The notes under the pieces are model-generated. The model did not search any database. It was given only the letters and a program-made list of their open reading frames with translations, and was not told the origin of the DNA. Shown here piece by piece: positions 1 through 41,225 of a DNA stretch of 41,225 bases. Made by a program: the position numbers and the translations under genes. This stretch comes from Anaerolineae bacterium. GTDB taxonomy: Bacteria; Chloroflexota; Anaerolineae; Aggregatilineales; Aggregatilineaceae. The stretch lies in contig JAGPFT010000001.1 of the NCBI GenBank assembly GCA_018056405.1, positions 1 through 41,225 of the forward strand, read 5' to 3'. Each line of letters starts with the position of its first letter. Position 1 is the first letter of the stretch.

Positions 1-90
1 GGGTTGGGGTGAGGGGGACAATTTTTCAAAGGGTCTCTCTGTTCTTCTCCGCGTCCTCGGCGGTTCCAGGACTCCCGCCCCCATCGTGAG
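1..90. repeat. Partial copy of the modular GC-rich intergenic repeat: G-tract tail, TTTTCAAAGGGTCTCT end motif and a ~60-nt module
   Basis: 31-90 aligns almost base for base with 28013-28071 (GGGTCTCTC.GTTCTTCTCC.CGTCCTC..GCG.TTC.AGGA.TC.CGCCCCCATCGTGAG). 1-17 (GGGTTGGGGTGAGGGGG) resembles the G-tails that follow the hairpins at 2459, 5265 and 29224. Confidence 0.7.
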
Positions 91-262
91 AGACACCCCT
101 CCGTCCCCTGGAGTTGCCCGCCGCCGTCATTCCAGGCACAATGATGGCAGCGCGGCGAACCGCTTCCACCGACGACACCACGCCCCGCCACCGCCACGCC
201 TGCTCTGTGCCAGAATTCGGCGGCAGCGCCCCAAGACTGCCGGCATACAGGAGATTGTCGAA

Positions 263-1804
263 ATGGCTGATTTACTACTGGGCATTGACGTAGGAACCAC
301 AGCGGCCAAAGCTGCGTTGATTGGCCAGGAGGGGCGGGTCGAAGCCGTTCACCAGGCCGGCTACCGGACGCATTATCTGAAGCCAGGGTGGGTTGAGCAA
401 CATCCTGAACACTGGTGGGACGCAGTATGCACGGCGGTGCAAGCAGTTCTCGCTCAGACGCCCGGTGCGCCTGAGCGCGTGGCTGGTTTGGCGGTTAGTT
501 CGCAAGCCCCTGCCCTGATCGCGCTCGATCAGCAGGGACAGGTGCTACGCCCTGCCCTGATCTGGATGGATCGGCGGGCCGAGGCAGAGGCCCGGCAGCT
601 CAAGGAAACCCTCGGTTTTGACCGCGTGTTCCAGATCACGGGCAACCGTCCAGACCCTTACTTCCTGGCAGCGAAGACTCTGTGGTTCAGGAACCACGAG
701 CCGCACCTGTTGGCCCAGACGCACCAGTTCGTCCAGGTGAATGGCTACATCAACTATCGCCTGACTGGGCAGTATGCGGTTGATCCCACACACGCTGCGC
801 TGATGCAGCTAGGGCATCGCGACAGCGGCGAATGGTCGGCGGAGATGTGCGAAGCGTGCGGCATAGACCCGGCTCAACTGCCGGCGTGCTGCCCTGCCCA
901 CCATGTGCTGGGAGAGGTCACTGCCAGCGCAGCGCAGGCGACAGGCTTGCGTCCGGGCACGCCGGTGATGGTGGGCATGATTGACGCGGTAGCGGCGGCT
1001 CTGGAGGCCGGCGTTACAGATACGGGAACCGCCGCCGAAATGACCGGAACCTCAACCGTTCTCATGATTCCGAACAAAAGCGACATGGCCGAGCCGAGCC
1101 TGATCGCCATTCCCCATGTGATTCCCGATGCCCATCTACTGGTGGGGGCCATCGTCGCATCGGGGGCGAGCCTCAACTGGTATTGCGAGCAGTTCGGCCT
1201 GATCGAACAGCAGGCCAGCGTCCTGCTGGATGCTGACGTATTTGATCTGCTGACACAGCAAGCTGCCAGGGTCTCGCCAGGGAGCGATGGGGTCATCTTT
1301 CTACCCTATATGATGGGCGAGCGATCCCCGCTGTGGCACACCAACGCCAGGGGCGTGTTGTTCGGGCTGTCTCTTGCGACATCGCGGGGCGCGATCATCC
1401 GGGCCATTCTGGAAGGCACGGCCTTGGCGATGCTGCACAACATTCAGACGGCGAAAGAGGCCGGAGTGACCGTGAAGGAACTGCGATCCGTCGGGGGTGG
1501 AACGCGCAGCGCCCTCTGGAACCAGATCAAGGCCGATATCCTGGGCATCCCGATTCAGTTGCCAGAAGCGCCTATCGGCGCGCCCTTCGGCGATGCCATG
1601 CTGGTCGGCATGGGCCTTGGGTTATTTCCCGATCTTCTGGACACATTGAAGCAGATCGTCCAGATCAAGACGGTGTACCAGCCCAATCCTGAGCACCACG
1701 CAGCATACCAGGCGATTTTCCACCTGTTCCGGAATCTGTACGCGCATCTCCGAGAGGACTTTGACGACGCTGCGTCCATCTACGCGACTGCGAGCACTTC
1801 ATAG
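263..1804 (+). CDS. FGGY-family carbohydrate kinase (xylulokinase/gluconokinase-like; substrate unknown)
   Basis: Part of ORF 86..1804. Motifs: LLLGIDVGTTAAKAALIG (actin-fold phosphate-1), GWVEQHPEHWW, C-terminal GGGTRSALWNQIKADILG. Start moved to ATG 263, with AGGAG at 249-253. The 86-262 extension is Arg/Pro/His-rich and begins inside a repeat. Confidence 0.85.
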   Translation: MADLLLGIDVGTTAAKAALIGQEGRVEAVHQAGYRTHYLKPGWVEQHPEHWWDAVCTAVQAVLAQTPGAPERVAGLAVSSQAPALIALDQQGQVLRPALIWMDRRAEAEARQLKETLGFDRVFQITGNRPDPYFLAAKTLWFRNHEPHLLAQTHQFVQVNGYINYRLTGQYAVDPTHAALMQLGHRDSGEWSAEMCEACGIDPAQLPACCPAHHVLGEVTASAAQATGLRPGTPVMVGMIDAVAAALEAGVTDTGTAAEMTGTSTVLMIPNKSDMAEPSLIAIPHVIPDAHLLVGAIVASGASLNWYCEQFGLIEQQASVLLDADVFDLLTQQAARVSPGSDGVIFLPYMMGERSPLWHTNARGVLFGLSLATSRGAIIRAILEGTALAMLHNIQTAKEAGVTVKELRSVGGGTRSALWNQIKADILGIPIQLPEAPIGAPFGDAMLVGMGLGLFPDLLDTLKQIVQIKTVYQPNPEHHAAYQAIFHLFRNLYAHLREDFDDAASIYATASTS

Positions 1805-1987
1805 ACCCTCACCGGGAGGTCTCCACTCAAGTAGCCCAGGACCCGACCCTCGTCGTCGCGCGGAGAGCAAAAAACATTCCACAACTTCCTGGAGGACATT
1901 ATCGCTCACAGTGGCGCGCGGTTTCGCCGCCGCTGAGGGTGATCGCCCTGTTCGCCGCGACCCGCCTGCCAGAGTCCATAACAGGCC

Positions 1988-2266
1988 TTAGCCCTGCCCC
2001 CGCGCTACCAGGTACTGCTCGACCCGCGCCAGCAACGCGCGCATGTACGCCGTCAGCGCCGGAATTGACTCGGCGGCTTCCAGCGAGATCGCTTCCAGGC
2101 GGGGGTCGTCCGCGATGACGCGCGCCCAGCCCTCCACTGCGCCAAGCGGCCCGCGCAACTCGCCAGCGACGATCTCCAGCAGCTCGTGCGGCTCCAGCGA
2201 TGCCGGGAACTCCGGCAAGGAGGGCATGTCGCTGGCGTGCCCGCCCGTCCGATCCCTCTCAGCCAT
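1988..2266 (-). CDS. Small hypothetical protein with a HisKA-like helix that lacks the phospho-acceptor His
   Basis: Part of ORF 1988..2377. ATG at 2266 has GGAGAGGA about 9 nt upstream. ELLEIVAGELRGPLGAVEGWARVI resembles the histidine-kinase dimerisation motif (S-H-E-L-R-T-P-L) with Gly in place of His. The opposite-strand ORF is Ser/Ala/Arg junk. Confidence 0.35.
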   Translation of the reverse strand: MAERDRTGGHASDMPSLPEFPASLEPHELLEIVAGELRGPLGAVEGWARVIADDPRLEAISLEAAESIPALTAYMRALLARVEQYLVARGQG

Positions 2267-2458
2267 GCGCTCTGCGTCCTCTCCCCGCAAACCCGCACCT
2301 CTCCGCCAGTGTAGTGTGCCGCTGGCAAGAAGGCAAGCATTCGTGCGAATATCTGGGTAGGGAACCTGAAGCGCCATTTTGAGCTTCCCTGGCCGGCGCC
2401 AGCCGCATCGGCAATCAGTACCTCCGGGGCCATGTTGCGCCGCTGGTACTCACCATCT

Positions 2459-2506
2459 CCCTTCCCCCTCGTGGGGGAAGGGCGGGGGATGGGGGCAGAG
2501 GCAGGG
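2459..2506 (+). repeat. Hairpin plus G-tract repeat unit (CCCTTCCCCC-tcgt-GGGGGAAGGG, then CGGGGGATGGGGG)
   Basis: Perfect 10-bp stem 2459-2468/2473-2482 followed by G runs. Flanked by CCATTTTGAGCTTC (2374-2387) and GCTTCTCAAAC (2512-2522), which resemble the inverted ends of the element at 20005-20152. Confidence 0.75.
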
Positions 2507-2601
2507 ATAAGGCTTCTCAAACAACCGCTCAGGTATCCCGTTCAAAGTCAGGGGGGAGTGCCGTGCATGAGGGCACTTGTGCGCCCTGGCTAACACTAAC
2601 C

Positions 2602-2630
2602 CTGGAACTGTCTGGGACGTGTGGTAAAAT
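2602..2630 (+). promoter_or_regulatory. Candidate promoter with extended -10 (TGgTAAAAT) for the CBM48 gene
   Basis: TG at 2622-2623 and TAAAAT at 2625-2630, about 37 nt upstream of ATG 2667. The -35 is weak (CTGGAA region, 2602-2607). Confidence 0.3.
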
Positions 2631-2666
2631 CGGCGGCGCAAGCCCGTATGCACAAGGAGTAGCAGG

Positions 2667-2975
2667 ATGTTCACAAAGCGTTTTCTCAAAAGCGGCAAAG
2701 TGAAGGTGGAGTTCACGCTCCCTGATTCCATCGCCGCCAACGCCGAGAGTGCGTACCTGGTGGGCGACTTCAACAATTGGGACGAGGCCGCCACCCCCAT
2801 GACGCGCTACAAAAACGGCAAGTTCAAGGTCTCGCTGGACCTGGAACCCAACCGCGAGTACCAGTTCCGCTACCTGGTCAATGGCAGCCATTGGCACAAT
2901 GACTGGGACGCCGATCGCTACGTCGCCAACCCGTTCAGCGGCGACAACTCAGTGGTTAACACCAGCCCCGACTAA
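2667..2975 (+). CDS. Stand-alone glycogen/starch-binding domain protein (CBM48, AMPK-beta-like, early-set domain)
   Basis: 102 aa. KVKVEFTLP...AYLVGDFNNWD...GKFKVSLDLEPNREYQFRYLVNGSHWHNDW is the CBM48/E-set pattern. AAGGAG lies upstream at 2654-2659. Confidence 0.75.
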   Translation: MFTKRFLKSGKVKVEFTLPDSIAANAESAYLVGDFNNWDEAATPMTRYKNGKFKVSLDLEPNREYQFRYLVNGSHWHNDWDADRYVANPFSGDNSVVNTSPD

Positions 2976-3131
2976 CGGCCACACTGCATTGCTGACACAT
3001 GACAGCGGGCGCACCGCTGCACCTCACCCTTGCCCGCGCGGTGCGCTCCTCATTCTGACGCTTCGCCGCCCGTACCTGCACGTGCCGGACGGGCGGCGGT
3101 TCGCTACAATTAGCTTTGCGCGGAGTCCTGA

Positions 3132-5141
3132 ATGATCCACTTCGGTCGTGAAACGCTCGACGCGCTCCTGCGCCGCGAATGGCTCGTCACCAACGGCCTC
3201 GGCGGCTATGCCCTGGGGTCGCTGGCAGGGGCGCGCACGCGCCGTTACCACAGCCTGCTCACCGCTTCGCTCCAGCCGCCCACCCACCGCACTGTGCTCG
3301 TCGCCGATCTCGACACCTGGGTGGAAATTGACGGGCGTCGCTCGCCCCTGGTGACCCACGAATGGGCAGCGGGGGTGGTGCTGCCGGACGGCTACCGTCA
3401 CCTGGAGAGCTTCCACCTGGAGGGGACCATTCCCGTCTTCGTGTGGGGGCTGGGCGATGTGCGCCTGGTGCAGCGCATCTGGATGGCGCACGGCCAGAAC
3501 ACAACCTACGTCACGTATTCTTACGTGCGCGGCAGCGCGCACCTCAAGCTGGTCATCAAGCCGCTGTGCACCTACCGCGATCACCACAAGCTGACCAAAG
3601 GCGGCTACCCGGTGGAGGTGACGCCCCTTCCTGCGCCCTGCTTGTGCGGGGCGGGTGTGCGCGTCATCCAGCACCCGGATCGCAACGACAACGAGGGCAG
3701 CACCCTGCGTATCTTCACCAACCAGGGGGCCATTGTCCCCGATTCCGAGTGGTGGTGGTCTTTTCATCTCTCCGAAGAAAAGCGGCGCGGCCTGGGCGAC
3801 CAGGAAGACCTCTTCGCCGCAGCTTCCCTCACCGCCGAGCTAGACCGGGGCAGCACCCTGGCCCTTGTCTTCACCGCCGAAGAAGACGATCCCGCACCCT
3901 GGCACGATGCCCTGCTCGCCGAACAGCAGCGCCAGGACGCTCTGCTCGCCAGGGCCGGTCTGGACGACGCCCCCGCCTGGATTCGCCAGCTTGCCCTGGC
4001 CGCCGACCAGTTTCTCGTCACGCGCGATATAGAGGGTCAGCCGGGCAAGAGCATCCTGGCCGGCTACCCCTGGTTCAGCGATTGGGGCCGCGACACCATG
4101 ATCGCCCTGCCCGGCCTGACCCTGGCCATCGGGCGCGTCGAGGAGAGCGCCGAGATTCTGCGCACCTATGCTTGCTGCGTGGATCAGGGGATGCTGCCCA
4201 ACCGCTTCCCCGACGCCGGCAGCACGCCCGAATACAACACGGTAGACGCCACGCTGTGGTATTTCCAGGCGATCTACGCGCACTACCAGGCGGCCGGCCC
4301 CGCCGATTCGCTCTTCCAGGACTTATACCCCGTGCTGGCCGACATCCTGCGCTGGCACATTGAGGGGACGCGCTATAACATTCGCATGGACCCGGCGGAC
4401 GGCTTGCTCTTCGCAGGAGAGCCTGACCTGCAGCTCACCTGGATGGACGCCAAGATTGACGACTGGGTGGTGACGCCGCGCGTCGGCAAGGCCGTGGAGA
4501 TCAACGCGCTGTGGGTCAACGCCCTGCGCATCACCGCTGAGCTGGCCACCGCCCTGGGGCGCGACGAGGATGCCGCCCAGTACGCCGCCCTCGCCGACCG
4601 CGCTCAAGAGAGTTTCGCCCGGCGTTTCTGGTACAATGGAGGCTACCTGTACGATGTGGTGGACGGGCCAGATGGTGACGACCCCACGCTGCGCCCCAAC
4701 CAGATTTTCGCCGTCGCGCTGCCTTTCCCGCTGCTGGAAGGCGAGCGCGCGCAGGCTGTGGTAGACATTTGCGCGCGCGAATTGCTGGTCTCCTACGGGC
4801 TGCGCAGTCTGGCCCCCGACGAAAGCGAATACGCCGGGCATTATGGCGGCGATCCCTTGCAGCGCGACAGCGCCTACCACCAGGGCACGGCCTGGGCCTG
4901 GCTGCTGGGGCCGTTTGTCATCGCTCATTACCGCGTCTACGGCAAGGCCCGCACGGCGTTCAGTTACCTGGAACCGCTGGCCGACCATCTGGCCGATCAA
5001 GGGCTGGGCACGCTCGGCGAAATCTTCGACGGCGATCCGCCTCACCAGCCGCGCGGGGCGGTCGCCCAGGCATGGAGCGTGGCCGAAACGTTGCGCGCCT
5101 ATCGCGTCCTGGAGCCAGGCTTGAAGGCTGGCAAGAGTTAG
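3132..5141 (+). CDS. Glycogen debranching enzyme, amylo-alpha-1,6-glucosidase (GDE_C) type with N-terminal GDE domain
   Basis: 669 aa. Motifs: GYPWFSDWGRDTMIALPGL, LQLTWMDAK, GHYGGDPLQRDSAYHQGTAWAWLLGPF, GEIFDGDPPHQPRGAVAQAWSVAE. Confidence 0.85.
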   Translation: MIHFGRETLDALLRREWLVTNGLGGYALGSLAGARTRRYHSLLTASLQPPTHRTVLVADLDTWVEIDGRRSPLVTHEWAAGVVLPDGYRHLESFHLEGTIPVFVWGLGDVRLVQRIWMAHGQNTTYVTYSYVRGSAHLKLVIKPLCTYRDHHKLTKGGYPVEVTPLPAPCLCGAGVRVIQHPDRNDNEGSTLRIFTNQGAIVPDSEWWWSFHLSEEKRRGLGDQEDLFAAASLTAELDRGSTLALVFTAEEDDPAPWHDALLAEQQRQDALLARAGLDDAPAWIRQLALAADQFLVTRDIEGQPGKSILAGYPWFSDWGRDTMIALPGLTLAIGRVEESAEILRTYACCVDQGMLPNRFPDAGSTPEYNTVDATLWYFQAIYAHYQAAGPADSLFQDLYPVLADILRWHIEGTRYNIRMDPADGLLFAGEPDLQLTWMDAKIDDWVVTPRVGKAVEINALWVNALRITAELATALGRDEDAAQYAALADRAQESFARRFWYNGGYLYDVVDGPDGDDPTLRPNQIFAVALPFPLLEGERAQAVVDICARELLVSYGLRSLAPDESEYAGHYGGDPLQRDSAYHQGTAWAWLLGPFVIAHYRVYGKARTAFSYLEPLADHLADQGLGTLGEIFDGDPPHQPRGAVAQAWSVAETLRAYRVLEPGLKAGKS

Positions 5142-5214
5142 CTGGAATCTTGGGTCTGCAAGCGACCCGTGACTAGGGGAAGGTCGAGGATACTCGCTGA
5201 ACGCTTCTCCCTTG

Positions 5215-5307
5215 ATCCCCCCTCCAGCCGAGCTAGAGGGGGGATGATTTGGCAGACGGTTCTTCCCTTCTCCTAGCTTGGCTGGGGGAAGGGTCGGGGG
5301 ATAGGGG
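5215..5307 (+). repeat. Two adjacent hairpin repeat units, the second with a G-tract tail
   Basis: Perfect 10-bp stem ATCCCCCCTC / GAGGGGGGAT (5215-5224 / 5236-5245). Then CCCTTCTCC...GGGGGAAGGG (5265-5293) followed by TCGGGGGATAGGGG. Confidence 0.7.
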
Positions 5308-5376
5308 CTTGCCGGTCACTGTCTGACAACTTACTTGTGAACCCCGGAGTCTTGAGGGATTGCCTGAGGGACTTCT

Positions 5377-6003
5377 ATGACTGATGAGTCGTATCCAGTA
5401 CCCGGCTCCGCCCCGCCATCCAGCCGCGCATACCGGCTGATGCTGGGCGGAACGGTGCTGCTCTTCCTGGGCATGCTGACCGCCGCCATGCTGCTCATCC
5501 TCCTGGCCAACGCGCAGGAAGCCGGCCAGGAGTCCGATTTTGCGGCCACACTGACCGCGCTGGCCCCCGGTATGTACTTCGTCCAGTCCGACTTCGCGCC
5601 GTCGCCGGAGCCGGGCGTGGCGCTGATCAGCGGGCAGTATCCCTTCGCCCCAAGCGACGACTCGCCCCGCTTCGGCCCTGGCAACTCATGCGCCGAGCAG
5701 GTCGTCACCGGCAGCATCCTGGACAGCAATGGTCAGCCCACCGACGCCCTGACCGTGCTGGCCTGGGGTGATTATGTGGCCCCGCGCCTGTTGCTCACCG
5801 GCGAGATCGCCGGTCACGAGGCCGGTCACTGGCAGTTGGCCGTTGCAGGGGGCATTAACCGGCGGGTATGGGTACAGGTGACGGCAACGGGGCGCTACCT
5901 GTCCGCGCCGGTCGAGATTGTCTTCAGCGCCGAGGACTGCGACCGCACGCTGGCTACGGTCATCTTCGAGCAGCGCGATTCGCTGGACAACGCTGCTCCC
6001 TGA
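5377..6003 (+). CDS. Hypothetical membrane-anchored protein (single N-terminal TM, extracytoplasmic domain)
   Basis: 208 aa. Hydrophobic segment LMLGGTVLLFLGMLTAAMLLILLA. No recognisable catalytic motif. The opposite-strand ORFs look like shadows. Confidence 0.5.
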   Translation: MTDESYPVPGSAPPSSRAYRLMLGGTVLLFLGMLTAAMLLILLANAQEAGQESDFAATLTALAPGMYFVQSDFAPSPEPGVALISGQYPFAPSDDSPRFGPGNSCAEQVVTGSILDSNGQPTDALTVLAWGDYVAPRLLLTGEIAGHEAGHWQLAVAGGINRRVWVQVTATGRYLSAPVEIVFSAEDCDRTLATVIFEQRDSLDNAAP

Positions 6004-6077
6004 GCCAGACGGCAGAAACAAAAACGGGGCGCGCCCTGGGCGCACCCCGCTGCCGCCTCCACGCCAAGCGGTTCGCG

Positions 6078-7343
6078 TCACCGGGCCAGGCGATAGCTCA
6101 CGCGCGAGTTCGCAGGAATGACACCGCTCGGAAACTCAGCCGCGACTTCGTCCGCACGCAGATCAACGCCAAGCACACACCCCCGCTCAACGGTGAACCT
6201 CGGCGGGACGGTCGAGTTCTTGCCGATGCAGGCAATGGCCAGGTCGCCGAGCACAGTGATCTCGCCCACGTGCGCGCCCTGCCCCACGACAACCCCCTTG
6301 TCAATCACCGCGCGCTCGATGACGGCATCGCGCTCGATGTAGCTGTCGGTCAGGATCACGCTGTCGCGCACGACGGCGTTCGGACCGACGAAGACGCCGG
6401 GCGACAGCACGCTGCGCACCACGCGCGCGCCGGCGCAGATGATCGAGCCGTCGGTGATCATGCTGTCCTCGACGATCGCGCCCCTGTCAATGCGCACAGG
6501 CGGGCGCTCTTCAGAGCGCGTGTGAATGATCCACGAGCGGTCGTTGAGGTCCAGCGACGGTGGCGAACCCAACAAGTCCATGTGCGCTTCCCAATAAGCG
6601 TCAATCGTCCCCACATCAATCCAGTAGCCGCCGAAGGGGAAGGCCATCACCTTCATGCCCAGCTCCATCATGCGCGGGATGATGTTGTAGCCGAAGTCAT
6701 GGCGCGAATCCGTCCGCGCCGCATCCTCGCGCAGCAAGCCTTCCAGCACGTCGAGCTTGAAAACATAGACGCCCATATTCGCCAGATCGCCAGGCGGATC
6801 GAGCGGCTTTTCCACGAAGTCTACGATACGGTTGTGCTCGTCTACGGCCATGATTCCATAGCGCGGCGCTTCGTCGAGAGGGACGCGGATCACGCACACG
6901 GTCGCGTCGGCTTCCTGCGCCTCGTGGTACTTGATCAGCATGTCGTAGTCCATCTCGTAGATATGATCGCCAGAGAGGATGAGGATATTGCGCGCCCCCC
7001 CGCGCCGGATGAAGTTAATGTTCTGGGTGACCGCGTCCGCCGTGCCCGCGTACCAGTCGGTATCCTGGCGGCCCTGGAACGGCTGCAGAAGCCGCACTCC
7101 GCCAGTAAACGAGCGGTCGAGATCCCAGGGACGACCCAGGCCGATATGCTCGTTGAGGCTATGCGGGCGGTATTGGGTAAGCACCAGCACATCGAAGAGG
7201 CCAGAATTGACGCAATTGCTCAGCGCGAAATCAATGATGCGATATTTTCCCGCAAAAGGCACCGCCGGCTTGGCACGCTTGGCAGTGAGCACCCCCAGGC
7301 GACTCCCTTCCCCTCCAGCCAGAATCACGGCTCGCGTTCGCAT
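6078..7343 (-). CDS. glgC: Glucose-1-phosphate adenylyltransferase (ADP-glucose pyrophosphorylase)
   Basis: 421 aa. [50 protein letters not shown], a C-terminal left-handed beta-helix repeat region. GAGGAG lies 10 nt upstream of ATG 7343. Confidence 0.92.
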
Positions 7344-7486
7344 GACCAGTCGCTCCTCGTTGCGCAGAAATCCGCCCTTGCACCAGGCATCTTGGCCCCA
7401 TCACCAACCGCTGACAGTGCGCCCTCGCAGGCGACGGCAGTCGGTTGCCTTCAGTATAACACGCGCAGGTGGGGACGTGCACACCG

Positions 7487-7978
7487 TCAAGCACGCGGCG
7501 CGGGGACATACAGGGTGTCATAGACCCAGTTGACGACCTGCATGGCGTGCCGGTGCCGACGCCACCACAGCCGCGCCGCCAGCAGACCGATCCCGGCCAC
7601 GACCAGCAACCACAGCAGCATCGTCCCCCAGGCACCGCGCACCCCGGACTCCAGGGCCGCCAGCGACAGCAGCAAGGCCACGAACGCCAGGCCGTACACC
7701 CAATGCCCGGCCCGGCGCGCACTCGTCTCGACGACGGTGCCCCAGACCCACGTCCCGCGCGCCACTGCTTCCAGCGTTCCCCAAAAGGCAATCGTCTGCG
7801 CCGCTCCGTCGTCCACCGTGCGACGCAGAGCGAAGCTGCCATCTTCCAGGAGGGAGACGCGCTGGCCGCTTTCGGCAGCGCAGCGCCGCAGGCACTCCTG
7901 ACACTCCTCGACGCTCATGGCCGTCACGAAATCCACGCTCAGAAACTTGAGCCGACGCCCACGCTCGCCCTCACTCAT
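7487..7978 (-). CDS. Hypothetical two-TM membrane protein, paralog 3 of a tandem triplet
   Basis: The ATG at 7978 overlaps the upstream stop as [34 protein letters not shown]..., [21 protein letters not shown], two hydrophobic helices, C-terminal [13 protein letters not shown]. Same architecture as 7975..8493 and 8490..9023. Confidence 0.6.
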
Positions 7979-8493
7979 GGTGACTCCCGACTCTGACCCG
8001 GCTCCCCCGTCACCATCAGCCGCGCCACCACCCAATGGGCCAGATCATGCGCCTGGCGGTTGAGCAACTTCTGAAAATAGACGTAGTAGGTGGCAAACAG
8101 CACCAGCAGAATCACCGAGAGAACCGCTACAAACGGCACGGCCAGGGCAATGCCCAGCACGGCGAATACGGACGTGATCAGCCCTGGCACAGTGAGCAGC
8201 GTTTCCAGCGTGCTGTTGCGCACAACCTGGCCCACGACACGAGTGCCCGCGTCTTCGGGGCCAAGCACCCCCTCAAAGCGCAACAACCACAGTCCTGGCA
8301 TTCCTTCAGTGGGGCGTTGCTGCCAACCCGTCTCGACCAGCACACGGTCGCCCTGCACGCGCACGTAAAGCTGCTGCCCGCCGAAGCGGAGCGGCCCATG
8401 CGTCAGAGAGTGGAGGCACTCGTCCCAGGCGAGCGCCGTCACAAACTCAACGACTACGGCGTCGCCCGCCGGCGGGTAGCGCAGCGCAGTCAC
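7975..8493 (-). CDS. Hypothetical two-TM membrane protein, paralog 2 of a tandem triplet
   Basis: The GTG start overlaps the upstream stop as GTGA (8490-8493). VVVEFVTALAWDECLHSL, LRFEGVLGPEDAGTRVVGQVV, two TM helices, C-terminal AHDLAHWVVARLM. Confidence 0.6.
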   Translation of the reverse strand: MTALRYPPAGDAVVVEFVTALAWDECLHSLTHGPLRFGGQQLYVRVQGDRVLVETGWQQRPTEGMPGLWLLRFEGVLGPEDAGTRVVGQVVRNSTLETLLTVPGLITSVFAVLGIALAVPFVAVLSVILLVLFATYYVYFQKLLNRQAHDLAHWVVARLMVTGEPGQSRESP

Positions 8494-9023
8494 ATCGTCC
8501 CCCGCCCGCGCACCTGCTCATCCGTCAGGTAGAGCCGCTGGCGCAGCCAGCGCGCGATATCGTCGGTGGCCCGACGCAGCGTCCGCCAGCGGGCCGATAG
8601 CACCACCAGCAGCGCGATCAACAGCGGAACTGAGACGGCAAAGGCCAGCGCGCGCAGCCTCAGAAACAACAGCACCGTGACCAGAAAGAACACCAGGAAC
8701 ACGATCAGCCCCTCGATGAGCACCTGATTGGCGGTGTCTTGGGTGATCGCGCCGTGCACCCATGTACCGCCCTTGGGGTGGGGATCGAGGTGGCCGACGA
8801 AGCGGATCGGGGACAGCCCCCCTGCGAACGTCCGCTCGATGGTGAACAGGCCATCGCGGGTCACCTGTGTGTGCTGGGCAATGGGCGTCAGCCTCGTCCC
8901 CGCGCCAGGCAGGGGGCTGGCATCGGCGCGGGCCAACCGGTCGCAGCATGCCTGCGGCTCCAGCGCGGTCACGAAGTCCACCCTGTGGCGCGGAGATTTG
9001 CGCTTGGCGCTGCTTTCAGTCAT
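8490..9023 (-). CDS. Hypothetical two-TM membrane protein, paralog 1 of a tandem triplet
   Basis: 177 aa. HRVDFVTALEPQACCDRL, IRFVGHLDPHPKGGTWVHGAI, two TM helices, C-terminal TDDIARWLRQRLY. AGGAGGTG lies upstream at 9037-9044. Confidence 0.6.
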   Translation of the reverse strand: MTESSAKRKSPRHRVDFVTALEPQACCDRLARADASPLPGAGTRLTPIAQHTQVTRDGLFTIERTFAGGLSPIRFVGHLDPHPKGGTWVHGAITQDTANQVLIEGLIVFLVFFLVTVLLFLRLRALAFAVSVPLLIALLVVLSARWRTLRRATDDIARWLRQRLYLTDEQVRGRGTM

Positions 9024-9235
9024 GGGTACAGAGTCTCACCTCCTGGCCCCTTCCATTGTACACCCCACCAGGCTGCGCACGCCCTGGCCCTCTGTGACAG
9101 GATTCTACCCGATTTCACGATCTATTCTACATGGTAGCTCAATTCGCGCCGGGACAGCGCCACCTGGGGATGCGCCAGGTGGGTTTTGCGCTGCTCCTGC
9201 CTGCGTCGAAGGGGCGCGGGCGCTACTTCAACTGC

Positions 9236-9265
9236 TTGACACGCTTCTGAGACTCGTCGTATAGT
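9236..9265 (+). promoter_or_regulatory. Near-consensus sigma70-type promoter (TTGACA-18-TATAGT) for the LacI/ABC operon
   Basis: TTGACA at 9236-9241, an 18-nt spacer, TATAGT at 9260-9265, about 95 nt upstream of ATG 9360. Confidence 0.55.
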
Positions 9266-9274
9266 AGGATTGAT

Positions 9275-9319
9275 ATCGTTTCCAACGTTTCTTCACTTGA
9301 ATACAAAAAAATCGTTTCC
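9275..9319 (+). promoter_or_regulatory. Candidate operator region: three CGTTTC copies just downstream of the -10
   Basis: ATCGTTTCC at 9275-9283 and again at 9311-9319; CGTTTC at 9286-9291. The position over the predicted transcription start fits autoregulation by the adjacent LacI-family protein, but there is no clean palindrome. Confidence 0.3.
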
Positions 9320-9359
9320 TGACAGAAAATCCACGACCTTAGCCTGAGGTTTGCTCCTG

Positions 9360-10397
9360 ATGCCCACCATTAAAGATGTCGCCAGGCGCGCCGGGGTGTC
9401 TGTCACCACCGTGTCGCGCGTCCTCAACCACCATCCCCACGTCACCGACGAACTGACAGAGCGCGTCCTGGCCGCCATCGAGGAACTGAACTACCGCCCC
9501 AGCCGCGTGGCGCAGCGTCTGCGCGCCACATCCAGCAAGCTCGTTGGCGTCATCTTCTCAGACATCACCAATCCCTTTTACATTCACGTATTGCAGGGCA
9601 TTGAGCATGTGTTCTCTCTGGGCGGATCGAGCGTCCTGATCGGCAATGCCGACGCCAATACCGATCGGGAAGCGTCCTTCATTCGCCTGATGCAAACCGA
9701 GGATGTGGGCGGTTTCATCATCGCGCCCACCCGTGAAGACTCCCCCGCCCTGGCCAGTGCCATCGCAGAGGGTCTGGCTGTGGTCGTCGTGGATCGCCGG
9801 ATGCGCAATGTCGAAGTGGATACGGTGATGGTCAACAACTTCGAGGGATCGCTTAAGGCGATCCATCACCTGATCCAGCTTGGCCATACGCGCATTGGCG
9901 TGGTCAGCGGTCCCCTGCACTTGACGACCGGACGCGAGCGTTACGCGGGCTACCTGCAGGCCATGGCCGATGCCGGTCTGCGCGTGGACTCCTCTTTGAC
10001 CCGTTTCGGCGACTACCGGCAGAGCAGCGGCTATGAGCTTGCCCAGCAGTTGCTCAACCTGCCTGACCCTCCAACAGCAATGTTCGTCGCCAACAACCAA
10101 ATGACCATTGGCGCGCTCAACGCGATCCACGAGGCCGGGAGAAACATCCCGTCTGACATCGCCGTGGTTGGCTTCGACGAACTGTCCTGGGCCATTTCGC
10201 TCAACCCACCCCTGACGACAGTCGCCCAGCCGGCCTTTGAGATCGGGGTGAATGCCGCGCGCTTGCTCCTTGAGCGCATCGCCGATCCCCTGCGTCCAAC
10301 GCACACCGTTGTCCTGGAGACCGAGTTGATCGTCCGCGCCTCGTGCGGCAGTCCCGTTCAACACAAGTCATTGCGAGAGGAGGTCACCAACAGCTAA
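9360..10397 (+). CDS. LacI-family transcriptional regulator
   Basis: HTH TIKDVARRAGVSVTTVSRVLN followed by a periplasmic-binding-fold effector domain (VGVIFSDITNPFY..., VVGFDE). Start taken at ATG 9360, with GAGG at 9346-9349; the ORF track starts at TTG 9351. Confidence 0.9.
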   Translation: MPTIKDVARRAGVSVTTVSRVLNHHPHVTDELTERVLAAIEELNYRPSRVAQRLRATSSKLVGVIFSDITNPFYIHVLQGIEHVFSLGGSSVLIGNADANTDREASFIRLMQTEDVGGFIIAPTREDSPALASAIAEGLAVVVVDRRMRNVEVDTVMVNNFEGSLKAIHHLIQLGHTRIGVVSGPLHLTTGRERYAGYLQAMADAGLRVDSSLTRFGDYRQSSGYELAQQLLNLPDPPTAMFVANNQMTIGALNAIHEAGRNIPSDIAVVGFDELSWAISLNPPLTTVAQPAFEIGVNAARLLLERIADPLRPTHTVVLETELIVRASCGSPVQHKSLREEVTNS

Positions 10398-10428
10398 GAA
10401 CCGATCGTCAGCGAGATCGTTCGTTTTT
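10398..10428 (+). terminator. Hairpin plus T-run immediately after the LacI stop (leaky terminator or attenuator)
   Basis: GAACCGATC...GATCGTTC stem (one bulge) followed by GTTTTTG. Only about 15 nt separate it from the SBP ribosome-binding site GGAGGA (10434-10439). Confidence 0.4.
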
Positions 10429-10445
10429 GCCGTGGAGGAAGCACT

Positions 10446-12053
10446 ATGAATACCAAGAAGCTGTTTCGACTTTGTGGGCCGATCCTCGTACTGGCATTGC
10501 TGTTGAGCGGTTGGATCAGCGCCAGCCCGCTTCAGGCCCAGGACGATGAGAACGTGCTGGTCATTGCGATCTCGGGCGATGTCGAGACTCTGGACCCGCC
10601 GTTTTCGCGTTTCCAGCGTTCCAATGAAGTGAACTACAACATCTACGATCAGTTCTTCCGCTACGGGTGGTACGATACCGGTGAGGGCTACAGTACCACC
10701 GATGTGAGCGTCATCGAGGGTGCCGCCGTCGAGTCGTGGGTCTGGTCCGATGATGGGCTGTCCATCACCCTCAACATCCGCCAGGGGGTGACCTTCCCCA
10801 AGACCGGGCGCGAAGTGACCGCCGATGACTTCATCTACTGGTTCGAGCGGGCCTATGGCACGCAGTCTGGTACCGAATGGAACTGCCTGACGGCTAACAT
10901 CAATAGCATGGATCAGGTGGAGAAGCTGGGCGACTACCAGCTGAAGATCAACTTCTCCGCCCCCAGCCCCTGGTTCTTCTACCTGTTCCGCGACCAGTCG
11001 CAGGCACCGATGGACGCCCTGGAGGCCCAGGCGCACGTCGAGAGCGATGACCCCTGGGCAACTCGCTGGCTCGCCAAGAATGACATTGGGTCGGGCGAGT
11101 TCTACGTCGAAAGCTGGGAAGCCGGCGTTGAGATGGTGCTGCGTGCCAACCCCGACTACTGGGATGGCCCCGCTTTCTTCGACCAGGTGATCCTGCGCGT
11201 CATCCCGTCCTCGGCAGACCGCGCCCTGCTGCTCCAGCAAGGCGAAGTGGACATCGCCAAGGACCTGAGCGCAGACGAACTGAACCTGCTGCGCGACAGC
11301 CCCGGCGTCAAGATTCTGTCTGTGCCGACGCGCAACCAGATGATCCTCGGCTTCAACGTGCAGAAGGAACCCTTCACCAACAAGCTGGTGCGCCAGGCGC
11401 TGACCTATGCTGTGCCTCAAGAAGCCGTGCTGAACGGCATCTTCAAAGGCAACGGGCTGATCTCAAAGGGGCCGATCCCTGTCGCCGGCCAGTTCCACGA
11501 TAGCACGCTGTGGCCCTACAGCTACGACCTGGAGAAGGCCAAGCAACTCCTGGCCGAGGCTGGCTATCCCGACGGCTTTGAGTTCACGCTGGACATCGCC
11601 CAGGGCGATCCGACCTCCGAGCAGATCGCCATCCTGCTGCAGGACGCCTTCGCTCAAATCGGCGTGAACATGACCATCAACCGCCAGCCATCAGCAGTGT
11701 TTGCCGAGCAGCTTGGCACGCTGGAGCACCAGGCCTGGATGCGCGATCTGCTGTGGTACGTGGACGACGCAGGTTACACAGGCAAGCTGTTCTTCGAGAC
11801 AGGGGCCGTCGCCAACTGGATGGGCTACAGCAACCCAGACCTCGATGCCGTCATTGACGAGTTGGCCAGCACGCTCGATCCAGACCGCAAGGTCGAGCTT
11901 GCCGCCGAGTATCAGCGTATTCTCAACGACGACGCGCCGGCGTTGTACGTTGTGGATATGCCGTTCGAGATCGCCATGCGCGACGACATCCAGGGCTACG
12001 TGCAACTGCCCGACAACCTTCTGTGGTACTATCCGCTCTATCGTGGGGAGTGA
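10446..12053 (+). CDS. ABC transporter substrate-binding protein, family 5 (Opp/Dpp/Nik type)
   Basis: 535 aa. Signal-like N-terminus LFRLCGPILVLALLLSGWISASPLQA. Family-5 hallmarks: LVIAISGDVETLDP, WSDDGLSITLNIRQGVTF, ANPDYWDG, GYPDGFEFTL. Confidence 0.85.
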   Translation: MNTKKLFRLCGPILVLALLLSGWISASPLQAQDDENVLVIAISGDVETLDPPFSRFQRSNEVNYNIYDQFFRYGWYDTGEGYSTTDVSVIEGAAVESWVWSDDGLSITLNIRQGVTFPKTGREVTADDFIYWFERAYGTQSGTEWNCLTANINSMDQVEKLGDYQLKINFSAPSPWFFYLFRDQSQAPMDALEAQAHVESDDPWATRWLAKNDIGSGEFYVESWEAGVEMVLRANPDYWDGPAFFDQVILRVIPSSADRALLLQQGEVDIAKDLSADELNLLRDSPGVKILSVPTRNQMILGFNVQKEPFTNKLVRQALTYAVPQEAVLNGIFKGNGLISKGPIPVAGQFHDSTLWPYSYDLEKAKQLLAEAGYPDGFEFTLDIAQGDPTSEQIAILLQDAFAQIGVNMTINRQPSAVFAEQLGTLEHQAWMRDLLWYVDDAGYTGKLFFETGAVANWMGYSNPDLDAVIDELASTLDPDRKVELAAEYQRILNDDAPALYVVDMPFEIAMRDDIQGYVQLPDNLLWYYPLYRGE

Positions 12054-12083
12054 GTCCCTCCCTCACCGCTGACTGAACGTTGC

Positions 12084-12113
12084 GGTCGGGGCGTGCTCAT
12101 CCACGCCCCGACC
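12084..12113 (+). terminator. Perfect 12-bp GC hairpin after the SBP gene (intra-operon attenuator or mRNA stabiliser)
   Basis: GGTCGGGGCGTG-ctcatc-CACGCCCCGACC. There is no U-tract. Confidence 0.45.
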
Positions 12114-12142
12114 CACTCTGACACACGGGCGAACACACCGCT

Positions 12143-13171
12143 ATGCTCGAAACGCTGCGCGAATGGGGATTCTTCCTGGGCAAGAGACTGGCGATCTTGC
12201 TGATCTCGCTCGTCCTCGTGTCCATCATCACCTTCTCGGTGACGCACTTCATCGGCAATCCGGTGTACCTGCTCGTCGGCCCGCGCCACACGCAGCAGAT
12301 GCTCGACAACATGATCCGCGACCTGGGGCTGGATCAACCGCTCTGGCGGCAGTACCTGAACTACGCGGGCAACCTGCTGCAAGGCGACCTCGGCACCTCG
12401 CGCTATTCGTACAATCCGGTCATGCAAGACATTCGCTCGCGGCTGCCGGCCACATTGGAACTTTCGACGTTCGCCCTTCTGCTCGGCGTCCTGTGGGCCG
12501 TCCCGGCGGGCATCCTGGCGGGCAGCCGCCCGCGCAGCCGCTTCGCCCGCGTCGTGGACGCGATCGCTCAGGCCGGCGTCTCCATGCCCAGTTTCTGGCT
12601 GGGGCTGCTGCTCATCTACGTTTTCTTCGCCGAGCTAAGCTGGCTGCCCGCGCCGTTGGGCCGCATAGACCGGCAGTACCGCGCCGTCACGCAGGTGACC
12701 GGCTGGTACACCATAGACACCCTGTGGGCCGGGAACTGGGACGCTTTTGTGTCCAGCATTAAGCACCTGATCCTGCCCGCGCTGACGCTGGCCATCACTA
12801 CCAGCCCCAGCACGCTGCGCATCGCCCGCAGCAAGACTGAAGAAATCATGCAGAGCGACTATATTCGCTCGGCGCGCGCCTTCGGCCTGCCCAACAGCAC
12901 CATCCGCCGCTACGCCTTCAAGAACATGCTGGCGCCGGTCATCACCATGATTGCCATGACCTATGGCTACCTGCTGAGCGGCACTGTCCTGGTGGAGATC
13001 ATCTTCACCTGGCCGGGGCTGGGCCTTTACGCCGTTGACGCGATGAACCATTCGGACTACGAGCCAGTAATGGGCGTGGTGCTGCTCAGCGCCGGCTTCT
13101 ACCTGTTCATCTACCTGCTGGCCGACATCATCACCGCCCTGATTGACCCGCGCGTGCGGGTCACCAAGTAG
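12143..13171 (+). CDS. ABC transporter permease (DppB/OppB-like)
   Basis: 342 aa, multi-TM. N-terminal LGKRLAILLISLVLVSIITFSV...DLGLDQPLWRQY and an EAA-type loop DYIRSARAFGLPNSTIRRYAFKNMLAPV. Confidence 0.88.
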   Translation: MLETLREWGFFLGKRLAILLISLVLVSIITFSVTHFIGNPVYLLVGPRHTQQMLDNMIRDLGLDQPLWRQYLNYAGNLLQGDLGTSRYSYNPVMQDIRSRLPATLELSTFALLLGVLWAVPAGILAGSRPRSRFARVVDAIAQAGVSMPSFWLGLLLIYVFFAELSWLPAPLGRIDRQYRAVTQVTGWYTIDTLWAGNWDAFVSSIKHLILPALTLAITTSPSTLRIARSKTEEIMQSDYIRSARAFGLPNSTIRRYAFKNMLAPVITMIAMTYGYLLSGTVLVEIIFTWPGLGLYAVDAMNHSDYEPVMGVVLLSAGFYLFIYLLADIITALIDPRVRVTK

Positions 13172-13203
13172 CCGGAACACGCTTGAGGGCATCAGGATCG
13201 ATC

Positions 13204-14082
13204 ATGACGACTGCCACCGCAAGCCCGAAAACCGCCTCTTTCGCCCGACCGTCGCCCCTGCGCCGTCTGGTGGACGCGAACGGTTTTTGGCGCGTGACGA
13301 TCAATTTCGGCATCCTGCTCGTCTTCATCAGCCTGGGGATTCTCGCGCCAGTGCTCCCGCTGCAAAACCCGGTAAAGCCCAACCCGATGAACACGCTACA
13401 ACCGCCCTCGGCTGAACACTGGTTCGGCACCGATCGCGATGGGATGGACATCTTCTCGCGGACGATCCACGCCATCCGCACCGACTTCACGCTGGCGATC
13501 AGCTCCGTCCTGATCGGCATTGTACTGGGCGTGCCGCTGGGGGCTATTTCGGGCTACTACGGCGGCCTGTTGGATAACGTCATCACGCGCATCACCGAGG
13601 TCTTTCAAGGCTTCCCTCAAATCCTGTTCGGCATGGCTTTCATCGCCGCTGCGGGGAACACGCTGACCAACGTCGTGCTGATCGTGGCCTTCTACAACAT
13701 CCCCGTCTACAGCAAGATGGTGCGCAGCGTGGTTGTGCCGCTGCGCGACGTGGAGTTTGTCCAGGCGGCGCGCGTGGCCGGCAACCCTTCGCTGACCATC
13801 GTCTTCCGGCACATCATCCCCAACGCGCTGGTGCCCGTCTTCGCCCAACTTCCGCTGAGCTGTGCCTACGCGGTGCAGATGATCGCCGGCCTCAGCTTCA
13901 TCGGGCTGGGCGTGGAGATTCCCAAGCCCGAATGGGGTTCGATGATCCAGGTCGGCGCCAACTACATCGTGTTCGGCAAGTGGTGGCTCTCGGTCTTCCC
14001 TGGGCTGGCGCTGTTCTGCTCGGTGTGGGTGCTCAATAACCTCAGCGACATCCTGAAATCGCTGTGGTCAAGGCGGGTGTAG
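13204..14082 (+). CDS. ABC transporter permease (DppC/OppC-like)
   Basis: HWFGTDRDGMDIFSRTI and EFVQAARVAGNPSLTIVFRHIIPNALVPV. ATG 13204 preferred over TTG 13183. Confidence 0.85.
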   Translation: MTTATASPKTASFARPSPLRRLVDANGFWRVTINFGILLVFISLGILAPVLPLQNPVKPNPMNTLQPPSAEHWFGTDRDGMDIFSRTIHAIRTDFTLAISSVLIGIVLGVPLGAISGYYGGLLDNVITRITEVFQGFPQILFGMAFIAAAGNTLTNVVLIVAFYNIPVYSKMVRSVVVPLRDVEFVQAARVAGNPSLTIVFRHIIPNALVPVFAQLPLSCAYAVQMIAGLSFIGLGVEIPKPEWGSMIQVGANYIVFGKWWLSVFPGLALFCSVWVLNNLSDILKSLWSRRV

Positions 14083-14085
14083 CCG

Positions 14086-15036
14086 ATGGCACTGGTGGAC
14101 ATTCAGAACCTGCGCGTGCAGTTCCACGTCGGGCGCGATGTGGTCTACGCCTTGCGCGGCATCTCCATGCAGGTCGAGCGCGGCACGCGCACCGCCATCG
14201 TCGGCGAGAGCGGCTCTGGCAAGACCGTCACGGCCACGAGTATGCTCCGCCTGCTGCCGCCCACTGCCCGCATCACCGAGGGGCGTATTCTGTTCCAGGA
14301 CGCCGATCTGCTGGCGCTGAGCGAGAACGAGCTGCACCGGATCAGGGGATCGCAAATCTGCATGGTCTTTCAGAACGCTGCGGCAGCGCTCAACCCGCTG
14401 TACCCAGTGGGCCAGCAGATTGCCGATGTGTATCGCCATCATAACGGCGGGAGCAAGCGCGAAGCCTGGCAACGAGCGGTTGAGGTTCTGGCCGCGACCG
14501 GCATCCCGCACCCCGAAGACCGGGCGCGCAGCTACCCCTTCGAATACAGTGGCGGTATGGCCCAGCGCGCAATGATCGCCATGGCTCTGGTCTGTTCTCC
14601 CCAACTGCTCATCGCCGACGAACCGACCAGCGGCCTGGACGTGACCATTCAGGTGCAGGTGCTCGACCTTATCCAGGAGGTAGTCGAGAAGCTCGGCGCT
14701 ACGCTGATGCTGATCTCGCACGACATCGGCCTGGTGTCGGCCATCTGCGACCGGGTGATCGTGATGTATGCCGGGACAGTGATGGAGACGGGCACCGCCA
14801 GCCAGGTGTTGGAGCGCCCAGCCAATCCCTACACCATCCGGCTGCTGGAATGTTTCGCGGGCACGAACGGCGAGGAAATGCCCTTCATCCCAGGCCGCGT
14901 GCCCGACCTGCGCGAGCAGTGGCAGGGGTGCAGCTTCGCGGGGCGCTGCCCGCGCGTGCAGGACCTCTGCTGGCGAGAGGCCCCTGCCGTCCGCCAAGTC
15001 GAGCCAGGGCATCACAGCGCCTGTCATTTTTCGTAG
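14086..15036 (+). CDS. ABC transporter ATP-binding protein (DppD/OppD-like)
   Basis: Walker A GESGSGKT, signature YSGGMAQR, Walker [14 protein letters not shown]-terminal oligopeptide-type extension with Cys residues. Confidence 0.9.
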
Positions 15037-15055
15037 TCTACCTGGGCTGGCTGTC

Positions 15056-16108
15056 ATGAATGCAGACGATGCATTGGTTGTTCAGAACGCAGTCAAGGTC
15101 TTCACGGTGCGCCGGCGCAGCCTCAAGCGCGTCAGCATGACCGCCGTAGATGATGTCTCGCTCACCGTCAGGCGTGGCGAGACGGTCGGGCTGGTCGGCG
15201 AGAGCGGTTCGGGCAAGTCCACGCTGGGACGGGCAATCCTGCGGCTGCTTGATCTGGACGGCGGCAAAATTCTCTTTGAAGGTCGGGAAATTCAAGGGCT
15301 GAGCGAGCGGGAGTTTCGCCCTCTGCGCGCCAAGATACAGATGGTCTTCCAGAACCCGGCTACCTCGTTCAACCCAACTATGACCATCGGCCAAACCCTG
15401 GTGGACGCCATGCGCCTCGCCAGGCACCTGACCCTCAAGCAAAAAGAGCAGCGGGCGCTGGCGCTGCTGGATCAGATGCAGCTTGACGAGCGCTTTGCGG
15501 CACTCTACCCCTACGAGATGAGCGGCGGCCAACTCCAGCGGGTGGCGTTGGCCCGCGCCCTGGCTCCAGAACCGGACTTCATCTTCCTGGACGAGCCAAC
15601 TGCCGCCCTGGACATGTCTGTCCGAGGGCAGATCATCAACCTGCTGCTGAGCCTGCAGCGGCAGAGCAGGCTGAGCTTCGTCTTCGTCTCGCACGATCTG
15701 CGCGTCATCCGCTACATCGCCAACCGCGTGTACGTCATGTACCTGGGCCAGGTCGTGGAGACCGGTACCAAGCGCACCGTATTCGAGACTCCGCGCCATC
15801 CCTACACCAGAGCCTTGCTGGCCGCCACGCTGATCGGGCAGGCCGAGCGCGGCGAGATGCGGCGCGCGGGGATGCTGGCCGGAGAAGTGACCCAGGAAGC
15901 GCCGGACTTCGCGGGCTGTAAATTGTACGGACGCTGCCGCGTGGCGGCAGATCGCTGCGCCCGCGAGCCACAGGCCCTGCGCGCTATCGCGCCGGATCAT
16001 TGGGCGCGCTGCTGGCGCGCCGAAGAACTGGCCCAGAGTGGCTGGCCTGCTGAGAGCAGCGCGGCGAAGGAAAGCCCGCCAACCGGCCCACAGCAGGCAA
16101 TCGTGTGA
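15056..16108 (+). CDS. ABC transporter ATP-binding protein (DppF/OppF-like)
   Basis: Walker A GESGSGKS, signature MSGGQLQR, Walker B FIFLDEPTAALD, RHPYTRALL motif. Confidence 0.9.
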   Translation: MNADDALVVQNAVKVFTVRRRSLKRVSMTAVDDVSLTVRRGETVGLVGESGSGKSTLGRAILRLLDLDGGKILFEGREIQGLSEREFRPLRAKIQMVFQNPATSFNPTMTIGQTLVDAMRLARHLTLKQKEQRALALLDQMQLDERFAALYPYEMSGGQLQRVALARALAPEPDFIFLDEPTAALDMSVRGQIINLLLSLQRQSRLSFVFVSHDLRVIRYIANRVYVMYLGQVVETGTKRTVFETPRHPYTRALLAATLIGQAERGEMRRAGMLAGEVTQEAPDFAGCKLYGRCRVAADRCAREPQALRAIAPDHWARCWRAEELAQSGWPAESSAAKESPPTGPQQAIV

Positions 16109-16149
16109 TATGTGATATTCATCGAGGCTTGTTATCTGGAGGGAATCCC

Positions 16150-17169
16150 ATGTTTTCCGAACTTGGCAGCGCCGACCTCGTAGGCATGTTCACGCACGAG
16201 TTGCGCCTGTGCAAGGTGCAGCCGGGCGAGAACGTGCTCATCTTTACCGACCCGCGTTTTCTGCACCCCGCCTATCCGCCCGCCGCGTTCGCGGCTGCGT
16301 CCAGCCTGGGGGCGAACGCCTACATCCTGGTCTCGCAGGGCGATCAGCGCTTTGATGACGCGCTTGTGCGCGCCGCCTGGCAGAACGCCGACCTGATCCT
16401 GGGTATGAGTATGCTGCCGCGCGGTATCGGCTCGTGGATGTACACCGATACGCATAACGCCGCGCTCAAGGCGGGCGCGCGCGTGCTGATGGTGCAGGAG
16501 CCGCTGGACGTGCTTAAGCGCATGTTGCCCACCGAGCAGGTACGTCGCAGAGGGCTGGCGGGGGCACAGCGTCTCCAGGAAGCCAAAGAGATCCATATCG
16601 TCTCCGCCGCCGGCTCAGACTACGTGCTGCGCAAGGATGAGCGCAAAGCTATGTATCAGTGCGGCATTGCCGACGAGCCGGGGCGCTGGGATCACTGGCC
16701 GTCCGGTCTGGTGGCGTGCGCGCCCCTGGAAGACAGCGCCGAGGGGCGCTACGTGATCGAGCCGGGCGATGTCTTGCTGGGGATGTGGCGTCACGCGCAG
16801 AGTCGCGTCGCGCTGACCATCGAGAAGGGAAAGATTGTCAAGATCGAGGGCGGCCCGGACGCCTACCTGCTCCAATCGCATCTGGAGCGGGCCGGTGACG
16901 AGGGAGCGTTCCGCTTCTCGCACGCGGGCTGGGGCATTGACGAACGCGCAGACTGGGGTCATGTGGGCATGGACTCAGAGTCGAAGTACGGCACGATTCT
17001 GGTGGCGATTGGCCGCAACACCTTCGACGCCCCTGCCCCCTATTGCGGGCTGGGTGGCAAGAATGTCTCAGAGGTCCACTGCGACATTTGCTGCCGCAAC
17101 ACAAGCCTGTACCTGGATGGCGAGCTGATCGTCGAGAACGAGCAGTTCGTCGCCAGGGAACTGGGCTAG
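16150..17169 (+). CDS. M29-fold metalloenzyme, NicX (2,5-dihydroxypyridine dioxygenase)/aminopeptidase-T-like; substrate unknown
   Basis: KRMLPTE, ADEPGRWDHWPSG, SHAGWG and EVHCDI (H-x-D) match my recollection of the NicX/M29 family. ATG 16150 has GGAGGG 6 nt upstream. The ORF track starts at GTG 16105, which forms a GTGA overlap with the preceding gene. Confidence 0.55.
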   Translation: MFSELGSADLVGMFTHELRLCKVQPGENVLIFTDPRFLHPAYPPAAFAAASSLGANAYILVSQGDQRFDDALVRAAWQNADLILGMSMLPRGIGSWMYTDTHNAALKAGARVLMVQEPLDVLKRMLPTEQVRRRGLAGAQRLQEAKEIHIVSAAGSDYVLRKDERKAMYQCGIADEPGRWDHWPSGLVACAPLEDSAEGRYVIEPGDVLLGMWRHAQSRVALTIEKGKIVKIEGGPDAYLLQSHLERAGDEGAFRFSHAGWGIDERADWGHVGMDSESKYGTILVAIGRNTFDAPAPYCGLGGKNVSEVHCDICCRNTSLYLDGELIVENEQFVARELG

Positions 17170-17223
17170 GGCCTGCGATCCAGTTCTGGGCTGCGCAGGA
17201 CGAAAGCGGCAGCGCGGCAACTT

Positions 17224-17260
17224 AAGTCCCCTCGCCCATGTGGACCCGGCGAGGGGACTT
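17224..17260. terminator. Bidirectional terminator hairpin between convergent genes
   Basis: Perfect 13-bp stem AAGTCCCCTCGCC / GGCGAGGGGACTT with an 11-nt loop. It lies between the stop at 17169 (+) and the stop at 17299 (-). Confidence 0.6.
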
Positions 17261-17298
17261 GTGGCCAGAGCCTGGTGCGACCCTGGTTTACTCCGCAG

Positions 17299-18834
17299 TT
17301 ATGAAGACATGCTCTGGGCCAGCGCGTCGAAAGAGGGCTGCAAGGCCGGGTAAAGACCCCTGTACACGGTGAAGAGCCGGTCGTAACGCTCGGCATTCAC
17401 CGCGTTGGGGTGATCAACCGTCCGCGTCTTGATCAGAGACACGGCTTCTTGGGCGGAAGCCCACAGTCCGCAGGCAACGCCCGCGACGATCCCCGCGCCG
17501 ACCGCGCTGGCATCCTCGCTGTGATCGAGCGTCGTCACCGGGCGCTTGAAGATGTCCGCCTGAATCTGCCGCCACACGGCACTGGACGACCCGCCCCCCG
17601 AAGCGTGAATGCGGTCGGGTTGGGCGCTGTTGCGCAGGATCAGTTCCAGTACATCGCGCAGGCTGAAGGTTACGCCCTCCATCACGCTGCGCACCATGTC
17701 CGCTTTTGAGGTGTGCAGCCCAATGCCGACGAACGTCCCCCGCGCATGGACATTGGTATAGGGGCAGCGCTCGCCCTGCAAATAGGGCAGGAACAGCAGC
17801 CCATTGGCTCCAGCGGGAGAGAGCGCAGCCTGGCAGCCCAGCAGATCATAGGCGTCAGTCTGCAGGTCTCTGGCCAGCCTCCACTCCAGCCCGCCCAGCG
17901 TATCCCGGAACCATTTCAGCGAGTTGCCCGCCGACAGGGTGACGCCCATCGCCACCCAACGCTCCGGCACAACATGGCAGAACACCTGAAGATTGGCGTC
18001 CGGGTTGTCCACAGCGTAACGGGTGCTGACCGTGACATTACCGCCGGTGCCGATCACAATGAGCACCACGTCGCTGTTGATCGCGCCGCCGCCAATCGTC
18101 TGCATCACAGCGTCTCCGCCCCCCGCGATGACCGGCGTGCCCGGCAGGAGGCCGGTTTCGGCGGCGATAGCGCCACCGACGGTGCCGGTGAACTCGCCTG
18201 ACTCAAAGGCGGGCGGAAACCACTCGCCGGGGATGTCAAGCAAGTCCATCAGACGATAGGCCCACTGGCGGGCGCGCACATCGAACAGGCCGGTGCCCGA
18301 TGCATCTGAGACATCGGTCGCCCTGTCGCCAGTCAGACGAAAGCGGAGATAGTCCTTGGGCAGCAGAACGGTCGCGATCTGCCCGTAGATCGCGGGGTCG
18401 TGATCACGCAGCCAGAGAATCTTGCCACCGGTGTAGCCGGGCAGCATGGCGTTGTTGGTATGGGCCACCAACTTACCCTTGCCGCCCACCCGCTCGTAGA
18501 TCGCCTGGCACTGCGGCGCGCTGCGTTGGTCGTTCCACAGGATGGCGGGGCGCAAGACTCGCCCCTGCCTGTCCAGCGCGACAAGGCTGTGCATCTGCCC
18601 GCTGAGGCCGACGGCCTGGATGGCAGCGGGGTCGGCCTGCGCCACAACGCGCCGGATCGACTCCTTGACCGCTACCCACCAGTCTTCGGGCTGCTGCTCC
18701 GCCCACCCCGGCTGTGGCACAGCGACCGGATATTCGCTGGACACCTTCGCCAGCACGTTCAGGTCGCGGTCCAACAGCAGGGTCTTGCAGTTGGTGGTGC
18801 CAACATCAATGGCCAGGATTAACGAGTTACTCAC
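17299..18834 (-). CDS. FGGY-family pentulose kinase (xylulokinase-like)
   Basis: ILAIDVGTTNCKTLLLD, GWAEQQPEDWW, HASGGGSSSAVWRQIQADIF. GTG 18834 has GGAG 5 nt upstream. The longest ORF begins at TTG 18870, which forms a TTGA overlap with the LacI stop. Confidence 0.85.
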   Translation of the reverse strand: MSNSLILAIDVGTTNCKTLLLDRDLNVLAKVSSEYPVAVPQPGWAEQQPEDWWVAVKESIRRVVAQADPAAIQAVGLSGQMHSLVALDRQGRVLRPAILWNDQRSAPQCQAIYERVGGKGKLVAHTNNAMLPGYTGGKILWLRDHDPAIYGQIATVLLPKDYLRFRLTGDRATDVSDASGTGLFDVRARQWAYRLMDLLDIPGEWFPPAFESGEFTGTVGGAIAAETGLLPGTPVIAGGGDAVMQTIGGGAINSDVVLIVIGTGGNVTVSTRYAVDNPDANLQVFCHVVPERWVAMGVTLSAGNSLKWFRDTLGGLEWRLARDLQTDAYDLLGCQAALSPAGANGLLFLPYLQGERCPYTNVHARGTFVGIGLHTSKADMVRSVMEGVTFSLRDVLELILRNSAQPDRIHASGGGSSSAVWRQIQADIFKRPVTTLDHSEDASAVGAGIVAGVACGLWASAQEAVSLIKTRTVDHPNAVNAERYDRLFTVYRGLYPALQPSFDALAQSMSS

Positions 18835-18866
18835 AGCGACTCCGTTCTCAGGCGGCGCAGAGGCCC

Positions 18867-19871
18867 TCAAATCCGGCGGCAGGAACGGCGGATGATCAGG
18901 CTGTCGCGCAGTACGATCCTGTGCGGCGGCTGGCGGCGCTTGTTGATCAGGTCCACCAGCAGAATCATCGCCATGCTGCCGATCTCATAGCTGGGCTGGG
19001 CGATAGTGGTGAGCGTGATCATCGCCGAGCAGGGAATATCGTCGTAGCCGACAATGGAGATGTCGTCGGGAATCCGGTATCCCTTCTCCTCAAGGGCCTG
19101 GCTGGCACCGAAAGCCATCAGGTCATTGGAGGCAAACACCGCCGTGAAAGGAAGCTCATCCCGCTCCAGGAACTTCTGCATCAGGTGATAGGCCCCTTCC
19201 TGCGTGGTATCCGCGCAGACTACCATCTCTTCGCGGTAGGGGACGCCCAGTTCCTCCAGACCACGCCGGTAGCCCGCCAGGCGCGAGATGGACGTGCTGA
19301 AATGGGGCGGGCCGCAAATGAACAGGATGTCGCGGTGGCCCAGGTTGAGCAGGTAAGTGGTCGCCTGGTAAGCTCCTTCTTCGTTATTGGAGGTCACCGA
19401 GCAGATATTCTTCAGATTCACTTCACGATCCAGAAAGACAATCGGGAACTGGCGGTCCACCAGGTCTTTGACCAGCGGGTTCACCGATTCCAGGAACGGG
19501 ATGTAGATGATGCCATCCACACCCTGGTCTATGAGGTGCGTGAAGTGACGTTTTTCCGCCTCAAACGCGCCGTTGGCGTTGCAGAGAATGACCTCGGCAT
19601 CGTGCACGCGAGCCAGGGCAGTGATACCCTTGATTAGCAGGGGAAAGTATGGGTTGGTGATGTCGGGGATCACCAACCCGACCCGGAGTTCCTGCTTGTG
19701 CTGAGCGGTATTCTTTAGCTCGTAGTGCAGTTCCTCGATGGCCGCCAGCACAGCCTGGCGGTTGAACTCGCTGACCGAAGGCTCGTTGTTGATCACCCGC
19801 GAGACAGTGGCGACCGACACGCAAGCTCTTTCAGCAACGTCCTTCATGGTAGGGGTTTTGTGATTGGCCAT
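18867..19871 (-). CDS. LacI-family transcriptional regulator
   Basis: 334 aa. HTH TMKDVAERACVSVATVSRVIN and a sugar-binding effector domain (VGLVIPDITNPYF, IVGYDDI). Confidence 0.9.
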   Translation of the reverse strand: MANHKTPTMKDVAERACVSVATVSRVINNEPSVSEFNRQAVLAAIEELHYELKNTAQHKQELRVGLVIPDITNPYFPLLIKGITALARVHDAEVILCNANGAFEAEKRHFTHLIDQGVDGIIYIPFLESVNPLVKDLVDRQFPIVFLDREVNLKNICSVTSNNEEGAYQATTYLLNLGHRDILFICGPPHFSTSISRLAGYRRGLEELGVPYREEMVVCADTTQEGAYHLMQKFLERDELPFTAVFASNDLMAFGASQALEEKGYRIPDDISIVGYDDIPCSAMITLTTIAQPSYEIGSMAMILLVDLINKRRQPPHRIVLRDSLIIRRSCRRI

Positions 19872-20004
19872 AATCCCTCTGCACTGGCGCTGCGCGCGCT
19901 ATACCTGAGGAGTCTAGATAAAACCGCAAGGCCGGGCGCTCCCCGACAGCGACGCACTGCCGGCAAGCCGTCGCACAGATTGCTCGCCCAGCCGCTATAA
20001 GAGG

Positions 20005-20152
20005 CCGTTTGAGAAGCCTTATACTTGCCTCTTCCCCTCATCCCCAGCCCTTCCCCCACGAGAGGGGAAGGGAGAAGTTCGTTGACCCTAAGCCCCTCCC
20101 TCCTTGTGGGGGAGGGGTTTGAGGTGGGGGGAAAAAACAGCTTCTCAAATGG
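20005..20152. mobile_element. MITE-like 148-bp element with 13-nt terminal inverted repeats, carrying two hairpin/G-tract units
   Basis: Left end CCGTTTGAGAAGC (20005-20017); right end GCTTCTCAAATGG (20140-20152), 12/13 complementary. Inside are an inverted unit CCCTTCCCC-cacgaga-GGGGAAGGG (20048-20072) with a C-rich tail, and CCCCTCCC...GGGAGGGG (20093-20117) with a G tail. No coding capacity. Confidence 0.55.
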
Positions 20153-20161
20153 TCTCTAAAG

Positions 20162-20839
20162 TTACCACACATACTTCTTATAATCGTTCACCAGCAGGTA
20201 GGATGGCTCCTCGTCCTCAATGATCTGCGGGAAGCGCGGCTGGTCTTCGTAGAATACGTTGTCGGTCTGATCGTCATTCACCGAACTGACCTCGCCCACC
20301 AAGACGGTGCCCGCTCCGGCCTCACCATAGAACTTGTGGAAGACGCCCGGCTCCAGAAAGATGCTCTCGCCGGGTGTCAGCACAACCTTGCCGCTCGCGG
20401 GAACCGTCCGCGCAATGGAGTCAATGCGCACAGTCACCGGTTTGTCAGTCAGGCGGAAGTCGCCATCGCCCAGGAACAGTTCGATAACCAGGTTGCCGCC
20501 GCCCCGGTTGATGATGTCCTCCAGTTTGAGGCGGTGGGTGTGCAGGGGCGTCACCTGATTTTCCTCGACGATGAGCACCTTCTCGCAGTAGGCTTTGCGC
20601 GTCTTGTGGACGATGCCATTGCGCAAATTGAAATTAGTCAGGCCGACGCGCTCGAAGTCCCCGCTGCCGAAGTCCGTAATGTCCCAGCCCAGTCCACAGG
20701 CCACGATCTCGGCCACTTCGTCACCTTTGCCGCGCCACTGGTCGGGCGACCAGTACGCCCAGGGCGGCAGCGGGAACTGCCTGGCTTGCAGGAAAGCGAT
20801 GGCGTGGGCGATAGCCCGGTTGATCTCACTGCGTTTCAT
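20162..20839 (-). CDS. D-lyxose/D-mannose ketol-isomerase-family cupin (long form, 225 aa)
   Basis: MKRSEINRAIAHAIAFLQARQF...WDITDFGSGDF...VTPLHTHRLKLEDIINRGGG...PGVFHKFYGE fits the Lyx_isomer cupin family. ATG 20839 is preceded by GGAGGAG. The 20840-20941 extension in the ORF track has no family counterpart. Confidence 0.7.
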   Translation of the reverse strand: MKRSEINRAIAHAIAFLQARQFPLPPWAYWSPDQWRGKGDEVAEIVACGLGWDITDFGSGDFERVGLTNFNLRNGIVHKTRKAYCEKVLIVEENQVTPLHTHRLKLEDIINRGGGNLVIELFLGDGDFRLTDKPVTVRIDSIARTVPASGKVVLTPGESIFLEPGVFHKFYGEAGAGTVLVGEVSSVNDDQTDNVFYEDQPRFPQIIEDEEPSYLLVNDYKKYVW

Positions 20840-20954
20840 GAGCGCACTCCTCCGGCGGACGCCGATACTCGAGACGATAAGCCCTATGGCCGGTTCTCCT
20901 CGGTATGCTTTCATTGTATGCAAAGCAGGGATCGAAATCAAGTAACATTGTGAT

Positions 20955-20969
20955 AATTTTCAGAAAATT
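20955..20969. promoter_or_regulatory. Perfect 15-bp palindrome AATTTTCaGAAAATT in the AT-rich divergent control region (candidate operator)
   Basis: 7+1+7 palindrome. A further inverted pair GAGAAAT...ATTTCTC lies at 20980-21004. GAAAATTG (20963-20970) is complementary to CAATTTTC (21026-21033). Confidence 0.35.
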
Positions 20970-21021
20970 GAGATTGGTTGAGAAATATACTATTTCAATT
21001 TCTCCAAGTTACGCAAATTGA

Positions 21022-21050
21022 TTGACAATTTTCCTGAGTTCGTTTTAAAT
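21022..21050 (+). promoter_or_regulatory. Candidate promoter TTGACA-17-TTAAAT for the transketolase/ABC operon
   Basis: TTGACA at 21022-21027, a 17-nt spacer, TTAAAT at 21045-21050, about 50 nt upstream of ATG 21099. Confidence 0.5.
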
Positions 21051-21098
21051 AGAAGATGAAGCCAATCACCATTAGCGTGCCTAGCACCAAGGACTGCC

Positions 21099-22007
21099 AT
21101 GCCAGCATCCTCCAACAAGAGACCGCTGGACCCGGCTGCCGATGCCGCGCTGCTGCGCGAGCTAAAGCTGGCGGCGATCCAGCAGCGGCGCAAGCTGCTC
21201 GCCCTGGGGCGCACCCTGCGCATCCGCCTGCATTATGGCGCGACGATGAGCAGCGTGGAGATTCTGACTGCGCTGTACAGGGTGTGGCTGCGCATTGATC
21301 CAGAGAATGCGGGCTGGCCGGAACGTGATCGCTTCGTCTTGAGCAAGGGCCACGCTGCCCCGGCTCTCTATGTGACCCTGGCCATGCGCGGCTTCTTCCC
21401 TGAAGACGAGTTCGCCAATTTCCGGCGGCTGCACAGTATCCTGCAGGGACATCCCGACCGCAACAAGACCCCCGGCGTGGACTGCTCGACCGGCTCGTTG
21501 GGTCAGGGTTTTCCGGTAGCGTGCGGGATGGCCCTCGGCGCGAAGGCTGACCACGCCCCCTTCCGCGTCTATACGCTGATCAGTGATGGCGAGTGCAACG
21601 AGGGATCGGTCTGGGAAGCAGCCCTCATCGCCGCCAACCTGAAGCTGGACACCCTGACTGTGCTGGTGGACTGGAACCGCAAGTCATCCTATGGGCCGAT
21701 GGAGGGCCGCAACGACATCGAGCCGCTGGCCGACAAGTGGCGCGCCTTTGGCTGGGCCGTGTTCGAGTGCGATGGCCATGACTTCGTGTCGCTCACGCGC
21801 GCACTGGCGGCAGCAGAACGAGTCAGCGGCAGGCCGGTGGTGCTGCTCTGCCACACTGTCAAGGGCAAAGGGATTCCCTTCGCCGAGACGCACCCGACGC
21901 GCTCCAATTTCGCGTTGACGCCTGAGCAAGACCAGGAAGCCGTTGCCTATCTGGACACTCTAGAGACGGAAATCACGGATGAGTCCTTCGCCCCAAGACA
22001 TCACTGA
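21099..22007 (+). CDS. Transketolase, N-terminal (TPP/pyrophosphate-binding) subunit of a split enzyme
   Basis: 302 aa. SKGHAAPALY, GHPDRNKTPGVDCSTGSLGQGFP, TPP motif ISDGECNEGSVWEA. Confidence 0.88.
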   Translation: MPASSNKRPLDPAADAALLRELKLAAIQQRRKLLALGRTLRIRLHYGATMSSVEILTALYRVWLRIDPENAGWPERDRFVLSKGHAAPALYVTLAMRGFFPEDEFANFRRLHSILQGHPDRNKTPGVDCSTGSLGQGFPVACGMALGAKADHAPFRVYTLISDGECNEGSVWEAALIAANLKLDTLTVLVDWNRKSSYGPMEGRNDIEPLADKWRAFGWAVFECDGHDFVSLTRALAAAERVSGRPVVLLCHTVKGKGIPFAETHPTRSNFALTPEQDQEAVAYLDTLETEITDESFAPRHH

Positions 22008-22920
22008 AGCCTACAGCGAGGCTCTGGTAGAGGTAGGTGCAGCCTACCCCAACGTGTTCGTCCTGGATGCGGACATCGCCGATTCGTGCCGCACCGAGCC
22101 ATTCTACAAAGCCTTCCCTGATCGCGCCTTCGATCTGGGGGTCGCCGAGCAAAGCCTGCCGACCATCGCCGCCGGGCTGGCGCTCGTCGGCAAAATCCCC
22201 TTCTACAACAGCTTCGCCGTATTCGCCGTCTCGCGGGGCGTGGACATGATCCGCCAGTCGGTGGCCTACAACCGCGCCAACGTCAAGATCGTGGGCCACG
22301 CAGCGGGCCAGTCAATGGGCTACACCGGCCCCAGCCATCACACCCTGGAAGACTTCGCCATCCTGCGGTCGCTTCCTCACCTGGTGATTCTCAGCCCGTG
22401 CGACGCGGTCGAGGCTCGGCAGATGGTCTGGGCGATGGCCGAGCACGACGGGCCGATGTACCTGCGCCTGGTTCGCGCAGCGGTGCCTCATGTCCACGCG
22501 CCGGATTACCGATTTGTGATCGGGCGGACGGAACGGCTGCGCGAAGGGGGCGATCTCTCGATCTTCGTCACGGGCGATCTGGTCGTGCTGGCGCTGGAAC
22601 TGCATGACGCGCTGCGCGCCCAGGGAATCAGCGCCCAGGTCGTCAACGTGCCCACGCTCAAGCCACTGCCTGCCGAGGAGATCGTCAGACACGGCAGCCT
22701 GACCAAGGGCGCGCTCACCCTCGAAGACCATAACATCTTCGGCGGGCTGGGCAGCGCAGTGGCGGAGATCTACGCGGAGCACCTGCGCAAGCCGGTGAAG
22801 CGGTTGGGCATTCCCGACACGTTCACCGAATCGGACGACGTTGCTGTCCTGCGCAGTGCCTACGGCATTAACCTGAACCATGCTCTACAGCAGGCGGCCA
22901 GCATCTTGAACAGGAAGTAG
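21979..22920 (+). CDS. Transketolase, C-terminal (pyrimidine-binding) subunit of a split enzyme
   Basis: 313 aa, overlapping the N-subunit gene by 29 nt. EAYSEALVEVGAAYPNVFVLDADI, DLGVAEQSL, GPSHHTLEDFAILRSLP. Confidence 0.88.
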   Translation: MSPSPQDITEAYSEALVEVGAAYPNVFVLDADIADSCRTEPFYKAFPDRAFDLGVAEQSLPTIAAGLALVGKIPFYNSFAVFAVSRGVDMIRQSVAYNRANVKIVGHAAGQSMGYTGPSHHTLEDFAILRSLPHLVILSPCDAVEARQMVWAMAEHDGPMYLRLVRAAVPHVHAPDYRFVIGRTERLREGGDLSIFVTGDLVVLALELHDALRAQGISAQVVNVPTLKPLPAEEIVRHGSLTKGALTLEDHNIFGGLGSAVAEIYAEHLRKPVKRLGIPDTFTESDDVAVLRSAYGINLNHALQQAASILNRK

Positions 22921-23020
22921 CAAAGGAGGAGAGACGGAGGCGACACATACGTGCGATCAGCCGGCGAGTTTTTCTCCCTTACGGCGTTCATCTTAAGAAA
23001 GTGACGAGGAGATCAAGACA

Positions 23021-24874
23021 ATGAAGAAGTACCTCATTCTAGTGGCAGTCCTGTGTTTGGGGATGGCTCCCCTCCTGGCTGGCGTGCAGGCATCCCCGGC
23101 CCGCGCGCAAGAAGATTACACTATCGGCATTGTGCTGAAGTCGTTCTCCAATCCCTTCTGGCTGATGGCCAAGGCCGCCGCTGAAGCCGAAGCCGAACGG
23201 CTGGGCGTCGAAGCCATCGTGCTCGGCATCACCGAGGAAGGCGACTACGCTGAGCAGGTGGCCCAGATCGAAAACCTGGTGGCGCGCGGCGCTGACCTGA
23301 TCGTGGTCGTCCCGGCGGAGGCTTCGGCCCTGGTACCGGCGGTCGAGGCGGCTATCGAGCAGGGCGTGCCGGTCATCAACCTCGACTCGCCCATCGAGAC
23401 GGATAAGGTCGTCAGCTACATCGGCAGCGATAACGTCGAGGGCGGACGCATGGCCGGCCACTTCATCGCCGAGCAGTTGGGCGGCGAAGGCAAGGTCGCC
23501 GTGCTGCGCGGACGCCTGGGCAACCCCGTTGAACTCCAGCGCTACACCGGCTTCACCGAAGCCCTGGCTGAGTACCCCGGCCTTGAACTGGTCGCTGAGG
23601 GCGTCGCTAACTGGGAAGCTGACCAGGGCTACACCGTCATGGAAGACTTCCTCACCGCTCACCCGGACATCCAGGCCGTCTTCGCTGAGTCCGACCGCAT
23701 GATCCTCGGCGCAGCCCAGGCCGCCGCCGCTGCCAACCGCGACGACATCATCCTCGTCGGGTTGGATGGCATCGTCGAAGCCCTGCGCGCCGTCGCCGAT
23801 GGCACCATCTCCGCTGACGTGGCTCAGCGCCCTGACCTGATGGGCGAGTACGCCGTCAAGTACGGCCTCGAATTCCTGCAGACGGGCAAGATTGACCCGG
23901 TCATCACCACCCCCATGACCCTCGCCTTGCCCGATAACGTCGAACCCCTCATCGCTGCCTGGGAAGCCCTGGGCTTCACCGAGCCTGGTGAAGGGAAGCC
24001 AGCCGAAGACTTCACCATCGGCATTGTGCTGAAGTCGTTCTCCAATCCCTTCTGGCTGATGGCCAAGACCGCCGCTGAAGCCGAAGCCGAACGGCTGGGC
24101 GTCGAAGCCATCGTGCTCGGCATCACCGAGGAAGGCAACTACGCTGAGCAGGTGGCTCAGATCGAGGACCTGGTGGCGCGCGGCGCTGACCTGATCGTGG
24201 TCGTCCCGGCGGAGGCTTCGGCCCTGGTACCGGCGGTCGAGGCGGCTATCGAGCAGGGCGTGCCGGTCATCAACCTCGACTCGCCCATCGAGACGGATAA
24301 GGTCGTCAGCTACATCGGCAGCGATAACGTCGAGGGCGGACGCATGGCCGGCCACTTCATCGCCGAGCAGTTGGGCGGCGAAGGCAAGGTCGCCGTGCTG
24401 CGCGGACGCCTGGGCAACCCCGTTGAACTCCAGCGCTACACCGGCTTCACCGAAGCCCTGGCTGAGTACCCCGGCCTTGAACTGGTCGCTGAGGGCGTCG
24501 CTAACTGGGAAGCTGACCAGGGCTACACCGTCATGGAAGACTTCCTCACCGCTCACCCGGACATCCAGGCCGTCTTCGCTGAGTCCGACCGCATGATCCT
24601 CGGCGCAGCCCAGGCCGCCGCCGCTGCCAACCGCGACGACATCATCCTCGTCGGGTTGGATGGCATCGTCGAAGCCCTGCGCGCCGTCGCCGATGGCACC
24701 ATCTCCGCTGACGTGGCTCAGCGCCCTGACCTGATGGGCGAGTATGCCGTCAAGTACGGCCTCGAATTCCTGCAGACGGGCAAGATTGACCCGGTCATCA
24801 CCACCCCCATGACCCTCGCCTTGCCCGATAACGTCGAACCCCTCATCGCTGCCTGGGAAGCCCTGGGGTTCTAG
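23021..24874 (+). CDS. Sugar ABC transporter substrate-binding protein (ribose-binding-protein fold) with two tandem, near-identical binding domains
   Basis: 617 aa. Signal peptide MKKYLILVAVLCLGMAPLLAGVQASPARA, then two 289-aa copies of TIGIVLKSFSNPFWLMAK...VINLDSPI...YIGSDNVEGGRMAG...VAQRPDLMG joined by TEPGEGKPA. GAGGAG lies 9 nt upstream. Confidence 0.85.
   Translation: MKKYLILVAVLCLGMAPLLAGVQASPARAQEDYTIGIVLKSFSNPFWLMAKAAAEAEAERLGVEAIVLGITEEGDYAEQVAQIENLVARGADLIVVVPAEASALVPAVEAAIEQGVPVINLDSPIETDKVVSYIGSDNVEGGRMAGHFIAEQLGGEGKVAVLRGRLGNPVELQRYTGFTEALAEYPGLELVAEGVANWEADQGYTVMEDFLTAHPDIQAVFAESDRMILGAAQAAAAANRDDIILVGLDGIVEALRAVADGTISADVAQRPDLMGEYAVKYGLEFLQTGKIDPVITTPMTLALPDNVEPLIAAWEALGFTEPGEGKPAEDFTIGIVLKSFSNPFWLMAKTAAEAEAERLGVEAIVLGITEEGNYAEQVAQIEDLVARGADLIVVVPAEASALVPAVEAAIEQGVPVINLDSPIETDKVVSYIGSDNVEGGRMAGHFIAEQLGGEGKVAVLRGRLGNPVELQRYTGFTEALAEYPGLELVAEGVANWEADQGYTVMEDFLTAHPDIQAVFAESDRMILGAAQAAAAANRDDIILVGLDGIVEALRAVADGTISADVAQRPDLMGEYAVKYGLEFLQTGKIDPVITTPMTLALPDNVEPLIAAWEALGF
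23111..24871 (+). repeat. Tandem direct duplication, period 894 bp (copy 1 at 23111-23977, copy 2 at 24005-24871, 27-nt linker)
   Basis: By eye there are about 10 nucleotide differences in 867 bp, and 8 of them lie in the first ~165 nt of the unit. About 570 nt (23276-23847 versus 24170-24741) are identical. The duplication is in frame. Confidence 0.95.
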
Positions 24875-24890
24875 AATCACCCACCCTGAT

Positions 24891-24922
24891 TGCCTGCTGG
24901 CCCGTTATGCGACCAGCAGGCA
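24891..24922 (+). terminator. 10-bp hairpin after the SBP gene (intra-operon attenuator or mRNA stabiliser)
   Basis: TGCCTGCTGG-cccgttatgcga-CCAGCAGGCA. There is no U-tract. Confidence 0.4.
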
Positions 24923-24988
24923 GTCCTCTCACCATGGCAGTGAGCCGGGAAAAGTATCTTTCCAAGTTTTCAAGGAGAGGCACAGCAG

Positions 24989-25534
24989 ATGGCTATCAGC
25001 CGAGCCGAGTATGAAGCGGCGCGCAATCGCACCCTGGAAACCTATCAACGCGCTGCTATCACGATCACCGCAGCCGAGAAGGACGCCCTCGAGGTGGCAG
25101 ATTTCGGGCTGGGTGAACTGGAGCAGATCGGCGTTGAGCTGGTCACTTATATCAACACCGGGCGCGTGTGCGCCAAGGAAGTCGTCCTGTTTCCGGGCCA
25201 GATCTGCCCGCAGCACCGTCACCCGGCAGTTGGCGATCAGCCAGGGAAAGAAGAGACGTTCCGCTGTCGGTGGGGCAAGGTGTACCTGTATGTCGAAGGC
25301 CCCGCCACGACTCAGCCGCAGGCGACCGTGCCCGCCCATCGGCGGGCGCACTTCACCGTCTGGCACGAGATCATCCTGGAGCCGGGCGATCAGCACACAG
25401 TACCCCCTAACACACTGCATTGGTTCCAGGGCGGGCCAGAGGGCGCAGTGCTGTCCGAGTTCTCCACGCCCAGCACAGACTCCGCCGACATCTTCACCGA
25501 TCCTGATATCACCAGGCAGCCGGTGATATACTGA
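24989..25534 (+). CDS. D-lyxose/D-mannose ketol-isomerase-family cupin (short form, 181 aa)
   Basis: VADFGLGELEQIGVELVTYINTGRVCAKEVVLFPGQICPQHRHP...GKEETFRCRWGKVYLY...HWFQGG...STDSADIFTDP fits the short Lyx_isomer cupins. AAGGAGAGG lies upstream. Confidence 0.65.
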   Translation: MAISRAEYEAARNRTLETYQRAAITITAAEKDALEVADFGLGELEQIGVELVTYINTGRVCAKEVVLFPGQICPQHRHPAVGDQPGKEETFRCRWGKVYLYVEGPATTQPQATVPAHRRAHFTVWHEIILEPGDQHTVPPNTLHWFQGGPEGAVLSEFSTPSTDSADIFTDPDITRQPVIY

Positions 25535-25546
25535 CCGACAGCGCCA

Positions 25547-26590
25547 ATGGTGAGTCTATCATCGCGCTCAAGGCCGCCGGAAAGGAACCAGGCATTGTTG
25601 ACACAGAAAAGGTGGCAAGCATTGGCCAGTTTCCGCATCGAAAAGAGCTTGCTTGCTGCTGTCCGGCATCTTCTCAGGCAGCGCACGCTGTTCATGCTGA
25701 TCGTCCTGTGCGTGGTAGTCGGCTATCTGCTGCCCGTGTTTCTGACCACGCAGAATCTCCTGAATGTGCTGCGCCAGGTGTCTATCACGAGCATCGTCGC
25801 TGTCGGCATGACCTTTGTGATCATCACGGGCGGTATTGACATCTCGGTGGGTTCGACCGTTGCGCTGTCCGGCGTTGTGGTAGCCTATGCGCTCCGCGAA
25901 GGATACGGCCTGGAAATCTCAATCGTCGCGGCGCTGATCGTGAGCACCGCCGCCGGGCTGCTGAATGGAGCGCTTGTTTCCTACGGCAAGGTCATGGCTT
26001 TCGTGGCAACGCTGGGCACCATGAACCTGTTCCGGGGCACGGCCCTGATCGTCACCAACGGGCAGGCGATCTGGGGGCTGCCCAAGGATTTCGTGCGCAT
26101 CGGCACCGGCTATGTCCTGGGAATCCCCATCCCAGTGATCATCACCTTCGTGATCTATATCTCCGGGCACCTGCTGCTGACTCGTTTCACGTTTGGGCGC
26201 TATACGCTGGCCATCGGCGGAGACGAGGAGGCGGCGCGGCTCTGCGGCGTGCGGGTGCAGCGGATCAAGTTGCTGACCTATGGCTTCTGCGGCCTCATGT
26301 CCGGCATCTCCGGGGTCGTGCTGGCCGCCAGGCTGGGCAGCGGACAGCCCAGCACCGGCACCGGCTACGAGCTGACGGCGATAGCCGCCGCCGTCATCGG
26401 CGGCAACTCCCTGTCGGGCGGGCACGGCACCGTGTGGGGCACCCTGCTGGGCGCGCTCATCCTGGGCGTGGTCAGCAATGCCCTCAACCTGTGGGGAGTC
26501 GCGTCATTCTACCAGACCGTTGTGACAGGCCTCATCGTCCTGACTGCCGTACTCGTGGACAAGCTGAGAAGAAAACCCAACAGCAAGTGA
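25547..26590 (+). CDS. Sugar ABC transporter permease (RbsC-like, BPD_transp_2)
   Basis: 347 aa. NLLNVLRQVSITSIVAVGMTFVIITGGIDISVGS and IGGNSLSGGHGTVWGTLLGALILGVV. Confidence 0.87.
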   Translation: MVSLSSRSRPPERNQALLTQKRWQALASFRIEKSLLAAVRHLLRQRTLFMLIVLCVVVGYLLPVFLTTQNLLNVLRQVSITSIVAVGMTFVIITGGIDISVGSTVALSGVVVAYALREGYGLEISIVAALIVSTAAGLLNGALVSYGKVMAFVATLGTMNLFRGTALIVTNGQAIWGLPKDFVRIGTGYVLGIPIPVIITFVIYISGHLLLTRFTFGRYTLAIGGDEEAARLCGVRVQRIKLLTYGFCGLMSGISGVVLAARLGSGQPSTGTGYELTAIAAAVIGGNSLSGGHGTVWGTLLGALILGVVSNALNLWGVASFYQTVVTGLIVLTAVLVDKLRRKPNSK

Positions 26591-26601
26591 GGGACAGAAT
26601 C

Positions 26602-27372
26602 ATGCTGGCAAGCGATGTTGACGCGAAGAAAGCGGTCGTCCGCATGGAGCACGTCACCAAGCACTTCGGTGGCGTATACGCCGTCAATGACGTGAGTTTT
26701 GACCTGTATGAAGGCGAGATTCTGGCGCTTGTCGGCGATAACGGGGCCGGCAAATCCACGCTGGTCAAGATTCTATCGGGGGCGCACCAGGCCGACGAAG
26801 GGACGATCTACATTCGCGGCAAGCAGGTGAAGATAGACAGCCCCATGGCTGCTCAGCAGCTTGGCATCGAGACCCTGTACCAGAACCTGGCGCTGATGAA
26901 CAACCTCGACATCACAGCGAATATCTTCATGGGCAGGGAAATCCGCCATCCTCTATTGGGATGGTTGGGCCTGATGAACCTGCGCGAGATGCGCGCCAAT
27001 GCGATGAACCTGCTCAACAGCTTCGACCTGGCAATTGACGATGTAGGCCGCAGCGTGAACTACCTTTCCGGCGGTCAGCGACAGATGGTCGCCATCAGCC
27101 GGGCCGTGTACTTCGAGGCGCAGATCATCATCATGGACGAGCCGACGGCGGCGCTGGGCGTAGCCGAGACGCGCAAGGTGTACGATTTTATCGAGAAACT
27201 GCGCGCCAATAAGCTGTCGGTGATCATCATCTCGCACAACATCAACGAGGTCTTCAACATCGCCGACCGTTTCATGATCCTCAAAACAGGGCGGCTGGTG
27301 GGCATCAAGCGCCGCGAAGAAACCAGCGTTGATGAGATCGTCACCATGATCATCTCCGGGCAAAAGGTATGA
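26602..27372 (+). CDS. Sugar ABC transporter ATP-binding protein, single nucleotide-binding domain (256 aa)
   Basis: Walker A GDNGAGKST, signature LSGGQRQ, Walker B IIIMDEPTAALG. ATG 26602 chosen because the ORF-track start at 26434 lies inside the permease gene. Confidence 0.88.
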   Translation: MLASDVDAKKAVVRMEHVTKHFGGVYAVNDVSFDLYEGEILALVGDNGAGKSTLVKILSGAHQADEGTIYIRGKQVKIDSPMAAQQLGIETLYQNLALMNNLDITANIFMGREIRHPLLGWLGLMNLREMRANAMNLLNSFDLAIDDVGRSVNYLSGGQRQMVAISRAVYFEAQIIIMDEPTAALGVAETRKVYDFIEKLRANKLSVIIISHNINEVFNIADRFMILKTGRLVGIKRREETSVDEIVTMIISGQKV

Positions 27373-27473
27373 TCACTGCCGGAGATGGGCGGATTCTGAG
27401 AGTGCCTGGCTGATTCGCCATCGCAACCGTCCAAGCCCGGCCTGCGTGGCCCGGAGTCATGTTGTTCCTCCCT

Positions 27474-27498
27474 GGGCGGGCCTTGCCGCAGGCCCGCC
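27474..27498 (+). terminator. GC hairpin about 100 nt downstream of the ATPase stop (candidate operon terminator, no U-tract)
   Basis: GGCGGGCC-ttgccgca-GGCCCGCC. Confidence 0.35.
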
Positions 27499-27694
27499 TA
27501 GTCACCAGAGAAGTCTCTCCATAACAGGAGCCAGGGGCGCGCTGCAAACGTAGCACATGCGGCGCTGCGCCTCCTCTCTCTGCTGCTGTTCTCCTCCTGC
27601 GACATCCGCACGCCTATGCGTTACCCACAAATGCCTCCCATCTCCCGGCTTCCGCGCTGCGCGGAGGGGAGGGGAGCAATCCTGCCGCTTTTCT

Positions 27695-28071
27695 TCCTTC
27701 CCCACCTGGTGGGGGAAGGACCGGGGTTAGGGGGGAACAGGCGTTGAGATCGGCTTATAGGCCGGGGCAGCTCTTCACTTTACCTCACCCCCGCTCGGCG
27801 CTGGCGCGCCTCACCGCAGGAGACTTCCGAAGTCTGGTTCTTGGCCGAGCGCAGCGAGGCCAGGGGGTGAGGGTGATCGTCGCCCTCTCAATGCTTCTCA
27901 CGCTGCTGGCCGCCCCGGAACCGCCAGCAGGGAGGGACTTGAGTCTGCGCCCCCTTTCCCCGCTCGCGGAGAAAGGGGGCCGGGAGGATAGGGGTTAGAA
28001 GGGCTTCTCCGAGGGTCTCTCGGTTCTTCTCCACGTCCTCTGCGCTTCAGGAATCTCGCCCCCATCGTGAG
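27695..28071 (+). repeat. Composite intergenic repeat A: hairpin/G-tail, ~90-nt long-palindrome module, hairpin/G-tail, GCTTCTC..GGTCTCT end, 60-nt module
   Basis: TCCTTCCCC...GGGGAAGGA (27695-27720). CCTCACCCCC (27783-27792) pairs with GGGGGTGAGG (27863-27872) and has nested GCTCGGC/GCCGAGC and GACTTCCGAAGTC palindromes. CCCCCTTTC/GAAAGGGGG at 27950-27979. 28013-28071 matches 31-90. The whole unit is collinear with 28990-29310. Confidence 0.8.
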
Positions 28072-28199
28072 GTGCGCCCTTCAGGACGGCCCCACCAAAT
28101 CCGCCAACTCATGCTATTTGTCACTATTCTTGATCGGGATTCTGCCCGTAAGATACAAGTTGTTCGACAAATAGACAACTCTTCTTCCAGGGTGCGACT

Positions 28200-28928
28200 G
28201 TGCCTATTAGACGACCTGCCCCCTTATCCAAGAGCGTAGCCAGCGCCCTGCGCCAGCGCCTCCAGCGGGAGTACGCCAGTGGGGGACGCCTGCCTTCCGA
28301 GCCGGAGATCGCCAGCGAGTATGGCGTCAGTCGCGGCACCGTCCGCGACGCGCTGGCCGTGCTGGAACGCGAAGGGGCGATCTTCCGCCGCCAGGGGTCC
28401 GGCACCTACGCCAACCAGTACGCCCTGCGCATCCAGGCCCACGTCGAGACTGCCTACGAGTTCACTGAGCTGATCGGCCAGGCGGGTTACGCGCCTTCCA
28501 TCCAGCCGATCTCCGTCGAACGCAAGCCGCTGCCAGACGACATCGCCGAACGGCTGGGCCGCGACGCAGGCGCTGAGGCGCTCTTCGTGAGCAAGCTCTT
28601 CCTGGCCGATGGCAACCCCGCTATCTACTGCGTGGATGTCCTGCCCGCCGACCTGATCCGCGCGCCCTATGAACCGGCGGAACTGCACGCCCCCATCTTC
28701 GACTTTCTGCGCCGGCGCTGTGACGAGACGATCACCCACTGCCTGGCCGAGATCGTCCCCCAGGCTGTGGATGGCGATCTGGTGGCGATCCTGTCTGTGC
28801 CCGCCGGCGCGGCGATTCTGCGTTTTGATGAGGTCGCTTTCAACAGGTTGAACAAACCTGTTTTATTTTACCGGGCGTATTATCGAGATGAGTACGTGCG
28901 CTTCTCGGTGCTGCGCAAAAAAGTGTGA
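28200..28928 (+). CDS. GntR-family transcriptional regulator, HutC/UTRA subfamily
   Basis: 242 aa, GTG start. Winged helix LPSEPEIASEYGVSRGTVRDALAVLEREGAIFRRQGSGTYA and a C-terminal UTRA-like effector domain. Confidence 0.85.
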   Translation: MPIRRPAPLSKSVASALRQRLQREYASGGRLPSEPEIASEYGVSRGTVRDALAVLEREGAIFRRQGSGTYANQYALRIQAHVETAYEFTELIGQAGYAPSIQPISVERKPLPDDIAERLGRDAGAEALFVSKLFLADGNPAIYCVDVLPADLIRAPYEPAELHAPIFDFLRRRCDETITHCLAEIVPQAVDGDLVAILSVPAGAAILRFDEVAFNRLNKPVLFYRAYYRDEYVRFSVLRKKV

Positions 28929-28931
28929 AAG

Positions 28932-29291
28932 GCGTTTGAGAAGTGGCTCTCCTCACCCCAAACCCCTCCCCCACAAGGAGGTCAGGGGCGGACAGGTGTT
29001 GAGATCGGCTTATCGTCTGGGGCGGCTCTTTACTTTACCTCACCCCCGCTCGGCCTACTGACGCGGGCCTCGCCGCCCCTTCTCCGTCAACGGAGAGGGG
29101 GAAAGGCCGGGGGCGGGGCGAGGCCAGGGGGTGAGGTTAAGCGAGCGCCCTCTCAATGCTTCTCACGGTGCTGTCCGCCCCTGAACCCACAAGGAGGGAA
29201 GGGCCTGGAGTGCGCGCTTTTCTCCCTTCTCCCCTTGTGGGGGAAGGGCCGGGGATGGGGGGCAAACGGAGGTGCGGGACTTCTCAGACGG
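28932..29291 (+). mobile_element. Composite MITE-like repeat B (~360 bp) with inverted ends related to those of 20005-20152
   Basis: Left end GCGTTTGAGAAG (28932-28943), 4 nt after the GntR stop. Right end CTTCTCAGACGG (29280-29291), 10/12 complementary. Inside are the long-palindrome module CCTCACCCCC (29038-29047) / GGGGGTGAGG (29127-29136) and the hairpin CCCTTCTCCCC-ttgt-GGGGGAAGGG with tail CCGGGGATGGGGGG (29224-29262). Confidence 0.6.
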
Positions 29292-29340
29292 TCTCCGATC
29301 TCTGCGGTCTCCGCAACTTTCTAGAGAGGAACTGGTGCGC

Positions 29341-31095
29341 ATGATCTCCATTTCGCAGCGTCAAGACCTGATCCAGGCCGCCCAGGGGCACCAACCGCTC
29401 GACCTGCTCATTCGCAATGTCCGGTTGGTCAACGTCTACACCGGGCGCATCGAGCCGGCAGCGCTCGGCGTCCGGCACGGGCGCATCGTCTCGTTGGACG
29501 CCGGGGACTTCGAGACGGTGCAGACGTTCGACGCGGGCGGGCAGTATGCCATGCCGGGCTTCATTGACACGCACATCCACGTGGACTCCACGCTGATCAT
29601 CCCGGAAAACCTGGCTTCACTGATCGTCCCCGGTGGCACGACGGCCCTGTTCGTGGATCCGATGGAGATCGCCAACGTGGCCGGGCTGGCGGGCATGGAA
29701 GCGCTGCTGGCGAGCATGGCTGCCCTGCCCTACCACATCCTGATCGAGGTGTCGTCGCGCGTGCCCACCGCGCCCGGCCTGGAGACGGCGGGCGGCGAGC
29801 TAGACCTGAACGCCGTGCGCCGCGTGCTGGGCTGGGAGGCGTGCGTCAGCCTGGGCGAACTGGACCCGTCGAAGGTGCTCGGCCTGCGCGACGAGTACCT
29901 GGCCAAAGTGGAAGCGGCTCACGCCCTCAACAAGATCGCCAACGGGCACGCCGCCGGGCTGATGGGCCACGCGCTGGCCGGGTACGCTTGCGGTGGGCTG
30001 GCCGACGATCACGAGGCAGTAGACTACGAGCAGGCGCTGGCCCGGCTGCGCCTGGGGATGCCCGTGCTGGTGCGCGACGGCAGCACCGAGCGCAACCTGG
30101 AATTGATCCTGACCGGCGTCGTGCGCGAAGGGCTGGACACGCGCCACCTGATGTTTTGCACCGACGACAAACACCCCGACGACATCCGCGACGAGGGACA
30201 CATTGACTACCTGGTCAACCGGGCCATCGCCCTGGGCGTGCCGCCGATGCAGGCGATCCAGATGGCCACAGTCAACGCCGCCGTGCACTTCCGCGTGGAT
30301 CACCTGCTGGGCAGCCTGGCCCCCGGTCGCTGGGCGGATATTGTCCTGGCCCCCAGCCTGGAGACAATCCGGCCCAGCCACGTCTTCTTCAAGGGCGCGC
30401 CGGTCGCCCAGGGCGGCGTGCTGACCGTCCCACTGCCGCCCGCTAGCTATCCCGACTGGATTCGTCACACGGTCAGCGTGCAGCGCGGCATGGCGGCGGA
30501 CGACTTCCGGCTGGACGCGCCAGGGCCGTCGGCCCGCGTGCGGGTGATCGAGCTATACCCCGACCAGATTATCAACGAGATCGGCGAGGCGACCGTTCCC
30601 GTCGTGGAGGGCAGCGCCATCGCCGACCCAGCCCAGGACGTGCTGAAAATCGCCGTCGTCGAGCGGCATGGCAAGAACGGCAATATTGGTGTAGCCTTCG
30701 TGCGCGGCTTCGGCCTGAAGCGAGGCGCGCTGGCGTCGTCGGTGGCCCACGATCACCACAACATCATTGTCGCCGGCGTGGACGAGGCGGACATGGCCGC
30801 CTGCGTGCGCGCCATTCAGGACATGCAGGGCGGGCTGGCGATTGCCGCCGACGGTGCAGTGCTGGGCACGCTGCCGCTGCCGGTAGGCGGCCTGATGAGC
30901 GAAGCGCCCGTCGAGAACGTGATCGCCAACCTGGAAGCGATCACCGCCGTCGCCCACGAGCTAGGCTGCACGCTGCCCGCGCCGTTCATGACCATCTCGT
31001 TTATCTCTCTGCCGACCGTCCCCGAACTGGGGCTGACGGATAGGGGCCTGGTCAGCGTGCGCAATCACGCGCTGATCAGCCCCTTCGTTGAATGA
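29341..31095 (+). CDS. ade: Adenine deaminase (amidohydrolase superfamily)
   Basis: LLIRNVRLVNVYTG, PGFIDTHIHVDS (HxH), GGTTALFVDPMEIANV, SVAHDHHNIIVAG, and a C-terminal adenine-deaminase domain. ATG 29341 chosen because the 29272 extension lies in a repeat. Confidence 0.8.
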   Translation: MISISQRQDLIQAAQGHQPLDLLIRNVRLVNVYTGRIEPAALGVRHGRIVSLDAGDFETVQTFDAGGQYAMPGFIDTHIHVDSTLIIPENLASLIVPGGTTALFVDPMEIANVAGLAGMEALLASMAALPYHILIEVSSRVPTAPGLETAGGELDLNAVRRVLGWEACVSLGELDPSKVLGLRDEYLAKVEAAHALNKIANGHAAGLMGHALAGYACGGLADDHEAVDYEQALARLRLGMPVLVRDGSTERNLELILTGVVREGLDTRHLMFCTDDKHPDDIRDEGHIDYLVNRAIALGVPPMQAIQMATVNAAVHFRVDHLLGSLAPGRWADIVLAPSLETIRPSHVFFKGAPVAQGGVLTVPLPPASYPDWIRHTVSVQRGMAADDFRLDAPGPSARVRVIELYPDQIINEIGEATVPVVEGSAIADPAQDVLKIAVVERHGKNGNIGVAFVRGFGLKRGALASSVAHDHHNIIVAGVDEADMAACVRAIQDMQGGLAIAADGAVLGTLPLPVGGLMSEAPVENVIANLEAITAVAHELGCTLPAPFMTISFISLPTVPELGLTDRGLVSVRNHALISPFVE

Positions 31096-31251
31096 GCGCC
31101 AAGGAGGTGAGCCGCAGCGCACCACGCGCCAACAGAACAGCAGCGTTCGTTTGAGATCTCCAAGCTCCATCCCCTTCATTGGCCCTGACCTGCCCCGGCA
31201 GCCAGGGAAACGCGCAGCGTATGTGCATGTAGAAGAAAGGCAGTTTAACCC

Positions 31252-32265
31252 ATGAAAACCCGCAGTCTGATGACGCTCATCCTGGTCGTGGGCATCCTGG
31301 TCGCGGCGCTTCCTGCTGCGGCCCAGACGGAGCTGCCCAAAGTGAGAGTGGCGCTGATCCTGCCTGGTCGCGCTGACGATGTGTCGTGGAACCAGGCATC
31401 GTTTGAGGGCATGAACGCCGCCGTCGAAGCTCTGGAAGAGACCATAGAGGTCGAGCTGACAATCGTCGAGCAGGTCTACGATCCGGTGGACATCGAGCCG
31501 GCGCTGCTCGACTATGCGCAGCAGGAATACGACCTGATCGTCGGTCACGGCTTCCAGTTCCAAGAGCCGATCATCAAAGTGGCCGAGCAGTTCCCCGATG
31601 TGAACTTCGCCATCGGCACCGGCTACAAGTTGGCCCCCAATGTGGGCGTCTATGATGTCAAGCTGGAGCAAGGCGGCTACCTGATGGGCCTCATGGCCGG
31701 CTATCTGACCGAATCCAACATCGTCGGCGTGGTCGGCGGCGTGGATGTGTCGGAGATTCATCGCGGGCATGTCGCCTTCGTGCTAGGCGCAGAGGCAGCC
31801 AACGAGGATGTCACGGCACTGAGCAACTTCGTCGGCGACTTCAACGACCTGGCCGGGGCGAAGGAAGCCGCGCTCAGCCAGATCAAGGCGGGCGCTGATG
31901 TGCTGTGGCAGAGCGGTGACGGCGTCGGCATTGCCGTGATGGGAGCGTGCGCCGAAGAGGACGTTCTGTGTATGGGCAACGTCGCCAACCAGAACGACAT
32001 CGCCCCGGAGAACGCGCTGGCCAGCTTTGTCTACAACTGGGGCCCGGTGTACCAGACGATGATCGAGCAGACAGCCGAGGGGACCTTCGGCGACCAGTTC
32101 TACTGGATCGAGTTCGCCAATGAGGGCGTCTCGATTGTCTACAACGAAGACCTGATCGAAGACTACATCACCGAAGAACTGCAAGAGGTGCTGGACGAGG
32201 CCATCGAGGGTTTCGTCGAGGGCACGCTCGACCTGGGCGACCTGGACACTTACAAGCTGGAGTAA
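31252..32265 (+). CDS. BMP-family (Med/PnrA-like) ABC transporter substrate-binding protein, probable purine nucleoside/base binder
   Basis: 337 aa with a signal-like N-terminus. KVRVALILPGRADDVSWNQASFEG, DLIVGHGFQFQEP, VVGGVDVSEI. Confidence 0.8.
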   Translation: MKTRSLMTLILVVGILVAALPAAAQTELPKVRVALILPGRADDVSWNQASFEGMNAAVEALEETIEVELTIVEQVYDPVDIEPALLDYAQQEYDLIVGHGFQFQEPIIKVAEQFPDVNFAIGTGYKLAPNVGVYDVKLEQGGYLMGLMAGYLTESNIVGVVGGVDVSEIHRGHVAFVLGAEAANEDVTALSNFVGDFNDLAGAKEAALSQIKAGADVLWQSGDGVGIAVMGACAEEDVLCMGNVANQNDIAPENALASFVYNWGPVYQTMIEQTAEGTFGDQFYWIEFANEGVSIVYNEDLIEDYITEELQEVLDEAIEGFVEGTLDLGDLDTYKLE

Positions 32266-32277
32266 GCCTTAACAGCG

Positions 32278-32306
32278 GGGGAAGGCGGGGAATATGCGCC
32301 TTCCCC
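32278..32306 (+). terminator. 10-bp hairpin after the BMP SBP gene, followed by TTGTTGGGG
   Basis: GGGGAAGGCG-gggaatatg-CGCCTTCCCC, 13 nt after the stop. Confidence 0.45.
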
Positions 32307-32533
32307 TTGTTGGGGTCGTCAGGGATCAGTCGTCAGGTCGCAGCCCTTAGTTCGCAGGGCCAGACTCCCGAGTCTGCGCAGACTTCGGAAGCCCCAAGCA
32401 TGGCCGCCAGGTCTGAGATACTGCGAGCATTGGAAACTCCCCTGATCCCTGCAACCGATCAGGGCAGTCACAGCAAAATCCGCCGCGTGTCAGCCTGCTC
32501 GTAGGGGCGCATCGCCATACGTCCCTACGGGGA

Positions 32534-32627
32534 CTTCACCCCCGCCCGGCCCACTGATGCGGGCCTCGCTGCCCCCTCTCCATGTTGAAGAGGGGGCGAG
32601 CCGGGCGCAGCGAGGCTGGGGATGAGG
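32534..32627 (+). repeat. Third copy of the ~95-nt long-palindrome module, inside the ABC operon spacer
   Basis: CTTCACCCCCGCCCGGCCCACTGATGCGGGCCTCGCTGCCCCCTCTCC...GAGGGGGCGAGCCGGGCGCAGCGAGGCTGGGGATGAGG is collinear with 29038-29136. Confidence 0.75.
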
Positions 32628-32698
32628 TAGAACAACGCGCACGTTTGATGCAATCGCCCTGGACAACCAATCTGCTCGCACGCGCGAATGAGGAGCCT

Positions 32699-34297
32699 AT
32701 GATCACCGTACAGATGCGCGGCATCACCAAGCGCTTCCCCGGCGTGACGGCCAACGAAAATGTGGACCTGGATTTGTATGCCGGTGAGGTGCACGGCCTG
32801 CTGGGTGAGAACGGCGCCGGCAAGACCACCCTGATGAACATCCTCTTCGGGCTGTACCAGCCGGACGCGGGCGAGATTCGGGTGCACGGGGAAGCCGTCT
32901 CGATTCGCTCCCCTGCCGACGCCATCGCCCAGGGCATTGGCATGGTTCACCAGCACTTCAAACTGGTCCCGCCCTTCACCGTCACCGAAAACGTCATCCT
33001 CGGCCTGGGCGGTTGGGGGTTCATTGACCTGGCGGACGCTCAGCGCCAGATCGCCGAGGTAGCCGCCCAGTACGGCCTGGAGGTAGACCCCACGGCGCGC
33101 GTGCAGACGCTCTCGGTCGGTGCGCAGCAGCGCGTGGAGATTCTCAGCAGCCTGTACCGGGGCGCGGACGTGCTCATTCTTGACGAGCCGACCGCCGTCC
33201 TGACCCTGCAAGAAGCCGAGAGCCTGGCCGCGACTCTGCGCCGTATGGCCGAGCTTGGCAAAACGATTGTCTTCATCAGCCACAAGCTGGACGAGGTGCT
33301 GAAGGTGACTGATCGCGTCACCGTGCTGCGCGCCGGGCGCGTGGTGTACGGGGCCATGACCCGCGACACGAACAAAGCCACTCTGGCCCGCGAGATGATC
33401 GGGCGCGAACTGACCGCCCTGTACGCCGACCAGCAGGCCGAAGTGCTGGCCCTGGCTGGCGACGAAGAGGCCGTGCGTCGCCGGGACGTAGGTGACGCCG
33501 CCGCTAGAAGCAGCTCGCGCTGCCTGATCGAGGTGCGCGACCTGCACGTGCGCGACGACCGCGACCTGCCCGCCGTGCGCGGCATCAGCTTTCAGGTGCA
33601 TGGGGGCGAAATCCTGGGCATCGCCGGGGTGGACGGCAACGGACAGCGCGAACTGGTGGAGGCGATCACCCGCGTGCGGCCTGTGCAGAGCGGCCAGGTC
33701 CTGATCGCCGGAGAAGACGCCACCCGCTGGAAGGCACGCAAGTTCATCAAGCACAACGCCGCCTACATCAGCGACGACCGCCAGGGCGATGGGCTGATCC
33801 TCAGCTTTGATCTCAGCCGCAATGCCACGCTCAAGGTCTTCGACCGGGCACCTTACGCGCGGGGCGGGCTGCTCAATTCCCGCGTCATTGTGCAGTTCAC
33901 CCGCAGGCTGCTCACCAATTTCGACGTGCGTGCGCCCGGCCCGCACGTCCCGGCGGGCACACTTTCCGGCGGCAACCAGCAAAAGCTGATCCTGGCCCGC
34001 GAGTTCAGCCAGCAGCCATGCCTGATCGTCGCCAACAAGCCGACGCGCGGCCTGGATATTGGCGCGACGGCTTACGTCCACGACAAGCTGCTCGAAGAAC
34101 GCGCGCGCGGCACGGCGGTACTGCTCGTCTCGTCCGATCTGGACGAGATTCTGCTGCTCAGTGACCGCGTGCTGGTCATGTACAACGGGCAGGCGATGGG
34201 CATCCTGGGGCGCGGCGAAGCCGATCCGCAGACATTGGGGCTGTTGATGGCCGGCACGCCGCTGGCCGAGCTATCGGCGCAGGAGACCACATCATGA
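32699..34297 (+). CDS. ABC transporter ATP-binding protein with two fused NBDs (BMP/nucleoside-type)
   Basis: NBD1: GENGAGKTT, LSVGAQQRVEI, VLILDEPTA. NBD2: GVDGNGQRE, LSGGNQQKL, LIVANKPTRGLD. ATG 32699 has GAGGAG at 32690-32695; the upstream part of the ORF-track entry lies in a repeat. Confidence 0.88.
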   Translation: MITVQMRGITKRFPGVTANENVDLDLYAGEVHGLLGENGAGKTTLMNILFGLYQPDAGEIRVHGEAVSIRSPADAIAQGIGMVHQHFKLVPPFTVTENVILGLGGWGFIDLADAQRQIAEVAAQYGLEVDPTARVQTLSVGAQQRVEILSSLYRGADVLILDEPTAVLTLQEAESLAATLRRMAELGKTIVFISHKLDEVLKVTDRVTVLRAGRVVYGAMTRDTNKATLAREMIGRELTALYADQQAEVLALAGDEEAVRRRDVGDAAARSSSRCLIEVRDLHVRDDRDLPAVRGISFQVHGGEILGIAGVDGNGQRELVEAITRVRPVQSGQVLIAGEDATRWKARKFIKHNAAYISDDRQGDGLILSFDLSRNATLKVFDRAPYARGGLLNSRVIVQFTRRLLTNFDVRAPGPHVPAGTLSGGNQQKLILAREFSQQPCLIVANKPTRGLDIGATAYVHDKLLEERARGTAVLLVSSDLDEILLLSDRVLVMYNGQAMGILGRGEADPQTLGLLMAGTPLAELSAQETTS

Positions 34298-35364
34298 GCA
34301 CCACCACCCTCGACACCGCGCCCGCCACTCCGAGGGCGCTGATCAACTGGCGCGCTCTGGGCGAGAGCGTGCTTCAGGCGTTGCTCTCGTTCGTGCTGTC
34401 GCTGTTGGTGGGCGGGCTGCTGCTACTGATCAGCGGGCGCGACCCCATCGCCGCCTACCGCAGCCTCTATGACGGCGCATTCGGCTCCACCAGCCGCTTC
34501 ACTGAGACGCTGGTCAAGGCCACGCCGCTGCTCTTCGTGGCCGTGTCGGTGTCCATCTCGTTTCGCGCCCAGTTGTGGAACATCGGCGCGGAGGGGCAGA
34601 TGATCCTGGGGGCGATTTTCTCGACATGGGTCGCGCTCAACGTGGCACTGCCGCCACTGCCGCTGCTGATCCTGGCCTTTCTGGCGGCGGCGCTGGGCGG
34701 GATGCTGTGGGGTTTGATTGCCGGGGTGCTCAAAGCGTACCTGCAGGCCAATGAGGTGATTACGACCTCGATGCTCAACTACATCGCCATCTACCTGCTG
34801 GCCTATCTGGTGCGCGGGCCGATGATGGACCCGCAGGGCTTCAACTTCCCGCAATCGGCGCTGATCGCCAGAGAGCTGGAGCTGCCGCGACTGGTCGCGC
34901 GGACGCGGCTGAATGTCGCCTTCATCGTGGCCCTGGTGGTGGTGGCGCTGAGTCTGGTCTTGTGGCGCACCACCCTGGGCCGCCGCATCGAGATCGTGGG
35001 GGCCAGCCGGCGCGTTGCCGCCCACGTGGGGCTGAACATCCCGCGCACGATCCTGCTGGTGGCGGCGATCAGCGGGGCGCTGGCCGGCCTTGCCGGTTGG
35101 GGCGAGATCTTTGGGCTGCACTTCCGCCTGATCGAGGAGATAGCGCGCGGCTTCGGTACGCTGGGCATTGTAGTGGCCCTGTTGGGTGGGTTGAACCCGA
35201 TCGGCATGACTATCTCCGCGTTCCTGTTCGCCGCGTTGGTGGTCGGCGGCAACGCGATGGAGCGCAACGCCAACGTGCCCTTCGCGCTGGTAGACGTGAT
35301 CCAGGGCTGCGTGATCCTGCTGGTGCTATCGCGGGCGTATCTATTCAAGAGGAAAGCATCATGA
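34294..35364 (+). CDS. ABC transporter permease (BMP/nucleoside-type, BPD_transp_2)
   Basis: 356 aa, multi-TM. ATGA overlap with the ATPase stop. LWNIGAEGQMILGAIF motif. Confidence 0.82.
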   Translation: MSTTTLDTAPATPRALINWRALGESVLQALLSFVLSLLVGGLLLLISGRDPIAAYRSLYDGAFGSTSRFTETLVKATPLLFVAVSVSISFRAQLWNIGAEGQMILGAIFSTWVALNVALPPLPLLILAFLAAALGGMLWGLIAGVLKAYLQANEVITTSMLNYIAIYLLAYLVRGPMMDPQGFNFPQSALIARELELPRLVARTRLNVAFIVALVVVALSLVLWRTTLGRRIEIVGASRRVAAHVGLNIPRTILLVAAISGALAGLAGWGEIFGLHFRLIEEIARGFGTLGIVVALLGGLNPIGMTISAFLFAALVVGGNAMERNANVPFALVDVIQGCVILLVLSRAYLFKRKAS

Positions 35365-36305
35365 ACTGGGACCTGATCACCTTCTCTTTCCTCGTCGGCA
35401 TCCTCGCCTCCGCCGTGCGTTGGGCCACGCCGATCCTGTTCGCGGCGCTGGGCGAAGTCTTCAACGAACGAGCAGGCATCCTCAACCTGGGGCTGGAAGG
35501 CATCATGCTCATGGGCGCGTTGGGCGGCTTTGTCGGCGCGTACAACAGCGGCAGCCTGTGGGTGGGGCTGCTGGTCGCCATGCTGGTAGGGATGGCCATG
35601 GGCCTGCTGATGGCTTTTGTCAGCGTGACAGCCAAAGCCAACCAGGTGGTCGCCGGGCTGGGCATCACCATCCTGGGCGGCGGCCTTTCGACGTTGCTCT
35701 TCCGTCTGTTCTTCGGCCTGCGCACGCGCCCTCCGACGATCACGACCTTTAAGGTTCAGCCGATCCCGCTGCTGGAAGACATCCCCGTGCTGGGCGAGGT
35801 GCTGTTCAAGCACAACATCATGGTCTATCTGGTCTTCGTCCTGGTCGGCGTGGCCTGGGTGGTGCTCTACCGCACGCGCTTCGGGCTGGCCCTGCGCGCC
35901 GTGGGCGAGCGCCCGGACGCAGTGGATGCGCGCGGGCTAAACGTCACCACGCTGCGCACCATCAGCCTGATGATCGGCGGGGCACTGGTCGGATTGGGCG
36001 GAGCTTACCTGCCGCTGGCCAACCTGGGCATCTTCTGGACGCAGATGACCGCCGGGCGTGGCTTCATCGCGTTGGCGGTCGTCGTCTTCTCACGCTGGGA
36101 CCCGGTGCGCGCGCTGTGGGGTGCGCTGGTCTTCGGCGGGGCGGCATCGCTGCAAACGGCGCTGCAGACACTCGAAGCGCCCATTGACTCCGAATTGCTG
36201 CTGATGCTGCCCTACATCGCCACGATCATTGTGTTGGTGAGCGTCTCGCGGCGGGCGGAGTTCCCTGGCGCGTTCGCCGTGCCCTACTCGCGCGGCGAGA
36301 AGTGA
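35361..36305 (+). CDS. ABC transporter permease (BMP/nucleoside-type, second subunit)
   Basis: ATG 35361 forms an ATGA overlap with the upstream stop. FAALGEVFNERAGILNLGLEGIMLMGA. The ORF-track start at 34962 lies inside the previous gene. Confidence 0.82.
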   Translation: MNWDLITFSFLVGILASAVRWATPILFAALGEVFNERAGILNLGLEGIMLMGALGGFVGAYNSGSLWVGLLVAMLVGMAMGLLMAFVSVTAKANQVVAGLGITILGGGLSTLLFRLFFGLRTRPPTITTFKVQPIPLLEDIPVLGEVLFKHNIMVYLVFVLVGVAWVVLYRTRFGLALRAVGERPDAVDARGLNVTTLRTISLMIGGALVGLGGAYLPLANLGIFWTQMTAGRGFIALAVVVFSRWDPVRALWGALVFGGAASLQTALQTLEAPIDSELLLMLPYIATIIVLVSVSRRAEFPGAFAVPYSRGEK

Positions 36306-36313
36306 GGCAGCGC

Positions 36314-37540
36314 ATGGACTTGGTCATCCGCAACGCTCGCCACGACCGTACAGGGCAGCGCGTGGACGTGGGCATCGCCGGGGGCGTCATCGTCACCGTC
36401 GCGCCAGAGGGAGTCGGGCCGGGCGCGCGCGAACTGGACGCGGGCGGCGCGCTGATCTCACCGGCGCTGATCGAGTCCCACTTCCACCTGGAGAACGCCC
36501 TGCTGTGGGACGCCCCCAATCGCAGCGGCACGCTGGAAGAAGCGATCCGCCTCTACGCCGCGATCAAGCGCGACATGCCCGCCGACGACATCATGCGCCG
36601 GGCGTCGGCGGTGCTGCGCGAGGCCATCGCCAATGGCGTGCTGTGGCTGCGCTGCCATGTAGACATTGACCGTGTGGCCGGGCTGCGCATCCTGGAGGCC
36701 ATTCTGCCCGTGCGCGAACGCTTCCGCGACCTGATTGACGTGCAGGTGATCGCCTTCCCGCAACACGGCATGGCCCGCGATCCAGAGGTCGTCGAATTGA
36801 TGTGGGCGGCGATGGGGCGCGGCGCCGACCTGGTGGGCGGGATGCCGCACGGCGAACGCGATATGGACGACGCCGCCCGGCAGATCGAGATTGCCTTCGA
36901 GATCGCGCGGCACTACAACGCCAACATTGACATGCACATTGACGAGACCGACGACCCGTACTGGCATTCGCTGGAGCCGCTGGCCGAGCAGACCCTCGCC
37001 AATGGCTACCAGGGGCGCGTGGCAGCAGGGCACTGTTGCGCTATGTCCGCCTGGGACGAGGCGATGGCGGCGCGCATCATCGCCAAGACCCAAGAGGCTG
37101 GCGTGCACGTGATCACCAACGCGCCGATCAACCTGCTGCTCGAAGGGCGTCACGACGCGCAACCGGTACGGCGTGGCATCGCCCGCGTCAAAGAACTGCT
37201 GGCGGCGGGCGTCAACGTCACCTGCGGGCAGGACGACGTACAGAATATGTTCTATCCCTACGGGCGCATGGACCCGCTGGAAGTAGCGCTGATCACCGCG
37301 CACGCGGCGCATCTGGCCGCGCCGGACGAGATTCAGGCGGCGTTTGACATGCCGCGCTACCACGCGGCGCGGCTGTTGCGCCTGCCCCGCTATGGAGTCG
37401 AGCCGGGCGCACCCGCCGACCTGGTGCTGCTCGACGCGGACTCGCCGGTGGACGCGCTGCGCCGCCATTCGCCGGAGCGCACGGTGATCCGGCGCGGGCG
37501 CGTCGTCGCCCGCACGCGGGTGGAGACGGTGTGGGAGTAG
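36314..37540 (+). CDS. Cytosine-deaminase-like amidohydrolase (CodA subfamily; substrate uncertain)
   Basis: LVIRNA, ESHFHLEN (HxH), DMHIDETDD, AGHCCA, CGQDDVQNMFYPYG parallel the CodA metal and catalytic motifs. An alternative GTG start at 36302 overlaps the permease stop. Confidence 0.75.
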   Translation: MDLVIRNARHDRTGQRVDVGIAGGVIVTVAPEGVGPGARELDAGGALISPALIESHFHLENALLWDAPNRSGTLEEAIRLYAAIKRDMPADDIMRRASAVLREAIANGVLWLRCHVDIDRVAGLRILEAILPVRERFRDLIDVQVIAFPQHGMARDPEVVELMWAAMGRGADLVGGMPHGERDMDDAARQIEIAFEIARHYNANIDMHIDETDDPYWHSLEPLAEQTLANGYQGRVAAGHCCAMSAWDEAMAARIIAKTQEAGVHVITNAPINLLLEGRHDAQPVRRGIARVKELLAAGVNVTCGQDDVQNMFYPYGRMDPLEVALITAHAAHLAAPDEIQAAFDMPRYHAARLLRLPRYGVEPGAPADLVLLDADSPVDALRRHSPERTVIRRGRVVARTRVETVWE

Positions 37541-37665
37541 AACCATCAACGCTCAGCCGTCAGCGTTCAGCTTTCGGCCAGAAGAGGGCGGTCACAAGGC
37601 TGGGGCATTGGCCCCTTCAGGGCGCGAAACTCAAGGCTGCTCACCAAGACGCAAAGGGATTGCTT

Positions 37666-38538
37666 ATGCAGGAGTTTGACTTTTACGCAGCGAGCACGCT
37701 CGACCACCTGCTCCGCCTGCTGGCCGAGACCGGCGGGCGGGTGATCGCCGGCGGGACTGATGTGCTCGTTCAGGCGCAGCGCGGCGCGTTCCCAGCGTCC
37801 GCCCTGGTGGACGCGAGCCGCGTGCGCGAACTGCACTTCATCCGCGAGGAGGGCGCGTTGGTGCGCATCGGCGCGCTGACCACCTACGCCGACATGCTGG
37901 CCTCTCCCCTGCTGCGCGACGTTGCGCCTGCCCTGGTTGCGGCAGCGCGAACAGTCGGCGCGCCGCAGACGCGGGCGCGGGGCACGCTGGGCGGCAACAT
38001 CGCCAATGCCTCTCCGGCGGGCGACACGCTGCCACCGCTGCTGGCGCTCGACGCCGAAGTCCGGCTGCTGAAACAGGGTGGCGCGCGCGACCTGCCGCTG
38101 GCCACCGTCTTGTGCGGCCCGCGCCAGACTTGCCTGGAGTCGGGCGAAGTCATCCATTCGATCAGCTTCCGGCGGCCCCCGCAGCCGTGCGGCGCATCGT
38201 TCCTCAAGCTGGGCAACCGGCGCGGCATGGCCATCTCCGTGGTCAATGTAGCGGCGCTGCTGGTCTTCGGCGCGAACGGGCACATCACGGCGGCGCATGT
38301 GGCGCTGGGCGCGGTCGCCCCGACTCCGCTGCGCAGTCCCCACGCCGAAGCCGTCCTGCGCGGCCAGACTCCTGCCGGGGAGGTGCTGGCAGCGGCGAGC
38401 CGGGCCGTCGTGCACGACATCGCCCCGATCAGCGACGTGCGCGGCAGCGCGGGCTACCGGCGCGCCGTAGCCGTCCGCCTGACAGAGCGCGCGCTGCGCC
38501 AGGCCGTTCAGAGCGCGGGGCGGGAGGTGCGAGCATGA
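37666..38538 (+). CDS. Xanthine dehydrogenase-family molybdoenzyme, FAD-binding (medium) subunit
   Basis: FDFYAASTLDHLLRLLAETGGRVIAGGTDVLVQ, TLGGNIANASPAGD, and a C-terminal CO-dehydrogenase-flavoprotein-like domain (DVRGSAGYRR). Confidence 0.85.
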   Translation: MQEFDFYAASTLDHLLRLLAETGGRVIAGGTDVLVQAQRGAFPASALVDASRVRELHFIREEGALVRIGALTTYADMLASPLLRDVAPALVAAARTVGAPQTRARGTLGGNIANASPAGDTLPPLLALDAEVRLLKQGGARDLPLATVLCGPRQTCLESGEVIHSISFRRPPQPCGASFLKLGNRRGMAISVVNVAALLVFGANGHITAAHVALGAVAPTPLRSPHAEAVLRGQTPAGEVLAAASRAVVHDIAPISDVRGSAGYRRAVAVRLTERALRQAVQSAGREVRA

Positions 38539-39017
38539 AACCGATCACTGTCACCCTGACCGTCAACGGCCAGGCGCGCACGATCACCACCGAGCCGAAC
38601 AAGACGCTGCTCTACGCCCTGCGCGACGACCTGGGCCTGACCGGGGCCAAAGACGCCTGCGGCGGCGAGGGCGAGTGCGGCGCGTGCACGGTGATTCTGG
38701 ATGGCGAGGCGGTCAACGCCTGCCTGGTGCTGGTCGGGCAGGCCGAGGGAAGCCATGTGGAGACCATCGAGGGGCTGGCGCGCGATGGACAGTTGCACCC
38801 CTTGCAACGCGCCTTCGTGGAGACGGGCGCGGTGCAGTGCGGCTTCTGCACGCCCGGCGCGATCCTGGCCGCCAAGGCGCTGCTCGACCGGGTTCCCGCG
38901 CCGAGCGACGACGACATCCGCGAGGCGCTGTCCGGCAATCTGTGCCGCTGCACCGGGTACGCCAGGATAGTCGCGGCGGTGCGCTGCGCGGCGGAGGAGA
39001 TGAGCCATGCCCGCTGA
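38535..39017 (+). CDS. Xanthine dehydrogenase-family molybdoenzyme, [2Fe-2S] (small) subunit
   Basis: ATGA overlap with the upstream gene. CGGEGECGACTV, CGFCTPG and CRCTGY cluster motifs. The ORF-track start at 38112 lies inside the FAD subunit gene. Confidence 0.9.
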   Translation: MKPITVTLTVNGQARTITTEPNKTLLYALRDDLGLTGAKDACGGEGECGACTVILDGEAVNACLVLVGQAEGSHVETIEGLARDGQLHPLQRAFVETGAVQCGFCTPGAILAAKALLDRVPAPSDDDIREALSGNLCRCTGYARIVAAVRCAAEEMSHAR

Positions 39018-41225
39018 ACTGAAGACGGTCGGCAAGGCCGAACTGCGCAAAGATGCCTGGGACAAAGTCACCGGCGCGGCGCTCTACGTGGACGATCTGC
39101 CGCATGACGGCTTGCTCTATGGCGCAGTGGTGCGCTCGCCGCACCATCACGCGCGCATTCTCGCCATTAACACCGAGTCAGCGCGGGCTGTCCCCGGCGT
39201 GGTGGCCGTGCTCACCGCCGAGGACGTGCCCGGCAGCAAGACGTTCGGGCCGCTCGTGCAGGATCAGCCGGCGCTGGCCTTCGACGTGGTGCGGCATATG
39301 GGCGAGCCAGTGGCCCTGGTCGTCGGCCAGAGCAAACTGGCCGCCGAGCGCGGCAGAGCTGCTGTGCTGGTCGCCTACGACCCGTTGCCCTCCGTGCACG
39401 ATCCGGTCGCCGCGCTGGAGCCGGACGCGCCCCAGGTTCACCCCGGCGGCAACCTGCTGACCCGCTACGAGGTCAGCGATGGCGACGTGGCGGCAGGGCT
39501 GGCCGCGGCGGATGTGGTGCTGGAGGCTACCTTCGAGGTGCCGCGCATCTCGCCCGCTTACATGGAGCCGGAGTCGTCCATTGCGCGCTGGAACGACGAC
39601 GGCACGCTGACGGTCTGGGTCAGCTCGCAGAAGCCATTCGAGGATCGTCACGCCATTGCCAGCGTGCTAGGGCTGCCAGACGAGGCTGTGGGAGTCAAGA
39701 GCGCGGTTATCGGTGGCGCGTTCGGCGGCAAAGAGGACTCCAGCCTGCAAGTCCTGGCCGCGCTGGGCGCGTGGGCGACGCACGGCGCTGTCCGCCTGGT
39801 CAACAACCGCCACGAGTCGTTTCTAGCGCATCCCAAACGCCACCCGGCGCGCCTGCACCTCACCCTCGGCGCGACGCACGCCGGCGATCTGCTGGCGCTC
39901 AAGGCCGTGGTGCACCTGGACACGGGCGCTTATGCGTCCTACGGGCCGGCGGTCGGCAGCCTGCTGACCGAGATGGTGCCGGGGTCGTATCGCATCCCGA
40001 ATGTCAGCGTGGACACGCGCGTGGTCTATACGCACAGCCCCTACTCCGGGGCAATGCGCGGCTTTGGCAGCCCCCAGGCGCATTTTGCCACCGAGAGCCT
40101 GCTCGACATGCTGGCCGCTGAACTGAGCATGGACCCGCTCGAACTGCGACGCAAGAACGCGCTGCGGCCCGGCGACCGTTTCTTCACCCAGGTGACACTG
40201 GATCGCACGGCGGAGAGCCTGCCGCTGATCCTGAACGCGGTCGAGGCGGCGCGCGCCCGGCTAGAGGGACTTCCCGCCGCGCCGGGCAAGACCGCCGGGG
40301 TGGGCTTCGCCCTGGGGATGCAGAGCATGGGCCTGGGCTATCGTGTCCCTGACGACGTGACCAACCGCCTGGCGCTCAACCCCGACGGCACGGTGACTAT
40401 GTTCATCGGCGCGCCAGACCTGGGCCAGGGTTTGGCGACCGTCGCCGAGCAGATGGCGGCAGAGGCGTTGGGGCTGCCCTACAAAGCGGTGCGCGCCGTG
40501 CCGGTGGACACGCGCATCTCGCCCAACGGCGGCGTGACCTGCGCCTCGCGCATGACCTATTCAACCGGCAACTCGCTGCTCATCGCCGCCAGGCGGCTGG
40601 TGGACGCGCTGCTGGACTACGCAGCGGGCGCGCTGAACGTAGCCCGCGCCGGCCTGCGCCATGAGGGTGGGATGGTCATCGCGCCCGACGGGGAACGCTT
40701 CCCGGTCGCCGAGTTCGCCAGCCGCGCCGCCGACGAAGGCGTGCCTCTGGCCGCCGAAGCGACGTTCTCCTTCCCCTACCCGGAGGAGACAACACCCAAG
40801 CACCTGCCGGTAGGGATGCCGCACGTGATGTTCCTTTTCGGGGCGCACGTCGCCCGCGTGGAGGTGGACCCGGCGCTGGGTACAATCGAAGTGACCGACC
40901 TGGTGGCCATTCATGACGTGGGCCAGGTCATCAACCGGGCCGGCGTTGAGGGGCAGATCGAGGGCGGCGCGGCCATGGGCATTGGCTACGCGCTCTACGA
41001 GAGCGTCCGCCTGAAGGCCAACGGGCAGTGGGTGGACGGCTTCACCGAATATCTGATCCCCACTGCCGAGGACATGCCCACCCGCATCGAAAGCGTGATT
41101 CTTGAGGTGCCGGAGGCCAGCGGGCCGTTCGGCGTGAAGGGCATCGGCGAGATCGGCCTGGTCTCGACCGCGCCGGCCATTGCCAACGCCGTGTACCGGG
41201 CAGTGGGCGTGCGCGTCACGACCAT
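39007..41225 (+). CDS. Xanthine dehydrogenase-family molybdoenzyme, molybdopterin-binding (large) subunit, 3'-truncated by the window end
   Basis: Translated by hand from ATG 39007; no stop occurs before 41225, so the ORF is absent from the track. MPAELKTVGKAELRKDAWDKVTGAALYVDD, IGGAFGGKED, GAMRGFGSPQAHFA, GQGLATVAEQ, GVKGIGEIG. It overlaps the small-subunit gene by 11 nt. Confidence 0.85.
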   Translation, partial: MPAELKTVGKAELRKDAWDKVTGAALYVDDLPHDGLLYGAVVRSPHHHARILAINTESARAVPGVVAVLTAEDVPGSKTFGPLVQDQPALAFDVVRHMGEPVALVVGQSKLAAERGRAAVLVAYDPLPSVHDPVAALEPDAPQVHPGGNLLTRYEVSDGDVAAGLAAADVVLEATFEVPRISPAYMEPESSIARWNDDGTLTVWVSSQKPFEDRHAIASVLGLPDEAVGVKSAVIGGAFGGKEDSSLQVLAALGAWATHGAVRLVNNRHESFLAHPKRHPARLHLTLGATHAGDLLALKAVVHLDTGAYASYGPAVGSLLTEMVPGSYRIPNVSVDTRVVYTHSPYSGAMRGFGSPQAHFATESLLDMLAAELSMDPLELRRKNALRPGDRFFTQVTLDRTAESLPLILNAVEAARARLEGLPAAPGKTAGVGFALGMQSMGLGYRVPDDVTNRLALNPDGTVTMFIGAPDLGQGLATVAEQMAAEALGLPYKAVRAVPVDTRISPNGGVTCASRMTYSTGNSLLIAARRLVDALLDYAAGALNVARAGLRHEGGMVIAPDGERFPVAEFASRAADEGVPLAAEATFSFPYPEETTPKHLPVGMPHVMFLFGAHVARVEVDPALGTIEVTDLVAIHDVGQVINRAGVEGQIEGGAAMGIGYALYESVRLKANGQWVDGFTEYLIPTAEDMPTRIESVILEVPEASGPFGVKGIGEIGLVSTAPAIANAVYRAVGVRVTT

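Follow-up and report, generated by a model that had tools for sequence, protein, structure and literature searches.

A conserved Chloroflexota gene island for putative D-lyxose-type sugar catabolism carries a split transketolase of a divergent clade

Enzymes for the isomerisation of D-lyxose and for the phosphorylation of xylulose are already known. Characterised D-lyxose isomerases with solved structures include E. coli O157:H7 EcSI (Z5688; PDB 3KMH, 3MPB), Thermofilum sp. TsLI (7NZO) and Bacillus subtilis YdaE (2Y0O), and xylulokinase is represented by E. coli XylB (TIGR01312; 2ITM). In a limited full-text literature search, we found no characterised locus for D-lyxose in which the isomerase is paired with a dedicated transketolase. 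Split transketolases do occur in other sugar pathways. Carter et al. 2018 reportedly described a D-apiose transketolase pathway with the kinase AplK/ApuK and the transketolase subunits AptA and AptB. The cluster of this pathway in E. coli SE15, which has been validated by growth, comprises an RbsB-fold binding protein for ABC uptake, an FGGY kinase, a split transketolase and a divergent regulator (PMC13001218). The sulfoquinovose transketolase (sulfo-TK) pathway SqvD/SqwGH/SqwI unites two isomerases and a split transketolase in one locus (PMC9594981).

Here we analysed a stretch of 41,225 nucleotides (the window) from an uncultured Chloroflexota bacterium and identified an island of nine genes for sugar uptake and breakdown at positions 17299-27372. 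The host was found in anaerobic digesters, in which Chloroflexota are abundant. All genes listed for this region in a preliminary description made from the sequence letters are present, and each was confirmed by Pfam and NCBIfam scans. The minus-strand arm carries an FGGY kinase, a LacI-family regulator and a Lyx_isomer cupin, and the plus-strand arm carries the transketolase subunits N and C, a binding protein, a short cupin, a permease and an ATPase. Most of the island is ordinary. Its flanks are operons without relation to it, and the annotation of the window with Pfam and NCBIfam revealed no further catabolic enzymes inside the island.

The same nine-gene module was found in the same order and orientation in two other Chloroflexota MAGs (L008 and L010). 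In L007, the nearest relative, the genes also follow the same order, but the contig ends inside the LacI gene, leaving the kinase beyond view, and the gene of the short cupin is a remnant. The module genes are 56-90% identical to those of the three relatives.

We consider it probable (about 0.58) that the island serves the LacI-controlled catabolism of a D-lyxose-type sugar via xylulose 5-phosphate (Xu5P), with a dedicated and possibly specialised transketolase. The sugar would be a free aldose of lyxo or manno configuration, with D-lyxose as the best candidate, and the island would be self-contained and repressed by the LacI-family protein. The sugar would enter through a ribose-type (CUT2) importer, in which a binding protein with two domains works with one permease and a single-domain ATPase, and one or both of the redundant cupin isomerases would turn it into the 2-ketose D-xylulose. 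A dedicated XylB-clade kinase would then form Xu5P, which the two-subunit transketolase would feed into the pentose-phosphate network. The preliminary description gave the route from D-lyxose through D-xylulose to Xu5P as its simple reading, and this holds, as the isomerase and kinase matches described below fit it. On the other hand, D-lyxose is rare in nature. Moreover, the route does not require a transketolase of its own, although one heads the plus-strand operon and is retained wherever the module occurs.

By family, both cupins are assigned as bona fide D-lyxose isomerases, in line with what had been proposed for them, and a whole-genome scan recovered exactly these two copies of PF07385. 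LyxL (20162..20839, minus strand), of the E. coli O157 EcSI type, scored 298 bits, covered the whole model and aligned end to end with 3KMH/3MPB (3.6e-56), keeping the H-x-H...E...H metal motifs of the cupin fold. It is the sole full-length isomerase of its type in the genome. The family of this "long" cupin was recognised correctly in the preliminary description but its unusual length was not real: the ORF of 259 aa has its start placed too far upstream. The Pfam match sets in only at residue 35, and translation from the ATG at 20839 yields an ordinary protein of 225 aa. LyxL differs from EcSI in staying below the NCBIfam equivalog cut-off (253.9 vs 350) and in its genomic partners, a XylB-type kinase and a transketolase. 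LyxS (24989..25534, plus strand; 181 aa), of the YdaE/Thermofilum type, reached 24.1 bits against a PF07385 cut-off of 20.8. It aligned over ~160-175 residues with 7NZO (1.5e-70) and 2Y0O (4e-65), including the cupin His/Glu motifs (HRHP, E and HWF segments). Unlike TsLI and YdaE, LyxS lies in a transporter operon as a second isomerase that seems to be redundant. In L007, an internal deletion has left only the first and last 14 codons of lyxS while the remaining island is intact, which fits the redundancy that the two isomerases seem to show.

Besides D-lyxose, isomerases of the lyxose family interconvert the pairs L-ribose/L-ribulose and D-talose/D-tagatose; heptoses of mannose configuration could conceivably serve as substrates as well. 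The island might thus handle another rare sugar, with a transketolase clade specialised for a non-canonical ketose phosphate that replaces an epimerase/aldolase step. We regard this as possible but rather unlikely, and its main support comes from the transketolase discussed below. Against it, both isomerases are closest to enzymes for which D-lyxose is the best substrate, and the kinase belongs to the XylB clade.

The kinase (17299..18870, minus strand) has FGGY_N (232.6 bits) and FGGY_C (122.5 bits) domains, with the Pfam match beginning at residue 18 of the 523-aa ORF. It scored 505.6 bits against the XylB equivalog model TIGR01312 (cut-off 380.25), and its best PDB match is E. coli xylulokinase 2ITM (4.3e-90). 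A quick 14-row tree places it as sister to the pair formed by E. coli XylB and the XylB encoded elsewhere in its own genome (SH-aLRT 94). The latter belongs to a separate xylA-xylB pair on contig C136, which indicates that the island kinase is island-specific; it is a second XylB-clade paralog, without xylA linkage and 44% identical to the first. However, five FGGY paralogs of this genome exceed the XylB cut-off, so the cut-off alone cannot fix the substrate of the kinase, and this weakens the D-lyxose reading.

The preliminary description had suggested a variant of the D-apiose route, in which the cupins supply the ketose to an apulose kinase and AptAB, and had itself named firm clustering of the kinase with XylB among the results that would speak against it. 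This clustering is what we found. In our tree, AplK stands across from the island kinase with 100% support and groups not with XylB but with an E. coli FGGY kinase scoring below the XylB cut-off (L096), which we take to be GlpK. AplK itself is glycerol-kinase-like, with 495 bits for the GlpK model vs 195 for XylB, and shares just 26% identity with the kinase of the island (AplK taken from the E. coli SE15 cluster, PMC13001218). The transketolase subunits do not connect the two systems either. AptA and AptB are 42% and 37% identical to the island subunits, no closer than housekeeping split transketolases (45-57%), and fall outside the island clade in the transketolase tree. The active-site signatures are also unlike: AptAB differs at Asp381, Ser385 and Arg520, all kept in the island enzyme, and the Trp-His motif, lost from the island enzyme, is still present in AptA. 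Moreover, the binding proteins of the two clusters share 30% identity and both cupins are close to D-lyxose isomerases. The general plan, with an RbsB-fold protein, ketose formation, an FGGY kinase, a split transketolase and a divergent regulator, is shared, but the direct comparison with aplK, aptA and aptB of E. coli SE15 rules against the D-apiose pathway, which we find scarcely credible for this locus.

The island transketolase is encoded by two separate genes on the plus strand that overlap by 29 nt. The N-terminal, ThDP-binding subunit (21099..22007) matched PF00456 with 159 bits and has the split transketolase of Carboxydothermus hydrogenoformans (6YAK, 2.3e-75) as its best solved relative. 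The C-terminal subunit (21979..22920) carries the pyrimidine-binding domain (PF02779, 114 bits) and the C-terminal domain (PF02780, 82.5 bits). The genome encodes also a housekeeping full-length transketolase (C469, 511.9 bits) and a second split transketolase (C68), which makes the island enzyme an accessory one.

In the phylogeny, the island enzyme falls into a clade that comprises at least 120 protein clusters from metagenomes and sits on a long, fully supported stem (0.98 substitutions per site). The residues His26, His66, His100, Asp155, Asn185, Glu411 and His473 (E. coli numbering) are kept in the island and in at least 119 of the 120 clade clusters. This conservation of ThDP, metal and catalytic residues, shared with canonical transketolase (EC 2.2.1.1) and, for the cofactor-binding residues, with the two-subunit 6YAK, indicates a working ThDP enzyme. 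As the phosphate ligands Ser385 and Arg520 are conserved in the clade too, it probably still binds a phosphorylated sugar. In one alignment, the clade seemed to have lost His461, but a second alignment places an invariant His one residue upstream; the position is alignment-dependent and we dropped this candidate.

The substrate channel differs from that of canonical transketolase and of 6YAK and the housekeeping split enzymes. In known transketolases, Trp-His (His261) pairs with His26 at the acceptor carbonyl, Arg358 is a phosphate ligand, and Asp469 reads the C2-hydroxyl of the acceptor, i.e. C4 of the donor (PMC5073344 and general transketolase literature). The island N subunit reads ...PTRSNFALT where the xWH motif is expected, and its C subunit has Thr at both the Arg358 and the Asp469 positions. 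Across the clade, Trp-His is replaced by [K/R]-[S/P/A]-[N/H], with Ser/Pro/Ala followed by Asn (110 clusters) or His (10), whereas the motif is invariant in all 69 sampled split transketolases. Arg358 has given way to Thr/Pro/Ala/Glu and Asp469 to Thr/Ala. Arg91 is invariant in the clade, while most sampled split enzymes (19/25) have Cys. The change at Asp469 is not diagnostic alone, since many ordinary split transketolases also lack this Asp (Leu in 52/69), which counts against the rare-sugar alternative. Taken together, the loss of Arg358, Asp469 and Trp-His speaks against a plain Xu5P/R5P enzyme and is a point against the D-lyxose reading. The earlier suspicion that this is no routine pentose-phosphate transketolase thus finds support in the distinct clade and the changed substrate-channel residues, though not by way of the apiose link. 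Within the D-lyxose reading, the enzyme would be an accessory paralog whose altered channel may suit a non-textbook donor/acceptor pair.

The clade substitutions lie at positions that protein engineers have changed to alter transketolase specificity. The engineered Geobacillus transketolase variant is reportedly changed at the equivalent of Asp469. It yields (3S,4S) ketoses (PMC7814890), and in the E. coli enzyme the single change D469T alters which acceptors are preferred and leaves Arg91 available to contact the substrate (PMC5073344). Where Asp469 is absent, a transketolase could accept donors with a non-D-threo C4, such as (3S,4S) ketose phosphates. These data, together with the replacements in at least 120 clusters and the long stem, are points for the rare-sugar alternative. 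Clade members were also found in different sugar clusters, beside other sugar isomerases and another FGGY kinase (L009, G592), which is a further point for it and shows that the clade recurs with isomerase and kinase modules rather than with lyxose isomerases specifically.

It is conceivable, but on present sequence evidence unlikely, that the island enzyme represents a new functional class of split transketolases, acting on a ketose phosphate that ordinary ones refuse. Such a class would be recognised by [K/R]-[S/P/A]-[N/H] at the site of Trp-His261, a missing Arg358, Thr/Ala at position 469 and an Arg91 left free, and its substrate would be, e.g., an L-erythro (3S,4S) or C4-modified ketose phosphate. 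If so, the island and other clusters bearing the clade would encode undescribed rare-sugar pathways in which the transketolase replaces an epimerase/aldolase step. With a distinct specificity, the clade would also offer transketolases from nature for the synthesis of rare ketoses and would flag sugar pathways of Chloroflexota that have escaped annotation. The clade is widespread and often seen in metagenomes, but sequenced genomes seldom carry it: among 400 genomes sampled from the same class one contained it, and it was absent from 400 genomes sampled across the phylum. A scan of metagenome contigs with generic transketolase peptides recovered only ordinary split transketolases (at most 54% identity).

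The pairing of two isomerases with a split transketolase is also the layout of the sulfo-TK pathway (PMC9594981). By analogy, a largely kinase-independent scheme could break a hexose down stepwise, two carbons at a time: isomerisation of the aldohexose to the ketohexose would be followed by a transketolase step, and isomerisation of the aldotetrose to the ketotetrose by another. The loss of Arg358 could suit non-phosphorylated substrates, but Ser385 and Arg520 are retained, the module has a conserved XylB-clade kinase, and the deletion of the short isomerase in L007 would be intolerable for a scheme with two isomerases. Membership in the sulfo-TK pathway itself was rejected, because the isomerases of that pathway come from other families (PF02952, PF02502; PMC9594981) and the Pfam scan of the window revealed no sulfoquinovosidase, SqvB, reductase or exporter. 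We therefore regard the stepwise scheme as very unlikely.

Regarding regulation, both arms diverge from an AT-rich region of 259 bp (20840-21098), as had been noted before; GC content drops to 56.6% in positions 20001-21000 vs 62-65% around. The region is predicted to contain the promoters of the two arms as well as a candidate operator. A promoter-like site, TTGATT-17-TACAAT, lies on the minus strand at 20941-20913 and a TTGACA at about 21022. The TTGACA and the TTTCAGAAA core (about 20958-20966) also occur upstream of the operon in L007, L008 and L010. We infer that the LacI-family protein binds at the TTTCAGAAA sites and represses there. This protein (18867..19871, minus strand) has a LacI HTH domain (63.5 bits) and Peripla_BP_1/3 and reached no cut-off of the NCBIfam equivalog models. 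Its gene overlaps the kinase start by 4 nt, so the two are predicted to be co-transcribed, and the 290-bp spacer between it and lyxL contains a repeated element.

The importer fits the CUT2 (ribose-type) family in its binding protein (Peripla_BP_4) and permease (BPD_transp_2), but the binding protein is doubled and the ATPase has one domain instead of two fused. The gene described before as a single "SBP" (23021..24874, plus strand) does encode a binding protein, not in single-domain form but as a 617-aa in-frame fusion of one signal peptide and two near-identical domains. Between the copies (23111-23973 and 24005-24867) there are 9 mismatches, and a 31-nt linker connects them; the protein shows two Peripla_BP_4 stretches, and the nearest structures are ribose-binding proteins (2IOY, 9.2e-58). 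The in-frame double form is present also in L007, and a contig from an independent run spans copy 1, linker and copy 2. Cover gaps over 24355-24690 are expected from collapsed repeats and are not evidence of absence, and short "joints" in contigs of run X2 were ignored as their sides are under 30 nt. The permease (25547..26590, plus strand; RbsC/AraH-like) scored 145 bits for PF02653 and 305.9 bits for the ribose permease model, below its cut-off of 398. The ATPase (26602..27372, plus strand; 256 aa) starts with the ATG at 26602 after GAGGGA and has one ABC_tran domain, covering only the first half of the ~500-aa RbsA/YtfR/AlsA models; its family had been named correctly, now specified as a single nucleotide-binding domain. 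Contigs of an RNA library (run X16) mapped to the binding-protein gene only, at depth 2, which gives a weak hint that this gene is transcribed.

Using an ORF listing and profile scans, we recovered in full the gene set that the preliminary description had given for the island. The minus arm carries the FGGY kinase (17299-18870), the LacI-family regulator (18867-19871), which overlaps the start of the kinase gene, and the Lyx_isomer cupin LyxL, starting with the ATG at 20839. The plus arm consists of the Transketolase_N subunit (21099-22007), the Transket_pyr/Transketolase_C subunit (21979-22920), the Peripla_BP_4 binding protein (23021-24874), the short cupin LyxS (24989-25534), the BPD_transp_2 permease (25547-26590) and the ABC ATPase (26602-27372). 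The two arms are separated by 259 bp, which are AT-rich as described, against 62-65 % GC in the window. Upstream in the window there is another FGGY kinase gene (86-1804) and a gene for a glycogen-debranching-enzyme-like glycoside hydrolase (GDE_N/GDE_C, 3132-5141); a LacI/Opp-type transporter operon lies between these two genes and the island.

We searched for the module by scanning one genome per species. Three Chloroflexota MAGs, which carry the labels Anaerolineaceae (L007), Caldilineaceae (L008) and Chloroflexia (L010), have its genes with unchanged order and orientation and with identities to the island of 56-90 %. The kinase was not seen in L007 because its contig ends inside LacI. The genome of the window is itself a MAG of 574 contigs and 80 % completeness. 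In our genome sampling, the transketolase was absent in relatives from the same order, yet the module is present in L007, L008 and L010, and its distribution is therefore patchy. Near-identical copies of the island were recovered from anaerobic digester, sludge, wastewater and sediment metagenomes of at least a dozen studies.

LyxL covered the whole PF07385 model (298 bits) and aligned end to end, including the metal-binding motifs, with the D-lyxose isomerase structure of E. coli O157 (3KMH, 3.6e-56). It had been described as a long cupin, but within the 259-aa ORF the Pfam match begins only at residue 35, and the start at ATG 20839 gives a standard protein of 225 aa. The Pfam score of LyxS was weak (24.1 bits), yet above the cut-off, and the protein is strongly similar to both solved short D-lyxose isomerases, those of Thermofilum (7NZO, 1.5e-70) and B. 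subtilis (YdaE, 2Y0O, 4e-65). Both cupins are thus isomerases of the lyxose family, as had been supposed, and a genome scan returned them as its sole members. In L007, the closest relative, the gene for the short isomerase is an internal-deletion remnant between the binding-protein and permease genes, with no more than 14 codons left at each end (about 5364-5455), while the rest of the island is intact. The short isomerase is dispensable there, so two redundant isomerases fit better than two obligatory steps.

The island kinase scored 505.6 bits against the NCBIfam equivalog model for XylB (cut-off 380.25), and the solved structure nearest to it is that of E. coli xylulokinase (2ITM). In the FGGY tree, the kinase and its orthologues from L008 and L010 formed the sister group of E. 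coli XylB and the best XylB of the window's genome, encoded on contig C136. Because of the score, the structural match, the position in the tree and the separate C136 copy, the island kinase is a second member of the XylB clade, specific to the island. The genome contains at least nine XylB-like FGGY kinase paralogs (contigs C136, C23, C366 and C98, and window 86-1804), among which only the C136 copy adjoins a xylose isomerase homologue. Five of them score above the equivalog cut-off, and the cut-off alone is therefore no proof of the substrate.

We read the island, with a probability of about 0.58, as a LacI-controlled locus for a lyxo/manno-configured aldose, most simply D-lyxose, used via Xu5P and a dedicated transketolase. 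The sugar would be taken up through the ABC transporter, isomerised to D-xylulose and phosphorylated to Xu5P, which the dedicated transketolase would feed into the pentose-phosphate network. A sulfo-TK-like scheme, in which the route would be independent of a kinase, is very unlikely.

The preliminary description had also connected the island with D-apiose. A growth-validated D-apiose cluster was located in E. coli SE15, with the kinase gene named aplK and the transketolase genes aptA and aptB (2026; PMC13001218), and we compared this region directly with the island genes. AplK is only 26 % identical to the island kinase, resembles glycerol kinases (495 bits with the GlpK model, 195 with XylB) and is placed across the kinase tree from it with 100 % support. 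The island subunits share 42 % identity with AptA and 37 % with AptB, no more than with housekeeping split transketolases of other phyla (45-57 %). In a tree of 78 rows, the island transketolase and its three orthologues formed a clade with full support and a long stem (0.98), with AptAB outside it. The binding proteins of the two clusters share 30 % identity and the nearest structure to that of the island is the ribose-binding protein 2IOY (9.2e-58). The connection was not borne out: the kinase groups with XylB both in the tree and by score, a result that had been named beforehand as speaking against it, and with a glycerol-kinase-like AplK and AptAB outside the transketolase clade, a variant of the D-apiose transketolase route is extremely unlikely.

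The genome encodes a full-length housekeeping transketolase on contig C469 (511.9 bits) and also a second split pair at the end of contig C68 (locus L093, 6062-9988), which has the canonical Trp-His motif, adjoins an aldehyde dehydrogenase and lies upstream of polysaccharide-synthesis genes. The island transketolase is therefore accessory. In an alignment with E. coli TktA, AptAB and 69 further split transketolases, it keeps the residues for cofactor binding and core catalysis (His26, His66, His100, Asp155, Asn185, Asp381, Glu411 and His473) as well as the phosphate ligands Ser385 and Arg520. The Trp-His dipeptide (His261 equivalent), present in AptA and in 69/69 of the other split enzymes, is replaced by Arg-Ser-Asn, and both Arg358 and Asp469 by Thr. 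A collection of 5.8 billion proteins contained at least 120 clusters per subunit at 61 % identity or more, all with the same signature. Position 261 in these clusters is Ser, Pro or Ala, never His, followed by Asn (110) or His (10) and mostly preceded by Lys or Arg (103); position 358 is Thr, Pro, Ala or Glu and position 469 Thr or Ala, while Arg91, Ser385, His473 and Arg520 are invariant. The clade includes the motif subtypes TRSNF, TKPNILL and KAHILL. A loss of His461 suggested by the first alignment was not robust, as a second alignment revealed an invariant His one residue upstream. In the E. coli enzyme, the acceptor aldehyde is hydrogen-bonded by His26 and His261, the substrate phosphate is contacted by Ser385, and the D469T mutation removes a salt bridge to Arg91 and alters the acceptor preference (PMC5073344).

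As the core residues are kept and the channel residues replaced clade-wide, the clade represents a conserved and, judging from its sequences, surely active ThDP enzyme with a substrate channel unlike that of textbook transketolases. The main rival follows the same logic as our reading, with another rare aldose as the sugar and the clade specialised for a non-canonical ketose phosphate; we consider it possible, but rather doubtful. Two further members of the clade were found in other sugar clusters. In L009 (189-8600), the neighbours are a xylose-isomerase-like TIM-barrel protein, CUT1 permeases, a GFO/IDH/MocA oxidoreductase and an MFS transporter, and in L215 (G592:C218, 1305-15268) an FGGY kinase, a FAD-linked oxidase, two sulfatases, two xylose-isomerase-like TIM barrels and a racemase-like protein. 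The clade is therefore a recurring partner of 'isomerase + kinase' modules in general. Among 400 genomes sampled from the same class one contained it, and among 400 from across the phylum none did; one genome tally for the clade includes four unpublished genomes (G227, G038, G272 and G173), on which no individual claim depends. This transketolase clade is the part of the island that deserves experiment.

Regarding regulation, the transketolase operon is preceded by a -35 element, TTGACA, at about position 21022 and by a TTTCAGAAA core at about 20958-20966. In L007, L008 and L010, one or two such cores likewise stand upstream of the -35 element. A promoter-like site on the minus strand (20941-20913) precedes lyxL. 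The TTTCAGAAA cores are candidate sites that the LacI protein of the island probably binds. Between lyxL and lacI lies a hairpin-rich element (20000-20140), for which the summed contig depth in three metagenomes was 313-779, against about 10-50 in the flanks. Since the depth is raised and many metagenome contigs end within it, the element is highly repeated in these communities, in the manner of MITE or REP sequences.

The SBP of the preliminary description is a 617-aa fusion in which two binding domains share a single signal peptide. The two copies (23111-23973 and 24005-24867) differ at 9 positions in DNA and are joined by a 31-nt linker. The repeat unit had raised depth in three runs, and in an independent digester run (X1, record 7) a contig covering 23123-24046 spans copy 1, linker and copy 2. 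The fusion also occurs in L007 (3351-5246), as a 631-aa protein with two Peripla_BP_4 domains. Within either genome the two copies are nearly the same, but between the window and L007 they have diverged by about 10 %, and the linkers differ (TEPGEGKPA in the window, acidic and Glu-rich in L007), which suggests concerted evolution or independent duplications. Two further adjacent pairs of RbsB-like domains, 32-42 % identical to the island domain, are found in the genome (C503:3029-4735 and C90:474-2141). Because the C90 pair is only about 7 nt apart, more tandem or fused binding proteins may exist.

The ATPase was present as described, but has a single nucleotide-binding domain in 256 aa from ATG 26602, whereas CUT2 relatives normally have a two-domain ATPase of roughly 500 aa. 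The same short type was detected in L007 by the ABC_tran scan and in L010 by a tblastn match. Two biofilm metatranscriptome contigs (run X16) matched the binding-protein gene (22994-23519) at 99-100 % identity, which hints weakly at its transcription in situ.

Follow-up and report, generated by a model that had tools for sequence, protein, structure and literature searches.

The locus described here raises the question of how a single bacterial gene comes to encode the same sugar-binding domain twice, and whether the two copies are alike because they are young, because an assembler made them so, or because they are kept alike. The window, which is the whole 41,225-nucleotide stretch of Anaerolineae DNA that was analysed, contains a 617-amino acid open reading frame (ORF) that carries two RbsB-type domains in one exported product (Table 1).

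Anatomy of the tandem gene

The repeat was detected by direct period matching; its period of 894 nt exceeds the longest period of Tandem Repeats Finder (500). At this period, 857 of the 867 nucleotides of the two copies match. The ten differences are located at repeat positions 6, 8, 12, 64, 133, 153, 162, 163, 741 and 864 and result in four amino acid changes (Y33F, A52T, D75N and N85D), with a dS of 0.014 between the copies. The original prediction of two near-identical domains in one ORF, with these numbers of differences and the linker TEPGEGKPA, is reproduced exactly. The clustering that it described is also recovered, with eight of the ten differences in the first 163 nt, followed by an identical run of 577 nt (23274-23850). 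Were ten differences spread uniformly, a run of this length or longer would be expected with P = 1.7e-4. All of these differences have another difference or unique sequence within ~125 nt and can thus be phased by a de Bruijn assembler at k<=127. The 577-nt identical core could therefore be partly a short-read artefact.

The DNA of the linker (ACCGAGCCTGGTGAAGGGAAGCCAGCC) is unique, and no match to it is found in the 27 nt that precede copy 1 or in the 27 nt that follow copy 2. As the linker is unrelated to either flank, the structure is that of repeat-spacer-repeat as opposed to two full 894-nt units, and a duplication that simply copied the present flanking sequence in tandem cannot account for the linker. 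The proposed 894-bp tandem duplication is thus correct in its period, while the duplicated unit is to be redrawn as 867-nt repeats with a unique 27-nt spacer. A 613-aa antisense ORF (23039-24880) was rejected as a side effect of the high GC content of coding DNA.

Table 1. Coordinates of the two-domain gene, its parts and its neighbours in the window.
Feature	Coordinates	Strand	Evidence
Xylulokinase	17299-18870	-	TIGR01312 XylB, 505.6 bits vs cut-off 380; synteny
LacI-family regulator	18867-19871	-	LacI and Peripla_BP domains; synteny
D-lyxose/D-mannose isomerase	20162-20941	-	Pfam Lyx_isomer, E 4e-89
Split transketolase (N-terminal subunit 21099-22007, C-terminal subunit 21979-22920)	21099-22920	+	Profile matches
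Two-domain RbsB-type substrate-binding protein gene	23021-24874	+	ORF; stop TAG 24872-24874; two Peripla_BP_4 matches
N-terminal signal/anchor region, aa 1-30, LLAGVQASPARAQ	23021-23110	+	AlphaFold2 helix; ortholog alignment
Repeat copy 1, domain 1 (aa 31-319)	23111-23977	+	Period matching
Interdomain linker TEPGEGKPA, 27 nt, in frame	23978-24004	+	Resembles neither flank; ortholog linkers align
Repeat copy 2, domain 2 (aa 329-617)	24005-24871	+	Period matching
Cupin, 181 aa, weakly like D-lyxose isomerase	24989-25534	+	Pfam Lyx_isomer, E 2.5e-5
CUT2-type permease, RbsC-like	25547-26590	+	BPD_transp_2; RbsC and AraH models
Half-size ABC ATPase, single NBD, 256 aa	26602-27372	+	ABC_tran; orthologs 256-260 aa

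Predicted domains and the adjacent importer

The Pfam family Peripla_BP_4 (PF13407) matches the protein twice (E 4e-141; 469 bits against a cut-off of 35.1), with the better stretch spanning profile positions 1-256 of 258. The NCBIfam RbsB equivalog also matches in two stretches, with 417.7 bits (cut-off 337). AlphaFold2 modelled the 617-aa protein as two confident domains (pLDDT ~90 each; mean pLDDT of the whole model 88, pTM 0.50), with linker residues 321-328 disordered (pLDDT below 50). Each domain is predicted to adopt the type I periplasmic-binding-protein fold of two alpha/beta lobes and a hinge. A Foldseek search of the PDB returned the ribose-binding proteins (RBPs) 2ioy (TM 0.85, 39% identity) and 2dri (TM 0.83), and phmmer matched 2ioy, the RBP of T. 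tengcongensis, with an E-value of 8e-58. These fold matches each span a single domain, and no solved tandem type I binding protein was found in the PDB by Foldseek. Each window domain is thus a complete member of the fold and family to which 2ioy and E. coli RbsB (2dri) belong, but a chain of either solved protein contains one domain, whereas the window protein has two. The earlier proposal of two complete RbsB-type domains that follow a single N-terminal signal is supported.

In the AlphaFold2 model, this N-terminus consists of a hydrophobic helix (2-21) and a disordered stretch (21-30). The orthologs have a lipobox, L-x-[GS]-C, at this end, while the window protein lacks the lipobox cysteine and has a V in its place. 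The two-domain protein may be cleaved and released, or it may be anchored to the membrane.

Ten positions of each domain align with the ligand contacts of the E. coli RBP, and these are the same in domain 1 (D1) and domain 2 (D2) throughout the clade. Four of the ten depart from the E. coli protein (F16W, R90S, F164W and N190S/A). Taken with the lyxose isomerase, xylulokinase and transketolase encoded nearby, these changes suggest a sugar other than ribose. From the contact positions and the pentose-catabolism neighbourhood, the ligand is presumed to be a monosaccharide. The identity of the predicted contacts argues against a difference in specificity between D1 and D2, and the contacts, the AlphaFold2 model and the fold matches together point to two domains that would be equivalent and independent.

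The transporter genes downstream are as originally described, with one permease gene and one gene for a half-size, single-NBD ATPase. The ATPase aligns with the double-NBD CUT2 ATPases over their N-terminal half alone (2-234 of 492). The permease has an ORF of its own, located ~670 nt downstream of the stop codon of the two-domain gene with another gene in between; its true start is probably downstream of 25547, as its orthologs are of 303-322 aa. The order of binding protein, permease and ATPase is kept at orthologous loci, where the cupin gene always resides between the binding-protein and permease genes.

On the other side of the two-domain gene, the D-lyxose/D-mannose isomerase scores 254 bits against NCBIfam NF051472, which is under the 350-bit cut-off, and its start is likely the ATG at 20839, giving the ortholog length of 225 aa. 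The split transketolase is syntenic in L002, L008, L010, L014 and L016, five of the assemblies compared, and the xylulokinase and LacI-family regulator are part of the same syntenic cluster. With its lyxose isomerase, xylulokinase and split transketolase, this pentose cluster probably handles D-lyxose.

Inheritance and probable homogenisation of the repeats

A second, independent assembly of the same species (L001), from another sample and with 98.5% nucleotide identity, has an identical linker. Between the window and L001, both copies carry the strain's own allele at seven interior sites, and the four edge sites (6, 8, 12 and 864) are copy-specific in both assemblies. At the same locus, seven other contigs of the species (98-99% nucleotide identity; short-read) carry a one-domain gene of 319 aa, so that the one-domain form is found in 7/9 same-species assemblies. 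These one-domain genes agree with copy 1 at the 5′ edge and with copy 2 at position 864, and would be of the kind expected of repeat-by-repeat deletion or of assembly collapse. One domain may be the common state in this species, and it is conceivable that the two-domain allele is derived.

The single copy in most of the same-species contigs also bears on a technical explanation, whereby only one copy is real and a spurious loop, or merged strain variants, gave a false tandem. The window is a 41-kb draft contig and L001 a SPAdes node of ~3x coverage, and every retained difference in the window can be phased at k ~127. A de Bruijn assembler that passes through one repeat edge two times would by itself give identical interiors, with the strain allele in both copies, and thus neither the concerted signal of the window and L001 nor the perfect 577-nt core is independent of assembly. 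A false loop would not, however, give rise to an in-frame linker of unique, Pro/Glu/Gly-rich sequence that recurs unchanged in an independent assembly and resembles the linkers of orthologs, nor would copy-specific edge SNPs be expected to recur between assemblies. The same architecture is present in relatives whose assemblies are probably long-read (L002 and L010) and in L013, a Nanopore MAG of the Microflora Danica collection (PMC12313526). An artefact of this type is highly improbable.

The probable assignment of L002 and L010 to long-read data is based on their Flye-style names, contigs of 0.16-1.1 Mb, frameshifted genes and scattered interior differences. They represent a sister species, are 89% identical to each other over the locus, and have in common an 882-nt period and a 30-nt linker that is alike at 28/30 nt. 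When the repeats of the two were compared in register at the nucleotide level, 52 sites were strain-specific in both copies, two were copy-specific and 18 were singletons, with both copy-specific sites at the 5′ edge. The paralogous identity is 98.1-99.2%, against an orthologous identity of 92.4-92.7%. This ratio of 52 strain-specific to two copy-specific sites is the result of concerted evolution and not of recent duplication, and concerted evolution is thus shown for the sister lineage. The shared junctions, identical in the window and L001 and nearly so in L002 and L010, indicate that the duplication predates each split. L018 is an intermediate, with copies that are 90.3% identical and mosaic in their divergence: patches rich in differences alternate with patches almost free of them, at 1-21 per 100 nt, and the longest identical run has P = 0.003. 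The original prediction had offered ongoing gene conversion as one of two readings of the difference pattern, and it is this alternative that the data from L001, L002/L010 and L018 favour.

The other reading was that a one-domain ancestor gave rise to the tandem very recently, by in-frame duplication or by unstable amplification, with the copies alike because they are young. It draws on the small number of differences, the low dS and the seven same-species contigs with the 319-aa gene. Against it, a simple duplication would not have left this linker as its junction, and both this junction and the edge-specific alleles are common to a second strain 1.5% away. Divergence at the edge is older, as indicated by three differences in the first 12 nt. 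In the sister species, the shared linker predates an 11% divergence of the locus despite copies that are 98-99% identical, and near-identity is thus not evidence of youth here. With the same architecture also present in relatives whose domains are 75-78% identical, a very recent origin is unlikely. The related suggestion of an unstable amplification in one isolate is divided by the evidence: its restriction to one isolate is contradicted by the junction in L001, while instability itself is in keeping with the one-domain contigs.

Many Chloroflexota/Anaerolineae assemblies have the two-domain form at the same syntenic locus, and comparison of orthologous loci therefore indicates that it is not peculiar to the window. 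It is common in the orthologous group (P0001-P0012, P0124 and L018), with two-domain orthologs 72-82% identical to the window protein and a shared operon context in P0002-P0009, P0124 and L018. The window linker aligns with the Pro/Glu/Ala/Gly-rich linkers of these proteins, and those of P0002 and the window are alike (FTEAGAEEAAAED vs FTEPGEGKPAED). In a diverged group of orthologs, the two domains are 75-78% identical at the nucleotide level, and no identical run of more than 35 nt was found between the halves of these genes. In P0004/7/8/9, the D1s group together in the domain tree, and so do the D2s. A stretch of amino acid identity in P0002 was considered as a conversion tract and rejected, as the DNA differs at third codon positions without a run of >35 nt; this stretch reflects purifying selection. 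Such selection is shown to act on both halves of the protein. The D1-D2 comparisons in L011, L012 and L013 gave a dS of 1.1-1.6 and a dN/dS of 0.07-0.11, and orthologous D1-D1 and D2-D2 comparisons gave a dN/dS of 0.04-0.09, with L002_D2 left out of the dN/dS set. The interpretation in the original prediction is only partly right: the two-domain design is probably long-standing and common to related Chloroflexota, as opposed to a single event of recent date.

The arrangement had been thought unusual, which for the most part does not hold beyond this group either. At least 38 of the best 150 representative RbsB-like protein clusters carry tandem binding proteins. Splitting the proteins of other RbsB-like families into halves or thirds revealed unrelated subfamilies with two or three domains, with an internal identity of 29-99.6%.

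This recurrence within the superfamily is one argument for separate duplications in the lineages of the window, L002/L010, L018/P0012, P0002 and P0004/7/8/9. The alternative is that a single ancestral duplication gave rise to them all, after which some lineages underwent conversion and others lost a domain. For separate origins, the two domains of the window protein group with each other in the domain tree, as do those of P0003 and of P0002, one-domain proteins are interspersed, and linker lengths range from 5 to 15 aa. All of the two-domain genes nevertheless agree in domain boundaries and linker composition, and certain linkers can be aligned (that of the window with P0002, and L018 with P0012), although these are short and of low complexity. 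Conversion itself also yields grouping by protein, and it has been demonstrated in L002/L010. Separate duplications are thus possible but doubtful. This question touches the deep history only, and the conclusion for the window is unchanged by it.

It is probable that the window gene encodes an old, inherited two-domain receptor that serves the neighbouring CUT2 importer, and that its repeats are homogenised by recombination. Homologous recombination between the 0.87-kb direct repeats, through gene conversion and/or unequal crossing-over, would keep overwriting one repeat with the other. This would leave the repeat interiors 98-100% identical in the window lineage and its nearest relatives, with copy-specific differences surviving only at the edges that adjoin the unique linker and flanks. 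The same recombination would be expected to throw off one-domain deletion alleles, and such alleles appear to exist in the window's species. The protein itself would serve the adjacent importer of one permease gene and one half-size ATPase gene. Two equivalent receptor sites on each exported or anchored molecule may result in a higher density of binding sites near the transporter.

Relation to known tandem receptors and significance

The tufA/tufB genes of Salmonella and the intragenic repeats of surface proteins undergo concerted evolution by RecA-dependent gene conversion. Bacterial duplicates that evolve in this way have paralogs that are closer than orthologs, diverged edges, and a copy number that shifts by unequal exchange. 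The repeats of the window lineage are likewise closer within a genome than between genomes and diverged at their edges, but the units here are whole ligand-binding domains within one gene, 27 nt apart. Sensor kinases of the BvgS type contain two tandem periplasmic Venus-flytrap domains, which are type II and mutually diverged. Both BvgS and the window protein thus place two domains of periplasmic-binding-protein fold in tandem outside the membrane; the former is a signalling protein, whereas the latter is a transporter receptor.

In the actinomycete CUT2 permease/substrate-binding fusions (such as P0032 and P0040, ~650 aa), PF13407 is combined with PF02653. Here too, Peripla_BP_4 is covalently joined to another transporter module, although the fusions have one binding domain and a permease, and the window has two binding domains and a separate permease. 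These fusions show that Peripla_BP_4 proteins of monoderm bacteria readily undergo domain fusion.

The arrangement also appears to be undescribed, as first proposed. No description of free tandem RbsB-like binding proteins was found in the literature on tandem and fused binding proteins and on D-apiose or lyxose transporter clusters, which for tandem domains yielded the permease-fused GlnPQ type alone. GlnPQ of Lactococcus lactis has two substrate-binding domains (SBDs) joined by a short flexible linker in one ABC importer, in a host without a true periplasm (PMC8025302). Its domains are independent and without binding cooperativity, and the length of the linker tunes the transport rate (PMC8025302). 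The window tandem likewise has two SBDs and a short flexible linker in one polypeptide serving one importer, again in an organism with no true periplasm, and the picture of independent beads agrees with its AlphaFold2 model. The SBDs of GlnPQ are, in contrast, fused to the transmembrane domain, while the window tandem is a separate gene product. They are type II (class F) amino acid binders that differ in specificity and affinity, whereas the window domains are type I sugar binders (PF13407) that share their predicted contacts and whose coding repeats evolve in concert.

Multiple binding sites per ABC importer are usually discussed for permease-fused systems such as GlnPQ. The same idea is met here in the form of a separate two-domain receptor of the RbsB class; it is conserved among Chloroflexota, and dozens of other protein clusters have it as well. 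Genes of this type are probably reduced to one domain when assembled from short reads, and the architecture is thus likely under-counted. It is tentatively put forward that free tandem sugar-binding proteins are a widespread, uncharacterised class of receptors in Chloroflexota and other bacteria, in which intragenic conversion enforces equivalent sites and the copy number is tunable. If this is true, the number of domains, from one to three, would be a trait that recombination can alter rapidly and that adjusts the uptake capacity of symmetric half-size CUT2 importers. The one-domain, near-identical, 90% mosaic and 75-78% diverged two-domain genes form a natural series, which could be used to test the contribution of the second domain to uptake and how bacterial domain repeats are shaped by conversion and by release from it.

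Anatomy of the two-domain binding protein and its operon

The binding-protein gene encodes a 617-aa product. When the DNA is compared with itself at a shift of 894 nt, copy 1 matches copy 2 in a nearly unbroken manner. The ORF and the match at this period confirm the two near-identical repeats, which the original prediction described accurately. The copies differ at ten repeat positions (6, 8, 12, 64, 133, 153, 162, 163, 741 and 864), with four amino-acid changes: Y33F, A52T, D75N and N85D. Eight of these differences reside within the first 163 nt and are followed by an identical run of 577 nt (P = 1.7e-4 for ten differences placed uniformly). The 27-nt spacer between the copies is a unique sequence encoding TEPGEGKPA. 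It has no likeness to the stretches of equal length that directly precede copy 1 and follow copy 2, and therefore the structure is repeat-spacer-repeat as opposed to two full 894-nt units. A 613-aa antisense ORF mirrors the gene, internal repeat included, and most likely exists only because the coding DNA is GC-rich.

Features of the window, a complete NCBI contig of 41,225 nt
Feature	Position	Strand	Remark
ORF, 551 aa	5868-7523		no Pfam match at E<=1e-5
Dpp/Opp-type ABC operon	10446-16108		
ORF, 354 aa	16105-17169		no Pfam match at E<=1e-5; comes after the Dpp/Opp-type operon
Xylulokinase	17299-18870	-	TIGR01312 above cut-off
LacI-family regulator	18867-19871	-	
D-lyxose/D-mannose isomerase	20162-20941	-	
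Split transketolase	21099-22920		
Binding-protein gene, 617-aa ORF	23021-24874	+	
Signal region	23021-23110		LLAGVQASPARAQ
Antisense ORF, 613 aa	23039-24880	-	
Copy 1	23111-23977		
Identical run, 577 nt	23274-23850		
Copy 2	24005-24871		
Cupin, 181 aa	24989-25534		Pfam E 2.5e-5, weakly similar to D-lyxose isomerase
RbsC-like permease	25547-26590		single gene
ABC ATPase, 256 aa	26602-27372		half-size, one NBD
Purine-salvage-like block	29272-39017		GC content up to 0.69-0.72

Pfam identifies two complete Peripla_BP_4 domains (D1 and D2). In the AlphaFold2 model, both are confident (pLDDT about 90) and linker residues 321-328 are disordered; the pTM of 0.50 means that D1 and D2 are predicted to have no fixed mutual orientation. 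Each PDB fold match of the model spans one domain only, the top match being the Thermoanaerobacter ribose-binding protein 2ioy (TM 0.85). For the binding site, ten positions were used which we take to be the ligand contacts of the E. coli ribose-binding protein from the 2DRI work; the E. coli sequence used has the residues expected at all of these positions. In every clade member, both domains read N F W D S R W S/A D Q at the aligned positions. Where the alignment meets E. coli N190, D1 and D2 of each protein make the same S/A choice, and the binding sites appear to vary in parallel. Both domains have Ala here in P0007 and P0008 and Ser in the remaining members; the domains compared here share only 75-78% nucleotide identity. 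In the predicted contacts, nothing points to specialisation of D1 and D2.

Most orthologs are lipoproteins, in which a long Pro/Glu/Ala tether comes after the lipobox L-x-[GS]-C. The signal region of the window has a valine at the position of the lipobox cysteine, which is also absent in the sister species (P0003, P0124) and in the relative L018. The lineages without the lipobox are those with domain repeats 90-99% identical to each other.

The gene resides within a conserved cluster, between the split transketolase and the cupin. The ATPase aligns only to the N-terminal half (residues 2-234 of 492) of the double-NBD CUT2 ATPases of the RbsA/YtfR/AlsA type, and a half-size ATPase of 256-260 aa is also present at orthologous loci. 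The cupin has no NCBIfam match. It represents a second, unusual isomerase-like protein within the transporter operon and, at orthologous loci, is always located between the binding-protein and permease genes. Based on the neighbouring genes, the substrate is likely a pentose such as D-lyxose. The downstream purine-salvage-like block encodes adenine deaminase, an amidohydrolase, xanthine-dehydrogenase-like FAD and 2Fe-2S subunits, and a Bmp/PnrA-type nucleoside ABC transporter with a double-NBD ATPase and two permeases.

Age of the design and homogenisation of the repeats

The data do not bear out the suggestion that the duplication is recent and possibly unique, as relatives have the same design with long-diverged halves. 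The relatives returned by a protein search include many full-length two-domain proteins of 611-648 aa (P0002-P0009; 72-82% identity), linker-spanning fragments (P0010-P0012) and proteins of 340-348 aa with a single domain. Where relatives are named, they are MAGs of Anaerolineales, Anaerolineae or Chloroflexi. All readable two-domain loci (L002, L010, L011, L012, L013 and L018) share the operon position. L011, L012 and L013 are from species-representative genomes; L013, 3.68 Mb long, is a contig from a Nanopore MAG of Microflora Danica (PMC12313526). The halves of these three are 75-78% identical at the nucleotide level, with all identical runs of 35 nt or less. Their D1 and D2 differ by a dS of 1.1-1.6 with a dN/dS of 0.07-0.11, and thus both halves have long been under purifying selection; orthologous D1-D1 and D2-D2 comparisons give a dN/dS of 0.04-0.09. 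In the domain tree, the D1s of P0004, P0007, P0008 and P0009 group together, as do their D2s. By these sequence measures, the two-domain design is old and each half is functional.

The sister species is represented by contigs of 163 kb (L002) and 1.14 Mb (L010). The locus is 89% identical between them, with a period of 882 nt in both and 28 of 30 linker nucleotides the same. Across the 852-nt repeats, 52 sites have a strain-specific base in both copies, two are copy-specific in both strains (both at the 5' edge) and 18 are singletons. Copies are 98.1-99.2% identical within a genome, versus 92.4-92.7% for any between-genome pair. This site pattern indicates that the duplication is older than the split and that the copies have been homogenised since. 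The copy-to-copy differences are spread through the repeat interior. The contigs are probably long-read assemblies, judging by their names, their sizes and the presence of frameshifted genes, which makes repeat collapse during assembly an unlikely cause of the pattern. L018 (linker GEAVEE) is an intermediate, with halves 90.3% identical in a mosaic where the number of differences per 100 nt ranges from 1 to 21 (P = 0.003 for the longest identical run). Its dense and empty patches are the pattern that patchy conversion tracts would leave. The concerted sites of the sister species and this mosaic support the gene conversion that had been offered as an alternative to recent duplication. Judged from these comparisons, the near-identity of the copies is due to concerted evolution and not youth, with the sister species as the clearest case.

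One-domain and two-domain forms within the species

The contig L001, from a different sample, is 98.5% identical to the window at the nucleotide level and has an identical linker. The two share the copy-specific alleles at positions 6, 8, 12 and 864, and at seven interior sites both copies of one strain differ from both copies of the other. This pattern fits concerted evolution; an assembler crossing one repeat edge twice would give the same result, L001 being a SPAdes node of about 3x coverage. No copy difference in the window is further than about 125 nt from either a neighbouring difference or unique sequence. A graph of k<=127 can phase exactly such differences, and hence the perfect 577-nt core is not well supported. 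The tandem itself is well supported, because the unique linker recurs in two assemblies.

One-domain genes of 319 aa are present on seven contigs (L003-L009) from seven metagenome samples, 98-99% identical to the window and with the same flanks. They encode two proteins (P0121 and P0122), both of which belong to the 90% cluster of the window protein. In all seven genes, the 5' edge has the alleles of copy 1 and position 864 has that of copy 2. Such a structure would be the expected product of inter-repeat recombination removing one repeat and the linker, and also the output of a loop-skipping assembler. The seven include one Logan contig; contigs of this kind are expected to break at unresolved branches, which hints that true one-domain alleles exist. 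P0122 combines N75, otherwise found only in window copy 2, with copy-1-like alleles elsewhere, a mosaic consistent with exchange between copies or a collapsed assembly. The two-domain form is read as ancestral, because the design is shared with relatives and the flanks as they now stand could not have given rise to the linker; the one-domain form is read as a derived deletion or an assembly collapse. Homologous recombination between the 0.87-kb repeats would explain why the copies are homogenised, why differences persist at the edges and how one-domain alleles arise.

Spread and putative role of tandem binding domains

A single-domain query against 1.84 billion representative proteins returned, among the top 150, at least 38 clusters with two matched stretches (about 575-680 aa). 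The architecture had been considered unusual. This view largely falls away, because many two-domain orthologs and these tandem clusters make two-domain proteins common in the family. Other RbsB-like subfamilies outside the orthologous group have two or three domains with an internal identity of 29% to 99.6%. High internal identity in unrelated subfamilies means that homogenised multi-domain binding proteins recur beyond this group. The subfamilies of P0028, P0029, P0033 and P0013/P0014 include internal copies at 99.6%, 95.8% and 92.9%, and one with three domains at 83-86%. A one-domain ortholog with split-transketolase neighbours was also observed on a contig labelled as a Candidatus Saccharibacteria MAG (L014); this assignment is probably contamination, because the operon is of the Chloroflexota type.

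In the proposed mechanism, two equivalent receptor domains on one exported chain would feed a homodimeric permease/ATPase. One domain would dock at a time, with the second increasing the local density of loaded receptors. The latter effect has been argued for the tandem domains of GlnPQ, which bind independently; in GlnPQ, the rate of transport is tuned by how long the linker is (PMC8025302). GlnPQ differs from the present clade, in which the two halves appear unspecialised. In the literature searched on tandem binding proteins, the only tandems were GlnPQ-type ones fused to a permease. Free tandem sugar-binding proteins are common in sequence databases and apparently uncharacterised. Tandem binding domains are already known; what is new here is that they are free of the permease, belong to the sugar class and appear to evolve in concert.
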